A DNA stretch of 64,000 nucleotides from Alphaproteobacteria bacterium (GCA_017466695.1 JAFTTR010000016.1:4015-68014); one strand, 5' to 3'. Shown: positions 1 to 64,000, numbered from the stretch's first letter. A program made the numbers and translations. Notes: a model not told the origin generated them from the letters alone.

Positions 1-140
1 GTAAATCCTGTCACCTTCTTTAATCTATTTTTATAAGGGGGATAATACCCTGTTAAAAAGGGATCGTTTCGAGAGATAAGAACGCCGTCTAAACCTTCTT
101 TTTCCAAATCTTGTTGAATTTTAACTAACAAATCAGACAT
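1..140 (-). CDS. Xaa-Pro aminopeptidase-like (M24 family) N-terminal fragment; gene continues past window start
   Basis: Minus-strand ATG at 140..138; translation MSDLLVKIQQDLEKEGLDGVLISRNDPFLTGYYPPYKNRLKKVTGFT... ends in a GFTG(S) motif typical of creatinase/prolidase N-terminal domains. Only 46 codons visible. Confidence 0.45.
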   Translation of the reverse strand, partial: MSDLLVKIQQDLEKEGLDGVLISRNDPFLTGYYPPYKNRLKKVTGF

Positions 141-142
141 AT

Positions 143-1012
143 TTATCCTTTTTTAAGAACAAGTGTACTCCATCCATTAATACGGTAACGTTTAACAAAT
201 TCAAACCCAATATCCGTATGCGCTTTTAAAACCCATCTTTCTTGTCTGTTTAAAAAACCTGAAAGAATAGCTATCCCTCCTGCTGTTAAGTGGTCTTTTA
301 AATCAGATGCCATATCCATTAAAGGTCTTGCTAAAATATTGCATAAAACCAAATCATATTTTTCATGAACATCTTTATATCCATCGCTTTGCCAAACACG
401 CATTAAATTTGACAACCCATTAATTTGAGCATTTGAAGTTGCCACACGAACCGATTCAGGGTCAATGTCAACAGCGTCAACTTTCTTTTCAAATGTTTTC
501 GCATATGCCATTGACAAAATACCTGAACCACAACCCACATCAATAACTTTATTGGGCACAAATTCAAGTTCATTCAAAGCGCACAAACAACCATTTGTTG
601 TTTGATGTTCCCCAGTTCCAAAAGCTGTTGCAGCATCAATTTGAAGAGGAATCATCCCCTTAGGGGCTTGCTCTTCAACATGGGAACCATAAATATAATA
701 TTTCCCAATTGAAATAGGTTTAAAACTTTGATAACACTCCAGCAACCAATTTTTATTTTCCATAGCATTCACTTGAATTTTTGGTTTTTCAATTCCAGCC
801 AAGCAAGCAGCATTTTCAATCAAAGTACCAAGAAGAGCTTCATCAGGCTTTCCTTCAAAAATAGCTTGCAATTCCCACTTCCCTTTATGCTCACCTTTTT
901 CAATCATCACCGTTAACACTGCTGAAGCAAATTCAGCTAAAACATCTTCAAAAACAGGAACACTTTCTGCATTTAACAAAATTTTAAAATCATAATTCAA
1001 AATATCGGTCAT
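143..1012 (-). CDS. prmA: ribosomal protein L11 methyltransferase
   Basis: 289 aa; SAM-MTase motif VIDVGCGSGILSMAYAK plus conserved GTGEHQTT and NGxLxL PrmA blocks. Confidence 0.9.
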   Translation of the reverse strand: MTDILNYDFKILLNAESVPVFEDVLAEFASAVLTVMIEKGEHKGKWELQAIFEGKPDEALLGTLIENAACLAGIEKPKIQVNAMENKNWLLECYQSFKPISIGKYYIYGSHVEEQAPKGMIPLQIDAATAFGTGEHQTTNGCLCALNELEFVPNKVIDVGCGSGILSMAYAKTFEKKVDAVDIDPESVRVATSNAQINGLSNLMRVWQSDGYKDVHEKYDLVLCNILARPLMDMASDLKDHLTAGGIAILSGFLNRQERWVLKAHTDIGFEFVKRYRINGWSTLVLKKG

Positions 1013-1136
1013 TTAAATCCTTTCAGTTAGGAGAAAAATACGCCAAATTTCAAAAAAAATCAAGGGATAATAATAATAGCTTGCAAATATCTCTCTTTTG
1101 TGTTAGCTTCAAGAAAAATAAAAAGGATATTATTGT

Positions 1137-2417
1137 ATGAAAAAAGAAGATAAGCTACATCACTCACTTGAGTATGTTTTTAGAGGGGGTGTTGCAACTT
1201 CTGCAATGGATACATTGGCTGTGGGAAGTACCTTAACAGCTTACGCCTTATTACTCGGCGCTGGGAATGTTGCTATCGGTATTTTAGGTGCCATTCCCTT
1301 TATTGGTAATATGATTCACCTTTTTGCTTCTTATCTAATTGAAAAAGGAGTTTCAGCAAAAAAAATTGCCCTTGTTTCTTCATTTGCTGCCCGTCCATTT
1401 TATTTAATAGCTGCCTGTCTTTGTTTCTTTCCAACTGCCTCTTGGGCTGTTCCTGTTCTTATTGGCTCCTTACTTTGCTCCTACTTAATTGGGTCAATGT
1501 GTGGTGGTGCTTGGATGCCTTGGATGAAAGCATTGATTCCAGCCCGTTTGATGGGGAAATTTTTCTCCCATCGATTTAAATGGATGATGATTGCAAAAAT
1601 TATCTGTTTTATTTTTGCTTTTTCACTTATCAAAGTAGCCGAACCCTTTCAAAATGGGGAATTGTATTCCTATGCTTTTTTGATTTTCCTTGCCTTTTTA
1701 ATTAGTTTATATGGTGCTTATACATTCATTCATGTGGAAGATAGAAAAATTGAAACAAAAAAAGAGCTTCCCTTTCTTCAAAAGGTTATTCACACGTTCA
1801 AAAATAAACCATTTTCAAAACTCTTAACAGCTCTAAGTGTTTTGAATTTTTCGATGAATTTCATTACCCCTTTTTTAACCGTCTTTATGCTTAAAAATTT
1901 AAATGTGGATATGTCAACAATTATTGGCCTGACACTTTTACAATGGATTGTTTATACTTTTGTTGTTAAAAAATGGGGAAAGATGTCTGATAAAAAAGGA
2001 CCTGAAAAAATCTTAATTGCTTCTATTCCTATCTTTATTATTTGCACTCTTATTTTTGTTGGATTAAATATATTTTCTGTTCAAGGTATACTCTTGCTTG
2101 GCATTTTGATTTTTGTGAATACATTATTAGGCATCTCAACTGCTGCACTTGCTTTAGGCATTAATAACACAAGCCTTCTTTATATGCCAAAAGATATGTC
2201 CTCGGTTTATTTATCCGTTAATTCTGTTTTTAAATCATTTGCAGCAGCGCTGGGTTCTATCGTTGCTGGCTATGCTCTTCTTGGATTTGAAGCTTTGTCA
2301 AATATACTCTCTATATCTAATAAAGTACAATTTCAATGGAATATGTTCTATTTTACAACAATTATTCTTTGTATTTTATCAATTTATTTATTAAAACAGG
2401 TCAAAAAATGTGTCTAA
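1137..2417 (+). CDS. MFS-type transporter (substrate unknown)
   Basis: 426 aa, about 12 predicted TM helices, two-half architecture typical of major facilitator superfamily. AAGGA SD-like sequence upstream. Confidence 0.7.
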   Translation: MKKEDKLHHSLEYVFRGGVATSAMDTLAVGSTLTAYALLLGAGNVAIGILGAIPFIGNMIHLFASYLIEKGVSAKKIALVSSFAARPFYLIAACLCFFPTASWAVPVLIGSLLCSYLIGSMCGGAWMPWMKALIPARLMGKFFSHRFKWMMIAKIICFIFAFSLIKVAEPFQNGELYSYAFLIFLAFLISLYGAYTFIHVEDRKIETKKELPFLQKVIHTFKNKPFSKLLTALSVLNFSMNFITPFLTVFMLKNLNVDMSTIIGLTLLQWIVYTFVVKKWGKMSDKKGPEKILIASIPIFIICTLIFVGLNIFSVQGILLLGILIFVNTLLGISTAALALGINNTSLLYMPKDMSSVYLSVNSVFKSFAAALGSIVAGYALLGFEALSNILSISNKVQFQWNMFYFTTIILCILSIYLLKQVKKCV

Positions 2418-2436
2418 CAATTAGAAAGTAACTACT

Positions 2437-3126
2437 ATGTATAATGGAAAAAAAATTTTAGCTCTTATCACAGCTCGTGCCGGTTCAAAAGGAATTATTG
2501 ATAAAAACCTTTATCCTATTAAAGGAAAACCACTTATTAATTATTCAATTGAGGCCGCTTTAAAATCAAAATATCTTGACGCCATCTATTGCACAACAGA
2601 TGGTGAGAAAATTAAAAACACCTGCTTACAAGCTGGGATTAATGTAATTGACAGACCAAAAGAACTGGCTTCTGACACATCAAAATCCATCGATTGTGTT
2701 GTTCATGCTATCGAAGAATTGAAAAAACAAGGCAAAGAATTTGATTATATTCTTCAGCTTCAACCAACAAGCCCACTGAGACAAGCCTTTCACATTGACG
2801 GCATCATTCAAGAATGTATCGACAAAGGGTTGGATCAAATGCTTTCTGTCCATCAAGTTGAATACAACCCTATTTTAGTGCGCTTTTATAAAGAGGGAAA
2901 ATTAACAAATATTTTAAATCAACAATCCACTGTTCGCAGACAAGATATGCCCAAAGCCGTTTATGTGAACGGAATGCTTTATTTAAGCAAAACAGAACTG
3001 CTCTCTTTAGAAACAAGTTTAAACGATATTCCAAACGGATTTGAGGTTGACCCCCATTTCGCACTCGATATTAATGATATGCATGATATTGAATTAGCCG
3101 AAATAATGCTCAAAGAAATGGATTAA
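2437..3126 (+). CDS. neuA: N-acylneuraminate cytidylyltransferase (CMP-sialic/nonulosonic acid synthetase)
   Basis: 229 aa. N-terminal ILALITARAGSKGIIDKN and QLQPTSPLR blocks match the NeuA/CMP-NeuAc synthetase family (E. coli K1 NeuA IIAIIPARSGSKGLRNKN ... LQPTSPFR). Short form without the esterase domain. Confidence 0.8.
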   Translation: MYNGKKILALITARAGSKGIIDKNLYPIKGKPLINYSIEAALKSKYLDAIYCTTDGEKIKNTCLQAGINVIDRPKELASDTSKSIDCVVHAIEELKKQGKEFDYILQLQPTSPLRQAFHIDGIIQECIDKGLDQMLSVHQVEYNPILVRFYKEGKLTNILNQQSTVRRQDMPKAVYVNGMLYLSKTELLSLETSLNDIPNGFEVDPHFALDINDMHDIELAEIMLKEMD

Positions 3127-3186
3127 ATCTTTACATTTTTAAATTTTTATATTTTAATAATTTTGTTTAAACTGAAAGGACAAACA

Positions 3187-3732
3187 ATGAAAAAATGGCT
3201 ACTTTCACTTATAGCAGGATTATTTATTACATCAAGCGTAGGAGCTCAAACAATGGATAAAGAAAATACACTTTACTTAGATACTGAAAATGGGCGTGTA
3301 ACAATCGAATTATACCCAGATGTTGCACCAAATCACGTTGCCAGAATCAAAGAATTAACACGTGAAGGATTTTATAATGGCGTTAAATTCCATCGTGTTA
3401 TTCCTGGATTTATGGCTCAAACAGGGGACCCAACCGGCACAGGTATGGGTGGTTCAGGCAAAAAGTTAAAGGCTGAATTCAACTCTAAACACCATGGACG
3501 TGGCACTGTTTCAATGGCACGAGCAATGGATCCAAACAGCGCAGATAGTCAATTTTTCATCTGCTTTGATGATGCTGGATTCTTAGATGGGCAATACACT
3601 GTTTTTGGTCAAGTAACATCCGGCATGGAATTTGTCGATATGATCAAAGCTGGTACGTCAGCAAATAATGGCAAGGTTTCAAATCCTGATATTATTGTTA
3701 AAATGCAAGTTGCAGCAGATGCTGACAAATAA
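3187..3732 (+). CDS. peptidyl-prolyl cis-trans isomerase, cyclophilin type, secreted
   Basis: Start moved to MKKWLL (SD AAAGGA 7 nt upstream). Signal peptide. Cyclophilin core HRVIPGFMAQTGDPTGTGMGGSG. Confidence 0.9.
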   Translation: MKKWLLSLIAGLFITSSVGAQTMDKENTLYLDTENGRVTIELYPDVAPNHVARIKELTREGFYNGVKFHRVIPGFMAQTGDPTGTGMGGSGKKLKAEFNSKHHGRGTVSMARAMDPNSADSQFFICFDDAGFLDGQYTVFGQVTSGMEFVDMIKAGTSANNGKVSNPDIIVKMQVAADADK

Positions 3733-3746
3733 ATTTTAACCTCTTA

Positions 3747-3778
3747 TAAAAAGCGCCGATATTCTCGGCGCTTTTTTA
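3747..3778. terminator. bidirectional rho-independent terminator between convergent ppi gene and GT gene
   Basis: 8-bp GC-rich stem agcgccga / tcggcgct, 5-nt loop, A-run 5' and T-run 3'. Confidence 0.7.
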
Positions 3779-5410
3779 TAAAAGAAATTGAATAAAATAA
3801 GGTACAAGGAAATAAGATACTTTTTCTAACATATAAGAATAATCTCCTTTTTTATCTTTAAGATAATCTAAACAATTTCCCTTTTCCCAACAAATTGTCA
3901 ATCTCAAATCTGATTTATTCTTTATAACCCCACACTTATTGTTTAAATCACAAATATATTTTCCATCAAAAATAAGTTTAATCTTTTCATTTAGATCATT
4001 ACGAATTGTCAAACGATTGATTGGTTTAGCTACATAGATATTTTTTTCTTTTTCATAAATAACTTTTGTCTCTTTTGAGAAATAACTTTTCTTGTTAGGA
4101 TACAACACAACCTTTTTTCCAAATAAAAATAAAGTAAAAGAATCATTGTTTAAAATTGAAAAAAACATTCCATTGTGATATGTTAAATAATCAATTTTAG
4201 AACCCATCAAAATTTTTTCATCATAATACGCTACAGCTGTAAAATAGCTATCTAAATCAATTTTCTTCGTTTTTTCAATTTTTTTAAATGTGTCTAATCC
4301 TTTCTCATATCCTCTATGAATAAAATAACTTTCTATTTTTTCATTTTTGAGATTGTAAAACAAAGAAGACGCCATTCCTGAAAATTTTTCAGCCTCTAAA
4401 CCTGCTATAATAAAAATTTCATAGGGGATTTTTGCATTAACTATTACAACTTTAGGAAAATTCTTTTTAAAAATTTGATTTCTGTTATAAGAACCATACG
4501 AGGGATGAGGTTTAAAAAGAAAAAGATAATCAGGGTACTTTTTAATCAAATCATTAAAATAAGAAATTTCTGCATTATACCTTTTGAACTTATTACCATG
4601 ATGTCCCCCAAAGAACATAAAAATATCATTTTTTTGAAATAATTTTTGATAGTATTCAAAATTAAATCCAACAAATTGATATAATAATTTTTTTTGTTCC
4701 ACTGTTAACTTATCCTTTAACTGATAAAAATCAATCTGTTCAAAATGAGCATCTTTCATTTCTTTAAAAAAATGATGAAATTCGAGCTTGTTTTTTGCCT
4801 CATTTATACCAAACATATGATATGTGGCAGGATAAAATTTGTGAAACGAATATTTCATCTCATCTATATTATTAAGATTAAAATTAGATTCTTTTAAACA
4901 TATCAATGATTGAAAATATGTTGATTCAGTAAATAATCCCCCTAATCCATCTTCATACAAATGAATATGTTTAATTCGTTCACGAGGGAACATTTTTAAG
5001 AAATATCCGGTGAATAATTTATAACTATTTATGTTTGTATATAAAATAATCGGTGAATTTGGATTTTTTGATGCAATATCAAAAGCCATTTCCATAAATT
5101 TTTTTGCATTTTTTTCAGATTCTTCTTCTGCTAACAAAGGAATTTCTATTATATTATATTCTTTTAAATCAACTTTTTCTTTTCGATTTAAAAAACGGTG
5201 CCATCCAATTACTTTTAGTTCATCTTTTGGAAGTTGAACCAAATCAATCATGCCCAAAAACGCAGGTTGTGTCGCATATGTTTCAAAAAAAATGTGTATA
5301 GGCTTATCCTTATATTGCTCATTATCCACTTGGGAACTCATTGCAACTCTTGGTACAAAAAAGAGACAAAAAAACAAAATTACAATTTCAATTTTTCTTA
5401 ACAAAATCAA
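3776..5410 (-). CDS. putative sialyltransferase (GT80/GT52-like motifs) with C-terminal extension
   Basis: 544 aa, N-terminal signal/anchor. Ordered motifs LYEDG (about res 150), KPHPSYG (about res 303) and GMASSL (about res 347) mirror the D/E-D/E-G, HP and SS motifs and the spacing of PmST1-type bacterial sialyltransferases. Convergent neighbour of neuA. Confidence 0.5.
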   Translation of the reverse strand: MILLRKIEIVILFFCLFFVPRVAMSSQVDNEQYKDKPIHIFFETYATQPAFLGMIDLVQLPKDELKVIGWHRFLNRKEKVDLKEYNIIEIPLLAEEESEKNAKKFMEMAFDIASKNPNSPIILYTNINSYKLFTGYFLKMFPRERIKHIHLYEDGLGGLFTESTYFQSLICLKESNFNLNNIDEMKYSFHKFYPATYHMFGINEAKNKLEFHHFFKEMKDAHFEQIDFYQLKDKLTVEQKKLLYQFVGFNFEYYQKLFQKNDIFMFFGGHHGNKFKRYNAEISYFNDLIKKYPDYLFLFKPHPSYGSYNRNQIFKKNFPKVVIVNAKIPYEIFIIAGLEAEKFSGMASSLFYNLKNEKIESYFIHRGYEKGLDTFKKIEKTKKIDLDSYFTAVAYYDEKILMGSKIDYLTYHNGMFFSILNNDSFTLFLFGKKVVLYPNKKSYFSKETKVIYEKEKNIYVAKPINRLTIRNDLNEKIKLIFDGKYICDLNNKCGVIKNKSDLRLTICWEKGNCLDYLKDKKGDYSYMLEKVSYFLVPYFIQFLL

Positions 5411-5444
5411 TGTATTACACCTATATTTTTCAAAACATCATCCT

Positions 5445-5580
5445 GTAAAAAAAACGGTCCTTTATTTTTCCTATTTTTTTAACAAAATCAAAAATAAAAA
5501 ATCATACAATTCATATAGTTATATTTTTTATTCTATCATTTATTTATGTAAAAAAAACGGTCGTTTTTTTCCTATTTATA
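5445..5580. repeat. pair of imperfect ~35-nt direct repeats in AT-rich intergenic region
   Basis: gtaaaaaaaacggtcctttatttttcctattttttt (5445..5480) vs gtaaaaaaaacggtcgtttttttcctatttata (5548..5580). Confidence 0.6.
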
Positions 5581-5589
5581 TTTTTTATA

Positions 5590-5622
5590 TAAAAAAAAGA
5601 GTGGAAAATCCACTCTTTTTTC
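5590..5622. terminator. rho-independent terminator downstream of gyrA (bidirectional)
   Basis: Perfect 8-bp stem agagtgga/tccactct, loop aaa, flanked by A8 and T6 runs, 15 nt past the gyrA stop. Confidence 0.8.
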
Positions 5623-5636
5623 ATCATCTATGCCTA

Positions 5637-8426
5637 TCACTCATCAGATAAGGATTCCTCTATTGATGATACAGGTTCTTCAACAACAGAATTTTCAATT
5701 GGATTTTGAGTTTCCAATTCATTCTCTTCGGAAACTTCTTCATCCACATCTGTGATACATGTTGCTGAAACAACTTTTTCTTCTTTATCAAGTCTAAAGA
5801 GAATTACACCCATTGTACTACGTCCTGCAATCTTAATATCACTGACACGCATACGAATGAGTTTTCCTCCATCCGTTACCATCATCAAGTGGGCATCATC
5901 TGGGACGGGCATTGTTGCGACAACGTCTGCTTTTCTGCGTTCATCCATCTTGATATTGGTTACACCTGATGTCCCACGAGCTGTAATGCGATATTCATAA
6001 GCACTGGTGCGTTTACCGAAACCTTTATCTGTGATTGTTAAGATAAATTCTTCATCTTGTGCCATTTTTTCAAATTCTTCGACTGATAAAGTTGCATTTG
6101 TTGGTGTTTCAATTTCAGGTGTTTCACCCTCTTCTACCTCACCCAATGCACGGCGACGAGCCGCAGCCTCTTTTAAATAAGCATCCCGTTTTTCAATATC
6201 AGCTTTTGCATGTTTAACAATTGACATTGAAATGACACTTTCACCTTCTGGCAATTTCATCCCACGTACACCAGTTGAAGCACGAGATTCAAAAATACGC
6301 ACATCTGAAACAGGGAAGCGAACACACTTACCACCTGCTGCTGCAAGCAATACGTCATCTGTATCATTACAAATTTGAACACCGATAAGTTTATCGCCTT
6401 CATCCAACTTCATAGCAATTTTACCATTTGATTGGACATTATAGAAATCTGTTAATCTGTTACGACGAACGCCACCAGAAGCCGTTGCAAACATCACTGT
6501 TTGATCACCACATTCTTCTTGTTTTTCAGGCAAGGTCAAAATTGTTGAAATTGTTTCCCCTTGTTGTAATGGCAAGAGGTTAATCAATGCCTTACCCAAA
6601 GATTGAGGGGACCCTTCTGGCAAGCGATATGTTTTAATTTTATAAACAATCCCTCTGCTTGAGAAGAAGAGAAGTGGGCTATGTGTACAAGCAACAAAGA
6701 GTTGAGAGACTTGATCTTCATCTCTTGTTGACATACCAGAACGCCCTTTTCCCCCTCTATTTTGAGCACGATATGTTGAAAGAGGAACACGCTTAATGTA
6801 ACCATTATTTGAAACAGTAACAACCATTGTTTCTCTTGGAATTAAATCTTCCATATCTTGTTCAAATTCAGCATTTTCAATCGTCGTTAAACGTTCACTT
6901 GAAACTTGAGCTTTCACAATCTCTAATTCTTCTTTGATGATTGCATAAATTTTTTCACGAGAAGCAAGTGTTGATAAATACCCTTTAATCAAAGCAGCTA
7001 ATTCACCAACTTCGCCATGAATTTTGTCTCTTTCCAAACCGGTCAAACGGTTTAACTTCAAATCCAAAATTGCTTTAGCTTGTGCTTCTGAAAGCATATA
7101 GTGGCCATCAACAACCTTGCGATCAGGTTCATCAATTAATTGAATGAGCGTTTCGACATCAGCAGCATCCCATTTTGTATCCATCAAACGCTGTTTAGCA
7201 ACTTGTGGATCTGGAGCACTCTTAATCATCTCAATAACAGCATCTAAGTTTGCAACAGCGATTGCTAAACCAACCAAAACGTGTGCTCTATCACGTGCTT
7301 TATTGAGTTCATAAACCGTACGGCGACGGACCACTTCTTCTCTAAAAGCAATAAATGCTTCTAAAATTTGTTTTAAATTCATCAACTCTGGACGGCCATT
7401 GTTGAGCGCCAACATATTCATGCTAAAACTTGTTTGCAATGAAGTATATTTAAACAATTGATTTAAAACAACATCTGGGTGAGCATCTTTTTTAAGTTCA
7501 ATAACAACACGAACACCTTGACGATCTGACTCATCTCTTAAATCAGAAATACCTTCAATGACTTTATCTTTAACAAGCTGAGCAATACGGATAATCATTT
7601 CAGCTTTATTAACTTGATATGGTACTTCTGTTACAACAATTGCCATACGGTCTTTTTTAATTTCCTCAATTGTTGTTCGTCCACGCATAATCACAGAACC
7701 ACGCCCCGTTTGATAAGCAGAACGAGCCCCACCTCGACCTAAAATCAAAGCCCCTGTTGGGAAATCTGGCCCTGGAACGTAATCCATCAATTCCTCAATT
7801 GTAATTTCTGGATTTTCAATCATTGCGATACAAGCAGAAATGACTTCTCCTGGGTTATGAGGTGGAATATTTGTAGCCATACCAACGGCAATACCACCAG
7901 ATCCATTCACCAACAAGTTTGGAAAGCGAGCTGGCAAAACTTCAGGTTCTTGACAGGTTTCATCATAGTTAGGTCTAAAATCAACTGTGTCTCTATCAAT
8001 ATCTTCTAACAAACAATGTGCTGTTTGAGCAAGTCTTGCTTCTGTATAACGCATTGCAGCAGCTTTATCCCCATCCATGGAACCAAAGTTCCCTTGTGAA
8101 CCAACAAGTGGAACACGCATAGAGAATGTTTGCGCCATACGAACCATTGCTTCATAAATCGAACTATCCCCATGAGGGTGATATTTACCCATAACGTCAC
8201 CAACGATACGGGCAGATTTTCGAAATGGCTTATTATAATCGTATCCATTTTCATGCATTGAAAACAAAATGCGACGATGAACAGGTTTTAACCCATCACG
8301 AACATCAGGTAATGCACGAGAAACAATAACACTCATTGCATAATCTAAATAAGATTTGCGCATTTCCTCTTCAATGGGTGCAGCAACCGTATCAACGGCA
8401 GTTGAACTTATTGATATATCAGTCAT
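5637..8426 (-). CDS. gyrA: DNA gyrase subunit A
   Basis: 929 aa; N-terminal [26 protein letters not shown], active-site region [11 protein letters not shown]-terminal beta-pinwheel with an inserted acidic segment and acidic tail. Confidence 0.97.
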
Positions 8427-8463
8427 TTTTTCTACTTTCGTATGATTATTTTTTTATAAACAA

Positions 8464-8925
8464 TTAAAATGGAATCTCGTCATCAAATGAATCAGTGCCA
8501 CCGGAAAGAGACGTTGCATCCCATCCAGAAGAGGAAGACCCTGCATCAGATGATAATGAAGATGAAGAACCATCAGACCGTCCATCCAACACAACAAGTT
8601 CACCTCTAAATGCGCCCAAAACAACTTCTGTTGTGTATCTATCTTGGCCACTTTGATCTGTGAATTTGCGTGTTTGCAAAGCACCTTCAACATAAACTTT
8701 TGAACCTTTTTTCAAAAAGCGTTCTGAAAAATCTGCTAAATTAGCATTAAAAATAACAACTCTGTGCCACTCTGTTCTTTCTTGTCTTTCACCAGATTTA
8801 TCCTTCCACGTTTCACTTGTTGCAACAGATAAATGTGCAATTTTTTGACCTGTTGCTGTGTGTCTAATTTCTGGATCACGTCCAAGATTTCCAACCAATG
8901 TGACTTTGTTAATGCTACCAGCCAT
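8464..8925 (-). CDS. ssb: single-stranded DNA-binding protein
   Basis: 153 aa; OB-fold N-terminus [21 protein letters not shown], Gly/Ser-rich linker, C-terminal DDEIPF tail. 37 nt upstream of gyrA on the same strand. Confidence 0.95.
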
Positions 8926-9072
8926 CTTAAATTTCCTTTCTTTCTAACATTTAAAAATCTCGTATTTCAATTTGCAAAAACGATCATAATTACTTTAACT
9001 TTTTTTTCAAAAAAAGAAAAGCATTTTTTCACTTTATTTCAAAAAAAATCGCTCTTTTATTGGCTTTTTTCA

Positions 9073-9990
9073 CTATCTTAAAGGCAAATAACTCAAATCT
9101 GTTGCCAAAACTTTTTTTGCAATCTCCTGTCCTTTTAAAACAGCAGCTTTTAGATCCTTATTTTTCACCCATTCATACAAAAATCCAGCAGCAAAAGCAT
9201 CCCCTGCCCCATTTGTATTGATAATTTTTCGAGCTGATGCAGTTTTAAAAAACAATTTTTCGTTTTTTGTTAAAATTTCAACACCTTTTTTACCACATGT
9301 TTTGACACAAATTGTATTTTGAAGCATTTTTTGATTAATATTTAACACTTCAAACTCATATTCATTCCCAAATAAAATATTTATTTTAGGTAACAAATCC
9401 AAAATAACCTTTTTTTTGTTTTCAACACAATGAACATCCGACAAGGTAAAACAAACATGAACACCAAATCGACAAGCCCTTTCAATTGCTTCAACAATCA
9501 AGTCTTCTCTGCGATTAAGCATATACCCTTCAGTTAAAATATATTTTGTTTCTTTTAAATATTCATCTTTAATTTCATCCGTTGTTAACAAATTAGCTGC
9601 ACAAGCATGAGCACATTGCGTTCTATCCTTATCCTCATGCACCATAACAACACTACACCCTGTTCGATCTTTATCTGTTTGAATCAAATACGAATGAACA
9701 TTATAATCTATTAAGCTCTTTTGAAAAAACTGCCCTTCTTCATCTACACCACATTTACCAACAAACCCTGTTTTAGAACCCAAAAGTCCCATATTTCGAA
9801 CCGTATTGGCAGCAGAACCCCCTGCATAATATGCCTGATGAGGTTTATTTCTTAAATATGTGTGCTCTTGATGTGTTGCAACAAAAAACAACCCCTTCAC
9901 TGGTAAAATTTTTTGCATCACCTCATCTTGCTCATCAAAAGAGATAATCTTATCGACAATTGCATCGCCTATTGCAAGAACATCTAACAT
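9073..9990 (-). CDS. PfkB-family carbohydrate/nucleoside kinase (adenosine-kinase-like)
   Basis: 305 aa; N-terminal DVLAIGDAIVD and C-terminal NTNGAGDAFAAGFLYEW ribokinase/PfkB signature. Confidence 0.8.
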   Translation of the reverse strand: MLDVLAIGDAIVDKIISFDEQDEVMQKILPVKGLFFVATHQEHTYLRNKPHQAYYAGGSAANTVRNMGLLGSKTGFVGKCGVDEEGQFFQKSLIDYNVHSYLIQTDKDRTGCSVVMVHEDKDRTQCAHACAANLLTTDEIKDEYLKETKYILTEGYMLNRREDLIVEAIERACRFGVHVCFTLSDVHCVENKKKVILDLLPKINILFGNEYEFEVLNINQKMLQNTICVKTCGKKGVEILTKNEKLFFKTASARKIINTNGAGDAFAAGFLYEWVKNKDLKAAVLKGQEIAKKVLATDLSYLPLR

Positions 9991-10588
9991 TTTTTTCTCC
10001 CACTATTCTTTTTACATCATTTAACACTGTTTTTGGATTATATACAAGTGATTTTATCCCTAATTGAAGCGCAGCATGTACATTTTCTTTTTTATCATCA
10101 ATAAAGAGTATATTTTGAAATGGTATTTTTGTTTGTTCCTGCACTTTTTTAAAAATCAATTCATCTGGTTTAAGCGCATTTAATTGATAAGACGGAAAAA
10201 TAAATTCTTTATCAAACAAAAGGTTATCAACCGTTGAGGACAATTGAGGCAACGCATTTGAAAGTAGGCCTATTTTTATATTTTTTCCTTTTAAATAAGA
10301 CATCACCTCTTTTGTTTCTTGATAAATTTGCCCTACACCTTTTAATAAAGATAAATTCAACTCTTTTTCAATCTTATCATCAAAATAAAAACCACTTAAA
10401 CAAGAAATATCTTTATAAAAGTCTGAAACCGTTATTTCACCCAGCATTAATTCCCTCCACTTTAAATGAAGCGAATTTTGTTTTATTCCATATTGAGATA
10501 AACACTTGTAAAACGGCTCCAACGAATAAGGATAAACAACCCCTCCACAATCAAGCAAGCAGAGTTTTATATCCTGTTTTTGTCTCAT
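9950..10588 (-). CDS. HAD-superfamily hydrolase (possible nucleotidase)
   Basis: Start chosen at MRQKQDIKLCLLDCGGVV (HAD motif I DxGGV). FIDDKKENVHAALQLG motif near C-terminus. 3' end overlaps the pfkB-like gene by 41 nt. Confidence 0.6.
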   Translation of the reverse strand: MRQKQDIKLCLLDCGGVVYPYSLEPFYKCLSQYGIKQNSLHLKWRELMLGEITVSDFYKDISCLSGFYFDDKIEKELNLSLLKGVGQIYQETKEVMSYLKGKNIKIGLLSNALPQLSSTVDNLLFDKEFIFPSYQLNALKPDELIFKKVQEQTKIPFQNILFIDDKKENVHAALQLGIKSLVYNPKTVLNDVKRIVGEKNVRCSCNRRCNCR

Positions 10589-10595
10589 TTTAAAC

Positions 10596-11015
10596 CTATC
10601 GTTTATTTTCCCAAGGGAGCAAAGGTTTAAAAGGTGGATAAACAAATCCACAGATATCAGGCAGATATGATGAATTTTCAGACTGAAACAAAACACAAGT
10701 TACAAACTCATATTCTGGAAAAATATTCTTCACATCTTCAAAACTTTTTCCTGTTTCTGTCGCATCATCAACCAATAAAAAACGGGTGTTTTTTTCAAAA
10801 TGCTTTAAGGAAGTTCCCCCGTATCCATTTTTCCTTGAATAGTTAATATATTCAAGTTTTTTCCCTAATTGGTAAGCAATAAATCCAGCTGGAATTGCTC
10901 CCCCTCTGCCCAAAGAAACAACAGCTTCAAAAGTAATATTTTGTTCTTTTATTTTTTCCAAACAATTGGCTGCTGATTCTTGAACATCTAACCATGAAAA
11001 ACGTATTTTTTTCAT
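10596..11015 (-). CDS. phosphoribosyltransferase-domain protein
   Basis: 139 aa; PRTase PRPP-binding loop FLLVDDATETGKSF and VVSLGRGGAIPAGF. Confidence 0.7.
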   Translation of the reverse strand: MKKIRFSWLDVQESAANCLEKIKEQNITFEAVVSLGRGGAIPAGFIAYQLGKKLEYINYSRKNGYGGTSLKHFEKNTRFLLVDDATETGKSFEDVKNIFPEYEFVTCVLFQSENSSYLPDICGFVYPPFKPLLPWENKR

Positions 11016-11139
11016 TTTTTATCTTTCCTCTATTTAATCAATGAGAAAGATTATAGGCGTATTTTTAACAAAAAACAATCATTTTTATCCTTTATTTATT
11101 TTATATTATCGGATATAATATAATCAAGGAGTGTATCTT

Positions 11140-11400
11140 ATGAATTTTACCATACAAATAACAACAATTATCGTTTTATTAATTTTGAATATTACAGCAT
11201 ATATTATTACATTTAGCAGTGATTTTGCTATTCAGAATAAGGATTTTTACGATATTATCTCTATTTTTAATGAATTTATTTTCTTAACCTGTTTAATTGC
11301 CGGGTTTAAATTGTTAAAAAAAGCCAAATTCGTTGGATCTATAATTTCTTTTTCAATTCCTCTTCTTTATACAGCTATTCTATATTATTTTTTTAGGTAA
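11140..11400 (+). CDS. hypothetical small membrane protein
   Basis: 86 aa from MNFTIQ (AAGGAG SD upstream); two hydrophobic helices; no recognisable motif. Confidence 0.4.
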   Translation: MNFTIQITTIIVLLILNITAYIITFSSDFAIQNKDFYDIISIFNEFIFLTCLIAGFKLLKKAKFVGSIISFSIPLLYTAILYYFFR

Positions 11401-11409
11401 CAGCTCAAG

Positions 11410-11979
11410 ATGAAAAGAATCCTTCACGTTAATGAAGATATTACACTTATTCAGCAAAACTCCAGAAAAAAACAAGTTTCTGCATTTTTAGGCTTACTTA
11501 AATCAAACGAAAGTAGAATTAAACCCTACTTCCCCGGATTTTATATAGATGGTATTTCTAAAGAATTAGTTGAAGAATCAATTAAAAACAAAGAAAAAGC
11601 ATTTAAAAACAATGAAATAACCAGTTATGCCATTTGTTCACGAAAGAGAAAAAGGATTGTTGGTGAAATTTTAATTTATCATTATCCTAAAAATACAGCA
11701 TCTATCTCCTATTGGATTGACAAACAATCAGAAGGAAAAGGCATTATCAGCCACTCTTTTGATACGGTTCGAAACGAATTATTCCAAACAGATACAGAAT
11801 CTATTTTTGCAAGTTGTGAGGCAAAGAATGAAAAATCCATTCAGCTTCTAAGGAATAAAGGGTTAAAGCAAGTTGCAACATATCAAAATTCAAAGGGGAA
11901 AAAATTTATTGATTTTTGCCAAAGCAAACAAGAATATTTATTTTTAAAAACAAATTTTCAACAAAAGGAAAGAATATAA
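11410..11979 (+). CDS. GNAT-family N-acetyltransferase (RimJ/RimL-like)
   Basis: 189 aa; core IAYWIDKQSEGKGIISHS resembles the GNAT acetyl-CoA binding region. Confidence 0.5.
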   Translation: MKRILHVNEDITLIQQNSRKKQVSAFLGLLKSNESRIKPYFPGFYIDGISKELVEESIKNKEKAFKNNEITSYAICSRKRKRIVGEILIYHYPKNTASISYWIDKQSEGKGIISHSFDTVRNELFQTDTESIFASCEAKNEKSIQLLRNKGLKQVATYQNSKGKKFIDFCQSKQEYLFLKTNFQQKERI

Positions 11980-11982
11980 AAA

Positions 11983-12273
11983 ATGGATTTCATCAATCAA
12001 AAAGAAACTGGCGTTGAAATAAAAGTTCGTATTCATCCAAATGCTAAAAAAGATGGATTTGGTGGTCTTTGGAACGATACACATTTAAAAATTAACATCA
12101 ATGCACCAGCAGTTGATGGGAAAGCAAATTCTTGTCTTATTCAATTTTTAGCAAAATATTTTCACATTAGAAAAAGTGCTATTGAAATAATAAGTGGTGA
12201 AACCTCTCGTGAAAAACGCATTTTCATTCAAGATCTCACCACACAAGATATTTTAGAAAAAATTTCTCTTTAG
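11983..12273 (+). CDS. DUF167/YggU-family protein
   Basis: 96 aa; [19 protein letters not shown] ... VDGKAN ... [18 protein letters not shown] matches the YggU family pattern. Confidence 0.7.
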
Positions 12274-13517
12274 CAAAGTGCTAACAAAATACCTGCTGCA
12301 ATAGCAGAACCAATTGCCCCAGCTACATTTGCACCCATCGCCTGCATTAACAAATGATTTTGAGGGTTTGCTTCCACGCCCAATTTTTCACTCACACGAG
12401 AAGCCATTGGAATAGCTGAAACACCAGCAGAACCAATTAATGGATTGATTTTATTCTTTAAGAATAAGTTCATAAATTTTGCCATCAAAACACCTGAACC
12501 CGTTCCAACAATAAAAGCACATACCCCTAACAATAATACAACCAATGTTTTTGAAACCAAAAACATTTCAGCTGATAACTTTGATCCAACAGAAAGTCCT
12601 AACATAATCGTAACAATGTTAATCAATTCATTTGCTGCTGTTTTTGAAAGTCTTTCCGTAACACCTGATTCTTTTAATAAATTACCAAACATCAACATCC
12701 CAATCAATGGCAATGCCAATGGGACAAATAAGCCTGTCAAAATAACAACCATAATTGGGAAAATAATCCGTTCTTTTTTAGAAACAGGTCTTAATTGAGG
12801 CATTTCAATCAATCGTTCTTTTTTTGTTGTTAATGCGCGCATAACGGGTGGCTGGATAACAGGAACTAATGCCATATATGAATATGCAGCAACAGCTATA
12901 GCTCCTAATAATTCTGGAGCCAACTTGCCAGCCAAAAAGATAGAAGTTGGCCCATCAGCACCCCCAATAATTGCAATGGACGCAGCTTGTTTTAATGTAA
13001 GTCCCAATTCTGGGAATATGCCTGTCAAGCAAATCGCTCCCAAAAATGTTCCAAAAATTGCAAACTGGGCAGCACCTCCTAAAAGTGCTGTTTTTGGATT
13101 TGCCAATAATGGAGAAAAATCAATCATCGCCCCAACCCCCATAAAAATTAAAAGTGGAAAAATTCCATTTTCAATTCCCATGTTGTATAAGACATAAAGC
13201 AAGCCTCCTTCTTGTGTTAGCCCAGCTCCCGGAATATTCGCAAGTAACCCACCCATTGCAATTGGAATTAAAAGTAATGGTTCAAATTTTTTGCAAATTC
13301 CAAAATAGAAAAGCAAGCAACAAATAGCAATCATAATCAGCCTTGAAAAACCAATCGGTAAAAGCATACCCGCTGGTGTTGCCTCTTTAAAAAGCTGACT
13401 AATAGCTGTTTGATCTAAAATAGAAAAAACACTTGTTGAATAAAGCGACAACTCTATCACTAAAAATAGCGAAAAAAGTATAAGTGCACTCCAAAAAAAG
13501 AAAGGATATTTTTTCAT
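12270..13517 (-). CDS. oadB: Na+-transporting oxaloacetate decarboxylase beta subunit
   Basis: 415 aa polytopic membrane protein. Adjacent to alpha and gamma subunits. Confidence 0.85.
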
Positions 13518-15344
13518 TTAAGCAACCTCTACTAGTTTTTTGTTTGTTTCAACCTGTTCACCTGCTTGAACAAATATTTTTGAAATTTTACCAGCTTTAG
13601 GAGCTTGAACAAATGTTTCCATCTTCATCACTTCAACAACACACAAATTTTGTCCTTGAGAAACAGTGTCGCCTTCTTTTACTAAAATTTGTGTAATTGT
13701 TCCCGGCATTTTAGCAGATACAATTTCTTTAGAACCTGTTGTTTCTGATTTAATTTCAGCTTTATTATCTGAATCACTTTCTAAAGCTTTTAATCCAGAA
13801 ACTTGGTAAACCTCTCCATTTACAAAAGCTGTATCCCCTTTAATTTCAACTTTAAACTCTTCCCCATCGATTTTAACACTATATACTTGAGTTGAAGGTG
13901 AATTTGTTTCTACTGATACAGGCTTTTCCTTATAGCGAACGCCAACCTTGGCTTTCCCTTCAAGGAATGCAATCCCCTTTGCCCCACAAGCAGCCGTGAT
14001 AAAGACATTTTCATCTGTCAATGGCAATTTATGTTCTTTTAATATACCTTCATAATGGGTTCGTGATTTTTGTGGATTTTTATCATTCAAAGACAATACA
14101 CTTGCTTTTGTTGGTTTTAATCCCAATTGTTCAGAAGCGATTTTAATAACTTCTTTATCTGGAGCAACCGGTGTTTTACCAAAATAACCTAAAACCATTT
14201 TGCCATAACCTTCAGCAATTTTATTCCACTTTCCAAACATGACATTATTAAACGCTTGTTGGAAATAAAATTGAGAAACCGGCGTAACAGAAGTGCCAAA
14301 ACCACCCTTTAAAACAACCTCTTCCATTGCCTTGATAATTTCAGCATATTTATCCATCAAATTGTTATCACGAAGCATTTGCGTATTAGCCGTCAAAGCC
14401 CCCCCTGGCATTGGAGACCAAGGAATCATTGGTTCTGTATGTAACGCTTCAGGAGGGATGAAATAATCATTCAAAGCTTCTTTAAAATGGTCTTCAACAC
14501 GCATAAGTGCATCAATATCACAATCAAGGGTGTAATCAGATTCTCTTAAAGCATGCCAAAATGTTGCTACATCCGGTTGACAAGTTCCACCAGAAACAGG
14601 TGCCATAGACAAATCAACCATATCTGCCCCACCTTCAACAGCAGCTAAATAACAAGCCAGACCAGTCCCAGCTGTTTCATGCGAATGAAATTGTATCATG
14701 ACATCATTTCCAAGCAACTTCCTAGCTCTTTTAATTGTTTCATAAACAACTTTTGGTACGGCTGTTCCTGATGCATCTTTAAAACAAATTGAGTCAAATG
14801 GTATTTTACTTTTCAAAAATGCTTTTAGCCTATCTTCATAAAAATCCGGTGTATGAGCCCCAGTACAATGTGGAGGAAGCGACATCATCGCTACGCACAG
14901 TTGATGCTTCAACCCAGCTTCTGTGATACATTTTGCACTATAAATCAAATTTTGAGGATCATTTAATGCATCAAAATTACGAATCGTTGTCATTCCATGT
15001 TTTTTAAACATTTGAGCATGTAATTTAATCATCTCCGAACTTTGCGAATCAAGAGCAACAACGTTAACCCCCCGGGCTAATGTTTGTAAATTGACTCCAT
15101 CACCACATATTGAACGAAACGAATCCATAACATCAAAGGCGTTTTCATTATTATAAAAAAAGGCAGCTTGGAAAGAAGCACCACCACCTGCTTCAATATT
15201 TTTCACCCCTGCTGCAACAGCTTCTTTAACAATTGGCAAATAATCTTTTGATAAAACACGAGCCCCAAAAACGGATTGAAACCCATCTCTAAAAGCTGTA
15301 CACAACCATTGAACTTTTTTTTGTTTTTTTGTTTTTGAAACCAT
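13518..15344 (-). CDS. oadA: oxaloacetate decarboxylase alpha subunit (carboxyltransferase + biotinyl domain)
   Basis: 608 aa; N-terminal TIM-barrel carboxyltransferase (pyruvate carboxylase 5S-like); C-terminal biotinyl-lysine motif EVMKME. Confidence 0.9.
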   Translation of the reverse strand: MVSKTKKQKKVQWLCTAFRDGFQSVFGARVLSKDYLPIVKEAVAAGVKNIEAGGGASFQAAFFYNNENAFDVMDSFRSICGDGVNLQTLARGVNVVALDSQSSEMIKLHAQMFKKHGMTTIRNFDALNDPQNLIYSAKCITEAGLKHQLCVAMMSLPPHCTGAHTPDFYEDRLKAFLKSKIPFDSICFKDASGTAVPKVVYETIKRARKLLGNDVMIQFHSHETAGTGLACYLAAVEGGADMVDLSMAPVSGGTCQPDVATFWHALRESDYTLDCDIDALMRVEDHFKEALNDYFIPPEALHTEPMIPWSPMPGGALTANTQMLRDNNLMDKYAEIIKAMEEVVLKGGFGTSVTPVSQFYFQQAFNNVMFGKWNKIAEGYGKMVLGYFGKTPVAPDKEVIKIASEQLGLKPTKASVLSLNDKNPQKSRTHYEGILKEHKLPLTDENVFITAACGAKGIAFLEGKAKVGVRYKEKPVSVETNSPSTQVYSVKIDGEEFKVEIKGDTAFVNGEVYQVSGLKALESDSDNKAEIKSETTGSKEIVSAKMPGTITQILVKEGDTVSQGQNLCVVEVMKMETFVQAPKAGKISKIFVQAGEQVETNKKLVEVA

Positions 15345-15524
15345 TTATTTCCCCTTTTGAGCTGTCATAGCTAACACAATTGCTAATGCTTTTTTATCCA
15401 TATTTTTATTCTTATTTTCTTTTACAAGAACGGATAACAAATGCATAAAACAAACTAAAATAAACAGGAAGAAAAAAACACTTCCCATACCAAGTAATGT
15501 AATAATTAAACTTTTTGTAATCAT
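15345..15524 (-). CDS. oadG: oxaloacetate decarboxylase gamma subunit (small membrane anchor)
   Basis: Not in ORF track (59 aa). Minus-strand ATG at 15524; MITKSLIITLLGMGSVFFFLFILVCFMHLLSVLVKENKNKNMDKKALAIVLAMTAQKGK. Single TM plus basic tail as in OadG; stop abuts the oadA start (TAAATG). Confidence 0.6.
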   Translation of the reverse strand: MITKSLIITLLGMGSVFFFLFILVCFMHLLSVLVKENKNKNMDKKALAIVLAMTAQKGK

Positions 15525-15676
15525 GTTTATCCCCTTTTTTTTATTACAATAACATCAAAAAAAAGCGTTTGCAAGAGATTTAAAAATTTTATTCTTTCAA
15601 AACCTGTTGAAAATTATAAAAAAAAAATGTACTATTATCTTAATTACACATTTATTTTTAGATAATAAGGAAGAAC

Positions 15677-16699
15677 ATGCTCGATTTTAAAAACAAAACT
15701 ATTTTAACTGGGGTTAAACCAACAGGAACGCTACATATTGGTAACTATTTTGGAGCCATTGCTCCTATGGTTGATTTGGGTAAAAAATTTGCACAAGAAG
15801 GCACCCACATTATGTTTGTTGCTGACTATCACGCTATCAATGCAATTAAGGATGCTGAATTTTTGGAAAAAACAACTAAGGAAATTGCCTGTGTTTATTT
15901 AGCAGCAGGATTAGATCCAAATAAATCCATTTTCTATCGTCAATCTGATATTCCTGAAATTTTTGAGTTAACAACGATTTTAATGGCCTATACACCCAAA
16001 GGATTTATGAACAAAGCGCATGCATACAAAGCTGCCGTTGATAAAAATACAGCCAAAGGTGATCCAACAGATGCCGGTATTAACATGGGGCTTTATACTT
16101 ATCCTGTCTTAATGGCAGCAGATATCCTTGCTTATGATACTGATATTGTCCCTGTTGGGAAAGATCAGGTACAACACGTTGAAATCGCAGCTGATATTGC
16201 TGGAGCTATTAATGCTATTTATAATAAAGAGGTATTAAAAATTCCAACAAGCTATCTTAAAGAAGAAGCTCAAGTTTTACCTGGAACTGATGGTCAAAAA
16301 ATGAGCAAAAGTTACAATAACGTTATTCCCTTATTTGGAACTGACGCCGAAATTAAAAAAGCTGTTATGGGAATTAAAACAGACTCCCAAGATATAAATG
16401 CCCCTAAAAATCCGGAAGACATTCTTTTATATCATATAGCAAAAGGAATTGCTCCTCAAGAAACTCTTTTAGAAATCAAAGAAGGACTTGAAAAAGGGGG
16501 TATGGGCTATGGCACAATTAAAAAAATATTGTTGCAAAATATTTTAGACATCATCGGAGAAAAAAGAGAAAAATACAATTACTACTTGTCTCACTATGAT
16601 GAAGTTGAAGACATGTTAAAACAAGGTGCAATAAAAGCAAGAAACATTTCTCGTCCTGTTTTAGAACGTGTCAAAGATAGTATTTTTAACCGGAAATAG
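15677..16699 (+). CDS. trpS: tryptophan--tRNA ligase
   Basis: 340 aa; class I HIGH (TGTLHIGNYFGA) and KMSKS motifs. Confidence 0.95.
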   Translation: MLDFKNKTILTGVKPTGTLHIGNYFGAIAPMVDLGKKFAQEGTHIMFVADYHAINAIKDAEFLEKTTKEIACVYLAAGLDPNKSIFYRQSDIPEIFELTTILMAYTPKGFMNKAHAYKAAVDKNTAKGDPTDAGINMGLYTYPVLMAADILAYDTDIVPVGKDQVQHVEIAADIAGAINAIYNKEVLKIPTSYLKEEAQVLPGTDGQKMSKSYNNVIPLFGTDAEIKKAVMGIKTDSQDINAPKNPEDILLYHIAKGIAPQETLLEIKEGLEKGGMGYGTIKKILLQNILDIIGEKREKYNYYLSHYDEVEDMLKQGAIKARNISRPVLERVKDSIFNRK

Positions 16700-16707
16700 G
16701 AGTTCAT

Positions 16708-17358
16708 ATGAAATATGGCATTTTTTTAGCGAGTTGTTGTCTTATTCCTAATCTTTGCCTTGCGTCTATTGAAAGCGTGAGCGTTATCGGATCAAGTGAT
16801 CCTGTTTTTAACAACTCTTTTTTAAAAAATGCCTCTCAACTCGCTGTATCGCTTGTGAACCAAAAAAAAACTGTCCTTTGCAGTAATGAAGGAACAGGCG
16901 TTTCTGGTGCATTTTTAAAAACACTTTCAGATAGAAAAGGCTCTTTTAGTGCTGTTGGATATAATGAAAAAGACAAAACCAACTGTCCTAAAAATCATCC
17001 TTGTCAAACAATCAATGATCAAAAAGTATCTAGTATTGAAGCCCAGATAGATTATTTTCTTTCTTATGGGGATGGCATTGTATTTCTTCCTGGAAGTTTT
17101 GATGTTTTATATGCCTTTAACTATTTACAAACACTCTCGAAACAGGAAATTATGGTTTATAAACCTGTTGTCTTTTTAAACACAAATCATTATTGGGATA
17201 GACTAAAAGAAATGTTGATTGAAATGAAAAGACAAAATGTTATCTCTCAAAGCATCCTTGACACCATTGCATTCGAAAATAAACCGGATTCAGTTGTAAA
17301 AACACTTGAAAAACTTGAAAAGACAATTCAAAAGCTAAATAAAGATAAAAAGTTATAA
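16708..17358 (+). CDS. hypothetical protein (possible degenerate Rossmann/LOG-like fold)
   Basis: 216 aa; hydrophobic N-terminus; weak resemblance to LOG-type motifs only. Confidence 0.4.
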   Translation: MKYGIFLASCCLIPNLCLASIESVSVIGSSDPVFNNSFLKNASQLAVSLVNQKKTVLCSNEGTGVSGAFLKTLSDRKGSFSAVGYNEKDKTNCPKNHPCQTINDQKVSSIEAQIDYFLSYGDGIVFLPGSFDVLYAFNYLQTLSKQEIMVYKPVVFLNTNHYWDRLKEMLIEMKRQNVISQSILDTIAFENKPDSVVKTLEKLEKTIQKLNKDKKL

Positions 17359-17365
17359 AGTAAAA

Positions 17366-17405
17366 ATAGCCCATTTGATTTAAATTCAAATGGGCTATTT
17401 TTTTA
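17366..17405. terminator. bidirectional rho-independent terminator
   Basis: 13-bp perfect stem atagcccatttga / tcaaatgggctat, 7-nt loop, T8 run; lies between convergent genes. Confidence 0.8.
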
Positions 17406-20400
17406 TTTAAAAAATCGTCCTAAAATCCCTGGAGCAATGCTTGACAAAGGATTAAACGAAACTCTCGGATTCCCTGGAGTCCCTGTTAAATCATATTTAA
17501 CACCCACAAGACCGCCTCCTTTTGAATCTTTGAATAACTGACCAATAATTGGAATACGCCCTGGTAATGAATTAATAATATAAGCAGGAATAACAGACCC
17601 AGAAATTGCTAAAGCTGAAAAAGAAGCTCTTCCTGAAAATGTAACACCAAGAGCAGTTCCATAAGTTACACCATCTTGAATAAATAATGTAAAATTTGGG
17701 GATAATGCAAAAGGAATGCTTCCGTTTGAAAAACTCAAATCGTTACCACTAAGCGCATCCCATATACCTAAAATTGTAACAGCTTGCATAATAAATCCAG
17801 GCTTTTTAAGATTAATATCCTTCAAAGTCAATTCTCCAGAAAATCCTCCATTTGGCAAAATTTTAGCTTCAATTTTTGCTTTTCCTTTTTCAAACTGGTC
17901 TGAAAAACCTAACCGATTGAGCAAATCACCAACATCATTTGTTAAAGCATCTAACTTGCCTTTTTTGGGGGTTAAATTTACTGAAATAGCTTCTCGTCCC
18001 ATTGCAAATAAAAACAAGTTTTGCCATAACGACCCATTCCGATAAGCTTTTAATGAAACTTGTTTTAAAGGCATATCTTTTTTCAATGTCAAAGAATCAA
18101 AATCAACATCAAAATAAATCTCTGACAAATCATTCCCTCCAATAGGCGTCATTTTATGTTCAGCTTTTGGATTAGGTAATGAATTTTTAATCAATGGAAA
18201 ATCTTTTAACCCACTTAAATTCCATGAACTTCCCTTTAAATTAACTTTTAAAAATTCTTTTTGATAATATTCAATGGAACCATTAAAAGAAGAATCTGAT
18301 GTTTTTACATTATCTAAAAACAAAGAAAAACCATCCTTTTCAAACTGACTCTTCCCTTTTATTTTTACATTTTCACCTTCTTTATAGTCAAAATAAATAT
18401 CTGTTAATCCCTTTTTAGGCAAAACTGAAAATTCATTTTTCAAAGTAGCCCGTTTACCTGCATTTTTAAAATACGTCAAGGGATAAAGCGATACATTTGC
18501 AGGTGTCAAATCAGATGATATATCAAAATAATATGTTCCATCATATGTTTTTTCAATTTTCATATTAGAATAAAAATGACCATTTAAAAATGCTGTAATA
18601 TCCTTATAATAAGGAGCTAAAAATGAATCACTCAATAATCCAGAAACCTCATAAACACTTTGTTTATCTTTTGGTTTTGAAACATCAAAAAATTCTTCCC
18701 ATTTTAATTTAAATGGGGTTTCAAAAACCTGAGCATTACCCTCAACTTTAAGTCTATCATTATTCACTTCTAATTCTAAATTTGCTGATTTAAGAAGCAG
18801 TTGATCAAATGGCAATTCTATCGTTGAATTTTGAATACTTGCTTTTACATCTGCTCGGACATCTATTGGTTTCAAATCGTCTGTTAATGGGAAGTTTAAA
18901 ACAACTTGTCCATTGGCCAAACCACTTGTTTTTTGTGGAGCAAAACCCAGTGGTTTAATTAAATCGAACGGCTTAGAATCAATAATTGTCAACATTTCAT
19001 TAATTGGACCTGTTACATTTAATTCAATTTTCGCATTCGAAATATCATCAAGTAATTCCGTTAAATAAACATTTCCCACATCCAACTTAATATTACCCAA
19101 CATCCCTGTATGAGCGAAAATTTCAACTCTATCTGGGTAAAGCATAACCTTGCCCCCTGCTTGTTCAATAGGAGGCTGTGGTCTTAAATAATGCACACTA
19201 ACACCTTCAAAATCAACATCTCCAACTAAATCTGTAATTTCACTTCCTGTAAAATAAAGAGTAAATAAAGCTGTTGAAGCCTCCCCTCCAATTAAATTTT
19301 CTTTTACCCATGCATGTGCCGTTGGGCCCAAATAAGAGGGCCAAACATTTGAAACTTCATTCATTGGAATGTGTTTTAATCTGGCATTAATTGTTGTTTG
19401 AATATCATTCATATCATTGGTATCAAAAAACTGTCCAATACCTGAAATCGAAATATCAACATCAGCTGTTAATCCCGTTGTTAAGGCAACTTCAACCGGT
19501 TGAATTTTTAATTTATCTAATCCATCCCTAAAAACACCTTGAGCTGTAATTTTTTGAATAGGATAAACAATATCTAATGGATGAGGCAAATATACACTAC
19601 CATTATTGGTTGTTTCTATTGAAAAATCCATTTTTTTGATAACATTGCGTAATGTTTCATCTTTTTTAGAAAAATCTATTTCTCCATTTACATTGCCTTT
19701 TAAGGTTACCTTAAAACCTTTAAACAAATCAAAAGCTCTCCCTACCTCATCTAATTTTAAATGATTAAACGCAGCATTAAATGATAAAGTCTTAGCTACT
19801 GATTTTAATTTTCCATTCAAACTCAATTGCATGGGGGCATTATTCTGAGTTAAAATTTTTGCAGTTGACTCAATATCATATTGAAAAAAACGTCTTCGCT
19901 TTACCGTTAAATTTAAATTTGGAAATACAATTTTTTTATTTTCCTTCAAATCATTTACAACCAATGCCGAATCTTTTAATGTAAAACGTCTTAACTTATA
20001 AAATAAATTTAATGGCTTTACAAAATCGTTAATAATGATTGCTTGATGGTCAACTAAAACGGATTGATTAGTGTCTTTTAAAAGGTCAATAGGTGTACTA
20101 TAAGCTATCGTTCCCTCTTGGTCTTCTAAAATAAAACGTCCATCTTTTGTCAAGGTTAAGTGTAAATAGGCTTTTTCAACATAAACTGTTTTAGGAATAG
20201 GATTCAAACTTAAAAGTTGCCAAATACCATATGAAAATTTAACATTTGGTAATGCAATAATCGTAAGATTTTGTTTATCTTTAATTTCTAAATTATCGAT
20301 TTGTACATGAAATAATCCAAGCCTTGTTGCAGAGGCGTTTAAAACAATACTATCGGCGCTCAAATGCAAATTACCCGAAGGTGAAATATACGTTTCAACT

Positions 20401-20552
20401 TGAGGCAATAAAAAACTCAAGTCAATAGGTTCTTTTTCAAGTTTATAATACAAAGTCCCAATTGCCCCAACAATTAAGACAACCATCAATAAACAAAAAT
20501 ATTTTAACCCTCTTAAAAATAATCTCAATGGTTTATTTATCTTCTTTTTCAT
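17403..20552 (-). CDS. AsmA/TamB-like large envelope protein
   Basis: 1049 aa; single N-terminal TM anchor then a long beta-rich periplasmic region with conserved C-terminal GNPRVSFNPLSSIAPGILGRFFK (AsmA-family-like C-terminus). Start overlaps the pit stop codon (ATGA). Confidence 0.65.
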   Translation of the reverse strand: MKKKINKPLRLFLRGLKYFCLLMVVLIVGAIGTLYYKLEKEPIDLSFLLPQVETYISPSGNLHLSADSIVLNASATRLGLFHVQIDNLEIKDKQNLTIIALPNVKFSYGIWQLLSLNPIPKTVYVEKAYLHLTLTKDGRFILEDQEGTIAYSTPIDLLKDTNQSVLVDHQAIIINDFVKPLNLFYKLRRFTLKDSALVVNDLKENKKIVFPNLNLTVKRRRFFQYDIESTAKILTQNNAPMQLSLNGKLKSVAKTLSFNAAFNHLKLDEVGRAFDLFKGFKVTLKGNVNGEIDFSKKDETLRNVIKKMDFSIETTNNGSVYLPHPLDIVYPIQKITAQGVFRDGLDKLKIQPVEVALTTGLTADVDISISGIGQFFDTNDMNDIQTTINARLKHIPMNEVSNVWPSYLGPTAHAWVKENLIGGEASTALFTLYFTGSEITDLVGDVDFEGVSVHYLRPQPPIEQAGGKVMLYPDRVEIFAHTGMLGNIKLDVGNVYLTELLDDISNAKIELNVTGPINEMLTIIDSKPFDLIKPLGFAPQKTSGLANGQVVLNFPLTDDLKPIDVRADVKASIQNSTIELPFDQLLLKSANLELEVNNDRLKVEGNAQVFETPFKLKWEEFFDVSKPKDKQSVYEVSGLLSDSFLAPYYKDITAFLNGHFYSNMKIEKTYDGTYYFDISSDLTPANVSLYPLTYFKNAGKRATLKNEFSVLPKKGLTDIYFDYKEGENVKIKGKSQFEKDGFSLFLDNVKTSDSSFNGSIEYYQKEFLKVNLKGSSWNLSGLKDFPLIKNSLPNPKAEHKMTPIGGNDLSEIYFDVDFDSLTLKKDMPLKQVSLKAYRNGSLWQNLFLFAMGREAISVNLTPKKGKLDALTNDVGDLLNRLGFSDQFEKGKAKIEAKILPNGGFSGELTLKDINLKKPGFIMQAVTILGIWDALSGNDLSFSNGSIPFALSPNFTLFIQDGVTYGTALGVTFSGRASFSALAISGSVIPAYIINSLPGRIPIIGQLFKDSKGGGLVGVKYDLTGTPGNPRVSFNPLSSIAPGILGRFFK

Positions 20553-21556
20553 AAGACTCTCTCAATTAATTTAGATAAGTATAAAAACATATAGCAAAAA
20601 ATTCCTGCAGTTAAAGGGGCTGCAATCCATGAGGATACAACTTGGCCTACAACTTTTAATTTAAGTCCATCAATTCCTTTTGCCAAGGCGATTGCAATAA
20701 TTGATCCTATAACTGCTTCAGATAAAGGAACGGGGAGCAAAGGGAATGAGGGAAGTGAAAGACTTGTTAAAATCATTTTAAGCGTTGCACTTGAAAAACA
20801 AAATAATGTTAAAGCACTTGCAAAAATGGTTATAAATGCTTCAATTGGAGAAAGGGGGAACATCCCACTACTCACTGTTTTAATCACTCTTTTGTCGGCA
20901 CTTGCAAAACCAATTGCAACAGCTAAAGCTGTTAACGCAAATAAAATATTTGTCATCTCTTTATTAACAGAAATATAAGGTCCTGCAATACTTGCAATAT
21001 TATTAGCCCCTAAAGCATAGGCTGAAAAAGCCCCTACAATCACCAATAAAATGCGAATAAGTATATCTCTATACAACAATTTAACAGGGTGTTTTTTTAG
21101 TAAAAACTTAAATATCCAAAACAAGATAAACGCCATCGCTCCAGATAAAAACGGCGTGTAAATCCAACCCATGAAACTTTTCACCACAAGTTTCGTATCC
21201 ACCATTAAATGATTAAAAATATTAAGAGCAATTAATGCGCCAGTACTTGTTTGTGTAATTGAAGCTGGAATACCAACCATACTTAAAAGATAAATCACAC
21301 ATCCTGCAGAAACACAAACAAAAAAAGCCTCTTTATAAGAAAAAATTTGCGCCAAATTATTCACATGTTTTGTTGTTTCAGCCCCGCTGAAAAAAACACC
21401 AAGAAAAACAAAAAAAGAGGCGCATATAACAGCTGTTTTGAGTGTTATCATTCTAGTACCAATCGCACTACCAAATAAATTACTCAAATTATTCCGGCCT
21501 AATGACCATCCTAAAAAAACAGCCCCTATACAATAAAAAGCATCTAAAAAAGACAT
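20549..21556 (-). CDS. inorganic phosphate transporter, PiT family
   Basis: 335 aa polytopic; N-terminal GRNNLSNLFGSAIGT-type PHO4 repeat; classic pairing with the upstream DUF47 gene. Confidence 0.8.
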   Translation of the reverse strand: MSFLDAFYCIGAVFLGWSLGRNNLSNLFGSAIGTRMITLKTAVICASFFVFLGVFFSGAETTKHVNNLAQIFSYKEAFFVCVSAGCVIYLLSMVGIPASITQTSTGALIALNIFNHLMVDTKLVVKSFMGWIYTPFLSGAMAFILFWIFKFLLKKHPVKLLYRDILIRILLVIVGAFSAYALGANNIASIAGPYISVNKEMTNILFALTALAVAIGFASADKRVIKTVSSGMFPLSPIEAFITIFASALTLFCFSSATLKMILTSLSLPSFPLLPVPLSEAVIGSIIAIALAKGIDGLKLKVVGQVVSSWIAAPLTAGIFCYMFLYLSKLIERVL

Positions 21557-21571
21557 TATCCCTTCCTTTTT

Positions 21572-22237
21572 CTATAAAGAATGCTTTACGGCCATAATAT
21601 TTAAAATATCAGCTGTATCTTCTGCAATATCAGATATTTTTTCAATATTATAGATAAACTCTTTTAATTGTATTTTTCTTGCTAACTCAATATTTGATTG
21701 AAAAACAACAGCTTTAAGTTGTAAAGCCTGACTATCAACCAAATGTTCCATTTGATATGTTTTTTTTGTAAACTCTTTAATTTCTTGCCCATCAAAAAAC
21801 ACTCGAACCCCTGATATTAATGAACCAACACATTCTAAATCTGTTTGGATCATTTTTAATAAATTTTCCTTTAAGTCACTAAGAACTTCAGGCTGTTCAA
21901 CAGATACAACCAATAAATTTGATTCATATTTATTGATAACTTTATCGCTCATTTCAAGTAATCTTAAAATATCTGAACGCATGTCTGGCAAAATCATATA
22001 GGCATACAAATTATTTTCTATCAATCTTCTATAAGAATCATTTTGAGCTTCTAAATTAGAAACTGCTTGTAACAATTTTTTAAACTCTTCATCTGCCCCT
22101 GATGAAATATAACAATTCATCGCTTGCCCATAAACAATACCTGCTTGAATGATATTCATAAGGAATGATGTAATCATTTTTTCAAGTTCATGTGTTTTTT
22201 TAAAAATATTCCATCCGAGTAATGTTTGTTTTTTCAT
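21572..22237 (-). CDS. DUF47 / PhoU-like phosphate transport regulator (YkaA family)
   Basis: 221 aa helical protein; position immediately upstream of pit is typical of the ykaA-pit pair. Confidence 0.7.
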   Translation of the reverse strand: MKKQTLLGWNIFKKTHELEKMITSFLMNIIQAGIVYGQAMNCYISSGADEEFKKLLQAVSNLEAQNDSYRRLIENNLYAYMILPDMRSDILRLLEMSDKVINKYESNLLVVSVEQPEVLSDLKENLLKMIQTDLECVGSLISGVRVFFDGQEIKEFTKKTYQMEHLVDSQALQLKAVVFQSNIELARKIQLKEFIYNIEKISDIAEDTADILNIMAVKHSL

Positions 22238-23360
22238 TTAAAATTCCTCGTTTTTACTTTCTTTAAGAGATAATCCGGACAAACTCGCACGCATAAAAGC
22301 ATTCAAATTGCCATCCAAAACACCTGATGTATCTGATGTTTCATATCCTGTTCTTAAATCTTTCACCATTTGATAAGGTTGTAAAACATATGATCGAATT
22401 TGATTACCCCAACCATTATCACCCTTGGCTTCTTCAATATCCCCTTGTGCTTGTTGTCTTTTTTTCAATTCAACTTCATAAAGACGTGATTTAAGCATAC
22501 TCCATGCCTCGTCTTTATTTTGAAATTGAGAGCGTCCTGTTTGACTTTGAACAACAATTCCTGTTGGAATATGTGTAATTCGAACAGCACTTTCCGTTCT
22601 GTTTACATGTTGCCCACCAGCACCAGATGCTCTAAAAACATCAATCCGACAGTCTGCTGGATTGATTTCAATATCAATAGAATCATCAACAACAGGATAA
22701 ACCCAAACTGAGGCAAAACTTGTATGTCTGCGTGCATTTGAATCAAATGGAGAAATACGAACCAAACGATGAACACCAGATTCATATTTGAGCCATCCAT
22801 ATGCATTCAATCCTTCAATCTTGATGGTTGCAGATTTAATACCAGCCTCATCTCCAGGACTTTCTTCCAACAAGGTTACTTTGTATCCATTTTTTTCAGC
22901 CCAACGCATATACATGCGCTCTAACATACTGGCCCAATCCTGCGATTCTGTTCCACCAGCTCCTGAGTGAATTTCTAAGAACGAGTCATTTGCATCCCCT
23001 TCTTTACTTAACAAAGAGGATAAGAGCATTTCTTCAATTTCGGTATCTAAAGAGGCAAAAGATGATTCAGCTTCAGCTAATAAATCACCCTCTCCTTCTA
23101 ATTCTGACAATTCAATCATCTCATACAATGACTTAACTTCATTTTCAACAGATTGAATCTTTTCAATTTTATCAATTAATCGTGTTCTTTCACTAATCAA
23201 TTTTTGCGCGCGAACAGGATCATCCCATAAGGAAGATTCCTGTGTTAAAGCATCTAGCTCGTCCTTTCTGAGTTTTGCGTTATCCCAGTCAAAGACGTCC
23301 TTTCAGCAAATCAATTGCCGTTTGATATTTTTGATAAAAAGATATAATTTCAGCTTTCAT
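22238..23360 (-). CDS. prfB: peptide chain release factor 2, with programmed +1 frameshift
   Basis: Frame 0 from ATG 23360: [23 protein letters not shown] then in-frame TGA. The +1 frame continues [41 protein letters not shown]... into the ORF-track body (GGQ motif [14 protein letters not shown] motif). AAGGGGA SD before the ATG. Confidence 0.93.
23286..23296 (-). other. prfB +1 programmed frameshift site (CUU UGA C)
   Basis: Minus-strand sequence ...AAAGGACGU CUU UGA CUG...: canonical CUU-UGA-C shifty stop with an SD-like AGGA a few nt upstream. Confidence 0.9.
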
Positions 23361-23369
23361 TTTATCCCC

Positions 23370-23801
23370 TTAAGATTTCACTTGTCCATCAGAGAGAGGA
23401 AAATTTCTTTTAGAAGCATTGATTTTCCTTGCAACATCCTTTATTTCTGTTTTTTCTTGAAAATCAACACCTAAATTTTCTTCTAAACACTTTAAACAAT
23501 GTGATACACACAAAATACGACATTCTTTTGAAACGCGCTCAACCAACTTTTTTCGCACAATCTCATTTTTTTTCAACAAATAACGTAATTTTTGAATTTT
23601 TTGATCAGCATATCTATCCGTTTCAAAAACCATTTTATCTAAATGATTTGATACTTTTTTTTTGCAAAGGGGCATATTTTTAAGATAAGAACTAGCATCC
23701 AGCATCATTAAAAAGGCCTCATATACCAAAGGAGTTTGCAACAATTCTTTTGCTGTTTTCAACCCCATCAAATTGTTCTCTGACTTTTTAATTTTTACCA
23801 T
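23370..23801 (-). CDS. hypothetical basic helical protein, paralog B of tandem pair
   Basis: 143 aa; shares blocks AK.LL...LVY and VF..R.YA ... LLLK..E.R..IV with the upstream paralog; C-x4-C-x3-HC-x2-C cluster; stop 9 nt before the prfB SD. Confidence 0.55.
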   Translation of the reverse strand: MVKIKKSENNLMGLKTAKELLQTPLVYEAFLMMLDASSYLKNMPLCKKKVSNHLDKMVFETDRYADQKIQKLRYLLKKNEIVRKKLVERVSKECRILCVSHCLKCLEENLGVDFQEKTEIKDVARKINASKRNFPLSDGQVKS

Positions 23802-24280
23802 TTAATATTTTCCTTTGTTTTAGAAAAACGCGTGAAAAAATTTCCAATCTTACGTGCAATTTTTCTTGGAAAACTTGGGTTTATATTTTTCACTAAGCGA
23901 TTGCAACTTTTTGCAAAATATTTTTTCAGCTCTAAACCTTCCTCCTCTAAAATATCTTTAACAATTTGCATACGAACTTCTTTTGTTTTTAAAAGTAACC
24001 GCATTTGAATAAGTTCATGATCTAAAATCTCATAATAATTGCGCAATCTATCCGGCAAAACACATCCTTCTTGAATAACGGATGCATAATCTCTCGTTTT
24101 ATCAAAAACTTCTCTTTCTTTATTTTTTTCAATCGCAATAGGATTTGAAGAAACTTTATTCTCACTTTGTGTTAACATTAATGATTTGACATGGTTATAT
24201 ACCAAGGCAGATTTTAACAGCCTTTTTGCCATTTTTATTTTTTCATCTGATGTTAAATAATTAATTAATTCATCTTGCAT
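23795..24280 (-). CDS. hypothetical basic helical protein, paralog A of tandem pair
   Basis: 161 aa; overlaps paralog B start by 7 nt; 8 nt downstream of the mrcA stop. Confidence 0.55.
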   Translation of the reverse strand: MQDELINYLTSDEKIKMAKRLLKSALVYNHVKSLMLTQSENKVSSNPIAIEKNKEREVFDKTRDYASVIQEGCVLPDRLRNYYEILDHELIQMRLLLKTKEVRMQIVKDILEEEGLELKKYFAKSCNRLVKNINPSFPRKIARKIGNFFTRFSKTKENIKW

Positions 24281-24288
24281 ATTTTATC

Positions 24289-26682
24289 CTAATATAATCC
24301 ACCAATTTCAGGCATTGCTTCATCTTTTTCTTCAATAATATCTTTTCCTCCAATAACAGACTTTGAAGGCATATCACTGTCCGTTGTTTTAAAGGCTTCT
24401 TGAATGGTTTTTCCTGTTGTTTGAGGAACACCCGTTACAGGATTAACACGAACCAAACGAATACCTTGTGGAACTCTAAATGGAACATCTGGTTTATCTT
24501 TAAGAGCCTCACTCATAAAATCTCTGAAAATAGGACCTGCAACAACACCACCCGTATCATTTGCCCCTAATGTTTGTGGATTATCAAATCCAATCCAAAC
24601 ACCAGCGACTAAATCTGGTGAAAATCCAATAAACCAAGCATCAAAACTATCATTACTGGTTCCACTTTTAGCTCCCAAAGTTCTGCGAACAGCTTTTGCA
24701 ACACGCCCAGTTCCTCTCTCAACCACACCCGTTAAAATATTCACCATTTGATAGGCACTAACAGGATCTTGAATTTGTTCTCTGTCATCAACAATTTCAG
24801 GTTTTGCTTCAGGACTTGCAAGTTCTCCCACACAATTTGGACAAGGTCTCATATCATGCTTATAAATTGTATTTCCATCCCTATCTTGAATACGGTCAAT
24901 TAAATTTGGTGTGATTTTTTTACCCCCATTAACAAAAGCGCCATAAGCCGTTGTCAATTTCATTAAAGTCGTTTCATGTGCTCCTAAAGCAGAAGATAAA
25001 ACTTCTTGCAAATCATCTGCAATCCCAAATTTTCGTGCATATCTTGAAACTTTTTTCATCCCAATTGATTGCGCCAAACGAATCGTCATTAAATTTCGAG
25101 ATTTTTCAAGCCCAATACGAAGCGTTGTCGGACCATAGAATTTTTTACTATAGTTTTTAGGTTTCCAAACACTCCCATCAGGTAAGCGCATTACAATTGG
25201 CGCATCCAAAATTAACGTTGAGGGCGTATATCCAGAATCCAATGCTGCTAAATACACAAATGGTTTAAATGAAGACCCTGGCTGACGCATGGCTTGAATG
25301 CCACGATTAAACTGGTTTCGATAAAAAGAAAAACCACCAACCATTGCTAAAACACGCCCCGTATGAGGGTCAAGCGCAATTAAGGACCCTTCGGCTTTGG
25401 GTTCTTGTTGGAGCAAATATGTCCCTTCTTTTTCATCTTTAGGGCTAACAAAAACAACATCTCCAGCTTTTAAAACATCAGAAACTTTTTCAACCGGTGT
25501 TAATGAAATTCTCGCATTTTCCAATGCCTGACGAGCCCATTTTAATGTTGTTAATAAAATTTTTCCACTCTTACCATTGGAAAGATAAATATCTGCCTCT
25601 TTATTAGATACTTTAGTTACAACAGCATAAAGCCAATTTTCAGGTACATAAGCAGGAACTTCTTTTTTTTCAAAATCAACTTGCCAATTTGATTTTAAAT
25701 CCACATGCTCAACAGCCCCGCGCCATCCATGGCGTTTATCATAATTCAACAACCCTTCTTGCAATGCATTAACGGCAGCAGTTTGTAATTTAGGATCCAA
25801 ACTTGTTCGAATGAATAAGCCACCATTATACATGGCATCTTCACCATATTTATCGACAATAAAACGCCTTACTTCTTCAGCATAATATCCATTCACACGT
25901 AAAGCATTTTTAGGTCGTTCTACCACGACCAAATCTTCCTCAGTTGCTTTTTTTGCTTCATCTAAGGTAATATACCCATCATCCAACATACGAGAAATAA
26001 CCCAATTTCTTCTTAGCAAAGCCTGTTCTTTCTTTCGAGTCGGATGATAATTATTCGGCGCTTTAGGAAGAGCCGCTAAATACGCCACTTCGGCAATCGT
26101 CAAATCTTTTAAATCTTTATTAAAATAATTAAGAGCAGCACTTGCAACTCCGTATGCCCCCTGCCCCAAATAAATTTCATTCAAGTAAAGTTCCAAAATA
26201 TGATCTTTTGTGTAGGTTTGCTCAATTTTTCTTGCCAACAAGGCTTCTTTAATTTTTCGTGCAATTGATTGTTCAGAAGAAAGTAAAAAATTCTTCGCAA
26301 CTTGTTGTGTAATAGTTGACGCTCCCATAGGACGACGACCTGTACCAATATTTTTCACATTGATAATCATGGCACGTGCAAGTCCCATAAAATCAATCCC
26401 AGAATGTTCGTAAAAATTCTTATCTTCTGCTGATAAAAATGCATTCACAACTTGAGTGGGAATACTTTCAATTGGAACAAAAGACCTCTTTTCATTTGCA
26501 TATTCAGCCATTAAAGAGCCATCATTTGCATATAATCTTGATGTTACCAAAGGCCTATAATCTGCCAACTGTTTATAATCTGGCAGCCCAACTGAAAAAT
26601 GTATCACAACGGCAAAACCGATAATAAAAACAATAAAACAGCAGAAAAATGCCAAACTCACCAAAGTTGAAAGTATTCTCAT
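24289..26682 (-). CDS. mrcA: penicillin-binding protein 1A (bifunctional transglycosylase/transpeptidase)
   Basis: 797 aa; N-terminal TM anchor, GT51 motifs (EDKNFYEHSGID, RKxxE), transpeptidase SxxK (GSSFKPF), SxN and KTG(T/S) (KSGTSND). Confidence 0.95.
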   Translation of the reverse strand: MRILSTLVSLAFFCCFIVFIIGFAVVIHFSVGLPDYKQLADYRPLVTSRLYANDGSLMAEYANEKRSFVPIESIPTQVVNAFLSAEDKNFYEHSGIDFMGLARAMIINVKNIGTGRRPMGASTITQQVAKNFLLSSEQSIARKIKEALLARKIEQTYTKDHILELYLNEIYLGQGAYGVASAALNYFNKDLKDLTIAEVAYLAALPKAPNNYHPTRKKEQALLRRNWVISRMLDDGYITLDEAKKATEEDLVVVERPKNALRVNGYYAEEVRRFIVDKYGEDAMYNGGLFIRTSLDPKLQTAAVNALQEGLLNYDKRHGWRGAVEHVDLKSNWQVDFEKKEVPAYVPENWLYAVVTKVSNKEADIYLSNGKSGKILLTTLKWARQALENARISLTPVEKVSDVLKAGDVVFVSPKDEKEGTYLLQQEPKAEGSLIALDPHTGRVLAMVGGFSFYRNQFNRGIQAMRQPGSSFKPFVYLAALDSGYTPSTLILDAPIVMRLPDGSVWKPKNYSKKFYGPTTLRIGLEKSRNLMTIRLAQSIGMKKVSRYARKFGIADDLQEVLSSALGAHETTLMKLTTAYGAFVNGGKKITPNLIDRIQDRDGNTIYKHDMRPCPNCVGELASPEAKPEIVDDREQIQDPVSAYQMVNILTGVVERGTGRVAKAVRRTLGAKSGTSNDSFDAWFIGFSPDLVAGVWIGFDNPQTLGANDTGGVVAGPIFRDFMSEALKDKPDVPFRVPQGIRLVRVNPVTGVPQTTGKTIQEAFKTTDSDMPSKSVIGGKDIIEEKDEAMPEIGGLY

Positions 26683-26946
26683 TATCGTTTAAATCCTTTT
26701 TTAACCGTTATTTACAAAAAAAATCATTCTTATTTTACGTTAAAGGATTATATACGTCTTTTCAAAAATTTTCAAGAATAAAATCAATATGTTTTAAAAT
26801 AATCTTCCCGTAACATTGCAATTTTTAAACACCTTAATTTTATTTTTCTCTATTCAACTTATTTTCTTTAAAACAATAAAAAAATACCAAAATAATTCTT
26901 TAAAAACTTATAGAATAAAAAAGATTGTTTTTTTCATTTAAAATAT

Positions 26947-26974
26947 AAAAAACTCCCAAAAAGGGAGTTTTTTA
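26947..26974. terminator. rho-independent terminator abutting the tRNA-Leu 3' end
   Basis: aactccc aaaaa gggagtt stem-loop followed by T6; A-run on other side (bidirectional). Confidence 0.65.
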
Positions 26975-27059
26975 TGGTGCGGTTAAGAAGACTCGAACTT
27001 CCACGGATCTCTCCACAGCGACCTCAACGCTGCGCGTCTACCAATTCCGCCATAACCGC
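26975..27059 (-). tRNA. tRNA-Leu (anticodon GAG), type II with long variable arm
   Basis: Minus-strand read GCGGTTATGGCGGAATTGGTAGACGCGCAGCGTTGAGGTCGCTGTGGAGAGATCCGTGGAAGTTCGAGTCTTCTTAACCGCACCA: 7-bp acceptor stem, D-loop GGAATTGGTAGAC, anticodon loop TTGAGGT, long extra arm, TPsiC GTTCGAGTC, encoded CCA. Confidence 0.85.
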
Positions 27060-27187
27060 AAAATTTAGGTGCATTATAGATAAGTTTTTTTTAAAATGCA
27101 AGATTTTTTTTAAATTCTTTATAAAAATATTTATCTTATCTAAAATAAAAAAAGTGGCACCCATACTGGCACCACTTTTTTTTAAAA

Positions 27188-27349
27188 CTATTTTCCACAA
27201 GGAGAAACAATTTCTGATAATGATAAAACACCAAACAAATATTGGTTTGTACAAACTTTTTGACCACCAATACGACCACGTTCACCCATACAACCGGACA
27301 ATGTAGAAACAGCAAAAACAAGAGCTGCAACCAATAACAATTTTTTCAT
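27188..27349 (-). CDS. small lipoprotein (53 aa), not in ORF track
   Basis: MKKLLLVAALVFAVSTLSGC|MGERGRIGGQKVCTNQYLFGVLSLSEIVSPCGK: signal peptide with lipobox LSGC; purine-rich stretch before the ATG. Confidence 0.5.
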   Translation of the reverse strand: MKKLLLVAALVFAVSTLSGCMGERGRIGGQKVCTNQYLFGVLSLSEIVSPCGK

Positions 27350-27441
27350 TTTAATATCCTTTCTTTTGTTATTTACAACATTTAAAATACATCAAAACAA
27401 AAACTATTGTCAAATACTATTGTATGAATAAACAAAAAAAC

Positions 27442-27897
27442 TTAAGAACTCAAACTTTCTAAAATAACAGTTCCTTTTTTTTGGCGTGCAGCCATATATT
27501 GTTTACGAAGAGAATCTCTAACCTTATGAGGCTCTCTAATCTTGTGCATTTTTAATAATCCAGTTTTATCTGTTGAATTTATATAAATATCTCCAACATC
27601 AGCCCATACATCAATCATCGATTGCGAGGCAGAACTATCAACAATTCTGAACAATTCAATTTCATCAACATCTTTCGAGAAAATACCAGAAATAATCACT
27701 AAACGCTGTGATGTTAAGACATAACTATGATAAATTCGATTATAGTGCAATGCAATTAAAAAAATACCACATGTTACAATTGTTAAAATTAAATAAAAAA
27801 TATTAAACTTAACATCTCTAATAGAACCAGTCACTTCCCAAATAAAAGTTTCATCCTTATCAATAATACTTTGAATTATTCTGTCATTCAAACTCAT
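27442..27897 (-). CDS. bacterial PH-domain (YdbS/YdbT-like, DUF304) membrane protein
   Basis: 151 aa; two TM hairpin after N-terminal segment then soluble domain; architecture typical of the bPH_2 family. Confidence 0.5.
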   Translation of the reverse strand: MSLNDRIIQSIIDKDETFIWEVTGSIRDVKFNIFYLILTIVTCGIFLIALHYNRIYHSYVLTSQRLVIISGIFSKDVDEIELFRIVDSSASQSMIDVWADVGDIYINSTDKTGLLKMHKIREPHKVRDSLRKQYMAARQKKGTVILESLSS

Positions 27898-28110
27898 TAT
27901 CCGCCTCCTTTAAATACACTTTAATTTAGAAGTACCATACTTCAAAAGAAAACTCAAGAATTTTATTCACACATATTAAAATATAAAAAAAGACACCCCT
28001 TACATAAAGGAATATTTTTTTTGCAATTTTTTCAACCACTTACCTAGACAACCTTTATTTTCATACCTAATGTAAACTTGCTTCAGTTTATTTTAAGAAA
28101 GGAGATTAAA

Positions 28111-28698
28111 ATGAAGAAACATTTATTATCAGGCTTTGCTGCTGCACTTATGTTATTTGCAGCAACATCAGCTTCTGCGTACGATTTTAGCAAGCCTTAT
28201 GTATTAGCAGAAGGTGGTTATTCAATGGGTACAAATGCAAATGGGGATGCAGGTATTTTAGGCGTTGGTGCAGGGTATCATATCAACAAATATTTCCGTA
28301 CAGACTTAACCGTTGGTTACCGTGGTTGGGGTAATGTAGATATGCGTGCGGACAGAAGTAAAAAAACTGATGTTTGGTCTATTCCTGTTTTAGCTAACTT
28401 CTATTTATCATACCCATTAACACAAAAATTTGATGTATATGGTATGGCTGGTCTTGGTATGGCATGGAACAAAACTGATGATATGCCAGATGCAAAAGGT
28501 GCAACAAAAAGTAATTTTGCTTGGACAATTGGTGCAGGCATTGAACACATGTTCACAGATTGCATGGCTTTAGATCTTGGCTATCGTTACTCTGATCTTG
28601 GCGAAGCTCGTATTAAATCACGTGCCGGTTTCACAGGAAAAAGCAAAGAAGACATGCGTTCTCATGACATCAAATTAACTGCTAGATATTATTTTTAA
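28111..28698 (+). CDS. outer-membrane beta-barrel protein (OmpA-like TM domain / opacity-porin family)
   Basis: Start at MKKHLL (AAAGGAG SD). Signal peptide ending ASA|YD; alternating amphipathic beta-strands; C-terminal aromatic YYF. Confidence 0.75.
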   Translation: MKKHLLSGFAAALMLFAATSASAYDFSKPYVLAEGGYSMGTNANGDAGILGVGAGYHINKYFRTDLTVGYRGWGNVDMRADRSKKTDVWSIPVLANFYLSYPLTQKFDVYGMAGLGMAWNKTDDMPDAKGATKSNFAWTIGAGIEHMFTDCMALDLGYRYSDLGEARIKSRAGFTGKSKEDMRSHDIKLTARYYF

Positions 28699-28711
28699 GA
28701 CTCCCACTTAA

Positions 28712-28760
28712 AAATAAACGTGCGTGGCATTTTTTTCAACCAATGCCACGCATTTATTTT
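28712..28760. terminator. bidirectional terminator between convergent omp and rluD-like genes
   Basis: 11-bp stem tgcgtggcatt / aatgccacgca with 10-nt loop, flanked by A-rich/T-rich arms. Confidence 0.7.
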
Positions 28761-29773
28761 ATTACGAATTCAGTTTCAAGAAGCTCTTTTAATTCTTGCA
28801 TATCTTTAGGCATTTTCGCTTCAAAAGACAACCGTTCACCCGTTTTAGGATGAACAAAACTTAAAAAACCAGCATGTAAAGCTTGTCTATTAAAAAAACG
28901 TAACCGTGTGTCAGCCATTTTAGGAACAACCCCATAAACACTATCTCCAATCAGCGAATGACCTAATGAAGATAAGTGAACCCTAATTTGATGGGTCCTT
29001 CCTGTTTCTAACACACATTTAACATATGAAGCTGGCGCTTTAGGATAGCTATCAATACACTCATAATGCGTTACAGCATGTTTTCCCCCTTGTGTTACAA
29101 TAGCCATTTTTTGTCTATTGGATGAACTTCGTCCAATAAAAGTAGAAATCACATCCTCTTTCTTTTTCAACACACCCCAAACAAATGCATGATATACACG
29201 TTCAATTGTGTGTTTTGAAAATTGCTCAGCTAAATGAACATGCGAAAAATCATTTTTAGCAACAACCAAAACACCACTCGTGTCTTTATCAATTCTGTGC
29301 ACAATACCAGGGCGCAACACGCCACCAATTCCCGACAAAGATTCTTTACAATGATACAACAATGCATTTACCAGTGTTCCCGTGTAATTACCTGCACCCG
29401 GATGCACCACCATACCAGCTGGTTTATTAACAACAATTAAATCATCATCTTCATACAATACATCTAACTCAATTTTTTCAGCTTGAGGTATAGCCGGAAT
29501 ACTTTCAGGCAAAGTTATAACAAAAGAATCCCCTTCTTTAACTTTTAAATCAGGCTTATCAGCATATTTTTCAACCCCCACATATTTCACACAATCCGTT
29601 TCAATAAATTTAATAATACGAGACCTTGAATATTCAGAAAAGCAAGAAACCAAAAACTTGTCTAATCTCATATTTTTTTCATCAAAAGACACTTTTTTCG
29701 TGACAAGAGGTTCATTTTTGTTATAATTCTCATCCGATTCTAACAAATTTTCAAAATCTTGTTCTGTGTTCAT
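28754..29773 (-). CDS. RluA/RluD-family 23S rRNA pseudouridine synthase with S4-like N-terminal domain
   Basis: Start chosen at MNTEQDFE (GGAGAA SD), not the longer ORF. Catalytic motif HRIDKDTSGVLVVAKN. Confidence 0.85.
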   Translation of the reverse strand: MNTEQDFENLLESDENYNKNEPLVTKKVSFDEKNMRLDKFLVSCFSEYSRSRIIKFIETDCVKYVGVEKYADKPDLKVKEGDSFVITLPESIPAIPQAEKIELDVLYEDDDLIVVNKPAGMVVHPGAGNYTGTLVNALLYHCKESLSGIGGVLRPGIVHRIDKDTSGVLVVAKNDFSHVHLAEQFSKHTIERVYHAFVWGVLKKKEDVISTFIGRSSSNRQKMAIVTQGGKHAVTHYECIDSYPKAPASYVKCVLETGRTHQIRVHLSSLGHSLIGDSVYGVVPKMADTRLRFFNRQALHAGFLSFVHPKTGERLSFEAKMPKDMQELKELLETEFVIK

Positions 29774-29801
29774 CTTTTTCTCCAACAATAAGGATTGTTT
29801 T

Positions 29802-30110
29802 ATGAATGCACTTAAAATTGCAAAATTAGTCGTCTTTACGTTATCCATCTTTTTAATAGCTGGATTTTGTCTTATTATTTCAAAAATAACAGATAGACAA
29901 GAAAAAATCAACTTTAAAAATATAGCAAATCAAACCACCTTAAATGAAACAAGTGTTTTTTTGTCAGAACAAGAAAATGTTAAAGATATATTTTCTTGCA
30001 GTCAATACATTTGCATAACACTTCAAAAAGAAAATCACCCGACTCAAATTATCATTATTTCTCCTGAAACAGGAAAAATCTTTAATAAAATTTCATTTAA
30101 AACAAAATAA
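29802..30110 (+). CDS. hypothetical membrane-anchored small protein
   Basis: About 102 aa from MNALKIAKLVVFTLSIFLIAGFCLII; single N-terminal TM. Confidence 0.4.
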   Translation: MNALKIAKLVVFTLSIFLIAGFCLIISKITDRQEKINFKNIANQTTLNETSVFLSEQENVKDIFSCSQYICITLQKENHPTQIIIISPETGKIFNKISFKTK

Positions 30111-30200
30111 CTTTTTATATTTACAATAAAAAGCCTCTTTGTTAACCATTTATTCACTCTTTTTAGGGCAAAATTATGTATATTTATTTGTTAAAGATGA

Positions 30201-31571
30201 GTGGACAAGAAAAATATGGAAAAATTCTGGCAACGTCTTAGCATTTTAATAACAACAGAAAGCCTAGTCCTAGGTGTTTTTTGTTTTACTCCATTTTTGA
30301 TACTCGAATCTAAAAATATATCTTTTCAAAAAGATGCTTTTAAAATATCCCTTTATCAGTATACAGCTGTTTTATTTATTTGTCTTTTCGTATTATTTGT
30401 GTGTTTTTATGTTATTCCTCAATTTACAAAAAAACAAAAACTAAAAAAAGTGTGTCACTCACTTTCGCTCCAAACACTTTTACTAAATGAAAATACGACA
30501 TTAAGAAATGAAACACAGCTCTTAATTGAAAAACTTCAACACATTACCCAAACAGCACCTGAATTAATTTTAAATATTTTAAGATATTATTCCGTACAAT
30601 CTTCAAATTCTGTATGTCAAAATATTTTTTCTCCACTTCAACAAACTGGTATTATTCTTTCTTGCTTAGATAATAAGTCACGAAAAAAACTTTTTAAACG
30701 CATGTCTAAAAGAGAAATTAATTCATTCAAACAGCTATGTCACTCTTTGGGGTATATTTCAACTGAAGACAAATTTAAAATTCTTTCAATATTTTTAAAT
30801 ACGTTAACCGAACCAACAAAAAAAATAGAAACATCTGCCTTTGCTCAAAACATACAGCTTTCACAACCTGTTATTGAGATTTTAAAAAAAGAAAATCATT
30901 TTTCTAAAAAAGCTGATATTTGGGAAGAACTTAACTCAATTCCATCTGAAAAAATATCAAATTATTTAAAAAACGAATCTTCTCAATCAATTGCTATTAT
31001 TCTTTATAATCTTTCAGATAAAAAAGCTGGAGAAGTTTTAAACTTACTACCAAAAGAAATCTCAAGCACAGCCTTGTTAAGACTAACAGCTTTAAAATCA
31101 CTTTCAAAAAAAAGAATCCAAAATATTGAAACATCCTTAGAGTCATATTTTTTTAATATAACACCTCACGTTTTTTATCATGGCTGGGAAAAAGCTTCAG
31201 CTATTTTAAGCCTGATGACCAACCAGCAAAAAGACAAATTACTCTTAGCACTTACAAAAACAGCTCCACAAGTTGCAAAACAACTTTCACAACAAATTAT
31301 TTGCTTTGATGATTTAGCTTCTTGGAATAACACTGACATTTGTGCTCTTATCAAAAAAACACCTGAAAACATTTTGACACTAGCCTTATTAGGAGCAAAC
31401 AATAAAACAAGGGAAATCTTTTTAAAAAACATCTCACCCAAAAGATGGGGCGTTTTTCTAAAACAATTGAATAGACCTCATCCAGAAAGAATAAAAGAGA
31501 TTGACGAAGCGCAGTATTTTATTATAAAAAAAGCTCACGTTTTGATAAATAAAAAAACAAAAAAAGGATAA
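30201..31571 (+). CDS. membrane-anchored FliG-like protein (FliG middle + C-terminal domains after two TM helices)
   Basis: GTG start (alternative ATG at 30216). N-terminal TM helices; IAIILYNLSDKKAGEVLNLLPKEISSTALLRLTAL aligns to the FliG-M motif; C-terminus DDLASWNNTDICALIKKTPENILTLALLGANNKTREIFLKNISPKRWGVFLKQLNRPHPERIKEIDEAQYFIIKKA aligns to FliG-C. Confidence 0.55.
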   Translation: MDKKNMEKFWQRLSILITTESLVLGVFCFTPFLILESKNISFQKDAFKISLYQYTAVLFICLFVLFVCFYVIPQFTKKQKLKKVCHSLSLQTLLLNENTTLRNETQLLIEKLQHITQTAPELILNILRYYSVQSSNSVCQNIFSPLQQTGIILSCLDNKSRKKLFKRMSKREINSFKQLCHSLGYISTEDKFKILSIFLNTLTEPTKKIETSAFAQNIQLSQPVIEILKKENHFSKKADIWEELNSIPSEKISNYLKNESSQSIAIILYNLSDKKAGEVLNLLPKEISSTALLRLTALKSLSKKRIQNIETSLESYFFNITPHVFYHGWEKASAILSLMTNQQKDKLLLALTKTAPQVAKQLSQQIICFDDLASWNNTDICALIKKTPENILTLALLGANNKTREIFLKNISPKRWGVFLKQLNRPHPERIKEIDEAQYFIIKKAHVLINKKTKKG

Positions 31572-31574
31572 AAA

Positions 31575-32549
31575 ATGAAATTAAAAACTTTTTTTGCTCC
31601 CAGCATTCCTCAAGCAATGGAAGAAATACGAGAACTTTATGGTGAGCAAGCTGTTATTATTTCATCAACAAGAATTTTAAACAAGGGTGTAAAACTCATT
31701 GTTGCAACTGAAGAAAAAACTTCCGAAGCAGATCTTTTCTCATCTTTAAATGATTCACACAAAAAACAAAGAAAGATTTTTTTTCAAAAAGCACTCAAAC
31801 AACAAACTATTCCAGATGAATTCATTGAACGACTAACCCTTGCCTCCTTGAAAAAAAACATTAAAACACCTGATGAAAAATTATTAACTCATGCGTTTGA
31901 TGAACTTTTTCATTTTAAACCTCTTTATCCTATTGAAACAAATTCAATTTACGTTTTTGTTGGAAATGCAGGTTCAGGCAAAACTCTCACACTCAAAAAA
32001 ATGGCTTTGCAGGCAAAAAAAGAGCATCTCAAACCAAGTATTGTTACGTTAGACACTCAAAAAAGTGGCGCTGTTTCAGATATAAAAAACTTCGCTAAAA
32101 TGTTACAAATTCCCTGCACTGTTACAAAAGACATCAAAACCTTAAACGAAACAGTTACAATGATGCGATTGTCATCTAATTATATTTTAGTCGATACCCC
32201 AAGCATCAATCCATATAAAATAGATGAACTTGAAAAACTAAAAAGTATTAAACACCAAATCAGTGATGCGCAATTTATTTTAACAATGCCAGCAGGGCTT
32301 GATTTTCAAGAAGCAACAGCTCAAGGAGCTTTGTTTTCAAAAAATGGATGTCACCTACTTATTGCAACAAAGCTTGATTGTGCACACAACTATTTTAACA
32401 TTCTACAAACTCTTTTATATAACCAATTATATATGGCTGCATTTTGTTTTTCAAATAAAATTATTGACACGCCAATTGAGGCATCAGCCCAAAATTTAAC
32501 TAAACTTTTCACAACATCTAACACCTTTGCATATGAGGTAACCAAATGA
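31575..32549 (+). CDS. flhF: flagellar-type SRP-like GTPase FlhF
   Basis: N-terminus MKLKTFFAPSIPQAMEEIRELYGEQAVIISS matches the FlhF B/N-domain start; G-domain P-loop VGNAGSGKT, DTPS (G3), TKLD (G4). Confidence 0.8.
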   Translation: MKLKTFFAPSIPQAMEEIRELYGEQAVIISSTRILNKGVKLIVATEEKTSEADLFSSLNDSHKKQRKIFFQKALKQQTIPDEFIERLTLASLKKNIKTPDEKLLTHAFDELFHFKPLYPIETNSIYVFVGNAGSGKTLTLKKMALQAKKEHLKPSIVTLDTQKSGAVSDIKNFAKMLQIPCTVTKDIKTLNETVTMMRLSSNYILVDTPSINPYKIDELEKLKSIKHQISDAQFILTMPAGLDFQEATAQGALFSKNGCHLLIATKLDCAHNYFNILQTLLYNQLYMAAFCFSNKIIDTPIEASAQNLTKLFTTSNTFAYEVTK

Positions 32550-33334
32550 CAGTACAACCACAGCAACCCAAAATTCAAAATAATATTTTATCTCGTATAG
32601 GGGGACGAAACATTTTCGCCATTGCATCTGGTAAAGGAGGCGTTGGGAAAACATGGGTTGCTGTTTCACTGGCACATGCTTTTGCCTTAAAAGGGGAAAA
32701 AGTTCTTTTAATTGATGGAGATTTAGGTCTTTCTAATATCGATATTCAACTTGGCCTAACAGCTATACGTGACATTGGTGTTGTTCTTGCACACAATGCC
32801 CCTTTAAATAGCGCCATTATTCATGATGATACAATTCAATGTGACGTCATTGCCGGACATTCCGGCAGTCAAACACTGGCCGGCATGGAAGAAAACAGAC
32901 TCCAACTTTTATGTGATGATATCAAAATTTTAGCCAATCACTATGATAAAGTCATCATTGACCTTGGAACCGGTATACAAAAATCTGTCACAACGTTAGC
33001 TCAAATTGCCCATGAAATTTTAGTTGTTACAACAGATTCCCCAACATCTCTTGCAGATGCTTATGCATTTATTAAAATTATAACAACTGCTAAAAGTTCT
33101 TCCAATCCCAAGATCTTAATTAATATGGCTAATACAAAAAAAGAAGGTGAACACACATACCATACTTTATTAAAGGCATGCCAAACATTTTTAAATATAA
33201 CCCCTTCATTAGCAGGAATCGTTCATCTAGACTCCATGGCACGTGAAGCTGTTAAAACACAAACCCCTATTTTAAGTATCAATCCTCTTCCTCAAGCAGG
33301 AAAAGATATCCTTGAAATAGCTGGACTCTATTAG
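32546..33334 (+). CDS. flhG: MinD/ParA-family ATPase FlhG (FleN/YlxH)
   Basis: Deviant Walker A IASGKGGVGKT; overlaps flhF stop by 4 nt. Confidence 0.8.
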   Translation: MTVQPQQPKIQNNILSRIGGRNIFAIASGKGGVGKTWVAVSLAHAFALKGEKVLLIDGDLGLSNIDIQLGLTAIRDIGVVLAHNAPLNSAIIHDDTIQCDVIAGHSGSQTLAGMEENRLQLLCDDIKILANHYDKVIIDLGTGIQKSVTTLAQIAHEILVVTTDSPTSLADAYAFIKIITTAKSSSNPKILINMANTKKEGEHTYHTLLKACQTFLNITPSLAGIVHLDSMAREAVKTQTPILSINPLPQAGKDILEIAGLY

Positions 33335-33450
33335 ATTTTTGAAACGTTTTTTTATCAAACAAATAATACATACAATAAAATATAGAAACCCTTGACTTTA
33401 GCATAAAAATGGATTATTTAAAATTCATTCAGCTCAATGAAAGGAAGAGT

Positions 33451-36078
33451 ATGTTTTTAAAAAGTATTTTCGGATCTGCAAATGACAGATATTTAAAAAA
33501 ATTCAAAAAAACAATCAATAAAATCAACGAATTAGAATCACAATACGAACTGTTAAGCGATTCTCAATTAAGAGATAAAACTCAAGAATATAAAACACGT
33601 ATTCAAAATGGGGAAAGTTTAGAAAGCATTTTACCTGAAGCTTTTGCAAGTGTGAGAGAAGCTTCAAAACGTGTTTTAGGTTTACGTCCTTTTGATGTTC
33701 AATTATTAGGAGGTATTATTTTAAATAATGGTCAAATTGCAGAAATGAGAACCGGTGAAGGAAAAACACTTGTCGCAACAATGCCGGTCTATTTAAATGC
33801 ATTAACAGGGAAAGGTGTTCATGTTGTCACGGTAAATGATTATCTTGCAAAACGTGACAGCGAATGGATGGGTCAAATTTATCGTTTCTTAGGTTTAACT
33901 GTCGGCTGTATTGTTCATGACATGTCAACAACAGATAGACGCGCTGCTTATAATGCTGATATTACCTATGCAACAAATAATGAATTAGGATTTGATTATC
34001 TCAGAGACAATATGCGTTTTGAAATAAAGGAAATGGTTCAACGGCCATTTTATTATGCAATTGTTGACGAAGTTGACTCTATTTTAATTGATGAGGCAAG
34101 AACACCTTTGATTATATCTGGTCCTGCTGAAAACTCTTCTGAACGTTATATAGCTATTGATAAACTCGTTCGTACAGTCAAGCCAGAGCATTATGAAAAA
34201 GATGAAAAACATAAAAATGTTTCATTAACAGAACAAGGGTCCGAATATATTGAACAACTTTTAGCTGATGAAAATCTGATCCAAGGATCTTTATATGACA
34301 CACATAATATTGCCTTTGTTCACCACATTGATCAAGCATTAAAAGCAAATACACTCTTCACAAGAGATAAGGATTATATCGTCAAAGATGGCCAAGTTAT
34401 CATTATTGATGAATTCACGGGACGAATGATGCATGGTCGACGTTATTCTGATGGTCTACACCAAGCAATCGAAGCAAAAGAAGGGGTTGAAATTCAACCA
34501 GAAAACCAAACTCTTGCCTCTATCACGTTCCAAAACTATTTCAGAATGTATCCAAAATTAGCAGGTATGACCGGTACAGCTATGACAGAAGCTGGCGAGT
34601 TTGATGATATTTATCATTTGGCCGTTGTTGAGATTCCAACAAATAAAGTTCCTCAACGCAAGGATGAAAATGACGTTATTTATCGCACTGCTGATGAAAA
34701 ATACGAAGCCATTATTGAAGATGTCAAACAAGCTCACGCGAAAGGACAACCTGTTTTAATTGGTACAGGCTCAATTGAAAAATCTGAAATTTTAGCAGAC
34801 TTAATGAGGAAAAAGACATCCATTCCTTTCAATGTACTCAACGCACGCCATCATGAACAAGAAGCTAAAATCATTGCACAAGCAGGTGCTCCTGGAGCTG
34901 TTACAATTGCAACGAACATGGCTGGTCGTGGGACAGACATTCAATTGGGCGGCAATGTTGAAATGCTCTTAAAAGAAGCCCTTGAGAAAAATCCAACAGC
35001 CGATAAAGAAACGCTTTTAAATCAAATCAAAGCAGATGTACAAAAGAAAAAAGAACAGGTTTTAAATGCTGGTGGACTTTTTGTTTTAGGTTCTGAGCGA
35101 CATGAAAGTCGTCGTATTGACAACCAGTTAAGAGGTCGTTCAGGTCGTCAAGGCGACCCTGGATTATCTCGCTTCTATGTATCATTAGAAGACGATTTAA
35201 TGCGTATATTTGGTGCAAATCGCATTCAAAACCTTTTGCCTAAATTAGGATTAAAGAGAGGTGAGCCAATCACACATAACTTCATTACAAAAGCACTTGC
35301 TGTTGCTCAAAAGAAGGTAGAAACATACCACTTTGACGTTCGTAAAAACCTGCTTAAATTTGATGATGTTATGAACGATCAAAGAAAAGCTATTTATGAA
35401 CAACGCAAAGAACTTATGCTTTCTTCTTCTGTTTCCGACACATTAGCAGAAATGCGTCTAGATACCATTCAAAATGTAATCTATGATTTGGCACCTGAAC
35501 GCTCTAACCCTGAAGATTGGAATGCCAATCTTTTGTCAAAAGAAGTTGCTAGAGTTTTTGCAATTGATGTTCCATTTTCATCATGGGTGAAGGAACCAGG
35601 TATCACCCCAGGGGCAATGGTTGAAAGAGTAGACACCCTCCTTCATAAAGATATTGAAACAAAAATGAGCATGCTTCCAGAAGATATTAAAAACAACTTA
35701 GAAAAAAGTATTCTCATTCAAGTTATTGACCAAATGTGGAAAGAACATTTGCAAACGCTTGACTTTATGAAAACAGCTATTAATCTTCGTGCCTATGGAC
35801 AAAGAAATCCTTTAAATGAATATAAAAGAGAAGCCTTTATTTTATTTGAAACTCTTTTAAATAAAGTCAGAGAAAAAGTAACAGAATTAATCTGTCATAT
35901 GCAATTACAAATACAGGCTCAATCCTCTGATGACATAAAAGAAAGTCATCCGCATCCGGTTAATCCAACAACAGAGGACCCATTTTCAACTCCTGAAGGG
36001 CAAATTTCAAGAAATGCACCTTGTCCTTGTGGATCTCAAAAAAAATATAAACACTGTTGTGGTGCCATTAAAAATTAA
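33451..36078 (+). CDS. secA: preprotein translocase ATPase SecA
   Basis: Start at [18 protein letters not shown] (canonical SecA N-terminus, AAAGGAAGAG SD). DEAD motor motifs; C-terminal zinc finger [14 protein letters not shown]. Confidence 0.97.
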
Positions 36079-36088
36079 GGAGACAAAC

Positions 36089-36499
36089 ATGAAAAAACAA
36101 GAACAAACTGGTCGTTCAATGATTGAAATTCTTGCCGTTCTAGCCATTATTGGTGTTTTGTCAATCGGTGGCCTTGCAGGATATAGCTTATCTGCCCAGC
36201 GTATCCAAATAAATAACATTATGGACATTGCAACAAAATTCTCAGCAAAAGGCGTTGGTGGAAGAACTTTTAACTCTTTGGCAGCGGCTGGACTTGAAAA
36301 ACCGAATGGGATTGACATGGTTTTAGATGAAGCAGGAAACGTTTGTTTGAAAGATTTTCCTAGAACTACACCAAAAGACCAACGTATGTTCGCAGCTTTT
36401 AAGGCACAAGCGAGTAGTTATGTTGTTCCAACTGATTCTTTCGCACTCCCTGGACATACTTGCAGTCTTGTTTTATCATTTTCAAGAAGAATTGATTAA
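36089..36499 (+). CDS. type IV pilin / pseudopilin-like protein (orphan)
   Basis: MKKQEQTG|RSMIEILAVLAIIGVLSIGG: short basic leader ending in Gly, Glu at +5, hydrophobic alpha1-N helix; two Cys near C-terminus; AAGGAG SD; starts 10 nt after secA stop. Confidence 0.7.
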   Translation: MKKQEQTGRSMIEILAVLAIIGVLSIGGLAGYSLSAQRIQINNIMDIATKFSAKGVGGRTFNSLAAAGLEKPNGIDMVLDEAGNVCLKDFPRTTPKDQRMFAAFKAQASSYVVPTDSFALPGHTCSLVLSFSRRID

Positions 36500-36623
36500 C
36501 TTTTCTTTTAAGGGATAAAAAATACAAATTATATCTCATTAGTAATATTGTATTTTTTTATTGAAGTTTCTAAAAAGAAGGTATACAATTTTACTATCGA
36601 GGGATAAAAAAAATAGGAGAACC

Positions 36624-37226
36624 ATGAAAAAATACAAATATATAACCGTTTGGGCTGGTGCTGCACCAACAATTTCAGCTTGCCATCATAAACCTATGCA
36701 TGAAATTGGACAAATCCTTGCTCAAAATAAGATTACGATGGTTTATGGAATTGGTGATGAAGGGATGATGGGCGCAGCATTCCAAGGTGTCAGAAGTAAA
36801 AAAGGAAAAGTAAAAGGCATTACCACCCCAAAACTTTTAGAATTACAATGCAAAGATCCAGACTTATTCCAAAAGGGGGAAATTGAGGTTGTCGATTCTT
36901 TAAATGAACGCAAGCGTAAAATGATGGAACTTGGCGAAGTTATTTTAGCTGGCCCTGGGGGATGGGGAACATTAGATGAAATTTCTAATTTTGCCGTACT
37001 CATCCAAACAGGAGAAATCAAAAAGAAACCTCTCATCTTTTTAAATTTTAATAATTTTTGGGCTCCTTTTGGTGAATTAATTTTTAACATGCTTCAAGAA
37101 GGAACACTTAATCAAGATAAGGTAGATTTTATTGATTTTGCAAATTCACCTGAAGAACTATTTGACGTTATCGAGAAAGTCCAAATAAGATTAGATGCTG
37201 CAAAAAAAGCAAAACAGAAAAAATAG
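36624..37226 (+). CDS. LOG-family protein (cytokinin riboside 5'-monophosphate phosphoribohydrolase-like / TIGR00730)
   Basis: Start at MKKYKY (GGAGAA SD). Motifs GIGDEGMMGAA and AGPGGWGTLDEI match the LOG GGGxGxMG / PGGxGTxEE signatures. Confidence 0.8.
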   Translation: MKKYKYITVWAGAAPTISACHHKPMHEIGQILAQNKITMVYGIGDEGMMGAAFQGVRSKKGKVKGITTPKLLELQCKDPDLFQKGEIEVVDSLNERKRKMMELGEVILAGPGGWGTLDEISNFAVLIQTGEIKKKPLIFLNFNNFWAPFGELIFNMLQEGTLNQDKVDFIDFANSPEELFDVIEKVQIRLDAAKKAKQKK

Positions 37227-37235
37227 GGGTAAAAA

Positions 37236-38138
37236 ATGAAATTCAGATATCTTGTCACTTTGTTATTTTCAGTTATTTGTTTTTCAACAATCTCAATTGC
37301 ATCCTCTGAAGGTTTAAATGCATATAATGCTGGAATGAACGCCTACAAAAGACAAGAATATCAAAATGCCGTTTATGCATTTGAGCATGCTGTTAATATC
37401 GATCAAAACCTTTACAATGCTTGGTGCATGCTTGGATTATCTTATATTTTAAATGATGAACCTCAAAAAGGAGAAAAAACTTATTTAAAGGCAATTGATG
37501 CCTTCCCTAATGAGTGGAAGGCTTATTCTTTACTGGCTGAATTCTATGAAAGTCAAGATGAACATGAAAAAGCATTAATATACTATCGTAAAAGCATGGA
37601 ATTAATGCCTGAAAAAGAATCAAAAAATTATCAAAATAAAATTTCAAATATTCAAAAAGAACAAGCTGAAAGTTGGGTTGTATCCGAAGCAGAAAAAGAA
37701 AAAATACTCTCAAACATTATCGTTCCACTTGATAAAAATATCTGGAGAACGGCTCTTGTTGAAAAAAAAGAAACAGCAGTTCATGTCGTTTATGCTTTAA
37801 AAACTGAAAATTTTCGTTCAGGAAAATGGAGCAGAATTCTTGATATGACCTGTACATATACATCCAAACAAGATACAGCTAACTTTAACAAAATCAATGA
37901 ATGGATGGCTTCAACATATAGAAAAAGCAATGCAGACATGGATACAATTGAAAAAACATCCACCTCGCGCCTTTATGAAAGTATTATACATGATAAAAAA
38001 TTAAATATTTTGGGATACATCACACCAGCAAAAAATGGTTTTTGTATTTACCAATTTATGTATAAGAAAAAAATATCCGCCAAAGAAAAAAGTAAGTGGA
38101 TGCAACATCTCAAAAAAATAACTGTTAGAAAATTTTAA
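37236..38138 (+). CDS. secreted TPR-repeat protein
   Basis: Signal peptide; three or four TPR-like repeats (res 25-140); unknown C-terminal domain. Confidence 0.65.
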   Translation: MKFRYLVTLLFSVICFSTISIASSEGLNAYNAGMNAYKRQEYQNAVYAFEHAVNIDQNLYNAWCMLGLSYILNDEPQKGEKTYLKAIDAFPNEWKAYSLLAEFYESQDEHEKALIYYRKSMELMPEKESKNYQNKISNIQKEQAESWVVSEAEKEKILSNIIVPLDKNIWRTALVEKKETAVHVVYALKTENFRSGKWSRILDMTCTYTSKQDTANFNKINEWMASTYRKSNADMDTIEKTSTSRLYESIIHDKKLNILGYITPAKNGFCIYQFMYKKKISAKEKSKWMQHLKKITVRKF

Positions 38139-38151
38139 ATAGGTCATTACG

Positions 38152-39420
38152 ATGGGTTTTTTAGGTATCATTGCTATTTTAGGATTATGTTTTTTAATTT
38201 CAAATAATCGAAAAAATATTAATTATAGAACGGTTTGTGTTGGTCTTACATTACAATTCTTAATCGCATTTTTTATTTTAAAAACGAGCATCGGACAAGC
38301 CACATTTAAAGCCCTTGGAAATGGGATTCAAAAAATTTTGAATTTTGCTGTTGAAGGGGGAAATTTTGTTTTCGGCTTTTTAACAGATAGACCGCAAACA
38401 TTAGTTGAGGTCCTTGGCGAAGGGGCAAATTTTGTTTTTGCACTTACCCTAATTCCTGTTCTTATATTCGTTATGGTACTGGTCAATATTCTCTATTATT
38501 GGGGAATTATGCAAAAAATTATTCTTGTCTTTGGAAAAGGCATGTACAAATTGATGAACATTACTGGGGCAGAAGCAATTTCAAATATAGCAAGTGCATT
38601 TATTGGGCAAGTTGAAGCACAAATGCTTATTCAACCTCATTTAAAAAAGATGAGTCTATCTCAACTTTTAGCCTCTATGACAGGCTCATTGGCTTGTATC
38701 TCTGGAAGTATTATGGCAGTTTATATTGGAATGGGTGTTCCAGCTGAATATCTGCTTGCTGCCAGTTTTATGGCAGCTCCAGGCGCTCTTGTTGTTTCAA
38801 AAATTATTTATCCTGAAGAAAAAAAGATTTCTCAAGAACAAGAGGTTACTTTAAGTAAAGATGTTTCATCTATTAATTTAATTGATGCCATTGCACAAGG
38901 CGCTTCAACAGGGTTAAAAGTTGGAGCAAATATTATAGCAATGATTATTGGATTAATTGCTCTTATTGCTCTATTTAATTACTGTTTAGGTTTGTTTGGC
39001 TCTTTCCTTGTTCATGTGTTGAATGTTCCTGCTCAAATTGGGGTTTTAGATATTCAAAATCTTTCATTAAGTGGATTACTTGGACTTTGTTTTTCAGGTT
39101 TTGCTTTTATTTTAGGCGTTCCTGTTTCTGAAATTTTCACTGTTGGGTCTTTGATGGGAGAAAAGCTCGTTTTTAATGAATTTATTGCCTATCTTCACAT
39201 GACAAGTATGGATACCCAACTTTCTCCAAAGGCGCTTATTATTGCCTCATTTGCATTGTGTGGTTTTGCTAACTTCGGATCTATCGCCATGCAAATTGGA
39301 GGAATCGGAGAATTAGCTCCTGAACGCAGAAAAGACCTTGCAAAACTTGGTTACAAGGCCTTGGTTGCTGGAACGTTAACATCCTATATTTCTGCAGCTA
39401 TTGCTGGGTTGTTGCTTTAG
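38152..39420 (+). CDS. nupC: concentrative nucleoside transporter, NupC/CNT family
   Basis: 422 aa; blocks GEKLVFNEFIAY and FALCGFANFGSIAMQIGG align with E. coli NupC ATKLVSNEFVAM / VSFANFSSIGIIAG. Confidence 0.9.
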   Translation: MGFLGIIAILGLCFLISNNRKNINYRTVCVGLTLQFLIAFFILKTSIGQATFKALGNGIQKILNFAVEGGNFVFGFLTDRPQTLVEVLGEGANFVFALTLIPVLIFVMVLVNILYYWGIMQKIILVFGKGMYKLMNITGAEAISNIASAFIGQVEAQMLIQPHLKKMSLSQLLASMTGSLACISGSIMAVYIGMGVPAEYLLAASFMAAPGALVVSKIIYPEEKKISQEQEVTLSKDVSSINLIDAIAQGASTGLKVGANIIAMIIGLIALIALFNYCLGLFGSFLVHVLNVPAQIGVLDIQNLSLSGLLGLCFSGFAFILGVPVSEIFTVGSLMGEKLVFNEFIAYLHMTSMDTQLSPKALIIASFALCGFANFGSIAMQIGGIGELAPERRKDLAKLGYKALVAGTLTSYISAAIAGLLL

Positions 39421-40705
39421 TTTTTTGCCATCCTTCACTGGCTCGACTGATATAATCTGTATATTGACCTTTTCTTTGTGACGGAATGGCTTTTCGCCCT
39501 AAAACAACATCTTTAGTTCGTCCAGTAATAACGGGCTCTCCCCAAGGATATTTTTTTTCAAAAGAATAGGCCAAATCAGCCATTAATCTAGCCTCCATAT
39601 AAGTACCTCCATCAGGGAAAACAAATTTTAAATCTTTTTTAAATTTTCTTCTTATACAATCAAAAATTGTAACATGCTCTTTTAAAACAAAACCAGTTCC
39701 ATTTAAAATATTTGAAAATGACTGAAAGGCAATTGGATTTTTCCACCCCCCACCAAATAGAATAAAATTTGTTGGTAAATAGTCTATATTTTCAATATGA
39801 TTTAAAGAAAAAGCTGCCACATAACCAGAAAAATAAGACAATGTAAACAGTGTATCAACAAAACTTTTTTCATCATGAATAGAAATAATATCATCCAAAT
39901 GGTACAACGTTGGATCAGCTGATTTTGGAATAGGTAATTCTAAATAATTTTTTCCGTCACGAGTTCTCACTGATTGATAAAAAAGTCTTTCAAGCAATTG
40001 CATATCTAATTGCCCTTTCAACCCCCAAAAACCATCTTTATCGAACGGAATATTTTTATATTCTCGAACAACTTTATCACTAAACTCATTAAAAGGACCG
40101 GCATCAAACCCTAAAAGAACTTTTCCATTTAAAATAAGAGCTAAATTTGATGTATTTCCTGCATTATAAAAAAATGCGTCCTTTAAGCCCATTTGAGAAG
40201 CCATATGCTCATTATGAGGAGGAATTAAAGGGGCTCCTTCTCCATCAAAAAAAACATCATCAGAGCGAAAATCATAAACAACAGGAATACCTAACAAATC
40301 AGAAAGCATTTGACCTGACCCCATTTGTAATGTATAGGCCGGCAATTCACTCGTTGCAACACTGGGGGGATTATGATCTAATGTTTGACCATGGAAACCA
40401 ACCAAATCAATATCATTTGCCTTTAGTGATTCTTGAATAAGTAATTCTTGAATAGATGATTTTATCCACTTGATGTAATTGTCATGTGTTTTTAAAAAAA
40501 ACGAATCGTTTTTTAAATTTTCAGACAATATCTCGCGATTCTTTATTCTTTTTTTTAAGATTAAAATATTTTTTTGTAATGATACTGAAATTTTTTTGCT
40601 TAAAAAAGCAAGATCATTCATTCTTCCATTTTTAAATTCAGTTAAGACAATATCACATCCGTCCAATGAATTTCCAGTCATTACACCAATTATTTTCATT
40701 TTCAA
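39398..40705 (-). CDS. anmK: anhydro-N-acetylmuramic acid kinase
   Basis: N-terminus KIIGVMTGNSLDGCDIVL matches the AnmK signature IGVMSGTSLDGVDVVL; 435 aa (longer than typical). Confidence 0.8.
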   Translation of the reverse strand: MKMKIIGVMTGNSLDGCDIVLTEFKNGRMNDLAFLSKKISVSLQKNILILKKRIKNREILSENLKNDSFFLKTHDNYIKWIKSSIQELLIQESLKANDIDLVGFHGQTLDHNPPSVATSELPAYTLQMGSGQMLSDLLGIPVVYDFRSDDVFFDGEGAPLIPPHNEHMASQMGLKDAFFYNAGNTSNLALILNGKVLLGFDAGPFNEFSDKVVREYKNIPFDKDGFWGLKGQLDMQLLERLFYQSVRTRDGKNYLELPIPKSADPTLYHLDDIISIHDEKSFVDTLFTLSYFSGYVAAFSLNHIENIDYLPTNFILFGGGWKNPIAFQSFSNILNGTGFVLKEHVTIFDCIRRKFKKDLKFVFPDGGTYMEARLMADLAYSFEKKYPWGEPVITGRTKDVVLGRKAIPSQRKGQYTDYISRASEGWQKTKATTQQ

Positions 40706-40763
40706 TAACTCCCTTTTTTATTTTGCTATTATTTATTTCTTTTTGCAATAAAAAGTGTATATT

Positions 40764-40973
40764 TTATTCGTTATTTTCAATAGACCAATTATTTTGAGAC
40801 AATTCCCAAATGCTTGGAGAATAAGGCTTCCAAAAGGTATTTTCTTGATAAAGAGCATAAATAACTCCCTCACTTCCATTTAACAATTCTTTTAAAAATA
40901 TGTCTCCATTTAAACTAATTGTTTTTCCATTTTGTAAAGCGTCTAAAATATTTTCATCTGTAATTTTTCCCAT
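40764..40973 (-). CDS. hypothetical small protein
   Basis: 69 aa, Trp-rich C-terminus, no motif. Confidence 0.35.
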   Translation of the reverse strand: MGKITDENILDALQNGKTISLNGDIFLKELLNGSEGVIYALYQENTFWKPYSPSIWELSQNNWSIENNE

Positions 40974-41114
40974 TTGAATTTTCCTTTCATATTATATAAA
41001 AAAAATAAAATAATTCTTCAATTTTTACATAAAACTTTATGTAACACATTTTATGTGTGGTGTCAATTTAAAAAATCAAGTTTACAAATTCATTTTTTTT
41101 GATATAATAGGCTT

Positions 41115-41546
41115 ATGATAAAAGAAGGAACCCATCACTTTAACTTATTGAAAGTAAAAAGACTAAAATTAGGTCTTTCGCAAAGTGCTCTTGCCAAAAA
41201 GATTGGAGTGAGCCAACAGCATTGGGATCGTTATGAAAAAGGGTATCCCATTCCTTTGGACAAAGTTATTTCCATCTCAGATCTTTTAGGTATTTCAAAA
41301 TGGGCCCTTTTACCTCCAGAATTTACACCTCAATCAATAGGATATCTGAATAAAACCCTTTTGAGTGAAATTATTATTTCAATAGAAAATCTTATAATTG
41401 AAAAAAAACTTCAATTTTCACCAGAAAATAAAGCAAGACTTATTATTTTACTTTATGAGAAATTATCAAAACGCTCATCAAATGATAATATTCAACAAAA
41501 TATCCGTTCTTTGATTGCAGATTTTTCATTAGATCAATCAGCTTAA
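41115..41546 (+). CDS. XRE-family HTH transcriptional regulator
   Basis: HTH LKLGLSQSALAKKIGVSQQHWDRYEKG; TATAAT hexamer 5 nt before the ATG (possible leaderless or short-leader transcript). Confidence 0.7.
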   Translation: MIKEGTHHFNLLKVKRLKLGLSQSALAKKIGVSQQHWDRYEKGYPIPLDKVISISDLLGISKWALLPPEFTPQSIGYLNKTLLSEIIISIENLIIEKKLQFSPENKARLIILLYEKLSKRSSNDNIQQNIRSLIADFSLDQSA

Positions 41547-41555
41547 GAGTTTTTC

Positions 41556-41954
41556 ATGACACCCACTGACGAAATAAATCTACTGTTCCAACAAGCAGTT
41601 ATTGCAAATTCAAATAAAAAGCCTCTCAATAAAGTAAAATTATTTTCAATTTCTACTTTGGCTCCATTTGTTATATTTGTATTGTTTAGTTTTCCACTCT
41701 ATAATCAAACAAAAAAAGCAGAAAGAGCCTTAAATGAAACAGCTCAAATGGTTGTTTACGATACCACCATATCAAATCAAGAAAAAATTGTATTAAGAAA
41801 ATTGGTTAAACAACTTGCTGAAAAAGAACACAGACACGTTAATAGTATCCATGCCGAATTAAGACACCGATTCAACTATCGCTCCTATCATCATCTTGAT
41901 CAAAGAACATACAATAAGGTGAAAAATTATTTAAGTTTTCGTTTAAGTATGTAA
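41556..41954 (+). CDS. hypothetical membrane protein
   Basis: 132 aa, one TM (LFSISTLAPFVIFVLFSF); basic C-terminal half. Confidence 0.45.
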   Translation: MTPTDEINLLFQQAVIANSNKKPLNKVKLFSISTLAPFVIFVLFSFPLYNQTKKAERALNETAQMVVYDTTISNQEKIVLRKLVKQLAEKEHRHVNSIHAELRHRFNYRSYHHLDQRTYNKVKNYLSFRLSM

Positions 41955-41957
41955 ACG

Positions 41958-42416
41958 TTATTTCCCTTTTTGCCACCGTCTTAAATATTGATAAAATTTT
42001 TGTCTGTCACGTGAATGTTTAAGCTTCGCATCAATAAATCCATTATAGTGCCGTCTTAATGCAACTTTAGGAAAGTCTGGAATGTCAATTTCAACAGTTT
42101 CACCTATTTTAATTTGTCTGAGCGCAGGCTCAAAACATTTTTTATTAATAAATTTATGTAATGAACGCTCAATTAAACAAAAATTTGATACGTGATTCGT
42201 TCCACCACCAGACAATGGTAAAATGTGATGCACATCAAAACCATGTGGAATTTTTCCTCTTTTGGCACGTTCTAAATTAATTACATCTTTATACTGATCT
42301 AAATATCCTTTTCGATATAACCATTTTACAAATTTTTGATTCATATTGCGCCTGTCAAATTCTTTTCTCAAAGCTTTTGTGACGGCAGGTGGTTGTAATG
42401 TAAATTGAAGTGCCAT
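41958..42416 (-). CDS. HNH endonuclease-domain protein
   Basis: 152 aa; HNH core GFDVHHILPLSGGGTNHVSNFCLIERSLH; ATG overlaps the recG stop (coupled). Confidence 0.7.
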   Translation of the reverse strand: MALQFTLQPPAVTKALRKEFDRRNMNQKFVKWLYRKGYLDQYKDVINLERAKRGKIPHGFDVHHILPLSGGGTNHVSNFCLIERSLHKFINKKCFEPALRQIKIGETVEIDIPDFPKVALRRHYNGFIDAKLKHSRDRQKFYQYLRRWQKGK

Positions 42417-42418
42417 TG

Positions 42419-44506
42419 TTACCCCGCTTTCAATGTTAAAATTTCAGTTTCTTTTTGAAACAGATATAATAAAGTACGCAAAGCTTTTCCTCTTTCACTT
42501 TGCAAATTTGGATCTAGTGTTAAAATTGTCTTTGCATCCTGAGCAGCTGTTGCAAGCAACTGATAGTGCATAGCCAAATCTGCCATCTTAAAAACAGGCA
42601 AACCACTTTGACGCACCCCTAACAACTCCCCTGCTCCACGCAATCTCAAATCTTCTTCAGCAATCACAAACCCATTTTCACTTTCACGCATAACTTTTAG
42701 TCTTGCAATTGCTGTTTCTGACAATTTTTTACCATGCAATAATAAGCAAATGGATTTACTTCCACCTCTGCCAACTCGTCCTCTTAATTGATGAAGCCCA
42801 GCTAAACCAAATCGTTCTGCCCCCTCAATTACAATTACACTCGCCGTTGGAACATCCACCCCTACTTCAATGACTGTCGTGGAAACAAGAACATCTAAAT
42901 CACCTGATTTAAATTTTTCCATCACGGCATCTTTCTCTATCCCTTTCATTTTCCCATGAACAAGACCAACACGATCTTTAAAAATTTCTTTTAAAGAATC
43001 AAATCGTTTTTCTGCAGCAATTAAATCCATCTTTTCAGATTCTTGTACCAATGGACAAACCCAATACACTTGAACTTTTTCAGAACTATTTTTAATTTTA
43101 TGAAAAAGTTTTTCCATTACTTCTTGAACTTTTTCACTAGAAATAACTTTCGTTTCAACCGGAATTCTATTCTTTGGTTTTTCATCTAAAAGCGAAATAT
43201 CCATATCCCCATACGTTGTCAAGGCCAGAGTCCTTGGGATTGGAGTCGCCGTCATAACAAGCAAATTCACCCCTTTTTGCTTGCGTGTTAATGCTAAACG
43301 TTGTTGAACACCAAATTTATGTTGCTCATCAATAACCACCAAACCTAGTTTTTGATATTCAACATCTGTTGTAAAAACAGCATGTGTTCCAATTAAAATA
43401 TCAATTTCTCCAGATTTTAATTTTTCCAATATTAAATTTCTTTTCTTTCCTTTTTCACGGCCCGTAAGCAACGCTACGGACACATCTATCCCCTGCAACA
43501 TTTTTTCAAAAGATAAAAAGTGCTGTTGAGCTAAAATATCCGTTGGGGCCATAATCACACCTTGATAACCAGAATCTACAGCCATCAGTAAACTTGCCAA
43601 CGCAACAACCGTCTTTCCACTCCCCACATCCCCTTGGAGTAATCGTATCATTTTATCTGAAGACATCAAGTCATTTCTAATTTCTTGTATAACACGCATC
43701 TGCGCACCCGTCAGTTCAAAAGGGAGTCGTTTTAAAACCTCTTCTTCATAATTTTTAATTTTTTCAAAACAAATTCCCTTTTGCCGTTTATGATGCGATC
43801 TAGCTAAAAAAAGCGCCAACTGGTTTGCTAATAATTCATCATAGGCCAATCGTTTTCTAGCATTTGATGTGGGCAATAAATCATAAGAGCTTTTAGGATG
43901 ATGAGATTTTAATAAAGATGTCTTCCAATCTTGAAACCCTTGTTTTTTCATAAAAGGCAAATCTTGCCATTCAGGCAAATTTGGTAAACAAGCTAAAGCC
44001 TGAGAAATTGATTTTGAAAGCACCTTACCAGACAACCCAGCTGTTAAAGGATAAATTGCTTCATATTCTGGAATTTCTTTCAGGTCATTCACAATATAAT
44101 CAGGATGAAGCATCCCTAATTTTCCAGCAAATTTTTCTATTTTCCCTGATATAAAATACGTTTTACCAACACACAGTTTTTTAGATAAATAATCAGCATG
44201 ATAGTTGAAAAATACCAGTTCAAAATCACAACTATTAAAAGAGCCTTGAATTTTATAAGGAATATTTTTTTTAGGTGGTTTAATATGTTTTTCAACTAAA
44301 AAAGGAATTGTACCTAACTGTCCCAGTCGAATTTCAAACTCATTTTTATACAGGGGACGATAATTCACCCCTGATGGTAATGAAAACACAACATCAACAA
44401 TATAGGGCCCACATAAGGATTCTATTAATTTTGATGTCTTTGGACCTACCCCATTGATTTGAGATACCTGACGAAACAAACCATTCAAACTCTCAGGACG
44501 CATCAA
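42419..44506 (-). CDS. recG: ATP-dependent DNA helicase RecG
   Basis: 695 aa; wedge/OB N-terminal domain, SF2 motifs (GDVGSGKT, DEQH, SAT, QLRGRVGRG). Confidence 0.95.
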   Translation of the reverse strand: MMRPESLNGLFRQVSQINGVGPKTSKLIESLCGPYIVDVVFSLPSGVNYRPLYKNEFEIRLGQLGTIPFLVEKHIKPPKKNIPYKIQGSFNSCDFELVFFNYHADYLSKKLCVGKTYFISGKIEKFAGKLGMLHPDYIVNDLKEIPEYEAIYPLTAGLSGKVLSKSISQALACLPNLPEWQDLPFMKKQGFQDWKTSLLKSHHPKSSYDLLPTSNARKRLAYDELLANQLALFLARSHHKRQKGICFEKIKNYEEEVLKRLPFELTGAQMRVIQEIRNDLMSSDKMIRLLQGDVGSGKTVVALASLLMAVDSGYQGVIMAPTDILAQQHFLSFEKMLQGIDVSVALLTGREKGKKRNLILEKLKSGEIDILIGTHAVFTTDVEYQKLGLVVIDEQHKFGVQQRLALTRKQKGVNLLVMTATPIPRTLALTTYGDMDISLLDEKPKNRIPVETKVISSEKVQEVMEKLFHKIKNSSEKVQVYWVCPLVQESEKMDLIAAEKRFDSLKEIFKDRVGLVHGKMKGIEKDAVMEKFKSGDLDVLVSTTVIEVGVDVPTASVIVIEGAERFGLAGLHQLRGRVGRGGSKSICLLLHGKKLSETAIARLKVMRESENGFVIAEEDLRLRGAGELLGVRQSGLPVFKMADLAMHYQLLATAAQDAKTILTLDPNLQSERGKALRTLLYLFQKETEILTLKAG

Positions 44507-44514
44507 AAAGCCTT

Positions 44515-44964
44515 TTATTTTTTCTTTTTAACTTTTTTCTTGGAACTTTTAAAAGGTCTCTGAGGCTTCACAACCTGACCATTTGGCATTTTTATTGTTC
44601 CATCACGATAAATAACAGATTTAAAAATGTCTTGTTTTTCAAACCGTTTCAAAACCTCACTACAACGCATTAAAGACTTTTTCTTTTGTTCTTGAAAAGC
44701 CTTCAACTTTGCTTTTGCATAAACATTTAAAGCCTCTTTTTCTTCTTTTTCAGTTTTGAGTGGATTTGCAATAATTCGACTTGCAATCATTTCATAATTT
44801 TTAAGTTGATCTGTATCCACCTGGCAGGCAAGCGCAACACCAGCAGAAATTCCCAACTGTTCAGTCAGAGAAACTCCTTTTGCAGTCCGACTGGCTGTCA
44901 TCCCCTCTAAAGGCATCATTAATACAAAACCAAAGCAAAAAAGAACCAAGATATTTTTTTTCAT
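44515..44964 (-). CDS. hypothetical secreted Lys-rich protein
   Basis: 149 aa; signal peptide; K-rich tail SSKKKVKKKK; 9 nt upstream of recG. Confidence 0.45.
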   Translation of the reverse strand: MKKNILVLFCFGFVLMMPLEGMTASRTAKGVSLTEQLGISAGVALACQVDTDQLKNYEMIASRIIANPLKTEKEEKEALNVYAKAKLKAFQEQKKKSLMRCSEVLKRFEKQDIFKSVIYRDGTIKMPNGQVVKPQRPFKSSKKKVKKKK

Positions 44965-45051
44965 TGCTTTTCATCCTTAAAAATTCTATACTGTATCCAT
45001 CTATAGTTATGTTTTTTAACATATTTAAAACCTATTTTCAAGGGGAATTTA

Positions 45052-45702
45052 ATGCTCAGTGGCCCATCTTTTGTTCCTAAAGAACCCCAGAATGCCCTTA
45101 TTCTATTTCATGGATACGGTGCTGATGGTGAAGATTTATTTACATTGACGACTGAATTGAAAAAACACTTTAAAAATATGGCGTTTTTTGCGCCTAATGC
45201 ACCTACAATAACTTTTGGGGGTGGGTACGAATGGTTTTCATTAGATGACTATTTTTCAAAACCAGAACTTGATATTGATTATTTAAAAATTCTTGAAACA
45301 AGAGCTATTGAAAAACTACCTATTGTTGAAGAATATATATCTCAAATTGAAAATCAACTAAACATCAAAAGAAACCACATTTTCATTGCAGGATTTTCCC
45401 AAGGGGGTCTTATTGCTGCTCAAACAGCTTTCAAATCAAACACTTGCTTCAATGGGCTTATTTTAATGTCTCCTGTTCCAATGGCAAGTATTGAAAGCAC
45501 TGCAAAAAAAACGCCCATATTGTTAACAAGAGGTTTACAAGATACGGTTATCCCCCCTCAAGCAGCTCAATTAGTAAAACCATTATTAGTAAGAAACAAT
45601 TTTTCTGTAACCGAATCAAATGATTCCCTTCTAGGACATGGCATCAGCTCACAGCACGTTGAAGCCTTGATTCAATTCATTCAAAAGCATATTAAAAATT
45701 AA
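45052..45702 (+). CDS. alpha/beta hydrolase (phospholipase/carboxylesterase family)
   Basis: 216 aa; nucleophile elbow GFSQGG; Asp/His downstream. Confidence 0.75.
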   Translation: MLSGPSFVPKEPQNALILFHGYGADGEDLFTLTTELKKHFKNMAFFAPNAPTITFGGGYEWFSLDDYFSKPELDIDYLKILETRAIEKLPIVEEYISQIENQLNIKRNHIFIAGFSQGGLIAAQTAFKSNTCFNGLILMSPVPMASIESTAKKTPILLTRGLQDTVIPPQAAQLVKPLLVRNNFSVTESNDSLLGHGISSQHVEALIQFIQKHIKN

Positions 45703-45718
45703 TTTATCGGAGTAACTT

Positions 45719-47497
45719 ATGTCAAAACCTGAAATAAAAAAAGTTAACATTGTTGAAGCCTACAAACGCATGTGGCCATTTGTTAAGCCCTATTGGTTTC
45801 GTTGCCTTTTAGCGACATTAATTACACTCCCAATCGGCGCTCTGGATGCTGTTATTGCTTTAGCTCTCAAACCTTTTATGGATACTGTTGTTATTGAACA
45901 AAATGGAGCAACACCTTTTAATTTACCTTTATATGTCATCCCTGTTTTTATTATTGTATTCACATTGTTTCAATCGGCACTTGAATATGGTTCAGCTTAT
46001 TTAAGCACTTGGACTGGTGGTAAAATTACGCAAGGAATGAAAAAAAAGCTTTATGAAAAATTATTAACATTAGATGCATCATTTTTAGATAATGCTTCTT
46101 CTGGTCTTATTGTGACACGATTTGACTCAGATGCCAATACAGCTTGTTCAGGTCTTTTAAATAATGTTAAAACCTTTACAACAAGAATTTTCTCTTCCTT
46201 AACTTTAATTGGGGTTTTGCTTTACACCTCTTGGCAACTTGCTATTATTGCTATTATTGTTCTTGGTTTTTCACTTTACCCTGTAACAAAGATTAGAAAA
46301 CGTATCAAAAAAATTGTTGCTCAAAGCGTCATTGTTAACGGACAAGTTTTAACAGCTTTCAATGAAACATTTGCTGGCAGTAAAACGATTAAGTCATACA
46401 ATTTACACACATATCAACGTAAAAAATTCTTTGACATTTTAACACAAAGCTTCAAACTTACCATTAAAAACACACAACGTACAGCCTGGCTTTCCCCTGT
46501 TATGCATATGATTATTGCGACTGGAATGGCAGGGGCTATTTGGTATGGAAGCTATTTAATCAAAAGCAAAACCATTACAGCTGGTGATTTTGTTGCATTC
46601 ATGACGGCCATGTTAATGCTTTACACCCCAATTAAAAATATTGGGAAAAATTTCAACGCTGTTCAACTCTCCTTAATGGCAATTGAACGTGTATTTGAAA
46701 TGATTGATATGCCAGTTGCTATTAAGGAAGAAGAAAAAGCAGCCTCCATTCAATCATTGGAAAAAGAAATCTCATTTAAAGATGTTTCGTTTTCTTATAC
46801 TGAAGAAAAGACCATCTTAAAAAATATCAATTTAACCATTCCTAAAGGACAAACAATTGCCTTAGTTGGAAATTCAGGAGGTGGAAAAACAACCGTTGTC
46901 AGTTTAATTCCAAGATTTTATGATGTAACAAAAGGAGCTATTGAAATTGATGGTAAAAACATTAAGGATATCAATTTAACCTCTTTAAGAGACAAAATTG
47001 CTGTTGTTTTTCAAGACAATTTTTTATTCTCTGGCACAATTTTAGACAACATCTTACTTGGGAAACTTGATGCAACAAAAAAAGAAATTGATAGAGCTGT
47101 TAAAATGGCTTGCCTAGATGAATTTATCGCCTCACTTGATAATGGATTAAAAACAGAAATTGGCGAAAGAGGTGTTCTTCTTTCAGGAGGACAAAAACAA
47201 CGCATTGCAATTGCAAGAGCCTTTTTAAAAAACGCACCTATTGTTATTTTAGATGAAGCAACTTCAGCACTCGACAACAAATCTGAAGCCATTGTTCAAC
47301 AAGCTATTGATAATTTAATGAAAGATAGAACGGTGATTGTTATTGCGCATAGATTATCCACCGTTCAAAATGCAAATAAAATTGTTGTTATTAATTCAGG
47401 TGAAATTGTTGAAACAGGCACTCATCAAGAATTACTAGATAAAAAAGAAGCTTACTATACCCTTTATCAAGCCCAATTTAAACATAAAGTAGCCTAA
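45719..47497 (+). CDS. ABC exporter, fused permease/ATPase (MsbA-like)
   Basis: 592 aa; 6-TM N-terminal domain, Walker A GNSGGGKTT, signature LSGGQKQRIAIARA, Walker B ILDEATSALD. Confidence 0.9.
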   Translation: MSKPEIKKVNIVEAYKRMWPFVKPYWFRCLLATLITLPIGALDAVIALALKPFMDTVVIEQNGATPFNLPLYVIPVFIIVFTLFQSALEYGSAYLSTWTGGKITQGMKKKLYEKLLTLDASFLDNASSGLIVTRFDSDANTACSGLLNNVKTFTTRIFSSLTLIGVLLYTSWQLAIIAIIVLGFSLYPVTKIRKRIKKIVAQSVIVNGQVLTAFNETFAGSKTIKSYNLHTYQRKKFFDILTQSFKLTIKNTQRTAWLSPVMHMIIATGMAGAIWYGSYLIKSKTITAGDFVAFMTAMLMLYTPIKNIGKNFNAVQLSLMAIERVFEMIDMPVAIKEEEKAASIQSLEKEISFKDVSFSYTEEKTILKNINLTIPKGQTIALVGNSGGGKTTVVSLIPRFYDVTKGAIEIDGKNIKDINLTSLRDKIAVVFQDNFLFSGTILDNILLGKLDATKKEIDRAVKMACLDEFIASLDNGLKTEIGERGVLLSGGQKQRIAIARAFLKNAPIVILDEATSALDNKSEAIVQQAIDNLMKDRTVIVIAHRLSTVQNANKIVVINSGEIVETGTHQELLDKKEAYYTLYQAQFKHKVA

Positions 47498-47511
47498 AAA
47501 AGGAGGCAAAA

Positions 47512-48894
47512 ATGTACTATAGTTTATTTGAAGTTTTTTCAATTGGAATTGGTCCTTCTAGCTCTCACACTGTGGGACCGATGAAAGCTGCTAAACGCTT
47601 TACTGAAAATTTAATAGCACAAAATAAACTTCAACAAACCACAAAAGTAAAAACAACCCTCTATGGATCTTTAGCATTAACTGGGGTTGGGCATGGTACA
47701 TTAAACGCTGTTATTTATGGTTTAGCAGGATTTGAAGCTGCAGAAATTGATTTAACTTTAAATCCATTAGAAACAATAAAATCAACAAAAACACTTTGTC
47801 TTGGCAATCAAAAAAATATCCCCTTCATATTTGATAAAGATATTCTTTTGGAAAAAGAAACATTTTTAAAAGAACATTCAAATGGACTTAAATTTGAAGC
47901 TATCAATGCAGACGGGAAAACCATTTTTGAGGAGACTTATTTTTCTGTTGGAGGTGGAACCATTGCAAGGCAAGATGAAATTAAGAATAGAATTGCTCGT
48001 TCACAATACAATGTTCCTTATCCTTTTGACAGTTGCGCCGAATTGATTGAATTAACAAAAAAACACAATATGACAATCGATCAAATTGTCATGCAAAATG
48101 AAGAAGCTATTCGTCCGTTTAAAGAAATCAGAGAGGGCATGTATAAAATTCATCAAATTATGCAAGATTCTATTGATGCAGGGATTCATCACAAAGGTGA
48201 ATTACCTGGGGGATTAAATATCAAACGAAGAGCGCCTCAAATATACAAACGATTAAAAGAAAATTTTCTTCAAAATGATGCCGATCCATTAATGGTGATT
48301 GACTGGATTAATTTATGGGCTTTTGCCGTTTCTGAAGAAAATGCCTGTGGGGGAAAAATCGTGACAGCTCCAACAATGGGTTCTTCTGGGATTATTCCAG
48401 CCGTTATGCGTTACTATCAAAGATTTGCTGCCCCTAAATCACCTTTTCAAGTCGAGATTGGAAATGGCATTTTCTTATTAACAGCATCAGCTATTTGTTC
48501 ACTTTATCGCACAAATGCTTCTATTTCTGGCGCTGAAGTAGGCTGTCAGGGTGAAGTTGGTGTTGCCTGCTCAATGGCTGCAGCCGGTCTAACAGCAGCA
48601 ATGGGTGGTGATCCAAAACAAATCGAAAATGCTGCAGAAATTGCAATGGAACATAATTTGGGTTTAACATGCGATCCAATAGCTGGACTTGTTCAAATTC
48701 CTTGCATCGAAAGAAATGCTATGGGGGCAACAAAAGCTGTTAATGCAGCAAGACTTGCTTTACGTGGTTCTGGAGAACACATTGTCAGCTTAGATAGCGT
48801 TATTAAAACAATGTATGAAACAGGAAAACATCTCAATAGCATGTATAAAGAAACCTCTCTTGGTGGCCTTGCAGTTAACGCTCTTACTTGCTAA
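47512..48894 (+). CDS. sdaA: L-serine dehydratase (single-chain, Fe-S)
   Basis: N-terminus [20 protein letters not shown] is nearly identical in pattern to E. coli Sda[21 protein letters not shown]. Confidence 0.92.
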
Positions 48895-48965
48895 TAAAAA
48901 ATTATTGACAGAAAAATAATTTTCTGTTATACTCACTCCATTATTAATTAAATTATGGAGCTCTA

Positions 48966-49757
48966 ATGGATTTACACCAAGATAAAAGAAATATAACAAT
49001 TCGTGAACTTTGCACAGACATATCAAACTTTTTTGAGGTAACACCTATTCACATTTTCACAAACTCTTTGCTCGAAAAAAGGCTCGACACGCACAAAAAA
49101 ACAGCTGGAAGGAATATTGTTCTACTTGTATCCAATGGTGTTGAAGAAGCGCAAACAAATATAACCCCTTCACGTGTGAATAACTCTATACGCATTTTAA
49201 ACCACTACAACTTAAATGATTCCCACGTTGTTAAATTAGGGCATGATAGAAGTCAATTGATATACAATGACGTTGTCAATTTCATCAACAGAAAAACAAA
49301 TCAAGAATTGCCTCCTCATTCTCAAGCAACATTGCTTTCACATACAAATTACCCTTCTGATCAAGCTATATTAGAACAGATTCAAAATGTTATTCGAAAC
49401 AAAAAAGAACCTCAATTTGTTACAGCTTTTCTGAGTTCAACTTTTTTAACACAAACAGGAACTTTAAATCAAAATGCATTACCTATTTCTAATTTAATTG
49501 AAAATTTAAATGGCTCAGGAACACTTTATCTTTTAACATCAACTCATGAATTAGCTCAAAAAACAAAAGAAGCAAGTTCAAATACATTTAAAACACACAT
49601 TCAACCAATTGTTCCCCTTCTTGTTGCAGCTGAATTATTAAGACATTCAAAAAATCATAAAATATCTGTTCAAGAACCAATTGATTGGAGAAGAAATCAT
49701 AAAGATAAAATTGATTTTTCTTGTTTAGCTAGAATATATCACGGCCACAACAGATAA
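48966..49757 (+). CDS. hypothetical protein (no signal peptide, no motif)
   Basis: 263 aa; Asn/Thr/Gln-rich; followed by a strong terminator. Confidence 0.45.
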   Translation: MDLHQDKRNITIRELCTDISNFFEVTPIHIFTNSLLEKRLDTHKKTAGRNIVLLVSNGVEEAQTNITPSRVNNSIRILNHYNLNDSHVVKLGHDRSQLIYNDVVNFINRKTNQELPPHSQATLLSHTNYPSDQAILEQIQNVIRNKKEPQFVTAFLSSTFLTQTGTLNQNALPISNLIENLNGSGTLYLLTSTHELAQKTKEASSNTFKTHIQPIVPLLVAAELLRHSKNHKISVQEPIDWRRNHKDKIDFSCLARIYHGHNR

Positions 49758-49785
49758 CTTTTTAAGAGATTTTATATTTTTCACT

Positions 49786-49824
49786 CAAAAACAAGAGCGC
49801 TTTTTTAAGCGCTCTTGTTTTTAT
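49786..49824. terminator. bidirectional rho-independent terminator
   Basis: 12-bp perfect stem acaagagcgctt / aagcgctcttgt, loop tttt, A5 and T5 flanks; between convergent genes. Confidence 0.85.
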
Positions 49825-49827
49825 TCT

Positions 49828-50799
49828 CTACTTTAAATTCTTTAATGTTTGAAACATAATATCAAAAAAACTTTTTTCATTCACCTTTCGAATAACATTT
49901 ACCAAGAACCCTTCATCATCAATAAGAGTTTTACCCCTTGTATTTGTTAAATCAATTTTAAGTGGTATCTTTTCTTGAACAAAAATCGATGGCTCAATTA
50001 AATATGCCATCGCAACGGCATCATGTATAGCTCGGACAGGGTCATTCTTGTTTTTTCGTAATGCCCCATAATCTAAAACATCCTCTGGTCCCACAGTTGC
50101 AAGCATATCAGCAACAGATATGCCCATCCAACCAATAGAACGTAACTTTTTATCAATTTCACCATTATATAAAATTTTTCGTGTTACGTCCAACCCTATT
50201 AAATTAATCTGTTTTATCTTAGAACTCAAAACTTGATGAACAGCTTCTGGATCAGTGGCAAAATTATATTCTGCATAAGTTTTACCTCCATCATATGAAA
50301 TATTGCCAAATCTGTTGTGAATATGTTCTTTAAAAACACACCCACCCATAATTGTTAAACTAGGTATATTTGTTGCTATTAATGAATTTCTTTTTAAAGC
50401 ATGCGCTATATTTGTTTGAGGAGCCAATGCACACAAATGAATATTTGATTGACTACTATACAAATCACTCAAAAAGTCAGAAGCACTTACAGAGGATATA
50501 TTTCCTTTTAAACAGGGCCAATAAGATGTCCCATCCATCCCAGAATATCCAAAAACATCTTCAAGCGTCACATGTTTTTGTTTTAATGGTTTAGTTGCAC
50601 CTTTATAAATTGGAATATCTTCTCTTTTTGCTAATGAGAGTATTTTGCAAGCGTTTTGTAATGTTTTATCAACACCAACATTTCCTGCAACAACCGAGAG
50701 TGCCTTTACCTTAATATTTTCAGCACCCAACGCCATCAAAATAGCAAGCGCATCGTCTTGTCCTGGATCGCAATCAATTACAATTTCTTTTATGCTCAT
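49828..50799 (-). CDS. inosine-uridine preferring nucleoside hydrolase
   Basis: N-terminal aspartate cluster DCDPGQDDALAIL (IUNH signature DxDxxxDD). Confidence 0.9.
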   Translation of the reverse strand: MSIKEIVIDCDPGQDDALAILMALGAENIKVKALSVVAGNVGVDKTLQNACKILSLAKREDIPIYKGATKPLKQKHVTLEDVFGYSGMDGTSYWPCLKGNISSVSASDFLSDLYSSQSNIHLCALAPQTNIAHALKRNSLIATNIPSLTIMGGCVFKEHIHNRFGNISYDGGKTYAEYNFATDPEAVHQVLSSKIKQINLIGLDVTRKILYNGEIDKKLRSIGWMGISVADMLATVGPEDVLDYGALRKNKNDPVRAIHDAVAMAYLIEPSIFVQEKIPLKIDLTNTRGKTLIDDEGFLVNVIRKVNEKSFFDIMFQTLKNLK

Positions 50800-50803
50800 T
50801 TAT

Positions 50804-51748
50804 TTACCGCAAAATAAAATCAACTCGTTCTTTGAATGATAAATTTTTAGGGTAAGAATCTATTTCTTTTAAAATATGGACTAACCCTTTTTGATTCGCT
50901 ATTTGAATTGCTAACCCTGGACGAGCGTTTAACTCTAACATCATAGGACCCAGCTCTTTATCCATCACAATATCAGCTCCCAAATATCCAAGACCTGTCA
51001 TATCATATCCTTTTGAAGCAATTTCCAAATGTGTACGCCAATCAGGAACTTTTAATGTTAACAGGTCAGCCCCTGTATCTGGATGATATGAAATAGGCAT
51101 ATTATGTTGAACAGCTGCCAAAGCTTTCCCTGTTTTAATATCGATACCGACACCAACAGCTCCTTGGTGCAAATTGGCTCGCCCTCCTGATTCTTTTGTT
51201 GCAAGTCGCATCATAGCAATAGCTGGATATCCCTTATAAACAATAATACGCACATCTGGAATCCCTTGAAAGCTATAATCTTTAAATTGATCTGAAAAAG
51301 AAACAACCTCCTCAATAATTGCTTCATCATATTGACCACCCAAACTATATAATCCACTTAATACATTTGAGATGTGTTGGTAAACTTCTGTGAATTTTAT
51401 AACTTTATTTGAAGCCGTTCTAAAATGATTTTGTGTGTAATGTTTAATAACTAAAACCCCTTTACCCCCGCTTCCATGAGCTGGTTTTATGACAAATCCT
51501 TTCCATCCTTTTACCATTTGAAGAAAATTTTTCACTTCATACTGCGCTTTTATAACACCTATTAATCTTGGCGTTTGAATCCCAACCGTTGTTGCCAACT
51601 CTTTTGTTTTTACCTTATCATCAACCAATGGATATAATCGTCTTGAATTATGTAATCCAATAATTGAAAAATTACGATAATTCATATTTAAGACACCTGC
51701 TTTTTTCAAAGCCCAAGGAGATGCAAACATTCTAAAAAATTTAAACAT
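50804..51748 (-). CDS. ATP-grasp enzyme, alpha-L-glutamate ligase-like (RimK-related)
   Basis: 314 aa; ATP-grasp core GFVIKPAHGSGGKGVLVI ... DIVMDKELGPMMLELNARPGL. Confidence 0.75.
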   Translation of the reverse strand: MFKFFRMFASPWALKKAGVLNMNYRNFSIIGLHNSRRLYPLVDDKVKTKELATTVGIQTPRLIGVIKAQYEVKNFLQMVKGWKGFVIKPAHGSGGKGVLVIKHYTQNHFRTASNKVIKFTEVYQHISNVLSGLYSLGGQYDEAIIEEVVSFSDQFKDYSFQGIPDVRIIVYKGYPAIAMMRLATKESGGRANLHQGAVGVGIDIKTGKALAAVQHNMPISYHPDTGADLLTLKVPDWRTHLEIASKGYDMTGLGYLGADIVMDKELGPMMLELNARPGLAIQIANQKGLVHILKEIDSYPKNLSFKERVDFILR

Positions 51749-53318
51749 TTCCCCCTCTTTTATTTGTTTTTTTCAGTTTTTTTTTACTTTTTACCAAAGG
51801 AGCAAAACGTTTCAATTCCGTAAGTCTATATCCTGTATATATTCCAAGCAACATAATTAAAAAGAGAATAACAACATTTAACTCATTAAAAGCAAATGTA
51901 ATATGTCTAATTGACTCATTTACAATCACAAAATAAATTACAATTGCAGCAAACAAACTGTATAACATTTCTTTAAATGCATTTTTAAAACCTTCTTCCT
52001 CCCAAATAATAGACCCTCTTTCAATAACCCAAGCTATAATAATAATTGGGAAAAAGAGTGCTGAAGAAGCGACTTGCCAATCAAATTGATAACCCAAAAT
52101 AGCAAATATTTGAATAAGTAATATCACAAAAACAACAACAGCAGAAATACGTGGAACAAGCAATAAATTCAAGCGTGATAAACACATTCGAATAAATAAA
52201 CCAACACCAACAACAATACTAAAACAAATCAATCCTTTTAAAAATCCAGTTTCAACCAAAGCCATAGAAATCAACATTGGTGTAAACGTCCCCATTGTTT
52301 TAATGCCTATTACATTTCTTAAAATAACAACGACTAAAATCGCCAAAGGAAAAACCATCAACCATTTGAGTGCATTTTGCTGTTCGAGGGGCAAATTATA
52401 AACAGAATAAGAAAAAAAGTTTTCAATATCTGCATTTTTCGATCTATGTTTTGCCATACTAAATGAAGAATTAAGCGATTTTAAAACAGAATATTTTATT
52501 GAAGAATCCCCTCCTCCGATAACATCTACCAAAGAAGCATTGCCTTTTTGAAATACAATAAAATCTGCAGGCAAACCTGTTTTCCCTGTTTCGATATTAT
52601 AAACATACCATTTTTTTTCATTTAAGTTATAAGCCTCTATCATCACATCAGCTGTAACCGATTTTTTCCCTTCAACTAAATGAACACCTCTAATGACTCT
52701 GGCTGGTATATTTTCAAGCGCCAACAGATCGACAATTTTTTCTGCTTTTTCTTTTAATTTAGTTCTTTTAGGTAAAAAAGACTGAACAAGTTCTGTTGCC
52801 TCCTCATTATTTAAAAGTGCAATAATTTTTTGCGCATTATCCCCTTCTTCTTTTTTTGCAACTTGAAGCAATTCTTTAGCAATCATCATTGTTTCATCAT
52901 CAAACAATGGCTCAACAATTTTTGGTGGATTATTTTCTTTTTTTGCTTTTTTTGCATCAACTGTATCATAAAGCAAAATCCGATAATACACATTTTGTGT
53001 CTTTTTTAAATTTTTCCCAACCAACTTGATTGTTCTATCTTTTTTTTGAACAGTATAATTACCCTTTGCAATTGTATTTTCATCCAAAATTTTAAATGTG
53101 CCATCCACAATGGGTCGAGAAAAAACAATTTCCACATTTTCAGAGACAGGTTTAAATTTTAAGTTTGCTTCAATTGTCCAAACAGGTGTCTTTTTATCAA
53201 TCTCCCATGTAAAATTCAAAAAATGTTGTTTGTAATAAATTCCAAAACCAGCATACAAAAGAGAAAAGATTAATCCTACAAATAAACTCCATCTTACAAT
53301 TGCTAGTTTTTTAAACAT
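51741..53318 (-). CDS. 7TM membrane protein with large N-terminal extracytoplasmic domain (inactive-transglutaminase-fused 7TM family-like)
   Basis: 525 aa; N-terminal anchor, about 280-aa soluble domain, then seven predicted TM helices (res 310-505); overlaps the ATP-grasp gene start by 8 nt. Confidence 0.6.
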   Translation of the reverse strand: MFKKLAIVRWSLFVGLIFSLLYAGFGIYYKQHFLNFTWEIDKKTPVWTIEANLKFKPVSENVEIVFSRPIVDGTFKILDENTIAKGNYTVQKKDRTIKLVGKNLKKTQNVYYRILLYDTVDAKKAKKENNPPKIVEPLFDDETMMIAKELLQVAKKEEGDNAQKIIALLNNEEATELVQSFLPKRTKLKEKAEKIVDLLALENIPARVIRGVHLVEGKKSVTADVMIEAYNLNEKKWYVYNIETGKTGLPADFIVFQKGNASLVDVIGGGDSSIKYSVLKSLNSSFSMAKHRSKNADIENFFSYSVYNLPLEQQNALKWLMVFPLAILVVVILRNVIGIKTMGTFTPMLISMALVETGFLKGLICFSIVVGVGLFIRMCLSRLNLLLVPRISAVVVFVILLIQIFAILGYQFDWQVASSALFFPIIIIAWVIERGSIIWEEEGFKNAFKEMLYSLFAAIVIYFVIVNESIRHITFAFNELNVVILFLIMLLGIYTGYRLTELKRFAPLVKSKKKLKKTNKRGGNV

Positions 53319-53330
53319 GGTATCCTCTTA

Positions 53331-53906
53331 TTAATATAACGTTTTTGAAAGAGCCGTATCAACAATAGCTCTACCTTTTAAAACATTTCGCCCAATTAAA
53401 CCTTGATAATCAAACTTAGAGCGATCAGCTAAAGAAAATTGTGTTGTTATTTTTTCATCTCCCATTTTAATGGTCATCAGAACAACTATTCTTTCTTCCG
53501 ATTCTTTTTGTCTTTTTATAGCCGTTTGGCGATAAACTCGTTTTTCAAAATGGTGTGTCTCCCCATTTTTTTTATTCACAACATCAAAAGAAACCCACTT
53601 AACTCCTTCTCTTTCAAAAAGATTAATATTTTGAGCATCAATAGAAGATGTCGCAGCCCCCGTATCAATTCTAGATAAAATCGCCTTTTTCATTGGTAAA
53701 AAATAAACAGGTTCAACCTCACCAATAATTCCTAATTTATGAGTTTGAGACACCTGTTCTTCTAGAGAGACAGCTGGGACTTTTATTGTTTTAATTGTTT
53801 CAATAACTGTTGGTTTTGTTGGCGTTATTTCTTTTTTTTCAACAGCACAAGATGAGCAAATAGCCAATGACAATACTAAAAAAGAACTTAAAAAATGTTT
53901 TTTCAT
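53331..53906 (-). CDS. retropepsin-like aspartic protease (COG4067 / putative ATP-dependent zinc protease family)
   Basis: Start at MKKHFL (AAAAGGGG SD); signal peptide; catalytic-type RIDTGAATSSID motif. Confidence 0.65.
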   Translation of the reverse strand: MKKHFLSSFLVLSLAICSSCAVEKKEITPTKPTVIETIKTIKVPAVSLEEQVSQTHKLGIIGEVEPVYFLPMKKAILSRIDTGAATSSIDAQNINLFEREGVKWVSFDVVNKKNGETHHFEKRVYRQTAIKRQKESEERIVVLMTIKMGDEKITTQFSLADRSKFDYQGLIGRNVLKGRAIVDTALSKTLY

Positions 53907-54026
53907 TTTTACCCCTTTTATGACATTTTTTTTATATTTTAATAAAAACATACAAAAAGTAAAGCAAAAACTTGCTATTTTTTTTTGAATAAAATATATT
54001 CATCATAAACAAAGGAGACGACTATA

Positions 54027-54395
54027 ATGACAGAGAAAAAAAGTGCCATTAAACATATTATTGACGCCTGTTTTTATTCATATAGTGGAATAAAATCTGC
54101 CTATAAAAGCGAGATTGCATTTCGCCAAGATATTGCTATCTGCACCTTTTTATTTATTTTTGCACTTATTCTTCCTGTTTCTTTTGTTTATAAGCTACTA
54201 ATGATTGTTTCTCTTTTCATCATCTTAATTGCTGAACTCATCAATACGGCTATCGAAACAGTTATTGATAGAATTTCAAGTGAAATTCACCCCCTTTCTA
54301 AAAAAGCAAAAGATATCGGCAGTGCTATTGTATTCTTTGCATTTTTGCAAATGATTTTTGTTTTTCTAAGTTCACTCATCATAGCTATATTTTAA
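54027..54395 (+). CDS. dgkA: diacylglycerol kinase
   Basis: 122 aa, 3 TM; LINTAIETVIDRISSEIHPLSKKAKDIGSAIV aligns to E. coli DgkA ILNSAIEAVVDRIGSEYHELSGRAKDMGSAAV. Confidence 0.92.
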   Translation: MTEKKSAIKHIIDACFYSYSGIKSAYKSEIAFRQDIAICTFLFIFALILPVSFVYKLLMIVSLFIILIAELINTAIETVIDRISSEIHPLSKKAKDIGSAIVFFAFLQMIFVFLSSLIIAIF

Positions 54396-54397
54396 CA

Positions 54398-54751
54398 TTA
54401 TCTACGTCCTTTATGGCCTTTAGGTCTCTTTGAGGATTTATGTTGTTTATAATGATGATTTTTAATCTTTTTATGATGATTATGTGAAGCAACACCTAAA
54501 ATGATACCCCCAACCAAAGCACCAATACCTAATGCAGTTATAGCAGCATCAGAAGCATCTGATGAAGTTTGAATATACTTTTCTTGAACAACAATTTTTT
54601 CTTGAACTGGTTGATTAACAATGACTGTGGTAGCAGGTTGTGGCTCATTCACGTAAATTGTTTTATAATAACCAGCATGAGCTGGTAATCCTGCCATCAT
54701 TGTGATTGCTATCAATAAAGAAAAAGCTATTGGTTTATTCACTTTTAACAT
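54398..54751 (-). CDS. small secreted/membrane protein with glycine-zipper segment and His/Lys-rich tail
   Basis: 117 aa; signal peptide AHA|GYY; ITALGIGALVGGIILGVA glycine zipper; tail HNHHKKIKNHHYKQHKSSKRPKGHKGRR. Confidence 0.5.
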   Translation of the reverse strand: MLKVNKPIAFSLLIAITMMAGLPAHAGYYKTIYVNEPQPATTVIVNQPVQEKIVVQEKYIQTSSDASDAAITALGIGALVGGIILGVASHNHHKKIKNHHYKQHKSSKRPKGHKGRR

Positions 54752-54876
54752 TTTATTTCTCCTTTATGATTTAAAACTCATTATTCCTAACGAAAAGAAA
54801 AATAAAATTGTTCATTTTTTATAGCTTGATATTTATTTTCTATTTATATAACATAAATAAGAAACGAGAACTTAAA

Positions 54877-56049
54877 ATGAAAAAATCACTTTATTTAAAT
54901 AATATTCAATTAAAAGCTGAGCTTGATCGATGCTTAGGATGCTCGAGTAAACCTTGCAAAATAGCTTGTCCTATCAAATGCGATCCTCATTACTTTATAA
55001 AAAAAGCAAAAGAAAATAATTTTAAGGAAGCTGCCACTTCTATATATCAACAAAATCCATTGGGGAAAATTTGTGGACTTGTGTGCCCTGAACATTTATG
55101 TATGAAAGCTTGCATTCGTGGGAAAATTGACTTTCCTATTAATATTCCAAAAGTTCAAGCAACAATCATTGAAAAAGCAAACATCAAAGACCCAATTAAA
55201 AGCACAAACAAAATCCATAGCCAGGCCCATATTGCAATCATTGGCGCAGGTCCTGCCGGCATTTCAGCAGCAATTACTTTTGCTCAACACGGAATCTCAA
55301 GCACTTTATTTGAAGCCGAACCCAACATTGGTGGTGCAATTAATCTCATTCCCGAAGATAGACTACCTAAACAAGTTATTAAAGAAGAATTTTCTTATTT
55401 TTCAAATGCAGAACTTATCCATATTTTAACACACAAAAAAATAACCAACCCCCAAGCTCTTTTGAAAAAAGGTTTTTCTCATATTATTATCACAACAGGA
55501 GAAGATAAACCTCATTTATTAAATATTATGGGCGAAGAATTTTGTATACCATATCAAGATTATCTTAAATCTCCTAAAACATATTCTCATTTTAATAAGA
55601 TTGCAATTATTGGAGGGGGGAATGTGGCAGCCGACTGTGCACTTACAGCTAAAAAATTAGGAACAAAAGAAATCGATATTTTCATTCGAAGACGTTCTTG
55701 CGATATGCGATTATCTCCTCATCAACAGCTAGAACTTATTCAAGAAGAAATAAGTATCAATCCTCTTTGTTCCCCTGTCGAAATTTTACAAGATAAAAAT
55801 AAATTTTCACTTAGAGTTATTCTAAATAAAGTAACTGAATCAACTTTTAAATCCAACCCGAATGAAACTCATTTATATACAAACTTTGATGCTGTTATTC
55901 GAGCGACTGGCGCAAAATCAAGCATTCAAAAATATGACGAAAATATTTTTTATGCAGGAGACTGCAAAAATGGTTCTTCAAGCGTTGTTGAAGCATTAAG
56001 TGATGGCAAACAAGTTGCTCTTAAAATTATAAAATCTCTTTTAAAATAA
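54877..56049 (+). CDS. FAD/NAD(P)-dependent oxidoreductase, glutamate synthase small-subunit-like (GltD/PreT family) with N-terminal Fe-S cysteine clusters
   Basis: Start at MKKSLY; Cys clusters CLGCSSKPCKIACP and CGLVCPEHLCMKAC; two Rossmann dinucleotide motifs IAIIGAGPAG and IAIIGGGNVA. Confidence 0.75.
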   Translation: MKKSLYLNNIQLKAELDRCLGCSSKPCKIACPIKCDPHYFIKKAKENNFKEAATSIYQQNPLGKICGLVCPEHLCMKACIRGKIDFPINIPKVQATIIEKANIKDPIKSTNKIHSQAHIAIIGAGPAGISAAITFAQHGISSTLFEAEPNIGGAINLIPEDRLPKQVIKEEFSYFSNAELIHILTHKKITNPQALLKKGFSHIIITTGEDKPHLLNIMGEEFCIPYQDYLKSPKTYSHFNKIAIIGGGNVAADCALTAKKLGTKEIDIFIRRRSCDMRLSPHQQLELIQEEISINPLCSPVEILQDKNKFSLRVILNKVTESTFKSNPNETHLYTNFDAVIRATGAKSSIQKYDENIFYAGDCKNGSSSVVEALSDGKQVALKIIKSLLK

Positions 56050-56137
56050 AAAAAATTCCCTATTTGATAACAAGTAAAAAAAACTTGATGATTTTTTACT
56101 TTTTTGTTATATTCACATTAATTTAAAGGATTATATT

Positions 56138-56602
56138 ATGAAATTAAATACGGATGTCACAGGGACTAATTTTAATAATCATGCTTTTCATTCTGAGAAA
56201 GATGCAATTTCTCTTGAAAAAAAAGCTCAAGATCTCATTCATTCCTTAACAAAATCATTTTTACAAGAAGCTAATCTTTCACTTTTACATATGCAACAAA
56301 TATTAAATGATACCTCTTTTTTAAAAGAAAGTGAAAAAACAAGGGTTATTCAATCTATTTTTTTTCAAGCAGCTCATGATTTAAAAGGCCAAGGAACAAC
56401 GTATGGATACCCACTTGTTACAAAAATTGCATCCCATATCTGCTCTAAAATAAAAAAACAAAAAATTTATTCCAATGAAGATATTTTTTCATTCAAAAAA
56501 GATGTATCAAATATGATTGAAGTACTTCAAATGCAACCTAATCAAAAAAATTTAAAATTAGAAACCCACATTTTAAAACAGCTGGAGTGTGATAATGAGT
56601 AA
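56138..56602 (+). CDS. Hpt (histidine phosphotransfer) domain protein
   Basis: 154 aa; Hpt signature AAHDLKGQGTTYGYPLV. Confidence 0.65.
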   Translation: MKLNTDVTGTNFNNHAFHSEKDAISLEKKAQDLIHSLTKSFLQEANLSLLHMQQILNDTSFLKESEKTRVIQSIFFQAAHDLKGQGTTYGYPLVTKIASHICSKIKKQKIYSNEDIFSFKKDVSNMIEVLQMQPNQKNLKLETHILKQLECDNE

Positions 56603-57275
56603 TATTTTACCTCACATATTGGTCATTGATGATGATACTCGTTTAAGACGATTATTAAAAAAATACTTAAGCGAAAATAATTTTGAAGTCAGTGAAGCAG
56701 CCAATGCGCAAGAGGCAAAGTCTCTTTTAAACTTGTTCACATTTTCTATTCTTATTATGGACGTCATGATGCCTGGTCAAAATGGCCAAGAATTAACAAA
56801 AGAACTGCGTCAAAATCAGATTAATATTCCCATTTTAATGCTCACAGCAATGGGGGATATTGACAATCGTATTTCAGGTCTTGAGGCTGGCGCAGACGAT
56901 TATTTACCTAAACCATTCGAACCCAAAGAATTACTCCTTAGAATAAATAATATTTTAAAAAGGCAAATCCAGCAAGAAATCCGAACTGAAATTTTATTTG
57001 GCGATTGCAGTTACGATTCAAAAACAGGAAAACTGACAAAAAATAATGCACCTGTTTTATTAACCGGTGCAGAACAAGATTTACTTAAAATCTTAGTTTC
57101 AAAAATTGGAAATCCTATTTCAAGAGAAGAAATTGCCCAATCTCTTGAAACAGATAATATCAGAGCAATTGACGTTCAAATTACAAGATTAAGACGAAAA
57201 ATTGAAACAGATATCAAAAAACCGATTTGTATTCAAACACTGCGTGGGCAAGGTTATATTTTGGTGCCAAGATGA
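56595..57275 (+). CDS. OmpR-family response regulator
   Basis: Receiver domain (DDD ... D57-equivalent IMDVMMPG, T/K residues) and C-terminal winged helix (ITRLRRKIE ... IQTLRGQGY). Confidence 0.9.
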   Translation: MSNILPHILVIDDDTRLRRLLKKYLSENNFEVSEAANAQEAKSLLNLFTFSILIMDVMMPGQNGQELTKELRQNQINIPILMLTAMGDIDNRISGLEAGADDYLPKPFEPKELLLRINNILKRQIQQEIRTEILFGDCSYDSKTGKLTKNNAPVLLTGAEQDLLKILVSKIGNPISREEIAQSLETDNIRAIDVQITRLRRKIETDIKKPICIQTLRGQGYILVPR

Positions 57276-58678
57276 GCAAAAAAACACCCTTTATTATTTT
57301 AAAACGTTTTTTAATTTGGTTAATGCAAGCCTTTGATGGCGTGCGTATCCGTATTTTTCCACAAAGTCTTTTTTATCGTTTTATTTTAATTATACTGCTC
57401 CCTCTTATTTTTTTGCAAACGGTTATGTTTATCTTCTTCTATGACAGGCATTGGCAAACGGTAAGTAGAAGATTGGCTGCTGACGTTGCCGGAGAACTGA
57501 CACTCATCTCAGATTTTATTTCTTCTGGCGCAGATGAAAATAGTATCCATAATTTTCTCGCCAAAGCCTCTCATAATTTATCCATAAAATTATCATTTAA
57601 AAAACAAGAGCTCATTTTAAATCAACGTCTTAATTATGAAGATTCCTCTGTTACACACCTTACAAATGAATTAGCAGATATTCATTATCCTGTTTATATG
57701 ACACCCATTACAAATAAAAGAATCCTTGTTTCCATTCAATTACCCTCCGGTGTTTTAAACGCCATTATTCCACAAAAACGCTTTTTCAGCTCAACAGTTC
57801 TTGTCTTTCTTGGATGGACAATTGTTTCATCTATTTTATTATTTTTAATTGCATTCTTGTTTATGAAAAATCAGGTTCGATCTATTGAAAAATTAGCAAG
57901 AGCTTCTGAATTATTTGGAATTGGACAAGATATACCTTTCAAACCTGCTGGTGCGACAGAAGTTAAACGTGCAGGTCTAGCCTTCCTTCTTATGAGAAAC
58001 AGAATTTTAAAATATTTAAGTGAACGAACAACAATGCTCGCTGGGGTATCTCATGATTTAAGAACACCTCTTACAAGAATGAAACTCCAATTGTCTATGA
58101 TGAATAAAGATGAAACAACCCGTGATCTTGCATCAGACGTAGAAGAAATGGAGAAAATGCTTACCGGCTATCTAACATTTGCACGTGGGGAAGGAAAGGA
58201 ATTGCCTCAACGCTTTCAATTGGATGAGCTTATCAAACAGTTAGTTGAAAAACAACGCAAAACAAATCAAGCCATTTCTCTTCATATTGAAAATGATATT
58301 GAAATATCCGGACGAGTGAATGAACTTACTCGTGCAATAAATAATATTTTAACCAATGCAGCAAGATACGCTTCACAAACAGCTGTTGTTCTTGGCATTC
58401 GAAATGAAACTGCAACAATTACCATTGATGATAACGGCCCAGGTATTCCTCTTGAAAAAAGACAAGAAGTATTTAAAGCATTCTATAGGCTCGAAGCATC
58501 GAGGAATCAGGCTACAGGTGGGATTGGACTTGGGCTAACCATCACCCGAGACATCATCCTTTCTCATGGTGGCGACATTTCTTTATCCAATAGCCCCCTC
58601 GGTGGTTTGCGTGTTGTCATTTCATTGCCACTCTCTGGTTTTGAAACACCTCAAAGTGAAAAAATAATGCAAATTTGA
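57272..58678 (+). CDS. sensor histidine kinase (EnvZ-like: 2 TM, HAMP, HisKA, HATPase)
   Basis: ATG overlaps the RR stop (ATGA). H-box LAGVSHDLRTPL, N-box ILTNAARYA, G1 DDNGPGIP, G2 GGIGLGL. Confidence 0.9.
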   Translation: MSKKTPFIILKRFLIWLMQAFDGVRIRIFPQSLFYRFILIILLPLIFLQTVMFIFFYDRHWQTVSRRLAADVAGELTLISDFISSGADENSIHNFLAKASHNLSIKLSFKKQELILNQRLNYEDSSVTHLTNELADIHYPVYMTPITNKRILVSIQLPSGVLNAIIPQKRFFSSTVLVFLGWTIVSSILLFLIAFLFMKNQVRSIEKLARASELFGIGQDIPFKPAGATEVKRAGLAFLLMRNRILKYLSERTTMLAGVSHDLRTPLTRMKLQLSMMNKDETTRDLASDVEEMEKMLTGYLTFARGEGKELPQRFQLDELIKQLVEKQRKTNQAISLHIENDIEISGRVNELTRAINNILTNAARYASQTAVVLGIRNETATITIDDNGPGIPLEKRQEVFKAFYRLEASRNQATGGIGLGLTITRDIILSHGGDISLSNSPLGGLRVVISLPLSGFETPQSEKIMQI

Positions 58679-58861
58679 TTTTTCAAATTTATTATCCCTT
58701 AAAAAAAAATAATTTTTTGTTGTATGTGCGCATTTTTTTGCTTGCAACTTCATTTTCAAAGTTGTAGTATGAATTATATTCTATAACAAGAAGGGGATGA
58801 ATACGTCTTACAAATGTTGTTCGAATATATATTTTTTATATATTTTTCAGAGGGATAAAAA

Positions 58862-60004
58862 ATGGGACAAAAAAATTTTCTTTTACATTTATGCGTTTGC
58901 AGTCTGTTAAGTTATGCTCCATTTTTTGCCTTCAATGTTCAAGCATATAATAACTTAGAGGTTGCTCAAGGGGATGGAGAGCCTGTCGAAGTATCTGTCG
59001 AAGAACAATTACAAGCAGCCCAAAAACTTGCTGATGAAGAAAATGAAAACACAGCAACAATTACAGCAGAAGGTGATTTTTTACTCCCAACATATTTATT
59101 AAAAACCACTGAAGATACATCAAGTAAAATTGAAGAGATACCTACTGATGAACCTCTTTTTGATGAGCCAACTGAGAAAAAAGAACCCTCAGTAAAAAAA
59201 ATTACTGCTGTTAAAAAGAAAACACAAACAGACTTACCTGTTGTAATGATTAAACAAACAGAGCTTATCCCTGTGAATGAGCAAATGGAAGTTGAGAGAA
59301 AATTAACAGGATCAACAACACAAACTCAAAAGATTTACGATCAAGCAACTCAAAAGAAAAATTCTTTTTCTGTAAATAAAAAAGAAAATAACTTGAGCGT
59401 CTCCAAGAAAAAACAATCAAATCAATCTTTAGCATCTTCAACAGATGACGAAATCAGTAGTATTTTAAAAGGAACTGATTCCTTAAAAACACAAGAAATC
59501 GAAACAGGGAAGAAAAAGCCTCTTCTTTTGCCATTAAAAGGAACAAAAAAACCAGTAAAAGCAGAAAGTGTAGATGAATTTATCCCTAATCCAAGATTGA
59601 AAACATATTCTTCCGTCTATGCAGATAAGGTTCTTGAAGCAGCACAAACAAATCAAGAATTGCCTTTAATTATGCCAATGGATTTAAAAGTTTCATTTTA
59701 TCCAAACGCTGCTGATTTTTCGGGTCAAACAATCAAATGGTTAAAGGTTTTTTCACTCAAAGCTTTGCAAGATCCACGTTATGTTATTGAAGTTCGTCTA
59801 AGTAAAGAAGATCTTTTATTACAACAAAAACGCTTGTTTGTTATTCAAAAGATTTTAGCAAATTCAGGTTTATCAAGTCATCAATTAGTTGTTGATTATG
59901 TAAAAAGGCCAAAAGATAGTCTTATTTTAAGAATGGTTAAGAAAGAGCCTTCTGTTAACATTCGTTCACGTACAAAAAAAGAAAAAAGTGTTATTAACTG
60001 GTAA
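58862..60004 (+). CDS. secreted hypothetical protein, low-complexity Lys/Thr/Gln-rich middle, possible OmpA/MotB-like C-terminal region
   Basis: 380 aa; signal peptide; C-terminal RLFVIQKILANSGLSSHQLVVDYV loosely resembles the LSxxRA-type peptidoglycan-binding motif. Confidence 0.45.
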   Translation: MGQKNFLLHLCVCSLLSYAPFFAFNVQAYNNLEVAQGDGEPVEVSVEEQLQAAQKLADEENENTATITAEGDFLLPTYLLKTTEDTSSKIEEIPTDEPLFDEPTEKKEPSVKKITAVKKKTQTDLPVVMIKQTELIPVNEQMEVERKLTGSTTQTQKIYDQATQKKNSFSVNKKENNLSVSKKKQSNQSLASSTDDEISSILKGTDSLKTQEIETGKKKPLLLPLKGTKKPVKAESVDEFIPNPRLKTYSSVYADKVLEAAQTNQELPLIMPMDLKVSFYPNAADFSGQTIKWLKVFSLKALQDPRYVIEVRLSKEDLLLQQKRLFVIQKILANSGLSSHQLVVDYVKRPKDSLILRMVKKEPSVNIRSRTKKEKSVINW

Positions 60005-60020
60005 CAATAAAGGAGTTTAG

Positions 60021-60833
60021 ATGAGACAAGATTATTTAAAACAAACCACAATAGCAGGACTTTTGTTCTGTGGTTTAAGTTTTATGAGTGGATGTGCTTC
60101 TCTCTCACAAGGTGATGAAGTTATTGCACAAGAAGAACCTGTAACATATACTGCTCCTGCGCAAGGTGTTGTTGATCCAAACATTTGCTCTCCAGAAAAT
60201 CCAGCAGCCTGCATCGTTTCTTATGAAGATCCAAGTTTAACACTGGGCCAAAGTTATACACCTTATGAAGGATTGGCTGTTTCAACAAACGCATCTTATC
60301 TTGTTGATATGGCCCCAGTGTCCATTTCCGTTCCCATGATTGAACAAGGCTTATCAGTTAAAGAGAAAATGGCTCAAAAAGAATTAGAACAACAACAAAA
60401 AGATTTAGCATTAAAACCTGTTTCAAATGCTGATATTATTTGTAATGGAGAAGACTGCCAAGATCAATTATTTAAAACCGAGATTGAAAAAGAAGTTCAA
60501 ACAACCATTACAGAAGAAACAACATTAAGAGCTCCAACATTGAAAGATAAACTCGCTTATGGCGAGGAAGTTCATGATTGGGAAGCAAAAGCTGGTGACA
60601 CAATGCGTACTCTTTTAAGACAATGGGGGGAAGCCTCTGGTTGGACTGTTGTTTGGAAACTAGATAGAGACTATCATTTAGAGGCAGGCGTTGTCTTTAG
60701 AGGGAATTTTACTGAAGTTGCAGCCGCATTTATCCGTTCTTTTGCAAGAGCAACTCCAGCTCCAATTGGTACATTCTATAAAGGAAACAGAGTTCTAGTT
60801 ATAAATGCACAGGAGAATGAAAATGCAGATTAA
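60021..60833 (+). CDS. lipoprotein with TcpQ/PilL-like C-terminal domain (type IVb pilus biogenesis)
   Basis: Lipobox FMSGC|AS. C-terminus GDTMRTLLRQWGEASGWTVVWKLDRDYHLEAGVVFRGNFTEVAAAFIRSFARATPAPIGTFYKGNRVLVIN fits my recollection of the TcpQ-family pattern (tLR..L..WA..aGW.v.W..dy.l ... f.G.f..A ... fy.gNrVLvv). Confidence 0.5.
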   Translation: MRQDYLKQTTIAGLLFCGLSFMSGCASLSQGDEVIAQEEPVTYTAPAQGVVDPNICSPENPAACIVSYEDPSLTLGQSYTPYEGLAVSTNASYLVDMAPVSISVPMIEQGLSVKEKMAQKELEQQQKDLALKPVSNADIICNGEDCQDQLFKTEIEKEVQTTITEETTLRAPTLKDKLAYGEEVHDWEAKAGDTMRTLLRQWGEASGWTVVWKLDRDYHLEAGVVFRGNFTEVAAAFIRSFARATPAPIGTFYKGNRVLVINAQENENAD

Positions 60834-62481
60834 TTTTATTAAATCACTTATGATCGCAACCGTTCTTGCAACGACGTTGTCTTTGTCTGCTTGTAATAAA
60901 TATGTCGAAAAAACAGATGCCAAAATCGAAACGATTATTGAACAAGCTGATGAGCATCTGCAGCAAGCAACTATTCCTGATTTACCTGAGACAACCGACA
61001 CTGTTCGCACAAAAGATGATATTTGGCTAGGGAACAGTAGTGTTAAAATTTCACAAGGGGATAATCTACCTCCAGAAATGGAAGAAGAAGATGCTCTTAC
61101 GCTTACAATTGCTCAAGAAGCTACATTGCCATTCATTGCAAATGAAATTGCAGAAGCGACAGGTTTGCACGTTCGCTTAGATAGTTTAAAAGCATCAGAT
61201 TCACTTCCCACCGAAACAGTTCCTGTTGACTACACAGGAACTCTTAGTGGTTTATTAGATTACGTATCAAATAGATATGGTGTTTGGTGGCGTTATAAAA
61301 ATAGAACCATCAATTTCTATACAAAAGAAACACGTATTTTCAATATCTATGCGCTTCCTGTTGAAACAAATATTTCAAACTCATTATCTGGCGCAACAAT
61401 GGGGAGCTCAGAGTCTAGTTCATCGAACGCTTCCTCATCTTTAACATCTTCAGCAAATCTTGCTTTGTGGGACAATATCGAACAAAGTTTAAAACAAATT
61501 GTTGGAGAAAATGGGGAACTTTCATTTAGCCGCGTTGCTGGAACTGTTACTATTACAGCAAGTCCTTTTGTTATTAAAGAAGCAGCTGAATGGATTAACG
61601 ACTTCAACCAAAAACTTGCTCGTCAAGTTGCCATTTCTGTGAAAGTCTTACAAGTTAATGTTTCAAATCAAGACAATTATGGTTTTGATCTTGGATTGGT
61701 CTTTAAAAACTCTGACATTCTTGGCACATTCTCAAGTGCTTATTCTTTAGGCACTGCAGATGCAGCAGGTACATTGTCAATGATGTTGTTAAAACCAGAT
61801 TCAAAATGGACAAATTCAAAAGCAATCATTCAAGCATTTTCTGTTTTAGGGAAAACAGCCTTAGTTACATCAGCAAGTGCAACAACGTTAAATAATAAAG
61901 TTGCACCAATTCAAATCACCACTCAAGAAAACTACGTAAAAGAAACAAACGTTTCAACTTCTGGTAGTGGAACCGATAGAAGTGTTGATGTTGATATGGA
62001 AACAGATACATTAAACTATGGCTTTATGATGGAAGTTTTGCCACGTATTTTAAATCATGGAAATTTAATTTTGATGTTCTCATTAAATTTAACTGATTTA
62101 GTTTCCTTGACAAACTTTAGTTCATCTGGAATTGGATCAGATGCAAATAAAGAAAAAGACGATAATTCAACTAATTCAGAAGATGAAGATGAGGATGAAA
62201 ACTCTTCTGGAGAAGATACAGCTACTGTTGTTCAATTACCAAAAATTCAAACTCGTGGATTCATTCAAGAAATTGCAATGCGTTCAGGTTCAACTCTTGT
62301 TTTAAGTGGTTTTGAGCAAGTTGGTAATTCAACAGCAACAAGTGGTATTGGTAAAGCAAAAATGGGCCTTTTAGGAGGTTCAGCAATCAGCCAAAATACA
62401 AGAGACGTCATTGTCATTTTGTTAACACCAGAAGTTTTAGAATCACCCCTTTCACCTGAAGCAAGAATGAGGGATTTTTAA
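60823..62481 (+). CDS. outer-membrane lipoprotein secretin (PilN/TcpC-like, type IVb pilus)
   Basis: Start at MQINFIK (AGGAGAA SD). Lipobox LSLSAC. Acidic Ser/Asp/Glu linker. C-terminal secretin domain TRGFIQEIAMRSGSTLVLSGFEQ ... KMGLLGGSAISQNTRDVIVILLTPEVL. Confidence 0.7.
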   Translation: MQINFIKSLMIATVLATTLSLSACNKYVEKTDAKIETIIEQADEHLQQATIPDLPETTDTVRTKDDIWLGNSSVKISQGDNLPPEMEEEDALTLTIAQEATLPFIANEIAEATGLHVRLDSLKASDSLPTETVPVDYTGTLSGLLDYVSNRYGVWWRYKNRTINFYTKETRIFNIYALPVETNISNSLSGATMGSSESSSSNASSSLTSSANLALWDNIEQSLKQIVGENGELSFSRVAGTVTITASPFVIKEAAEWINDFNQKLARQVAISVKVLQVNVSNQDNYGFDLGLVFKNSDILGTFSSAYSLGTADAAGTLSMMLLKPDSKWTNSKAIIQAFSVLGKTALVTSASATTLNNKVAPIQITTQENYVKETNVSTSGSGTDRSVDVDMETDTLNYGFMMEVLPRILNHGNLILMFSLNLTDLVSLTNFSSSGIGSDANKEKDDNSTNSEDEDEDENSSGEDTATVVQLPKIQTRGFIQEIAMRSGSTLVLSGFEQVGNSTATSGIGKAKMGLLGGSAISQNTRDVIVILLTPEVLESPLSPEARMRDF

Positions 62482-62493
62482 GGAGTTAAAATA

Positions 62494-63852
62494 ATGGTAG
62501 AGGAATATGGTGAACAACCCATTCAGTCAAATCAATTAAGTCCCTCAGTAGAGGATACCTCTCAAGGAACAGTTACCATTCGCAAAGTTAAATATGCGGT
62601 GGGTTTGATTTGGCAGCCTCTTCAAGATCCTGACAATCCTACGCCAGAAATTCGTGAGGCAATGGAAACGGATACAGATTCGGATTTATACTGTCTTCGC
62701 ATTACATCAACCCCCCAATATGGTCTTGCAAAAACATCGTTAGGACATCGTTCTGGTGAATTATCTTTGGCGGCAATGGTTGCGTCTGCTTTATCTGATA
62801 AGACATCTATTTGTGGTGTCTTTAAAGTAGAGGAAGGATGGTACTTCTTAGCAGTCAGAAATGATTTGATTCTTTCTGAAAATGACGTATTATTTAAAAC
62901 GGAACAAGAAGCTGAAGATGCTTTTTATTCTATGATGGCTGTTCCTGATTGGGATTTAAAAATTGTCCCTGCTGAATGGAAAATCGAAGGAACAGTTTCT
63001 AGAACCATTGAATCCATTGTTCGTGATGCTCGTACAAAGGTTCGTCTCGAAGAATTAGGGGCCAAAAAGAGAAACCAAGTCCTTTTATTTATCGGTATTA
63101 TTCTTGTTGTTGCCTTTGTTTTAATCTTTTATTCAATGTTAACTGTCTTTACACCGGTTATACAAACAGAAGAAAAGATTGAACCAATACCTATTCCAGA
63201 AATTATCAGACCGGTCGAACCAACCCCAGAAAAACCAAAACCTTGGGAAAAAATACCTGAAACACGTGCATTTTTAAACAAGTGCTGGAATAATGCTTAC
63301 CAATTAAAAGCATTGAATATTCCTGGGTGGAGTTTAGGAATTATTTCTTGTTCAAATACGGCTCTTGTAACATCTTGGAGCCGGGGGGATACCCGTATTT
63401 GGAAAAATCAACCTCGTATTGCGTGGATTAAATCAGCACTTAATGAATATAAATTAACTAATGTCAATTTAAAAATTAATAGTGATGGAGCTTCTGCTAA
63501 CGGACAAGTTGTTTTTTATGATATTCCACTTGTTGCTTCTGTTCCAATTTACACAGAACAACAACTGTGGGAAGAATTAACAGATATCAAGCAAGCAGCT
63601 CAACTCAATTTGACATTCCAAAGACATACGGTTTTAGATCCACCAAACAATCCTGATGGTTCAAAACCTGATCATCAACAAGAGTATGTATTTTTTGTTT
63701 TTTCAATTACGTCACCATTTACACCTTTTGAATGGATGACATTCTTTGAAAAATTTCCAGGATTAGAGTTAACAAGAATTGAGTTTAATCCATCATCAGA
63801 TACAAAAGATCAAAACAAGTGGAAGTACAATGGGAGAATCTATGCAAAATAA
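62494..63852 (+). CDS. PilO-like bitopic membrane protein of type IVb pilus cluster
   Basis: 452 aa; single central TM LLFIGIILVVAFVLIFYSMLTVF; position after the secretin gene as in pilLNOP clusters. Confidence 0.4.
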   Translation: MVEEYGEQPIQSNQLSPSVEDTSQGTVTIRKVKYAVGLIWQPLQDPDNPTPEIREAMETDTDSDLYCLRITSTPQYGLAKTSLGHRSGELSLAAMVASALSDKTSICGVFKVEEGWYFLAVRNDLILSENDVLFKTEQEAEDAFYSMMAVPDWDLKIVPAEWKIEGTVSRTIESIVRDARTKVRLEELGAKKRNQVLLFIGIILVVAFVLIFYSMLTVFTPVIQTEEKIEPIPIPEIIRPVEPTPEKPKPWEKIPETRAFLNKCWNNAYQLKALNIPGWSLGIISCSNTALVTSWSRGDTRIWKNQPRIAWIKSALNEYKLTNVNLKINSDGASANGQVVFYDIPLVASVPIYTEQQLWEELTDIKQAAQLNLTFQRHTVLDPPNNPDGSKPDHQQEYVFFVFSITSPFTPFEWMTFFEKFPGLELTRIEFNPSSDTKDQNKWKYNGRIYAK

Positions 63853-64000
63853 CACATTATCATTATTAGCCATATTAGGTTTATCAGCAGCATTTGTCAT
63901 TCAACCTGCTTTTGCACAGGAAGCAACGGATCAATCTGTTGAAAAGGCAGCTGAATCTCAATCCATTGAACAAAAAAAAGAGGAAGCATCAGCCCCACAA
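63842..64000 (+). CDS. PilP-like secreted protein, 5' fragment (continues beyond window)
   Basis: ATG overlaps the previous gene by 11 nt; signal peptide MQNNTLSLLAILGLSAAFVIQPAFA|QEA. Confidence 0.4.
   Translation, partial: MQNNTLSLLAILGLSAAFVIQPAFAQEATDQSVEKAAESQSIEQKKEEASAPQ

What the first reader, a model, noticed from the sequence alone, without database searches (positions are those of the whole stretch)
58862..64000. Type IVb (R64/PAPI-1/Tcp-like) pilus biogenesis cluster: TcpQ/PilL-like lipoprotein - lipoprotein secretin - PilO-like - PilP-like, truncated by the window edge
Five co-directional, overlapping genes are present. (1) A secreted Lys/Thr-rich protein whose C-terminus weakly resembles an OmpA-like peptidoglycan-binding motif. 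(2) A lipoprotein whose C-terminal 70 residues match the TcpQ/PilL pattern (GDTMRTLLRQWGEASGWTVVWKLDRDY ... FYKGNRVLVIN). (3) A 553-aa lipoprotein with acidic linker and C-terminal secretin domain, the same size and organisation as R64 PilN / TcpC. (4) A 452-aa bitopic protein (PilO-like). (5) A signal-peptide protein continuing beyond 64000 (PilP-like). This is the gene order of conjugative thin-pilus / ICE type IVb pilus loci (pilL-N-O-P then ATPase, platform, pilin, peptidase expected downstream). No integrase or relaxase is visible, so I cannot say whether it is on a mobile element. A type IVb pilus in this kind of genome could serve adhesion to host cells or DNA transfer.
Basis: partly seen in the sequence, partly recalled or inferred. 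Interest (0 to 1): 0.65.

Follow-up and report, generated by a model that had tools for sequence, protein, structure and literature searches.

The report
Chromosomal type IVb pilus machine
The flagged genes are a real type IVb pilus assembly operon, but it is a stable chromosomal feature of a whole group of uncultured gut Alphaproteobacteria, not a mobile-element pilus, and it carries a previously unnamed cell-wall-anchor-like first gene.

Summary
Window 58862-64000 holds five co-directional, tightly packed genes:
- g1: secreted, no family hit.
- A TcpQ-domain lipoprotein (PF10671, 1.8e-17).
- A lipoprotein secretin (BfpB, E 1.3e-50; TIGR02520 at 272 bits, cutoff 288).
- PilO2 (PF06864, 1.9e-28).
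- The start of a PilP-like protein.

A contig identical over the 11.5 kb it shares with the window supplies the rest: PilP (362 aa), a BfpD-like ATPase (918 aa) and a platform protein. Housekeeping genes follow.

No pilin, peptidase, PilV, lytic transglycosylase or second ATPase lies next to the cluster. A pilin with a class III signal peptide (G|RSMIE) sits 23 kb upstream at 36089-36499. Its relatives lie directly after the platform gene in several related genomes and match the PilS and Bundlin families.

The seven-gene module g1-L-N-O-P-Q-R is colinear in about 80 species-level gut alphaproteobacterial MAGs, with PilO identity of 35-93% and variable flanks. It is therefore inherited vertically and is not on an ICE.

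Verdict: a new variant of a known kind. The machine identity is secure. Its function, probably adhesion or aggregation, is inferred. Interest is moderate.

The parts
58862..60004 (+). g1: the first gene of the operon. It is a secreted 380-aa protein with conserved N-terminal motifs (AQGDGDP; ATITAEGDFLVPTYLLP), a low-complexity Lys/Thr/Glu linker, a KKPLLLPL motif and a C-terminal domain of about 135 aa with a predicted OmpA/MotB/Pal-like fold. It is inferred to be a peptidoglycan-anchoring accessory of the pilus machine.
   Evidence: There is no Pfam or NCBIfam hit. It has 155 homologues, all unnamed. Only 371 hits turn up among 1.84 billion representative proteins, and the conserved domain is always C-terminal. 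It is colinear with pilL-R in every locus that is long enough, and also in a distant member, P0345. In the AF2 model, aa 245-380 have pLDDT 85-93. The top Foldseek PDB hits are all OmpA-like domains: Pal, MotB-C, OprF-C, PorE and the Dot/Icm OMC.
60021..60833 (+). PilL/TcpQ/BfpG-like lipoprotein (270 aa), the partner of the secretin. Its N0-like TcpQ domain spans aa 186-263.
   Evidence: PF10671 TcpQ, 1.8e-17. Chain R of PDB 9u5s (named only 'Lipoprotein' in the search output; taken to be BfpG because 9u5s_A is BfpB and PMC12531336 describes the BfpB-BfpG complex), E 1.8e-10. The lipobox is visible in the sequence. TIGR03748 conj_PilL is not hit.
60823..62481 (+). PilN/BfpB-type lipoprotein secretin (552 aa as called; the longest ORF starts at 60805). 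It forms the outer-membrane channel.
   Evidence: PF00263, 9e-10. TIGR02520, 271.6 bits against a cutoff of 287.65. BfpB (9u5s_A), E 1.3e-50 over aa 97-437. It is 25-28% identical to plasmid PilN-family secretins.
62494..63852 (+). PilO2/BfpC-type bitopic inner-membrane protein (452 aa). It has a cytoplasmic actin-like N-domain, one TM segment and a periplasmic C-domain.
   Evidence: PF06864, 1.9e-28 over aa 35-451. BfpC N-domain (3vhj), 1.8e-7; PilO2Bp (4byz), 0.0066. The fold and role are taken from PMC3984277. NCBI names the identical protein 'type 4b pilus protein PilO2'.
63842..64000 (+). The 5' end of the PilP-like gene. On the matching contig the full protein is 362 aa: a signal peptide, a coiled-coil middle and a C-terminal PilP domain. 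Beyond the window come the ATPase (918 aa) and the platform protein (376 aa), at L001 12483-15239 and 15255-16385.
   Evidence: L001 is identical to window 52494-64000. TIGR03021, 31.2 bits against a cutoff of 34.65, and 16 of 19 orthologues hit it. ATPase: PF00437, 7e-69, and BfpD (8dze), 2.3e-88. Platform: PF00482, 1.2e-24.
36089..36499 (+). Candidate major pilin (136 aa), immediately after secA. The leader is MKKQEQTG, and the mature N-terminus is RSMIEILAVLAIIGVLS..., with Glu at +5 and Arg at +1. Two Cys residues lie in the C-terminal half.
   Evidence: It was found by motif scan. The gene is called on the same contig. Pilins with the same N-terminus lie directly after pilR in L038, L065, L084 and L092. 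Of 22 family members, 5 hit PF08805 PilS and 3 hit PF05307 Bundlin. The window copy itself has no domain hit, and its model has no Foldseek match.
56138..58678 (+). A weakly Hpt-like protein (154 aa), an OmpR-type response regulator (56595-57275) and an EnvZ-type histidine kinase (57272-58678), ending 183 nt upstream of g1. This is a possible regulator of the operon, by inference only.
   Evidence: NCBIfam OmpR, 210 bits; EnvZ, 197 bits, both below the equivalog cutoffs. The Hpt hit is weak (PF01627, E 0.019). The trio lies within 10 kb of the module in about 27 of the related loci, once downstream and inverted (L040).

Best explanation
This is the assembly operon of a type IVb pilus in the chromosome of an uncultured, low-GC, flagellated gut alphaproteobacterium.

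Shown by sequence:
- Seven co-transcribed-looking genes encode g1, a TcpQ/BfpG-like lipoprotein, a BfpB/PilN-type lipoprotein secretin, a PilO2/BfpC bitopic protein, a PilP-like periplasmic protein, a BfpD-like assembly ATPase and a GspF/PilC-type platform.
- The ATPase has a Walker A motif and a CxxC...CxxC tetracysteine.

Inferred from what is known of Bfp, Tcp and R64 systems:
- The ATPase drives the platform to extract pilin subunits from the inner membrane and polymerise them.
- The pilin is the G|RSMIE protein at 36089-36499. It would be processed by a prepilin peptidase encoded elsewhere.
- PilO2 and PilP link the motor to the outer-membrane secretin.
- The secretin is stabilised by a ring of the TcpQ-like partner, as in the 17:17 BfpB-BfpG complex.
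- g1, through its OmpA/MotB-like C-terminal domain, ties the apparatus to peptidoglycan.

The most likely function is adhesion, auto-aggregation or colonisation in the animal gut. No retraction ATPase accompanies the operon, so any retraction would have to be ATPase-independent.

The module is inherited vertically across this clade and is not carried on a mobile element.
For: Family and structure matches for every core gene.

Downstream genes come from a contig identical over the shared 11.5 kb.

The seven-gene module is colinear in all of about 80 species-level genomes at 35-93% PilO identity. Its flanks vary, and its 3' end is always at pilR.

Housekeeping neighbours include gyrA, secA, recG, dtd, a murA-like gene and comM. 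There is no GC break.

Pilins with the same invariant N-terminus lie immediately after pilR in L038, L065, L084 and L092, and they hit PilS and Bundlin.

The g1 fold is predicted with high confidence and matches only OmpA-like domains.

Tandem pilin paralogues and PilV-like or large pilin-like proteins in relatives fit an adhesive, surface-exposed, fast-evolving filament.
Against: - No prepilin peptidase was found in the 84 kb available for this genome, or within 10 kb of the module in any relative. Both a motif scan and tblastn were used.
- The window's own pilin has no pilin-domain Pfam hit, and its model has no Foldseek match.
- PilN and PilP score just under NCBIfam's curated cutoffs.
- g1 does not match the OmpA Pfam family by sequence, and its peptidoglycan-binding residues were not verified.
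- No expression or piliation data exist, and the adhesion role is an analogy.
- The promoter and terminator scans were no better than shuffled sequence.
Confidence: 0.85

Rival explanations
1. It is a conjugative thin pilus, the R64/PAPI-1 model. On this reading the type IVb pilus is an accessory of a DNA-transfer type IV secretion system and stabilises mating pairs, possibly on an integrated element.
For: A TrbC/VirB2 pilin gene lies divergently 155-750 nt upstream of g1 in 48 of 65 related loci. VirB3 and VirB4 follow it in the 18 most divergent loci and in L092/L093. The PilP and PilS affinities point to the R64-type branch. A PilV-like protein is present in L080.
Against: - In the window's own subclade (L001-L014) the VirB2 gene is absent.
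- No VirB4, relaxase, integrase or flanking tRNA appears in the 84 kb read for this genome.
- The flanks are housekeeping genes and GC is uniform.
- The module is present in every species sampled, which argues for vertical inheritance.
- conj_PilL TIGR03748 is not hit.
Confidence: 0.08
2. It is a DNA-uptake (competence) pilus, or a type II-like protein secretion device built from type IVb parts, and is not mainly an adhesin.
For: A comM/yifB-like gene lies 2.7 kb downstream in the closest relatives. No retraction ATPase or PilV is linked to the module. Type IVb pili such as TCP and CFA/III are known to export soluble proteins (PMC9565799, PMC6048534, abstracts). g1 itself is a secreted protein encoded in the operon.
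Against: - The comM linkage is limited to the nearest relatives, and flanks vary elsewhere.
- g1's OmpA-like fold, and its membrane-anchored long forms (630-800 aa) in distant relatives, suit a periplasmic structural role better than an exported effector.
- No other competence genes (comEA, comEC, dprA) were seen in the sequence read.
- Multiple fast-evolving pilin paralogues fit surface exposure.
Confidence: 0.1
3. It is a decaying remnant: a pilus operon that has lost its pilin, peptidase and accessory genes and no longer functions.
For: Pilin, peptidase, PilV, PilM, lytic transglycosylase and retraction ATPase are all missing from the operon.
Against: All seven ORFs are intact here and in about 80 species, down to 35% identity, with many invariant residues. 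A matching pilin gene is present in the window. Type IVb models already treat the peptidase as a possible 'loner' gene (PMC6668835). Known type IVb systems such as PAPI-1 and Burkholderia Tfp7 also borrow a peptidase encoded elsewhere (PMC3984277).
Confidence: 0.03

Closest known systems
Bundle-forming pilus (Bfp) of enteropathogenic E. coli: BfpG-BfpB-BfpC-BfpU-BfpD-BfpE core
   Same: The order of the six core genes is the same. Bfp gives the best solved-structure matches for four proteins: BfpB 1.3e-50, chain R of 9u5s (taken to be BfpG) 1.8e-10, BfpC 1.8e-7 and BfpD 2.3e-88. The secretin is a lipoprotein with a TcpQ-like partner. Some clade pilins hit Bundlin.
   Different: Sequence identity is only about 24-28%. 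The pilin gene does not lead the operon. There is no BfpF retraction ATPase, BfpP peptidase, BfpH transglycosylase or BfpI/J/K/L. This system has the extra g1 gene, a PilP-type protein instead of BfpU, and is chromosomal, not on an EAF-type plasmid.
R64 thin pilus / PAPI-1 / Burkholderia Tfp7 'R64 variant' (pilL-N-O2-P-Q-R-S-[T,U]-V-M)
   Same: It shares the PilO2 family (PF06864), the PilN-family secretin, the PilP family, the L-N-O-P-Q-R order and PilS-type pilins in relatives. As in PAPI-1 and Tfp7, no peptidase is in the operon (PMC3984277). Tfp7 is likewise chromosomal and conserved within its genus.
   Different: - No PilV, PilM or PilT is linked in this genome.
- conj_PilL is not hit.
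- The cluster is not on a plasmid or ICE.
- The pilin is unlinked, 23 kb away.
- PilP is more than twice as long, with a coiled coil.
- The ATPase has an N-terminal extension of about 480 aa containing 14-aa acidic repeats.
- g1 is absent from R64-type operons. This was not tested exhaustively: in the Bosea comparator, the gene-by-gene comparison was by annotation only.
Bosea megaplasmid type IVb cluster (NZ_CP016463, alphaproteobacterial)
   Same: This is the best plasmid-database match for PilO (23.5% identity over 92%). The best match for PilN (27%) is the sister Bosea sp. ANAM02 megaplasmid NZ_AP022849. The order TcpQ-secretin-PilO2-hypothetical-ATPase-platform is the same.
   Different: The Bosea cluster continues with a second ATPase, a hypothetical gene and PilV, and it sits near a replication gene on a plasmid. 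The window's operon stops at the platform gene and is chromosomal.
OmpA-like peptidoglycan-binding domains attached to envelope machines (MotB, Pal, T9SS PorE, Dot/Icm outer-membrane-cap subunit)
   Same: The g1 C-terminal domain has the same predicted fold (Foldseek probability 1.00, TM up to 0.64 on 105-120 residues). In distant relatives g1 has an N-terminal membrane anchor, a MotB-like arrangement.
   Different: There is no sequence-level match to the OmpA family. A profile search does not bleed into OmpA proteins. Conservation of the peptidoglycan-binding residues was not established.

Membership tests
Type IVb pilus (TFF superfamily model of Denise et al. 2019, PMC6668835: mandatory ATPase, platform, secretin, pilin, prepilin peptidase) | PilB/BfpD-type assembly ATPase | tested here: met
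   PF00437, 7e-69. BfpD (8dze), 2.3e-88, much better than GspE or PilB at about 1e-47. Walker A and a tetracysteine motif are visible in the sequence. The gene lies just beyond the window, on the contig identical over the shared 11.5 kb.
Type IVb pilus (TFF superfamily model) | GspF/PilC-type inner-membrane platform | tested here: met
   PF00482, 1.2e-24, two stretches, 376 aa.
Type IVb pilus (TFF superfamily model) | Secretin | tested here: met
   PF00263, 38.8 bits against a cutoff of 27.5. BfpB, 1.3e-50.
Type IVb pilus (TFF superfamily model) | Pilin with a class III signal peptide | tested here: met
   Window 36089-36499 has the leader MKKQEQTG followed by RSMIE and a hydrophobic helix with Glu at +5. 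The N_methyl hit is only weak (E 0.027). The link to this machine rests on relatives in which the same pilin type follows pilR.
Type IVb pilus (TFF superfamily model) | Prepilin peptidase (A24) | not testable with these tools
   None was found by GxGD[VI]K motif or by tblastn with an E. coli A24 query, either in the window plus 20 kb of extensions or in about 90 loci. The rest of the genome could not be read. The published model treats this gene as a possible loner.
R64 / PAPI-1 thin-pilus variant | PilO2 (PF06864) | tested here: met
   99.9 bits, full-length match.
R64 / PAPI-1 thin-pilus variant | PilN-family lipoprotein secretin (TIGR02520) | tested here: inconclusive
   271.6 bits, E 1e-80, but below the curated cutoff of 287.65. 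A lipobox is present.
R64 / PAPI-1 thin-pilus variant | PilP (TIGR03021) | tested here: inconclusive
   31.2 bits against a cutoff of 34.65 for this protein. Of 19 orthologues, 16 hit the model, best E 3.5e-9.
R64 / PAPI-1 thin-pilus variant | PilL of conjugative/ICE type (TIGR03748) | tested here: not met
   No hit at E <= 1. Only the generic TcpQ domain is present.
R64 / PAPI-1 thin-pilus variant | PilS-type pilin, PilV tip adhesin and PilM in or next to the operon | tested here: not met
   The operon ends at pilR and housekeeping genes follow. PilS hits occur only in relatives' pilins. A PilV-like protein occurs only in L080. No protein of the operon hit a PilM model in the Pfam scans.
R64 / PAPI-1 thin-pilus variant | Carried on a conjugative plasmid or ICE with a T4SS, relaxase and integrase | tested here: not met
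   Housekeeping genes lie on both sides over 84 kb. The only tRNA is 32 kb away. There is no VirB4 hit and no GC break. Distant relatives do have virB2/3/4 next to the module.
Bfp/Tcp-type type IVb operons | Pilin as the first gene; in-operon peptidase; retraction ATPase (Bfp) | tested here: not met
   None of these is present in the operon, in the window or in any related locus.
OmpA-like peptidoglycan-binding domain (for g1) | The beta-alpha-beta-alpha-beta-beta OmpA_C-like fold | tested here: met
   The AF2 C-terminal domain has pLDDT 85-93. All top Foldseek PDB hits are OmpA-like domains, with E down to 4e-6. This is a prediction, not a solved structure.
OmpA-like peptidoglycan-binding domain (for g1) | Sequence membership (Pfam OmpA) and conserved DAP-binding Asp/Arg | tested here: not met
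   There is no OmpA-family hit at E <= 1, and the profile search does not reach OmpA proteins. Residue-level conservation was not examined.

The most novel reading that the evidence does not exclude
The module may be a distinct, clade-wide branch of type IVb machines with its own peptidoglycan-anchoring subunit (g1) and an Arg+1 pilin. Ancestrally it would have been wired, through a shared divergent promoter region, to a VirB-type type IV secretion pilin gene. On this reading, uncultured gut Alphaproteobacteria use a coupled pilus and secretion contact apparatus to attach to, and act on, host, protist or bacterial cells. The window's lineage would have kept the pilus after losing the linkage.
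Probability: 0.15. Interest if true: 0.6.

Novelty: new variant of a known kind. Interest (0 to 1): 0.38.

Why it matters
Type IVb pili are known mainly from enteric pathogens and conjugative elements of Gamma- and Betaproteobacteria. Here the same core machine is a conserved chromosomal trait of a large, uncultured group of animal-gut Alphaproteobacteria, found in rumen, hindgut and human samples. That makes it a strong candidate for their colonisation factor and a handle for studying how they attach.

Three features extend the known range of type IVb architectures:
- A conserved OmpA-fold first gene.
- The invariant Arg at pilin position +1.
- The recurrent neighbouring VirB2 gene in relatives.

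All three are testable. None overturns current understanding.

Tried and rejected
- Promoter and terminator scan of the operon: counts were no different from shuffled sequence, so it was not used.
- Rfam scan of the window: only the tRNA was found.
- Strict PROSITE-like pilin regex: it found nothing, because the pilins have Arg at +1. A relaxed pattern was needed.
- Foldseek of the pilin model against PDB: no significant match.
- PilP profile against PDB sequences: nothing.
- Weak tblastn hit of VirB2 in the window at 20544-20735 (E 0.001): it lies inside a minus-strand ORF and was judged spurious.
- Literature searches found no paper describing this system: RF32/CAG-239/Rs-D84 plus pili; gut Alphaproteobacteria MAGs plus type IV pilus; and the Hepatincolaceae paper.
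- ICE or plasmid origin for this genome: rejected on flanks, GC and clade-wide synteny.
- 'Remnant operon': rejected on conservation.

Full report
**What is in the sequence.**
Window 58862-64000 carries five + strand ORFs separated by +16, -11, +12 and -11 nt. GC is 0.33-0.39 across them, the same as the surroundings.

- g1 (58862-60004, 380 aa) has a signal peptide and no Pfam or NCBIfam hit.
- g2 (60021-60833, 270 aa) has a lipobox. Its last 80 residues are a TcpQ domain (PF10671, 63.6 bits).
- g3 (called start 60823, end 62481) is a lipoprotein secretin. It scores 38.8 bits on PF00263 and 271.6 bits on TIGR02520 'PilN family', with E 1e-80, just below the curated 287.65.
- g4 (62494-63852, 452 aa) matches PF06864 PAP_PilO end to end (99.9 bits).
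- g5 starts at 63842 and leaves the window.

The exception is conj_PilL TIGR03748, which does not hit g2.

**Completing the truncated cluster.**
An exact-protein look-up of g4 returned a 109-kb metagenome scaffold (L001). It is identical to the window over the 11,507 bases they share. The window corresponds to scaffold positions 12184-76183.

Downstream genes on this scaffold:
- g5 is 362 aa: a signal peptide, a coiled-coil middle and a C-terminal PilP domain. It scores 31.2 bits on TIGR03021 against a cutoff of 34.65, and 16 of 19 orthologues hit the same model.
- Next is a 918-aa T2SSE ATPase. Its core (aa ~390-905) matches BfpD at 2.3e-88, against about 1e-47 for GspE or PilB.
- The ATPase N-terminal ~480 residues include a 42-nt repeat present 11.9 times, which encodes acidic, Pro-rich 14-mers.
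- Last is a 376-aa T2SSF platform.

After a 177-nt gap come dtd, a small ORF, a murA-like gene, a lipoprotein, comM/yifB and an ankyrin-repeat gene.

The predicted pilin, peptidase and PilV are not there.

**The pilin.**
A relaxed class III signal-peptide scan found one candidate in the window, at 36089-36499, immediately after secA. Its leader is MKKQEQTG and the mature N-terminus is RSMIEILAVLAIIGVLSIGG.... The gene is called on the same scaffold among housekeeping genes.

Proteins with the same invariant G|RSM[IV]E N-terminus lie in several related genomes:
- Directly after the platform gene in L038, L065, L084 (four tandem copies) and L092 (two copies).
- Just upstream of the module in L040 (a pilin) and L061 (a 1078-aa pilin-like protein).

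Of 22 family members, 5 hit PF08805 (PilS) and 3 hit PF05307 (Bundlin). The window copy is short and has no domain hit. Its AF2 model shows a 46-residue N-terminal helix and a small head, but it has no Foldseek match. Assigning this pilin to the machine is therefore an inference from synteny in relatives.

Arg at +1 of the mature pilin is invariant in the family. It falls outside the residues I recall for known pilins. That point rests on my own knowledge, not on a test.

**Who carries it, and is it mobile?**
NCBI names the identical g4 'type 4b pilus protein PilO2 [Alphaproteobacteria bacterium]'. A genome-collection scan with a PilO alignment returned 80 species-representative MAGs. Nearly all are labelled as uncultured Alphaproteobacteria, with a few labelled otherwise (Lactobacillales, Limosilactobacillus, Pseudomonadota). 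Most isolate names point to animal guts: rumen, yak, sheep, deer, rabbit, buffalo and human, including 'Acetobacter sp. CAG:977'.

tblastn with the window's proteins shows g1-L-N-O-P-Q-R colinear in every locus that is long enough. PilO identity runs from 93% down to 35%. The flanks change, and the module always ends at pilR.

The 84 kb readable for this genome contains gyrA, ssb, smpB, der, PBP1, fliG/flhF/flhG, secA, recG and similar genes. There is no integrase, relaxase or VirB4, and only one tRNA, 32 kb away. The cluster is therefore a vertically inherited chromosomal trait, not an ICE or plasmid cargo.

From memory, these MAGs correspond to the GTDB gut orders RF32 and Rs-D84. I could not verify this with the tools.

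**g1.**
The g1 family has 155 close homologues, all unnamed. A profile search of 1.84 billion representative proteins found only 371 hits. The conserved ~125-residue domain is always at the C-terminus, and the search did not spill into the OmpA family. A distant member (P0345, 572 aa) is again the first gene of a TcpQ-secretin-PilO-x-ATPase-platform-pilin cluster.

The AF2 model gives pLDDT 85-93 for aa ~245-380. Every top Foldseek PDB hit is an OmpA-like peptidoglycan-binding domain: Pal, MotB-C, OprF-C, PorE and a Dot/Icm outer-membrane-cap subunit. E values reach 4e-6 and TM up to 0.64.

In the most divergent genomes g1 is 630-800 aa. In the one long form inspected (L072, 800 aa) it has an N-terminal membrane anchor, a MotB-like layout.

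Peptidoglycan binding itself remains inferred.

**How it most likely works.**
The best solved-structure relatives are all Bfp components: BfpB, a chain of the same entry taken to be BfpG, the BfpC N-domain and BfpD.

- By analogy with the 17:17 BfpB-BfpG complex (PMC12531336), the lipoprotein secretin forms the outer-membrane channel, ringed by the TcpQ-like partner.
- By analogy with PilO2 and BfpC (PMC3984277), g4 provides a cytoplasmic actin-like domain, a TM helix and a periplasmic domain that connect the motor to the periplasmic parts.
- PilP bridges towards the secretin.
- The ATPase and the platform polymerise processed pilin.
- g1 would fix the assembly to the cell wall.

No second ATPase, lytic transglycosylase or A24 peptidase is near the module in any genome. 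The peptidase must be encoded elsewhere, as in PAPI-1 and Burkholderia Tfp7 and as the published type IVb model allows.

An OmpR/EnvZ-type two-component pair with a weakly Hpt-like gene ends 183 nt upstream. It accompanies the module in about 27 loci. A regulatory role is plausible but untested, and the promoter scan was uninformative.

Adhesion or aggregation in the gut is the most likely function. Three observations support it: pilin sequences evolve fast (only 18 detectable homologues), pilin paralogues occur in tandem, and relatives carry PilV-like or very large pilin-like proteins.

**Comparison and novelty.**
Identity to characterised systems is low. PilO is 24% identical to Bosea pilO2 and to bfpC, and PilN is 25-28% identical to plasmid PilN proteins. 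The six-gene core order is the one shared by Bfp-like and R64-like operons.

The differences are:
- The conserved g1.
- The long PilP and the extended ATPase.
- The unlinked Arg+1 pilin.
- The absence of PilV, PilM, PilT, PilU and a retraction ATPase from the operon.
- The chromosomal, clade-wide distribution.

No paper on this system was found. I class it as a new variant of a known kind, of moderate interest.

**Side observation.**
A TrbC/VirB2 gene lies divergently upstream of g1 in 48 of 65 relatives, followed by VirB3 and VirB4 in the most divergent ones. It is absent in the window's subclade. This keeps a link to a type IV secretion system open for the family as a whole. It is the basis of the more novel reading given separately.

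Noticed in passing
L015 5652-6002 (-), L072 1561-4739 (-), L092 1-3570 (-); absent from the window: A TrbC/VirB2-type T4SS pilin gene (PF04956, 46 bits) lies divergently 155-750 nt upstream of g1 in 48 of 65 related loci. VirB3 and VirB4 follow it in the 18 most divergent loci. The window's subclade (L001-L014) has lost this neighbour and has the two-component system directly upstream instead.
   Followed up: partly
L001 12825-13323 (about 1.3 kb beyond the window end): The pilus ATPase has an N-terminal extension of about 480 aa containing a 42-nt tandem repeat present 11.9 times. The repeat encodes acidic, PPLP-containing 14-mers (EDEEYEDDLPPLPS). The near-identical MAG L002 is only 92% identical over the part of the ATPase it covers, against 99-100% elsewhere. 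This would fit repeat-number variation, which was not checked.
   Followed up: partly
window 36089-36499 and alignment A4: The whole pilin family has an invariant G|RSM[IV]E processing site, so the mature pilin would begin with Arg. The usual first residue is Phe, Met, Leu or another hydrophobic residue. No matching peptidase was found in the sequence available.
   Followed up: partly
L084 5917-8206; L080 16151-19222; L061 2842-6075; L028 1095-3272 (-): Relatives carry four tandem pilin paralogues after pilR (L084), and very large (726-1078 aa) proteins with the same pilin N-terminus. The L080 protein resembles Bosea PilV (E 1.4e-10).
   Followed up: partly
window 30201-33334: Flagellar genes (a FliG-like gene, flhF and flhG/minD-like) lie just upstream of secA and the pilin gene, so the organism is probably motile.
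   Followed up: no
L001 20651-21359 (-), beyond the window: An ankyrin-repeat protein is encoded 4 kb downstream of the operon. Such proteins are common in host-associated bacteria.
   Followed up: no
window 54398-54751 (-): A small 117-aa protein with a signal peptide, a Gly-rich TM segment and a His/Lys-rich tail (HNHHKKIKNHHYKQHKSSKRPKGHKGRR). It has no confident family hit.
   Followed up: no
window 62150-62290 (within g3, aa ~455-495): The secretin domain carries an acidic, low-complexity insertion of about 30-40 residues (…NKEKDDNSTNSEDEDEDENSSGEDT…), so the Pfam match spans 197 residues for a 169-position model. Its conservation across the clade was not examined.
   Followed up: no
L050 15496-21266, L053-L057, L045, L054, L069 downstream of pilR: In one subclade, phage-like genes lie immediately downstream of pilR on the opposite strand: a terminase-like protein of 463 aa, a portal-like protein of 641 aa and a cell-wall hydrolase-like protein of 134 aa. 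This suggests a prophage or gene-transfer-agent-like insertion next to the module. The annotation is by eye only.
   Followed up: no
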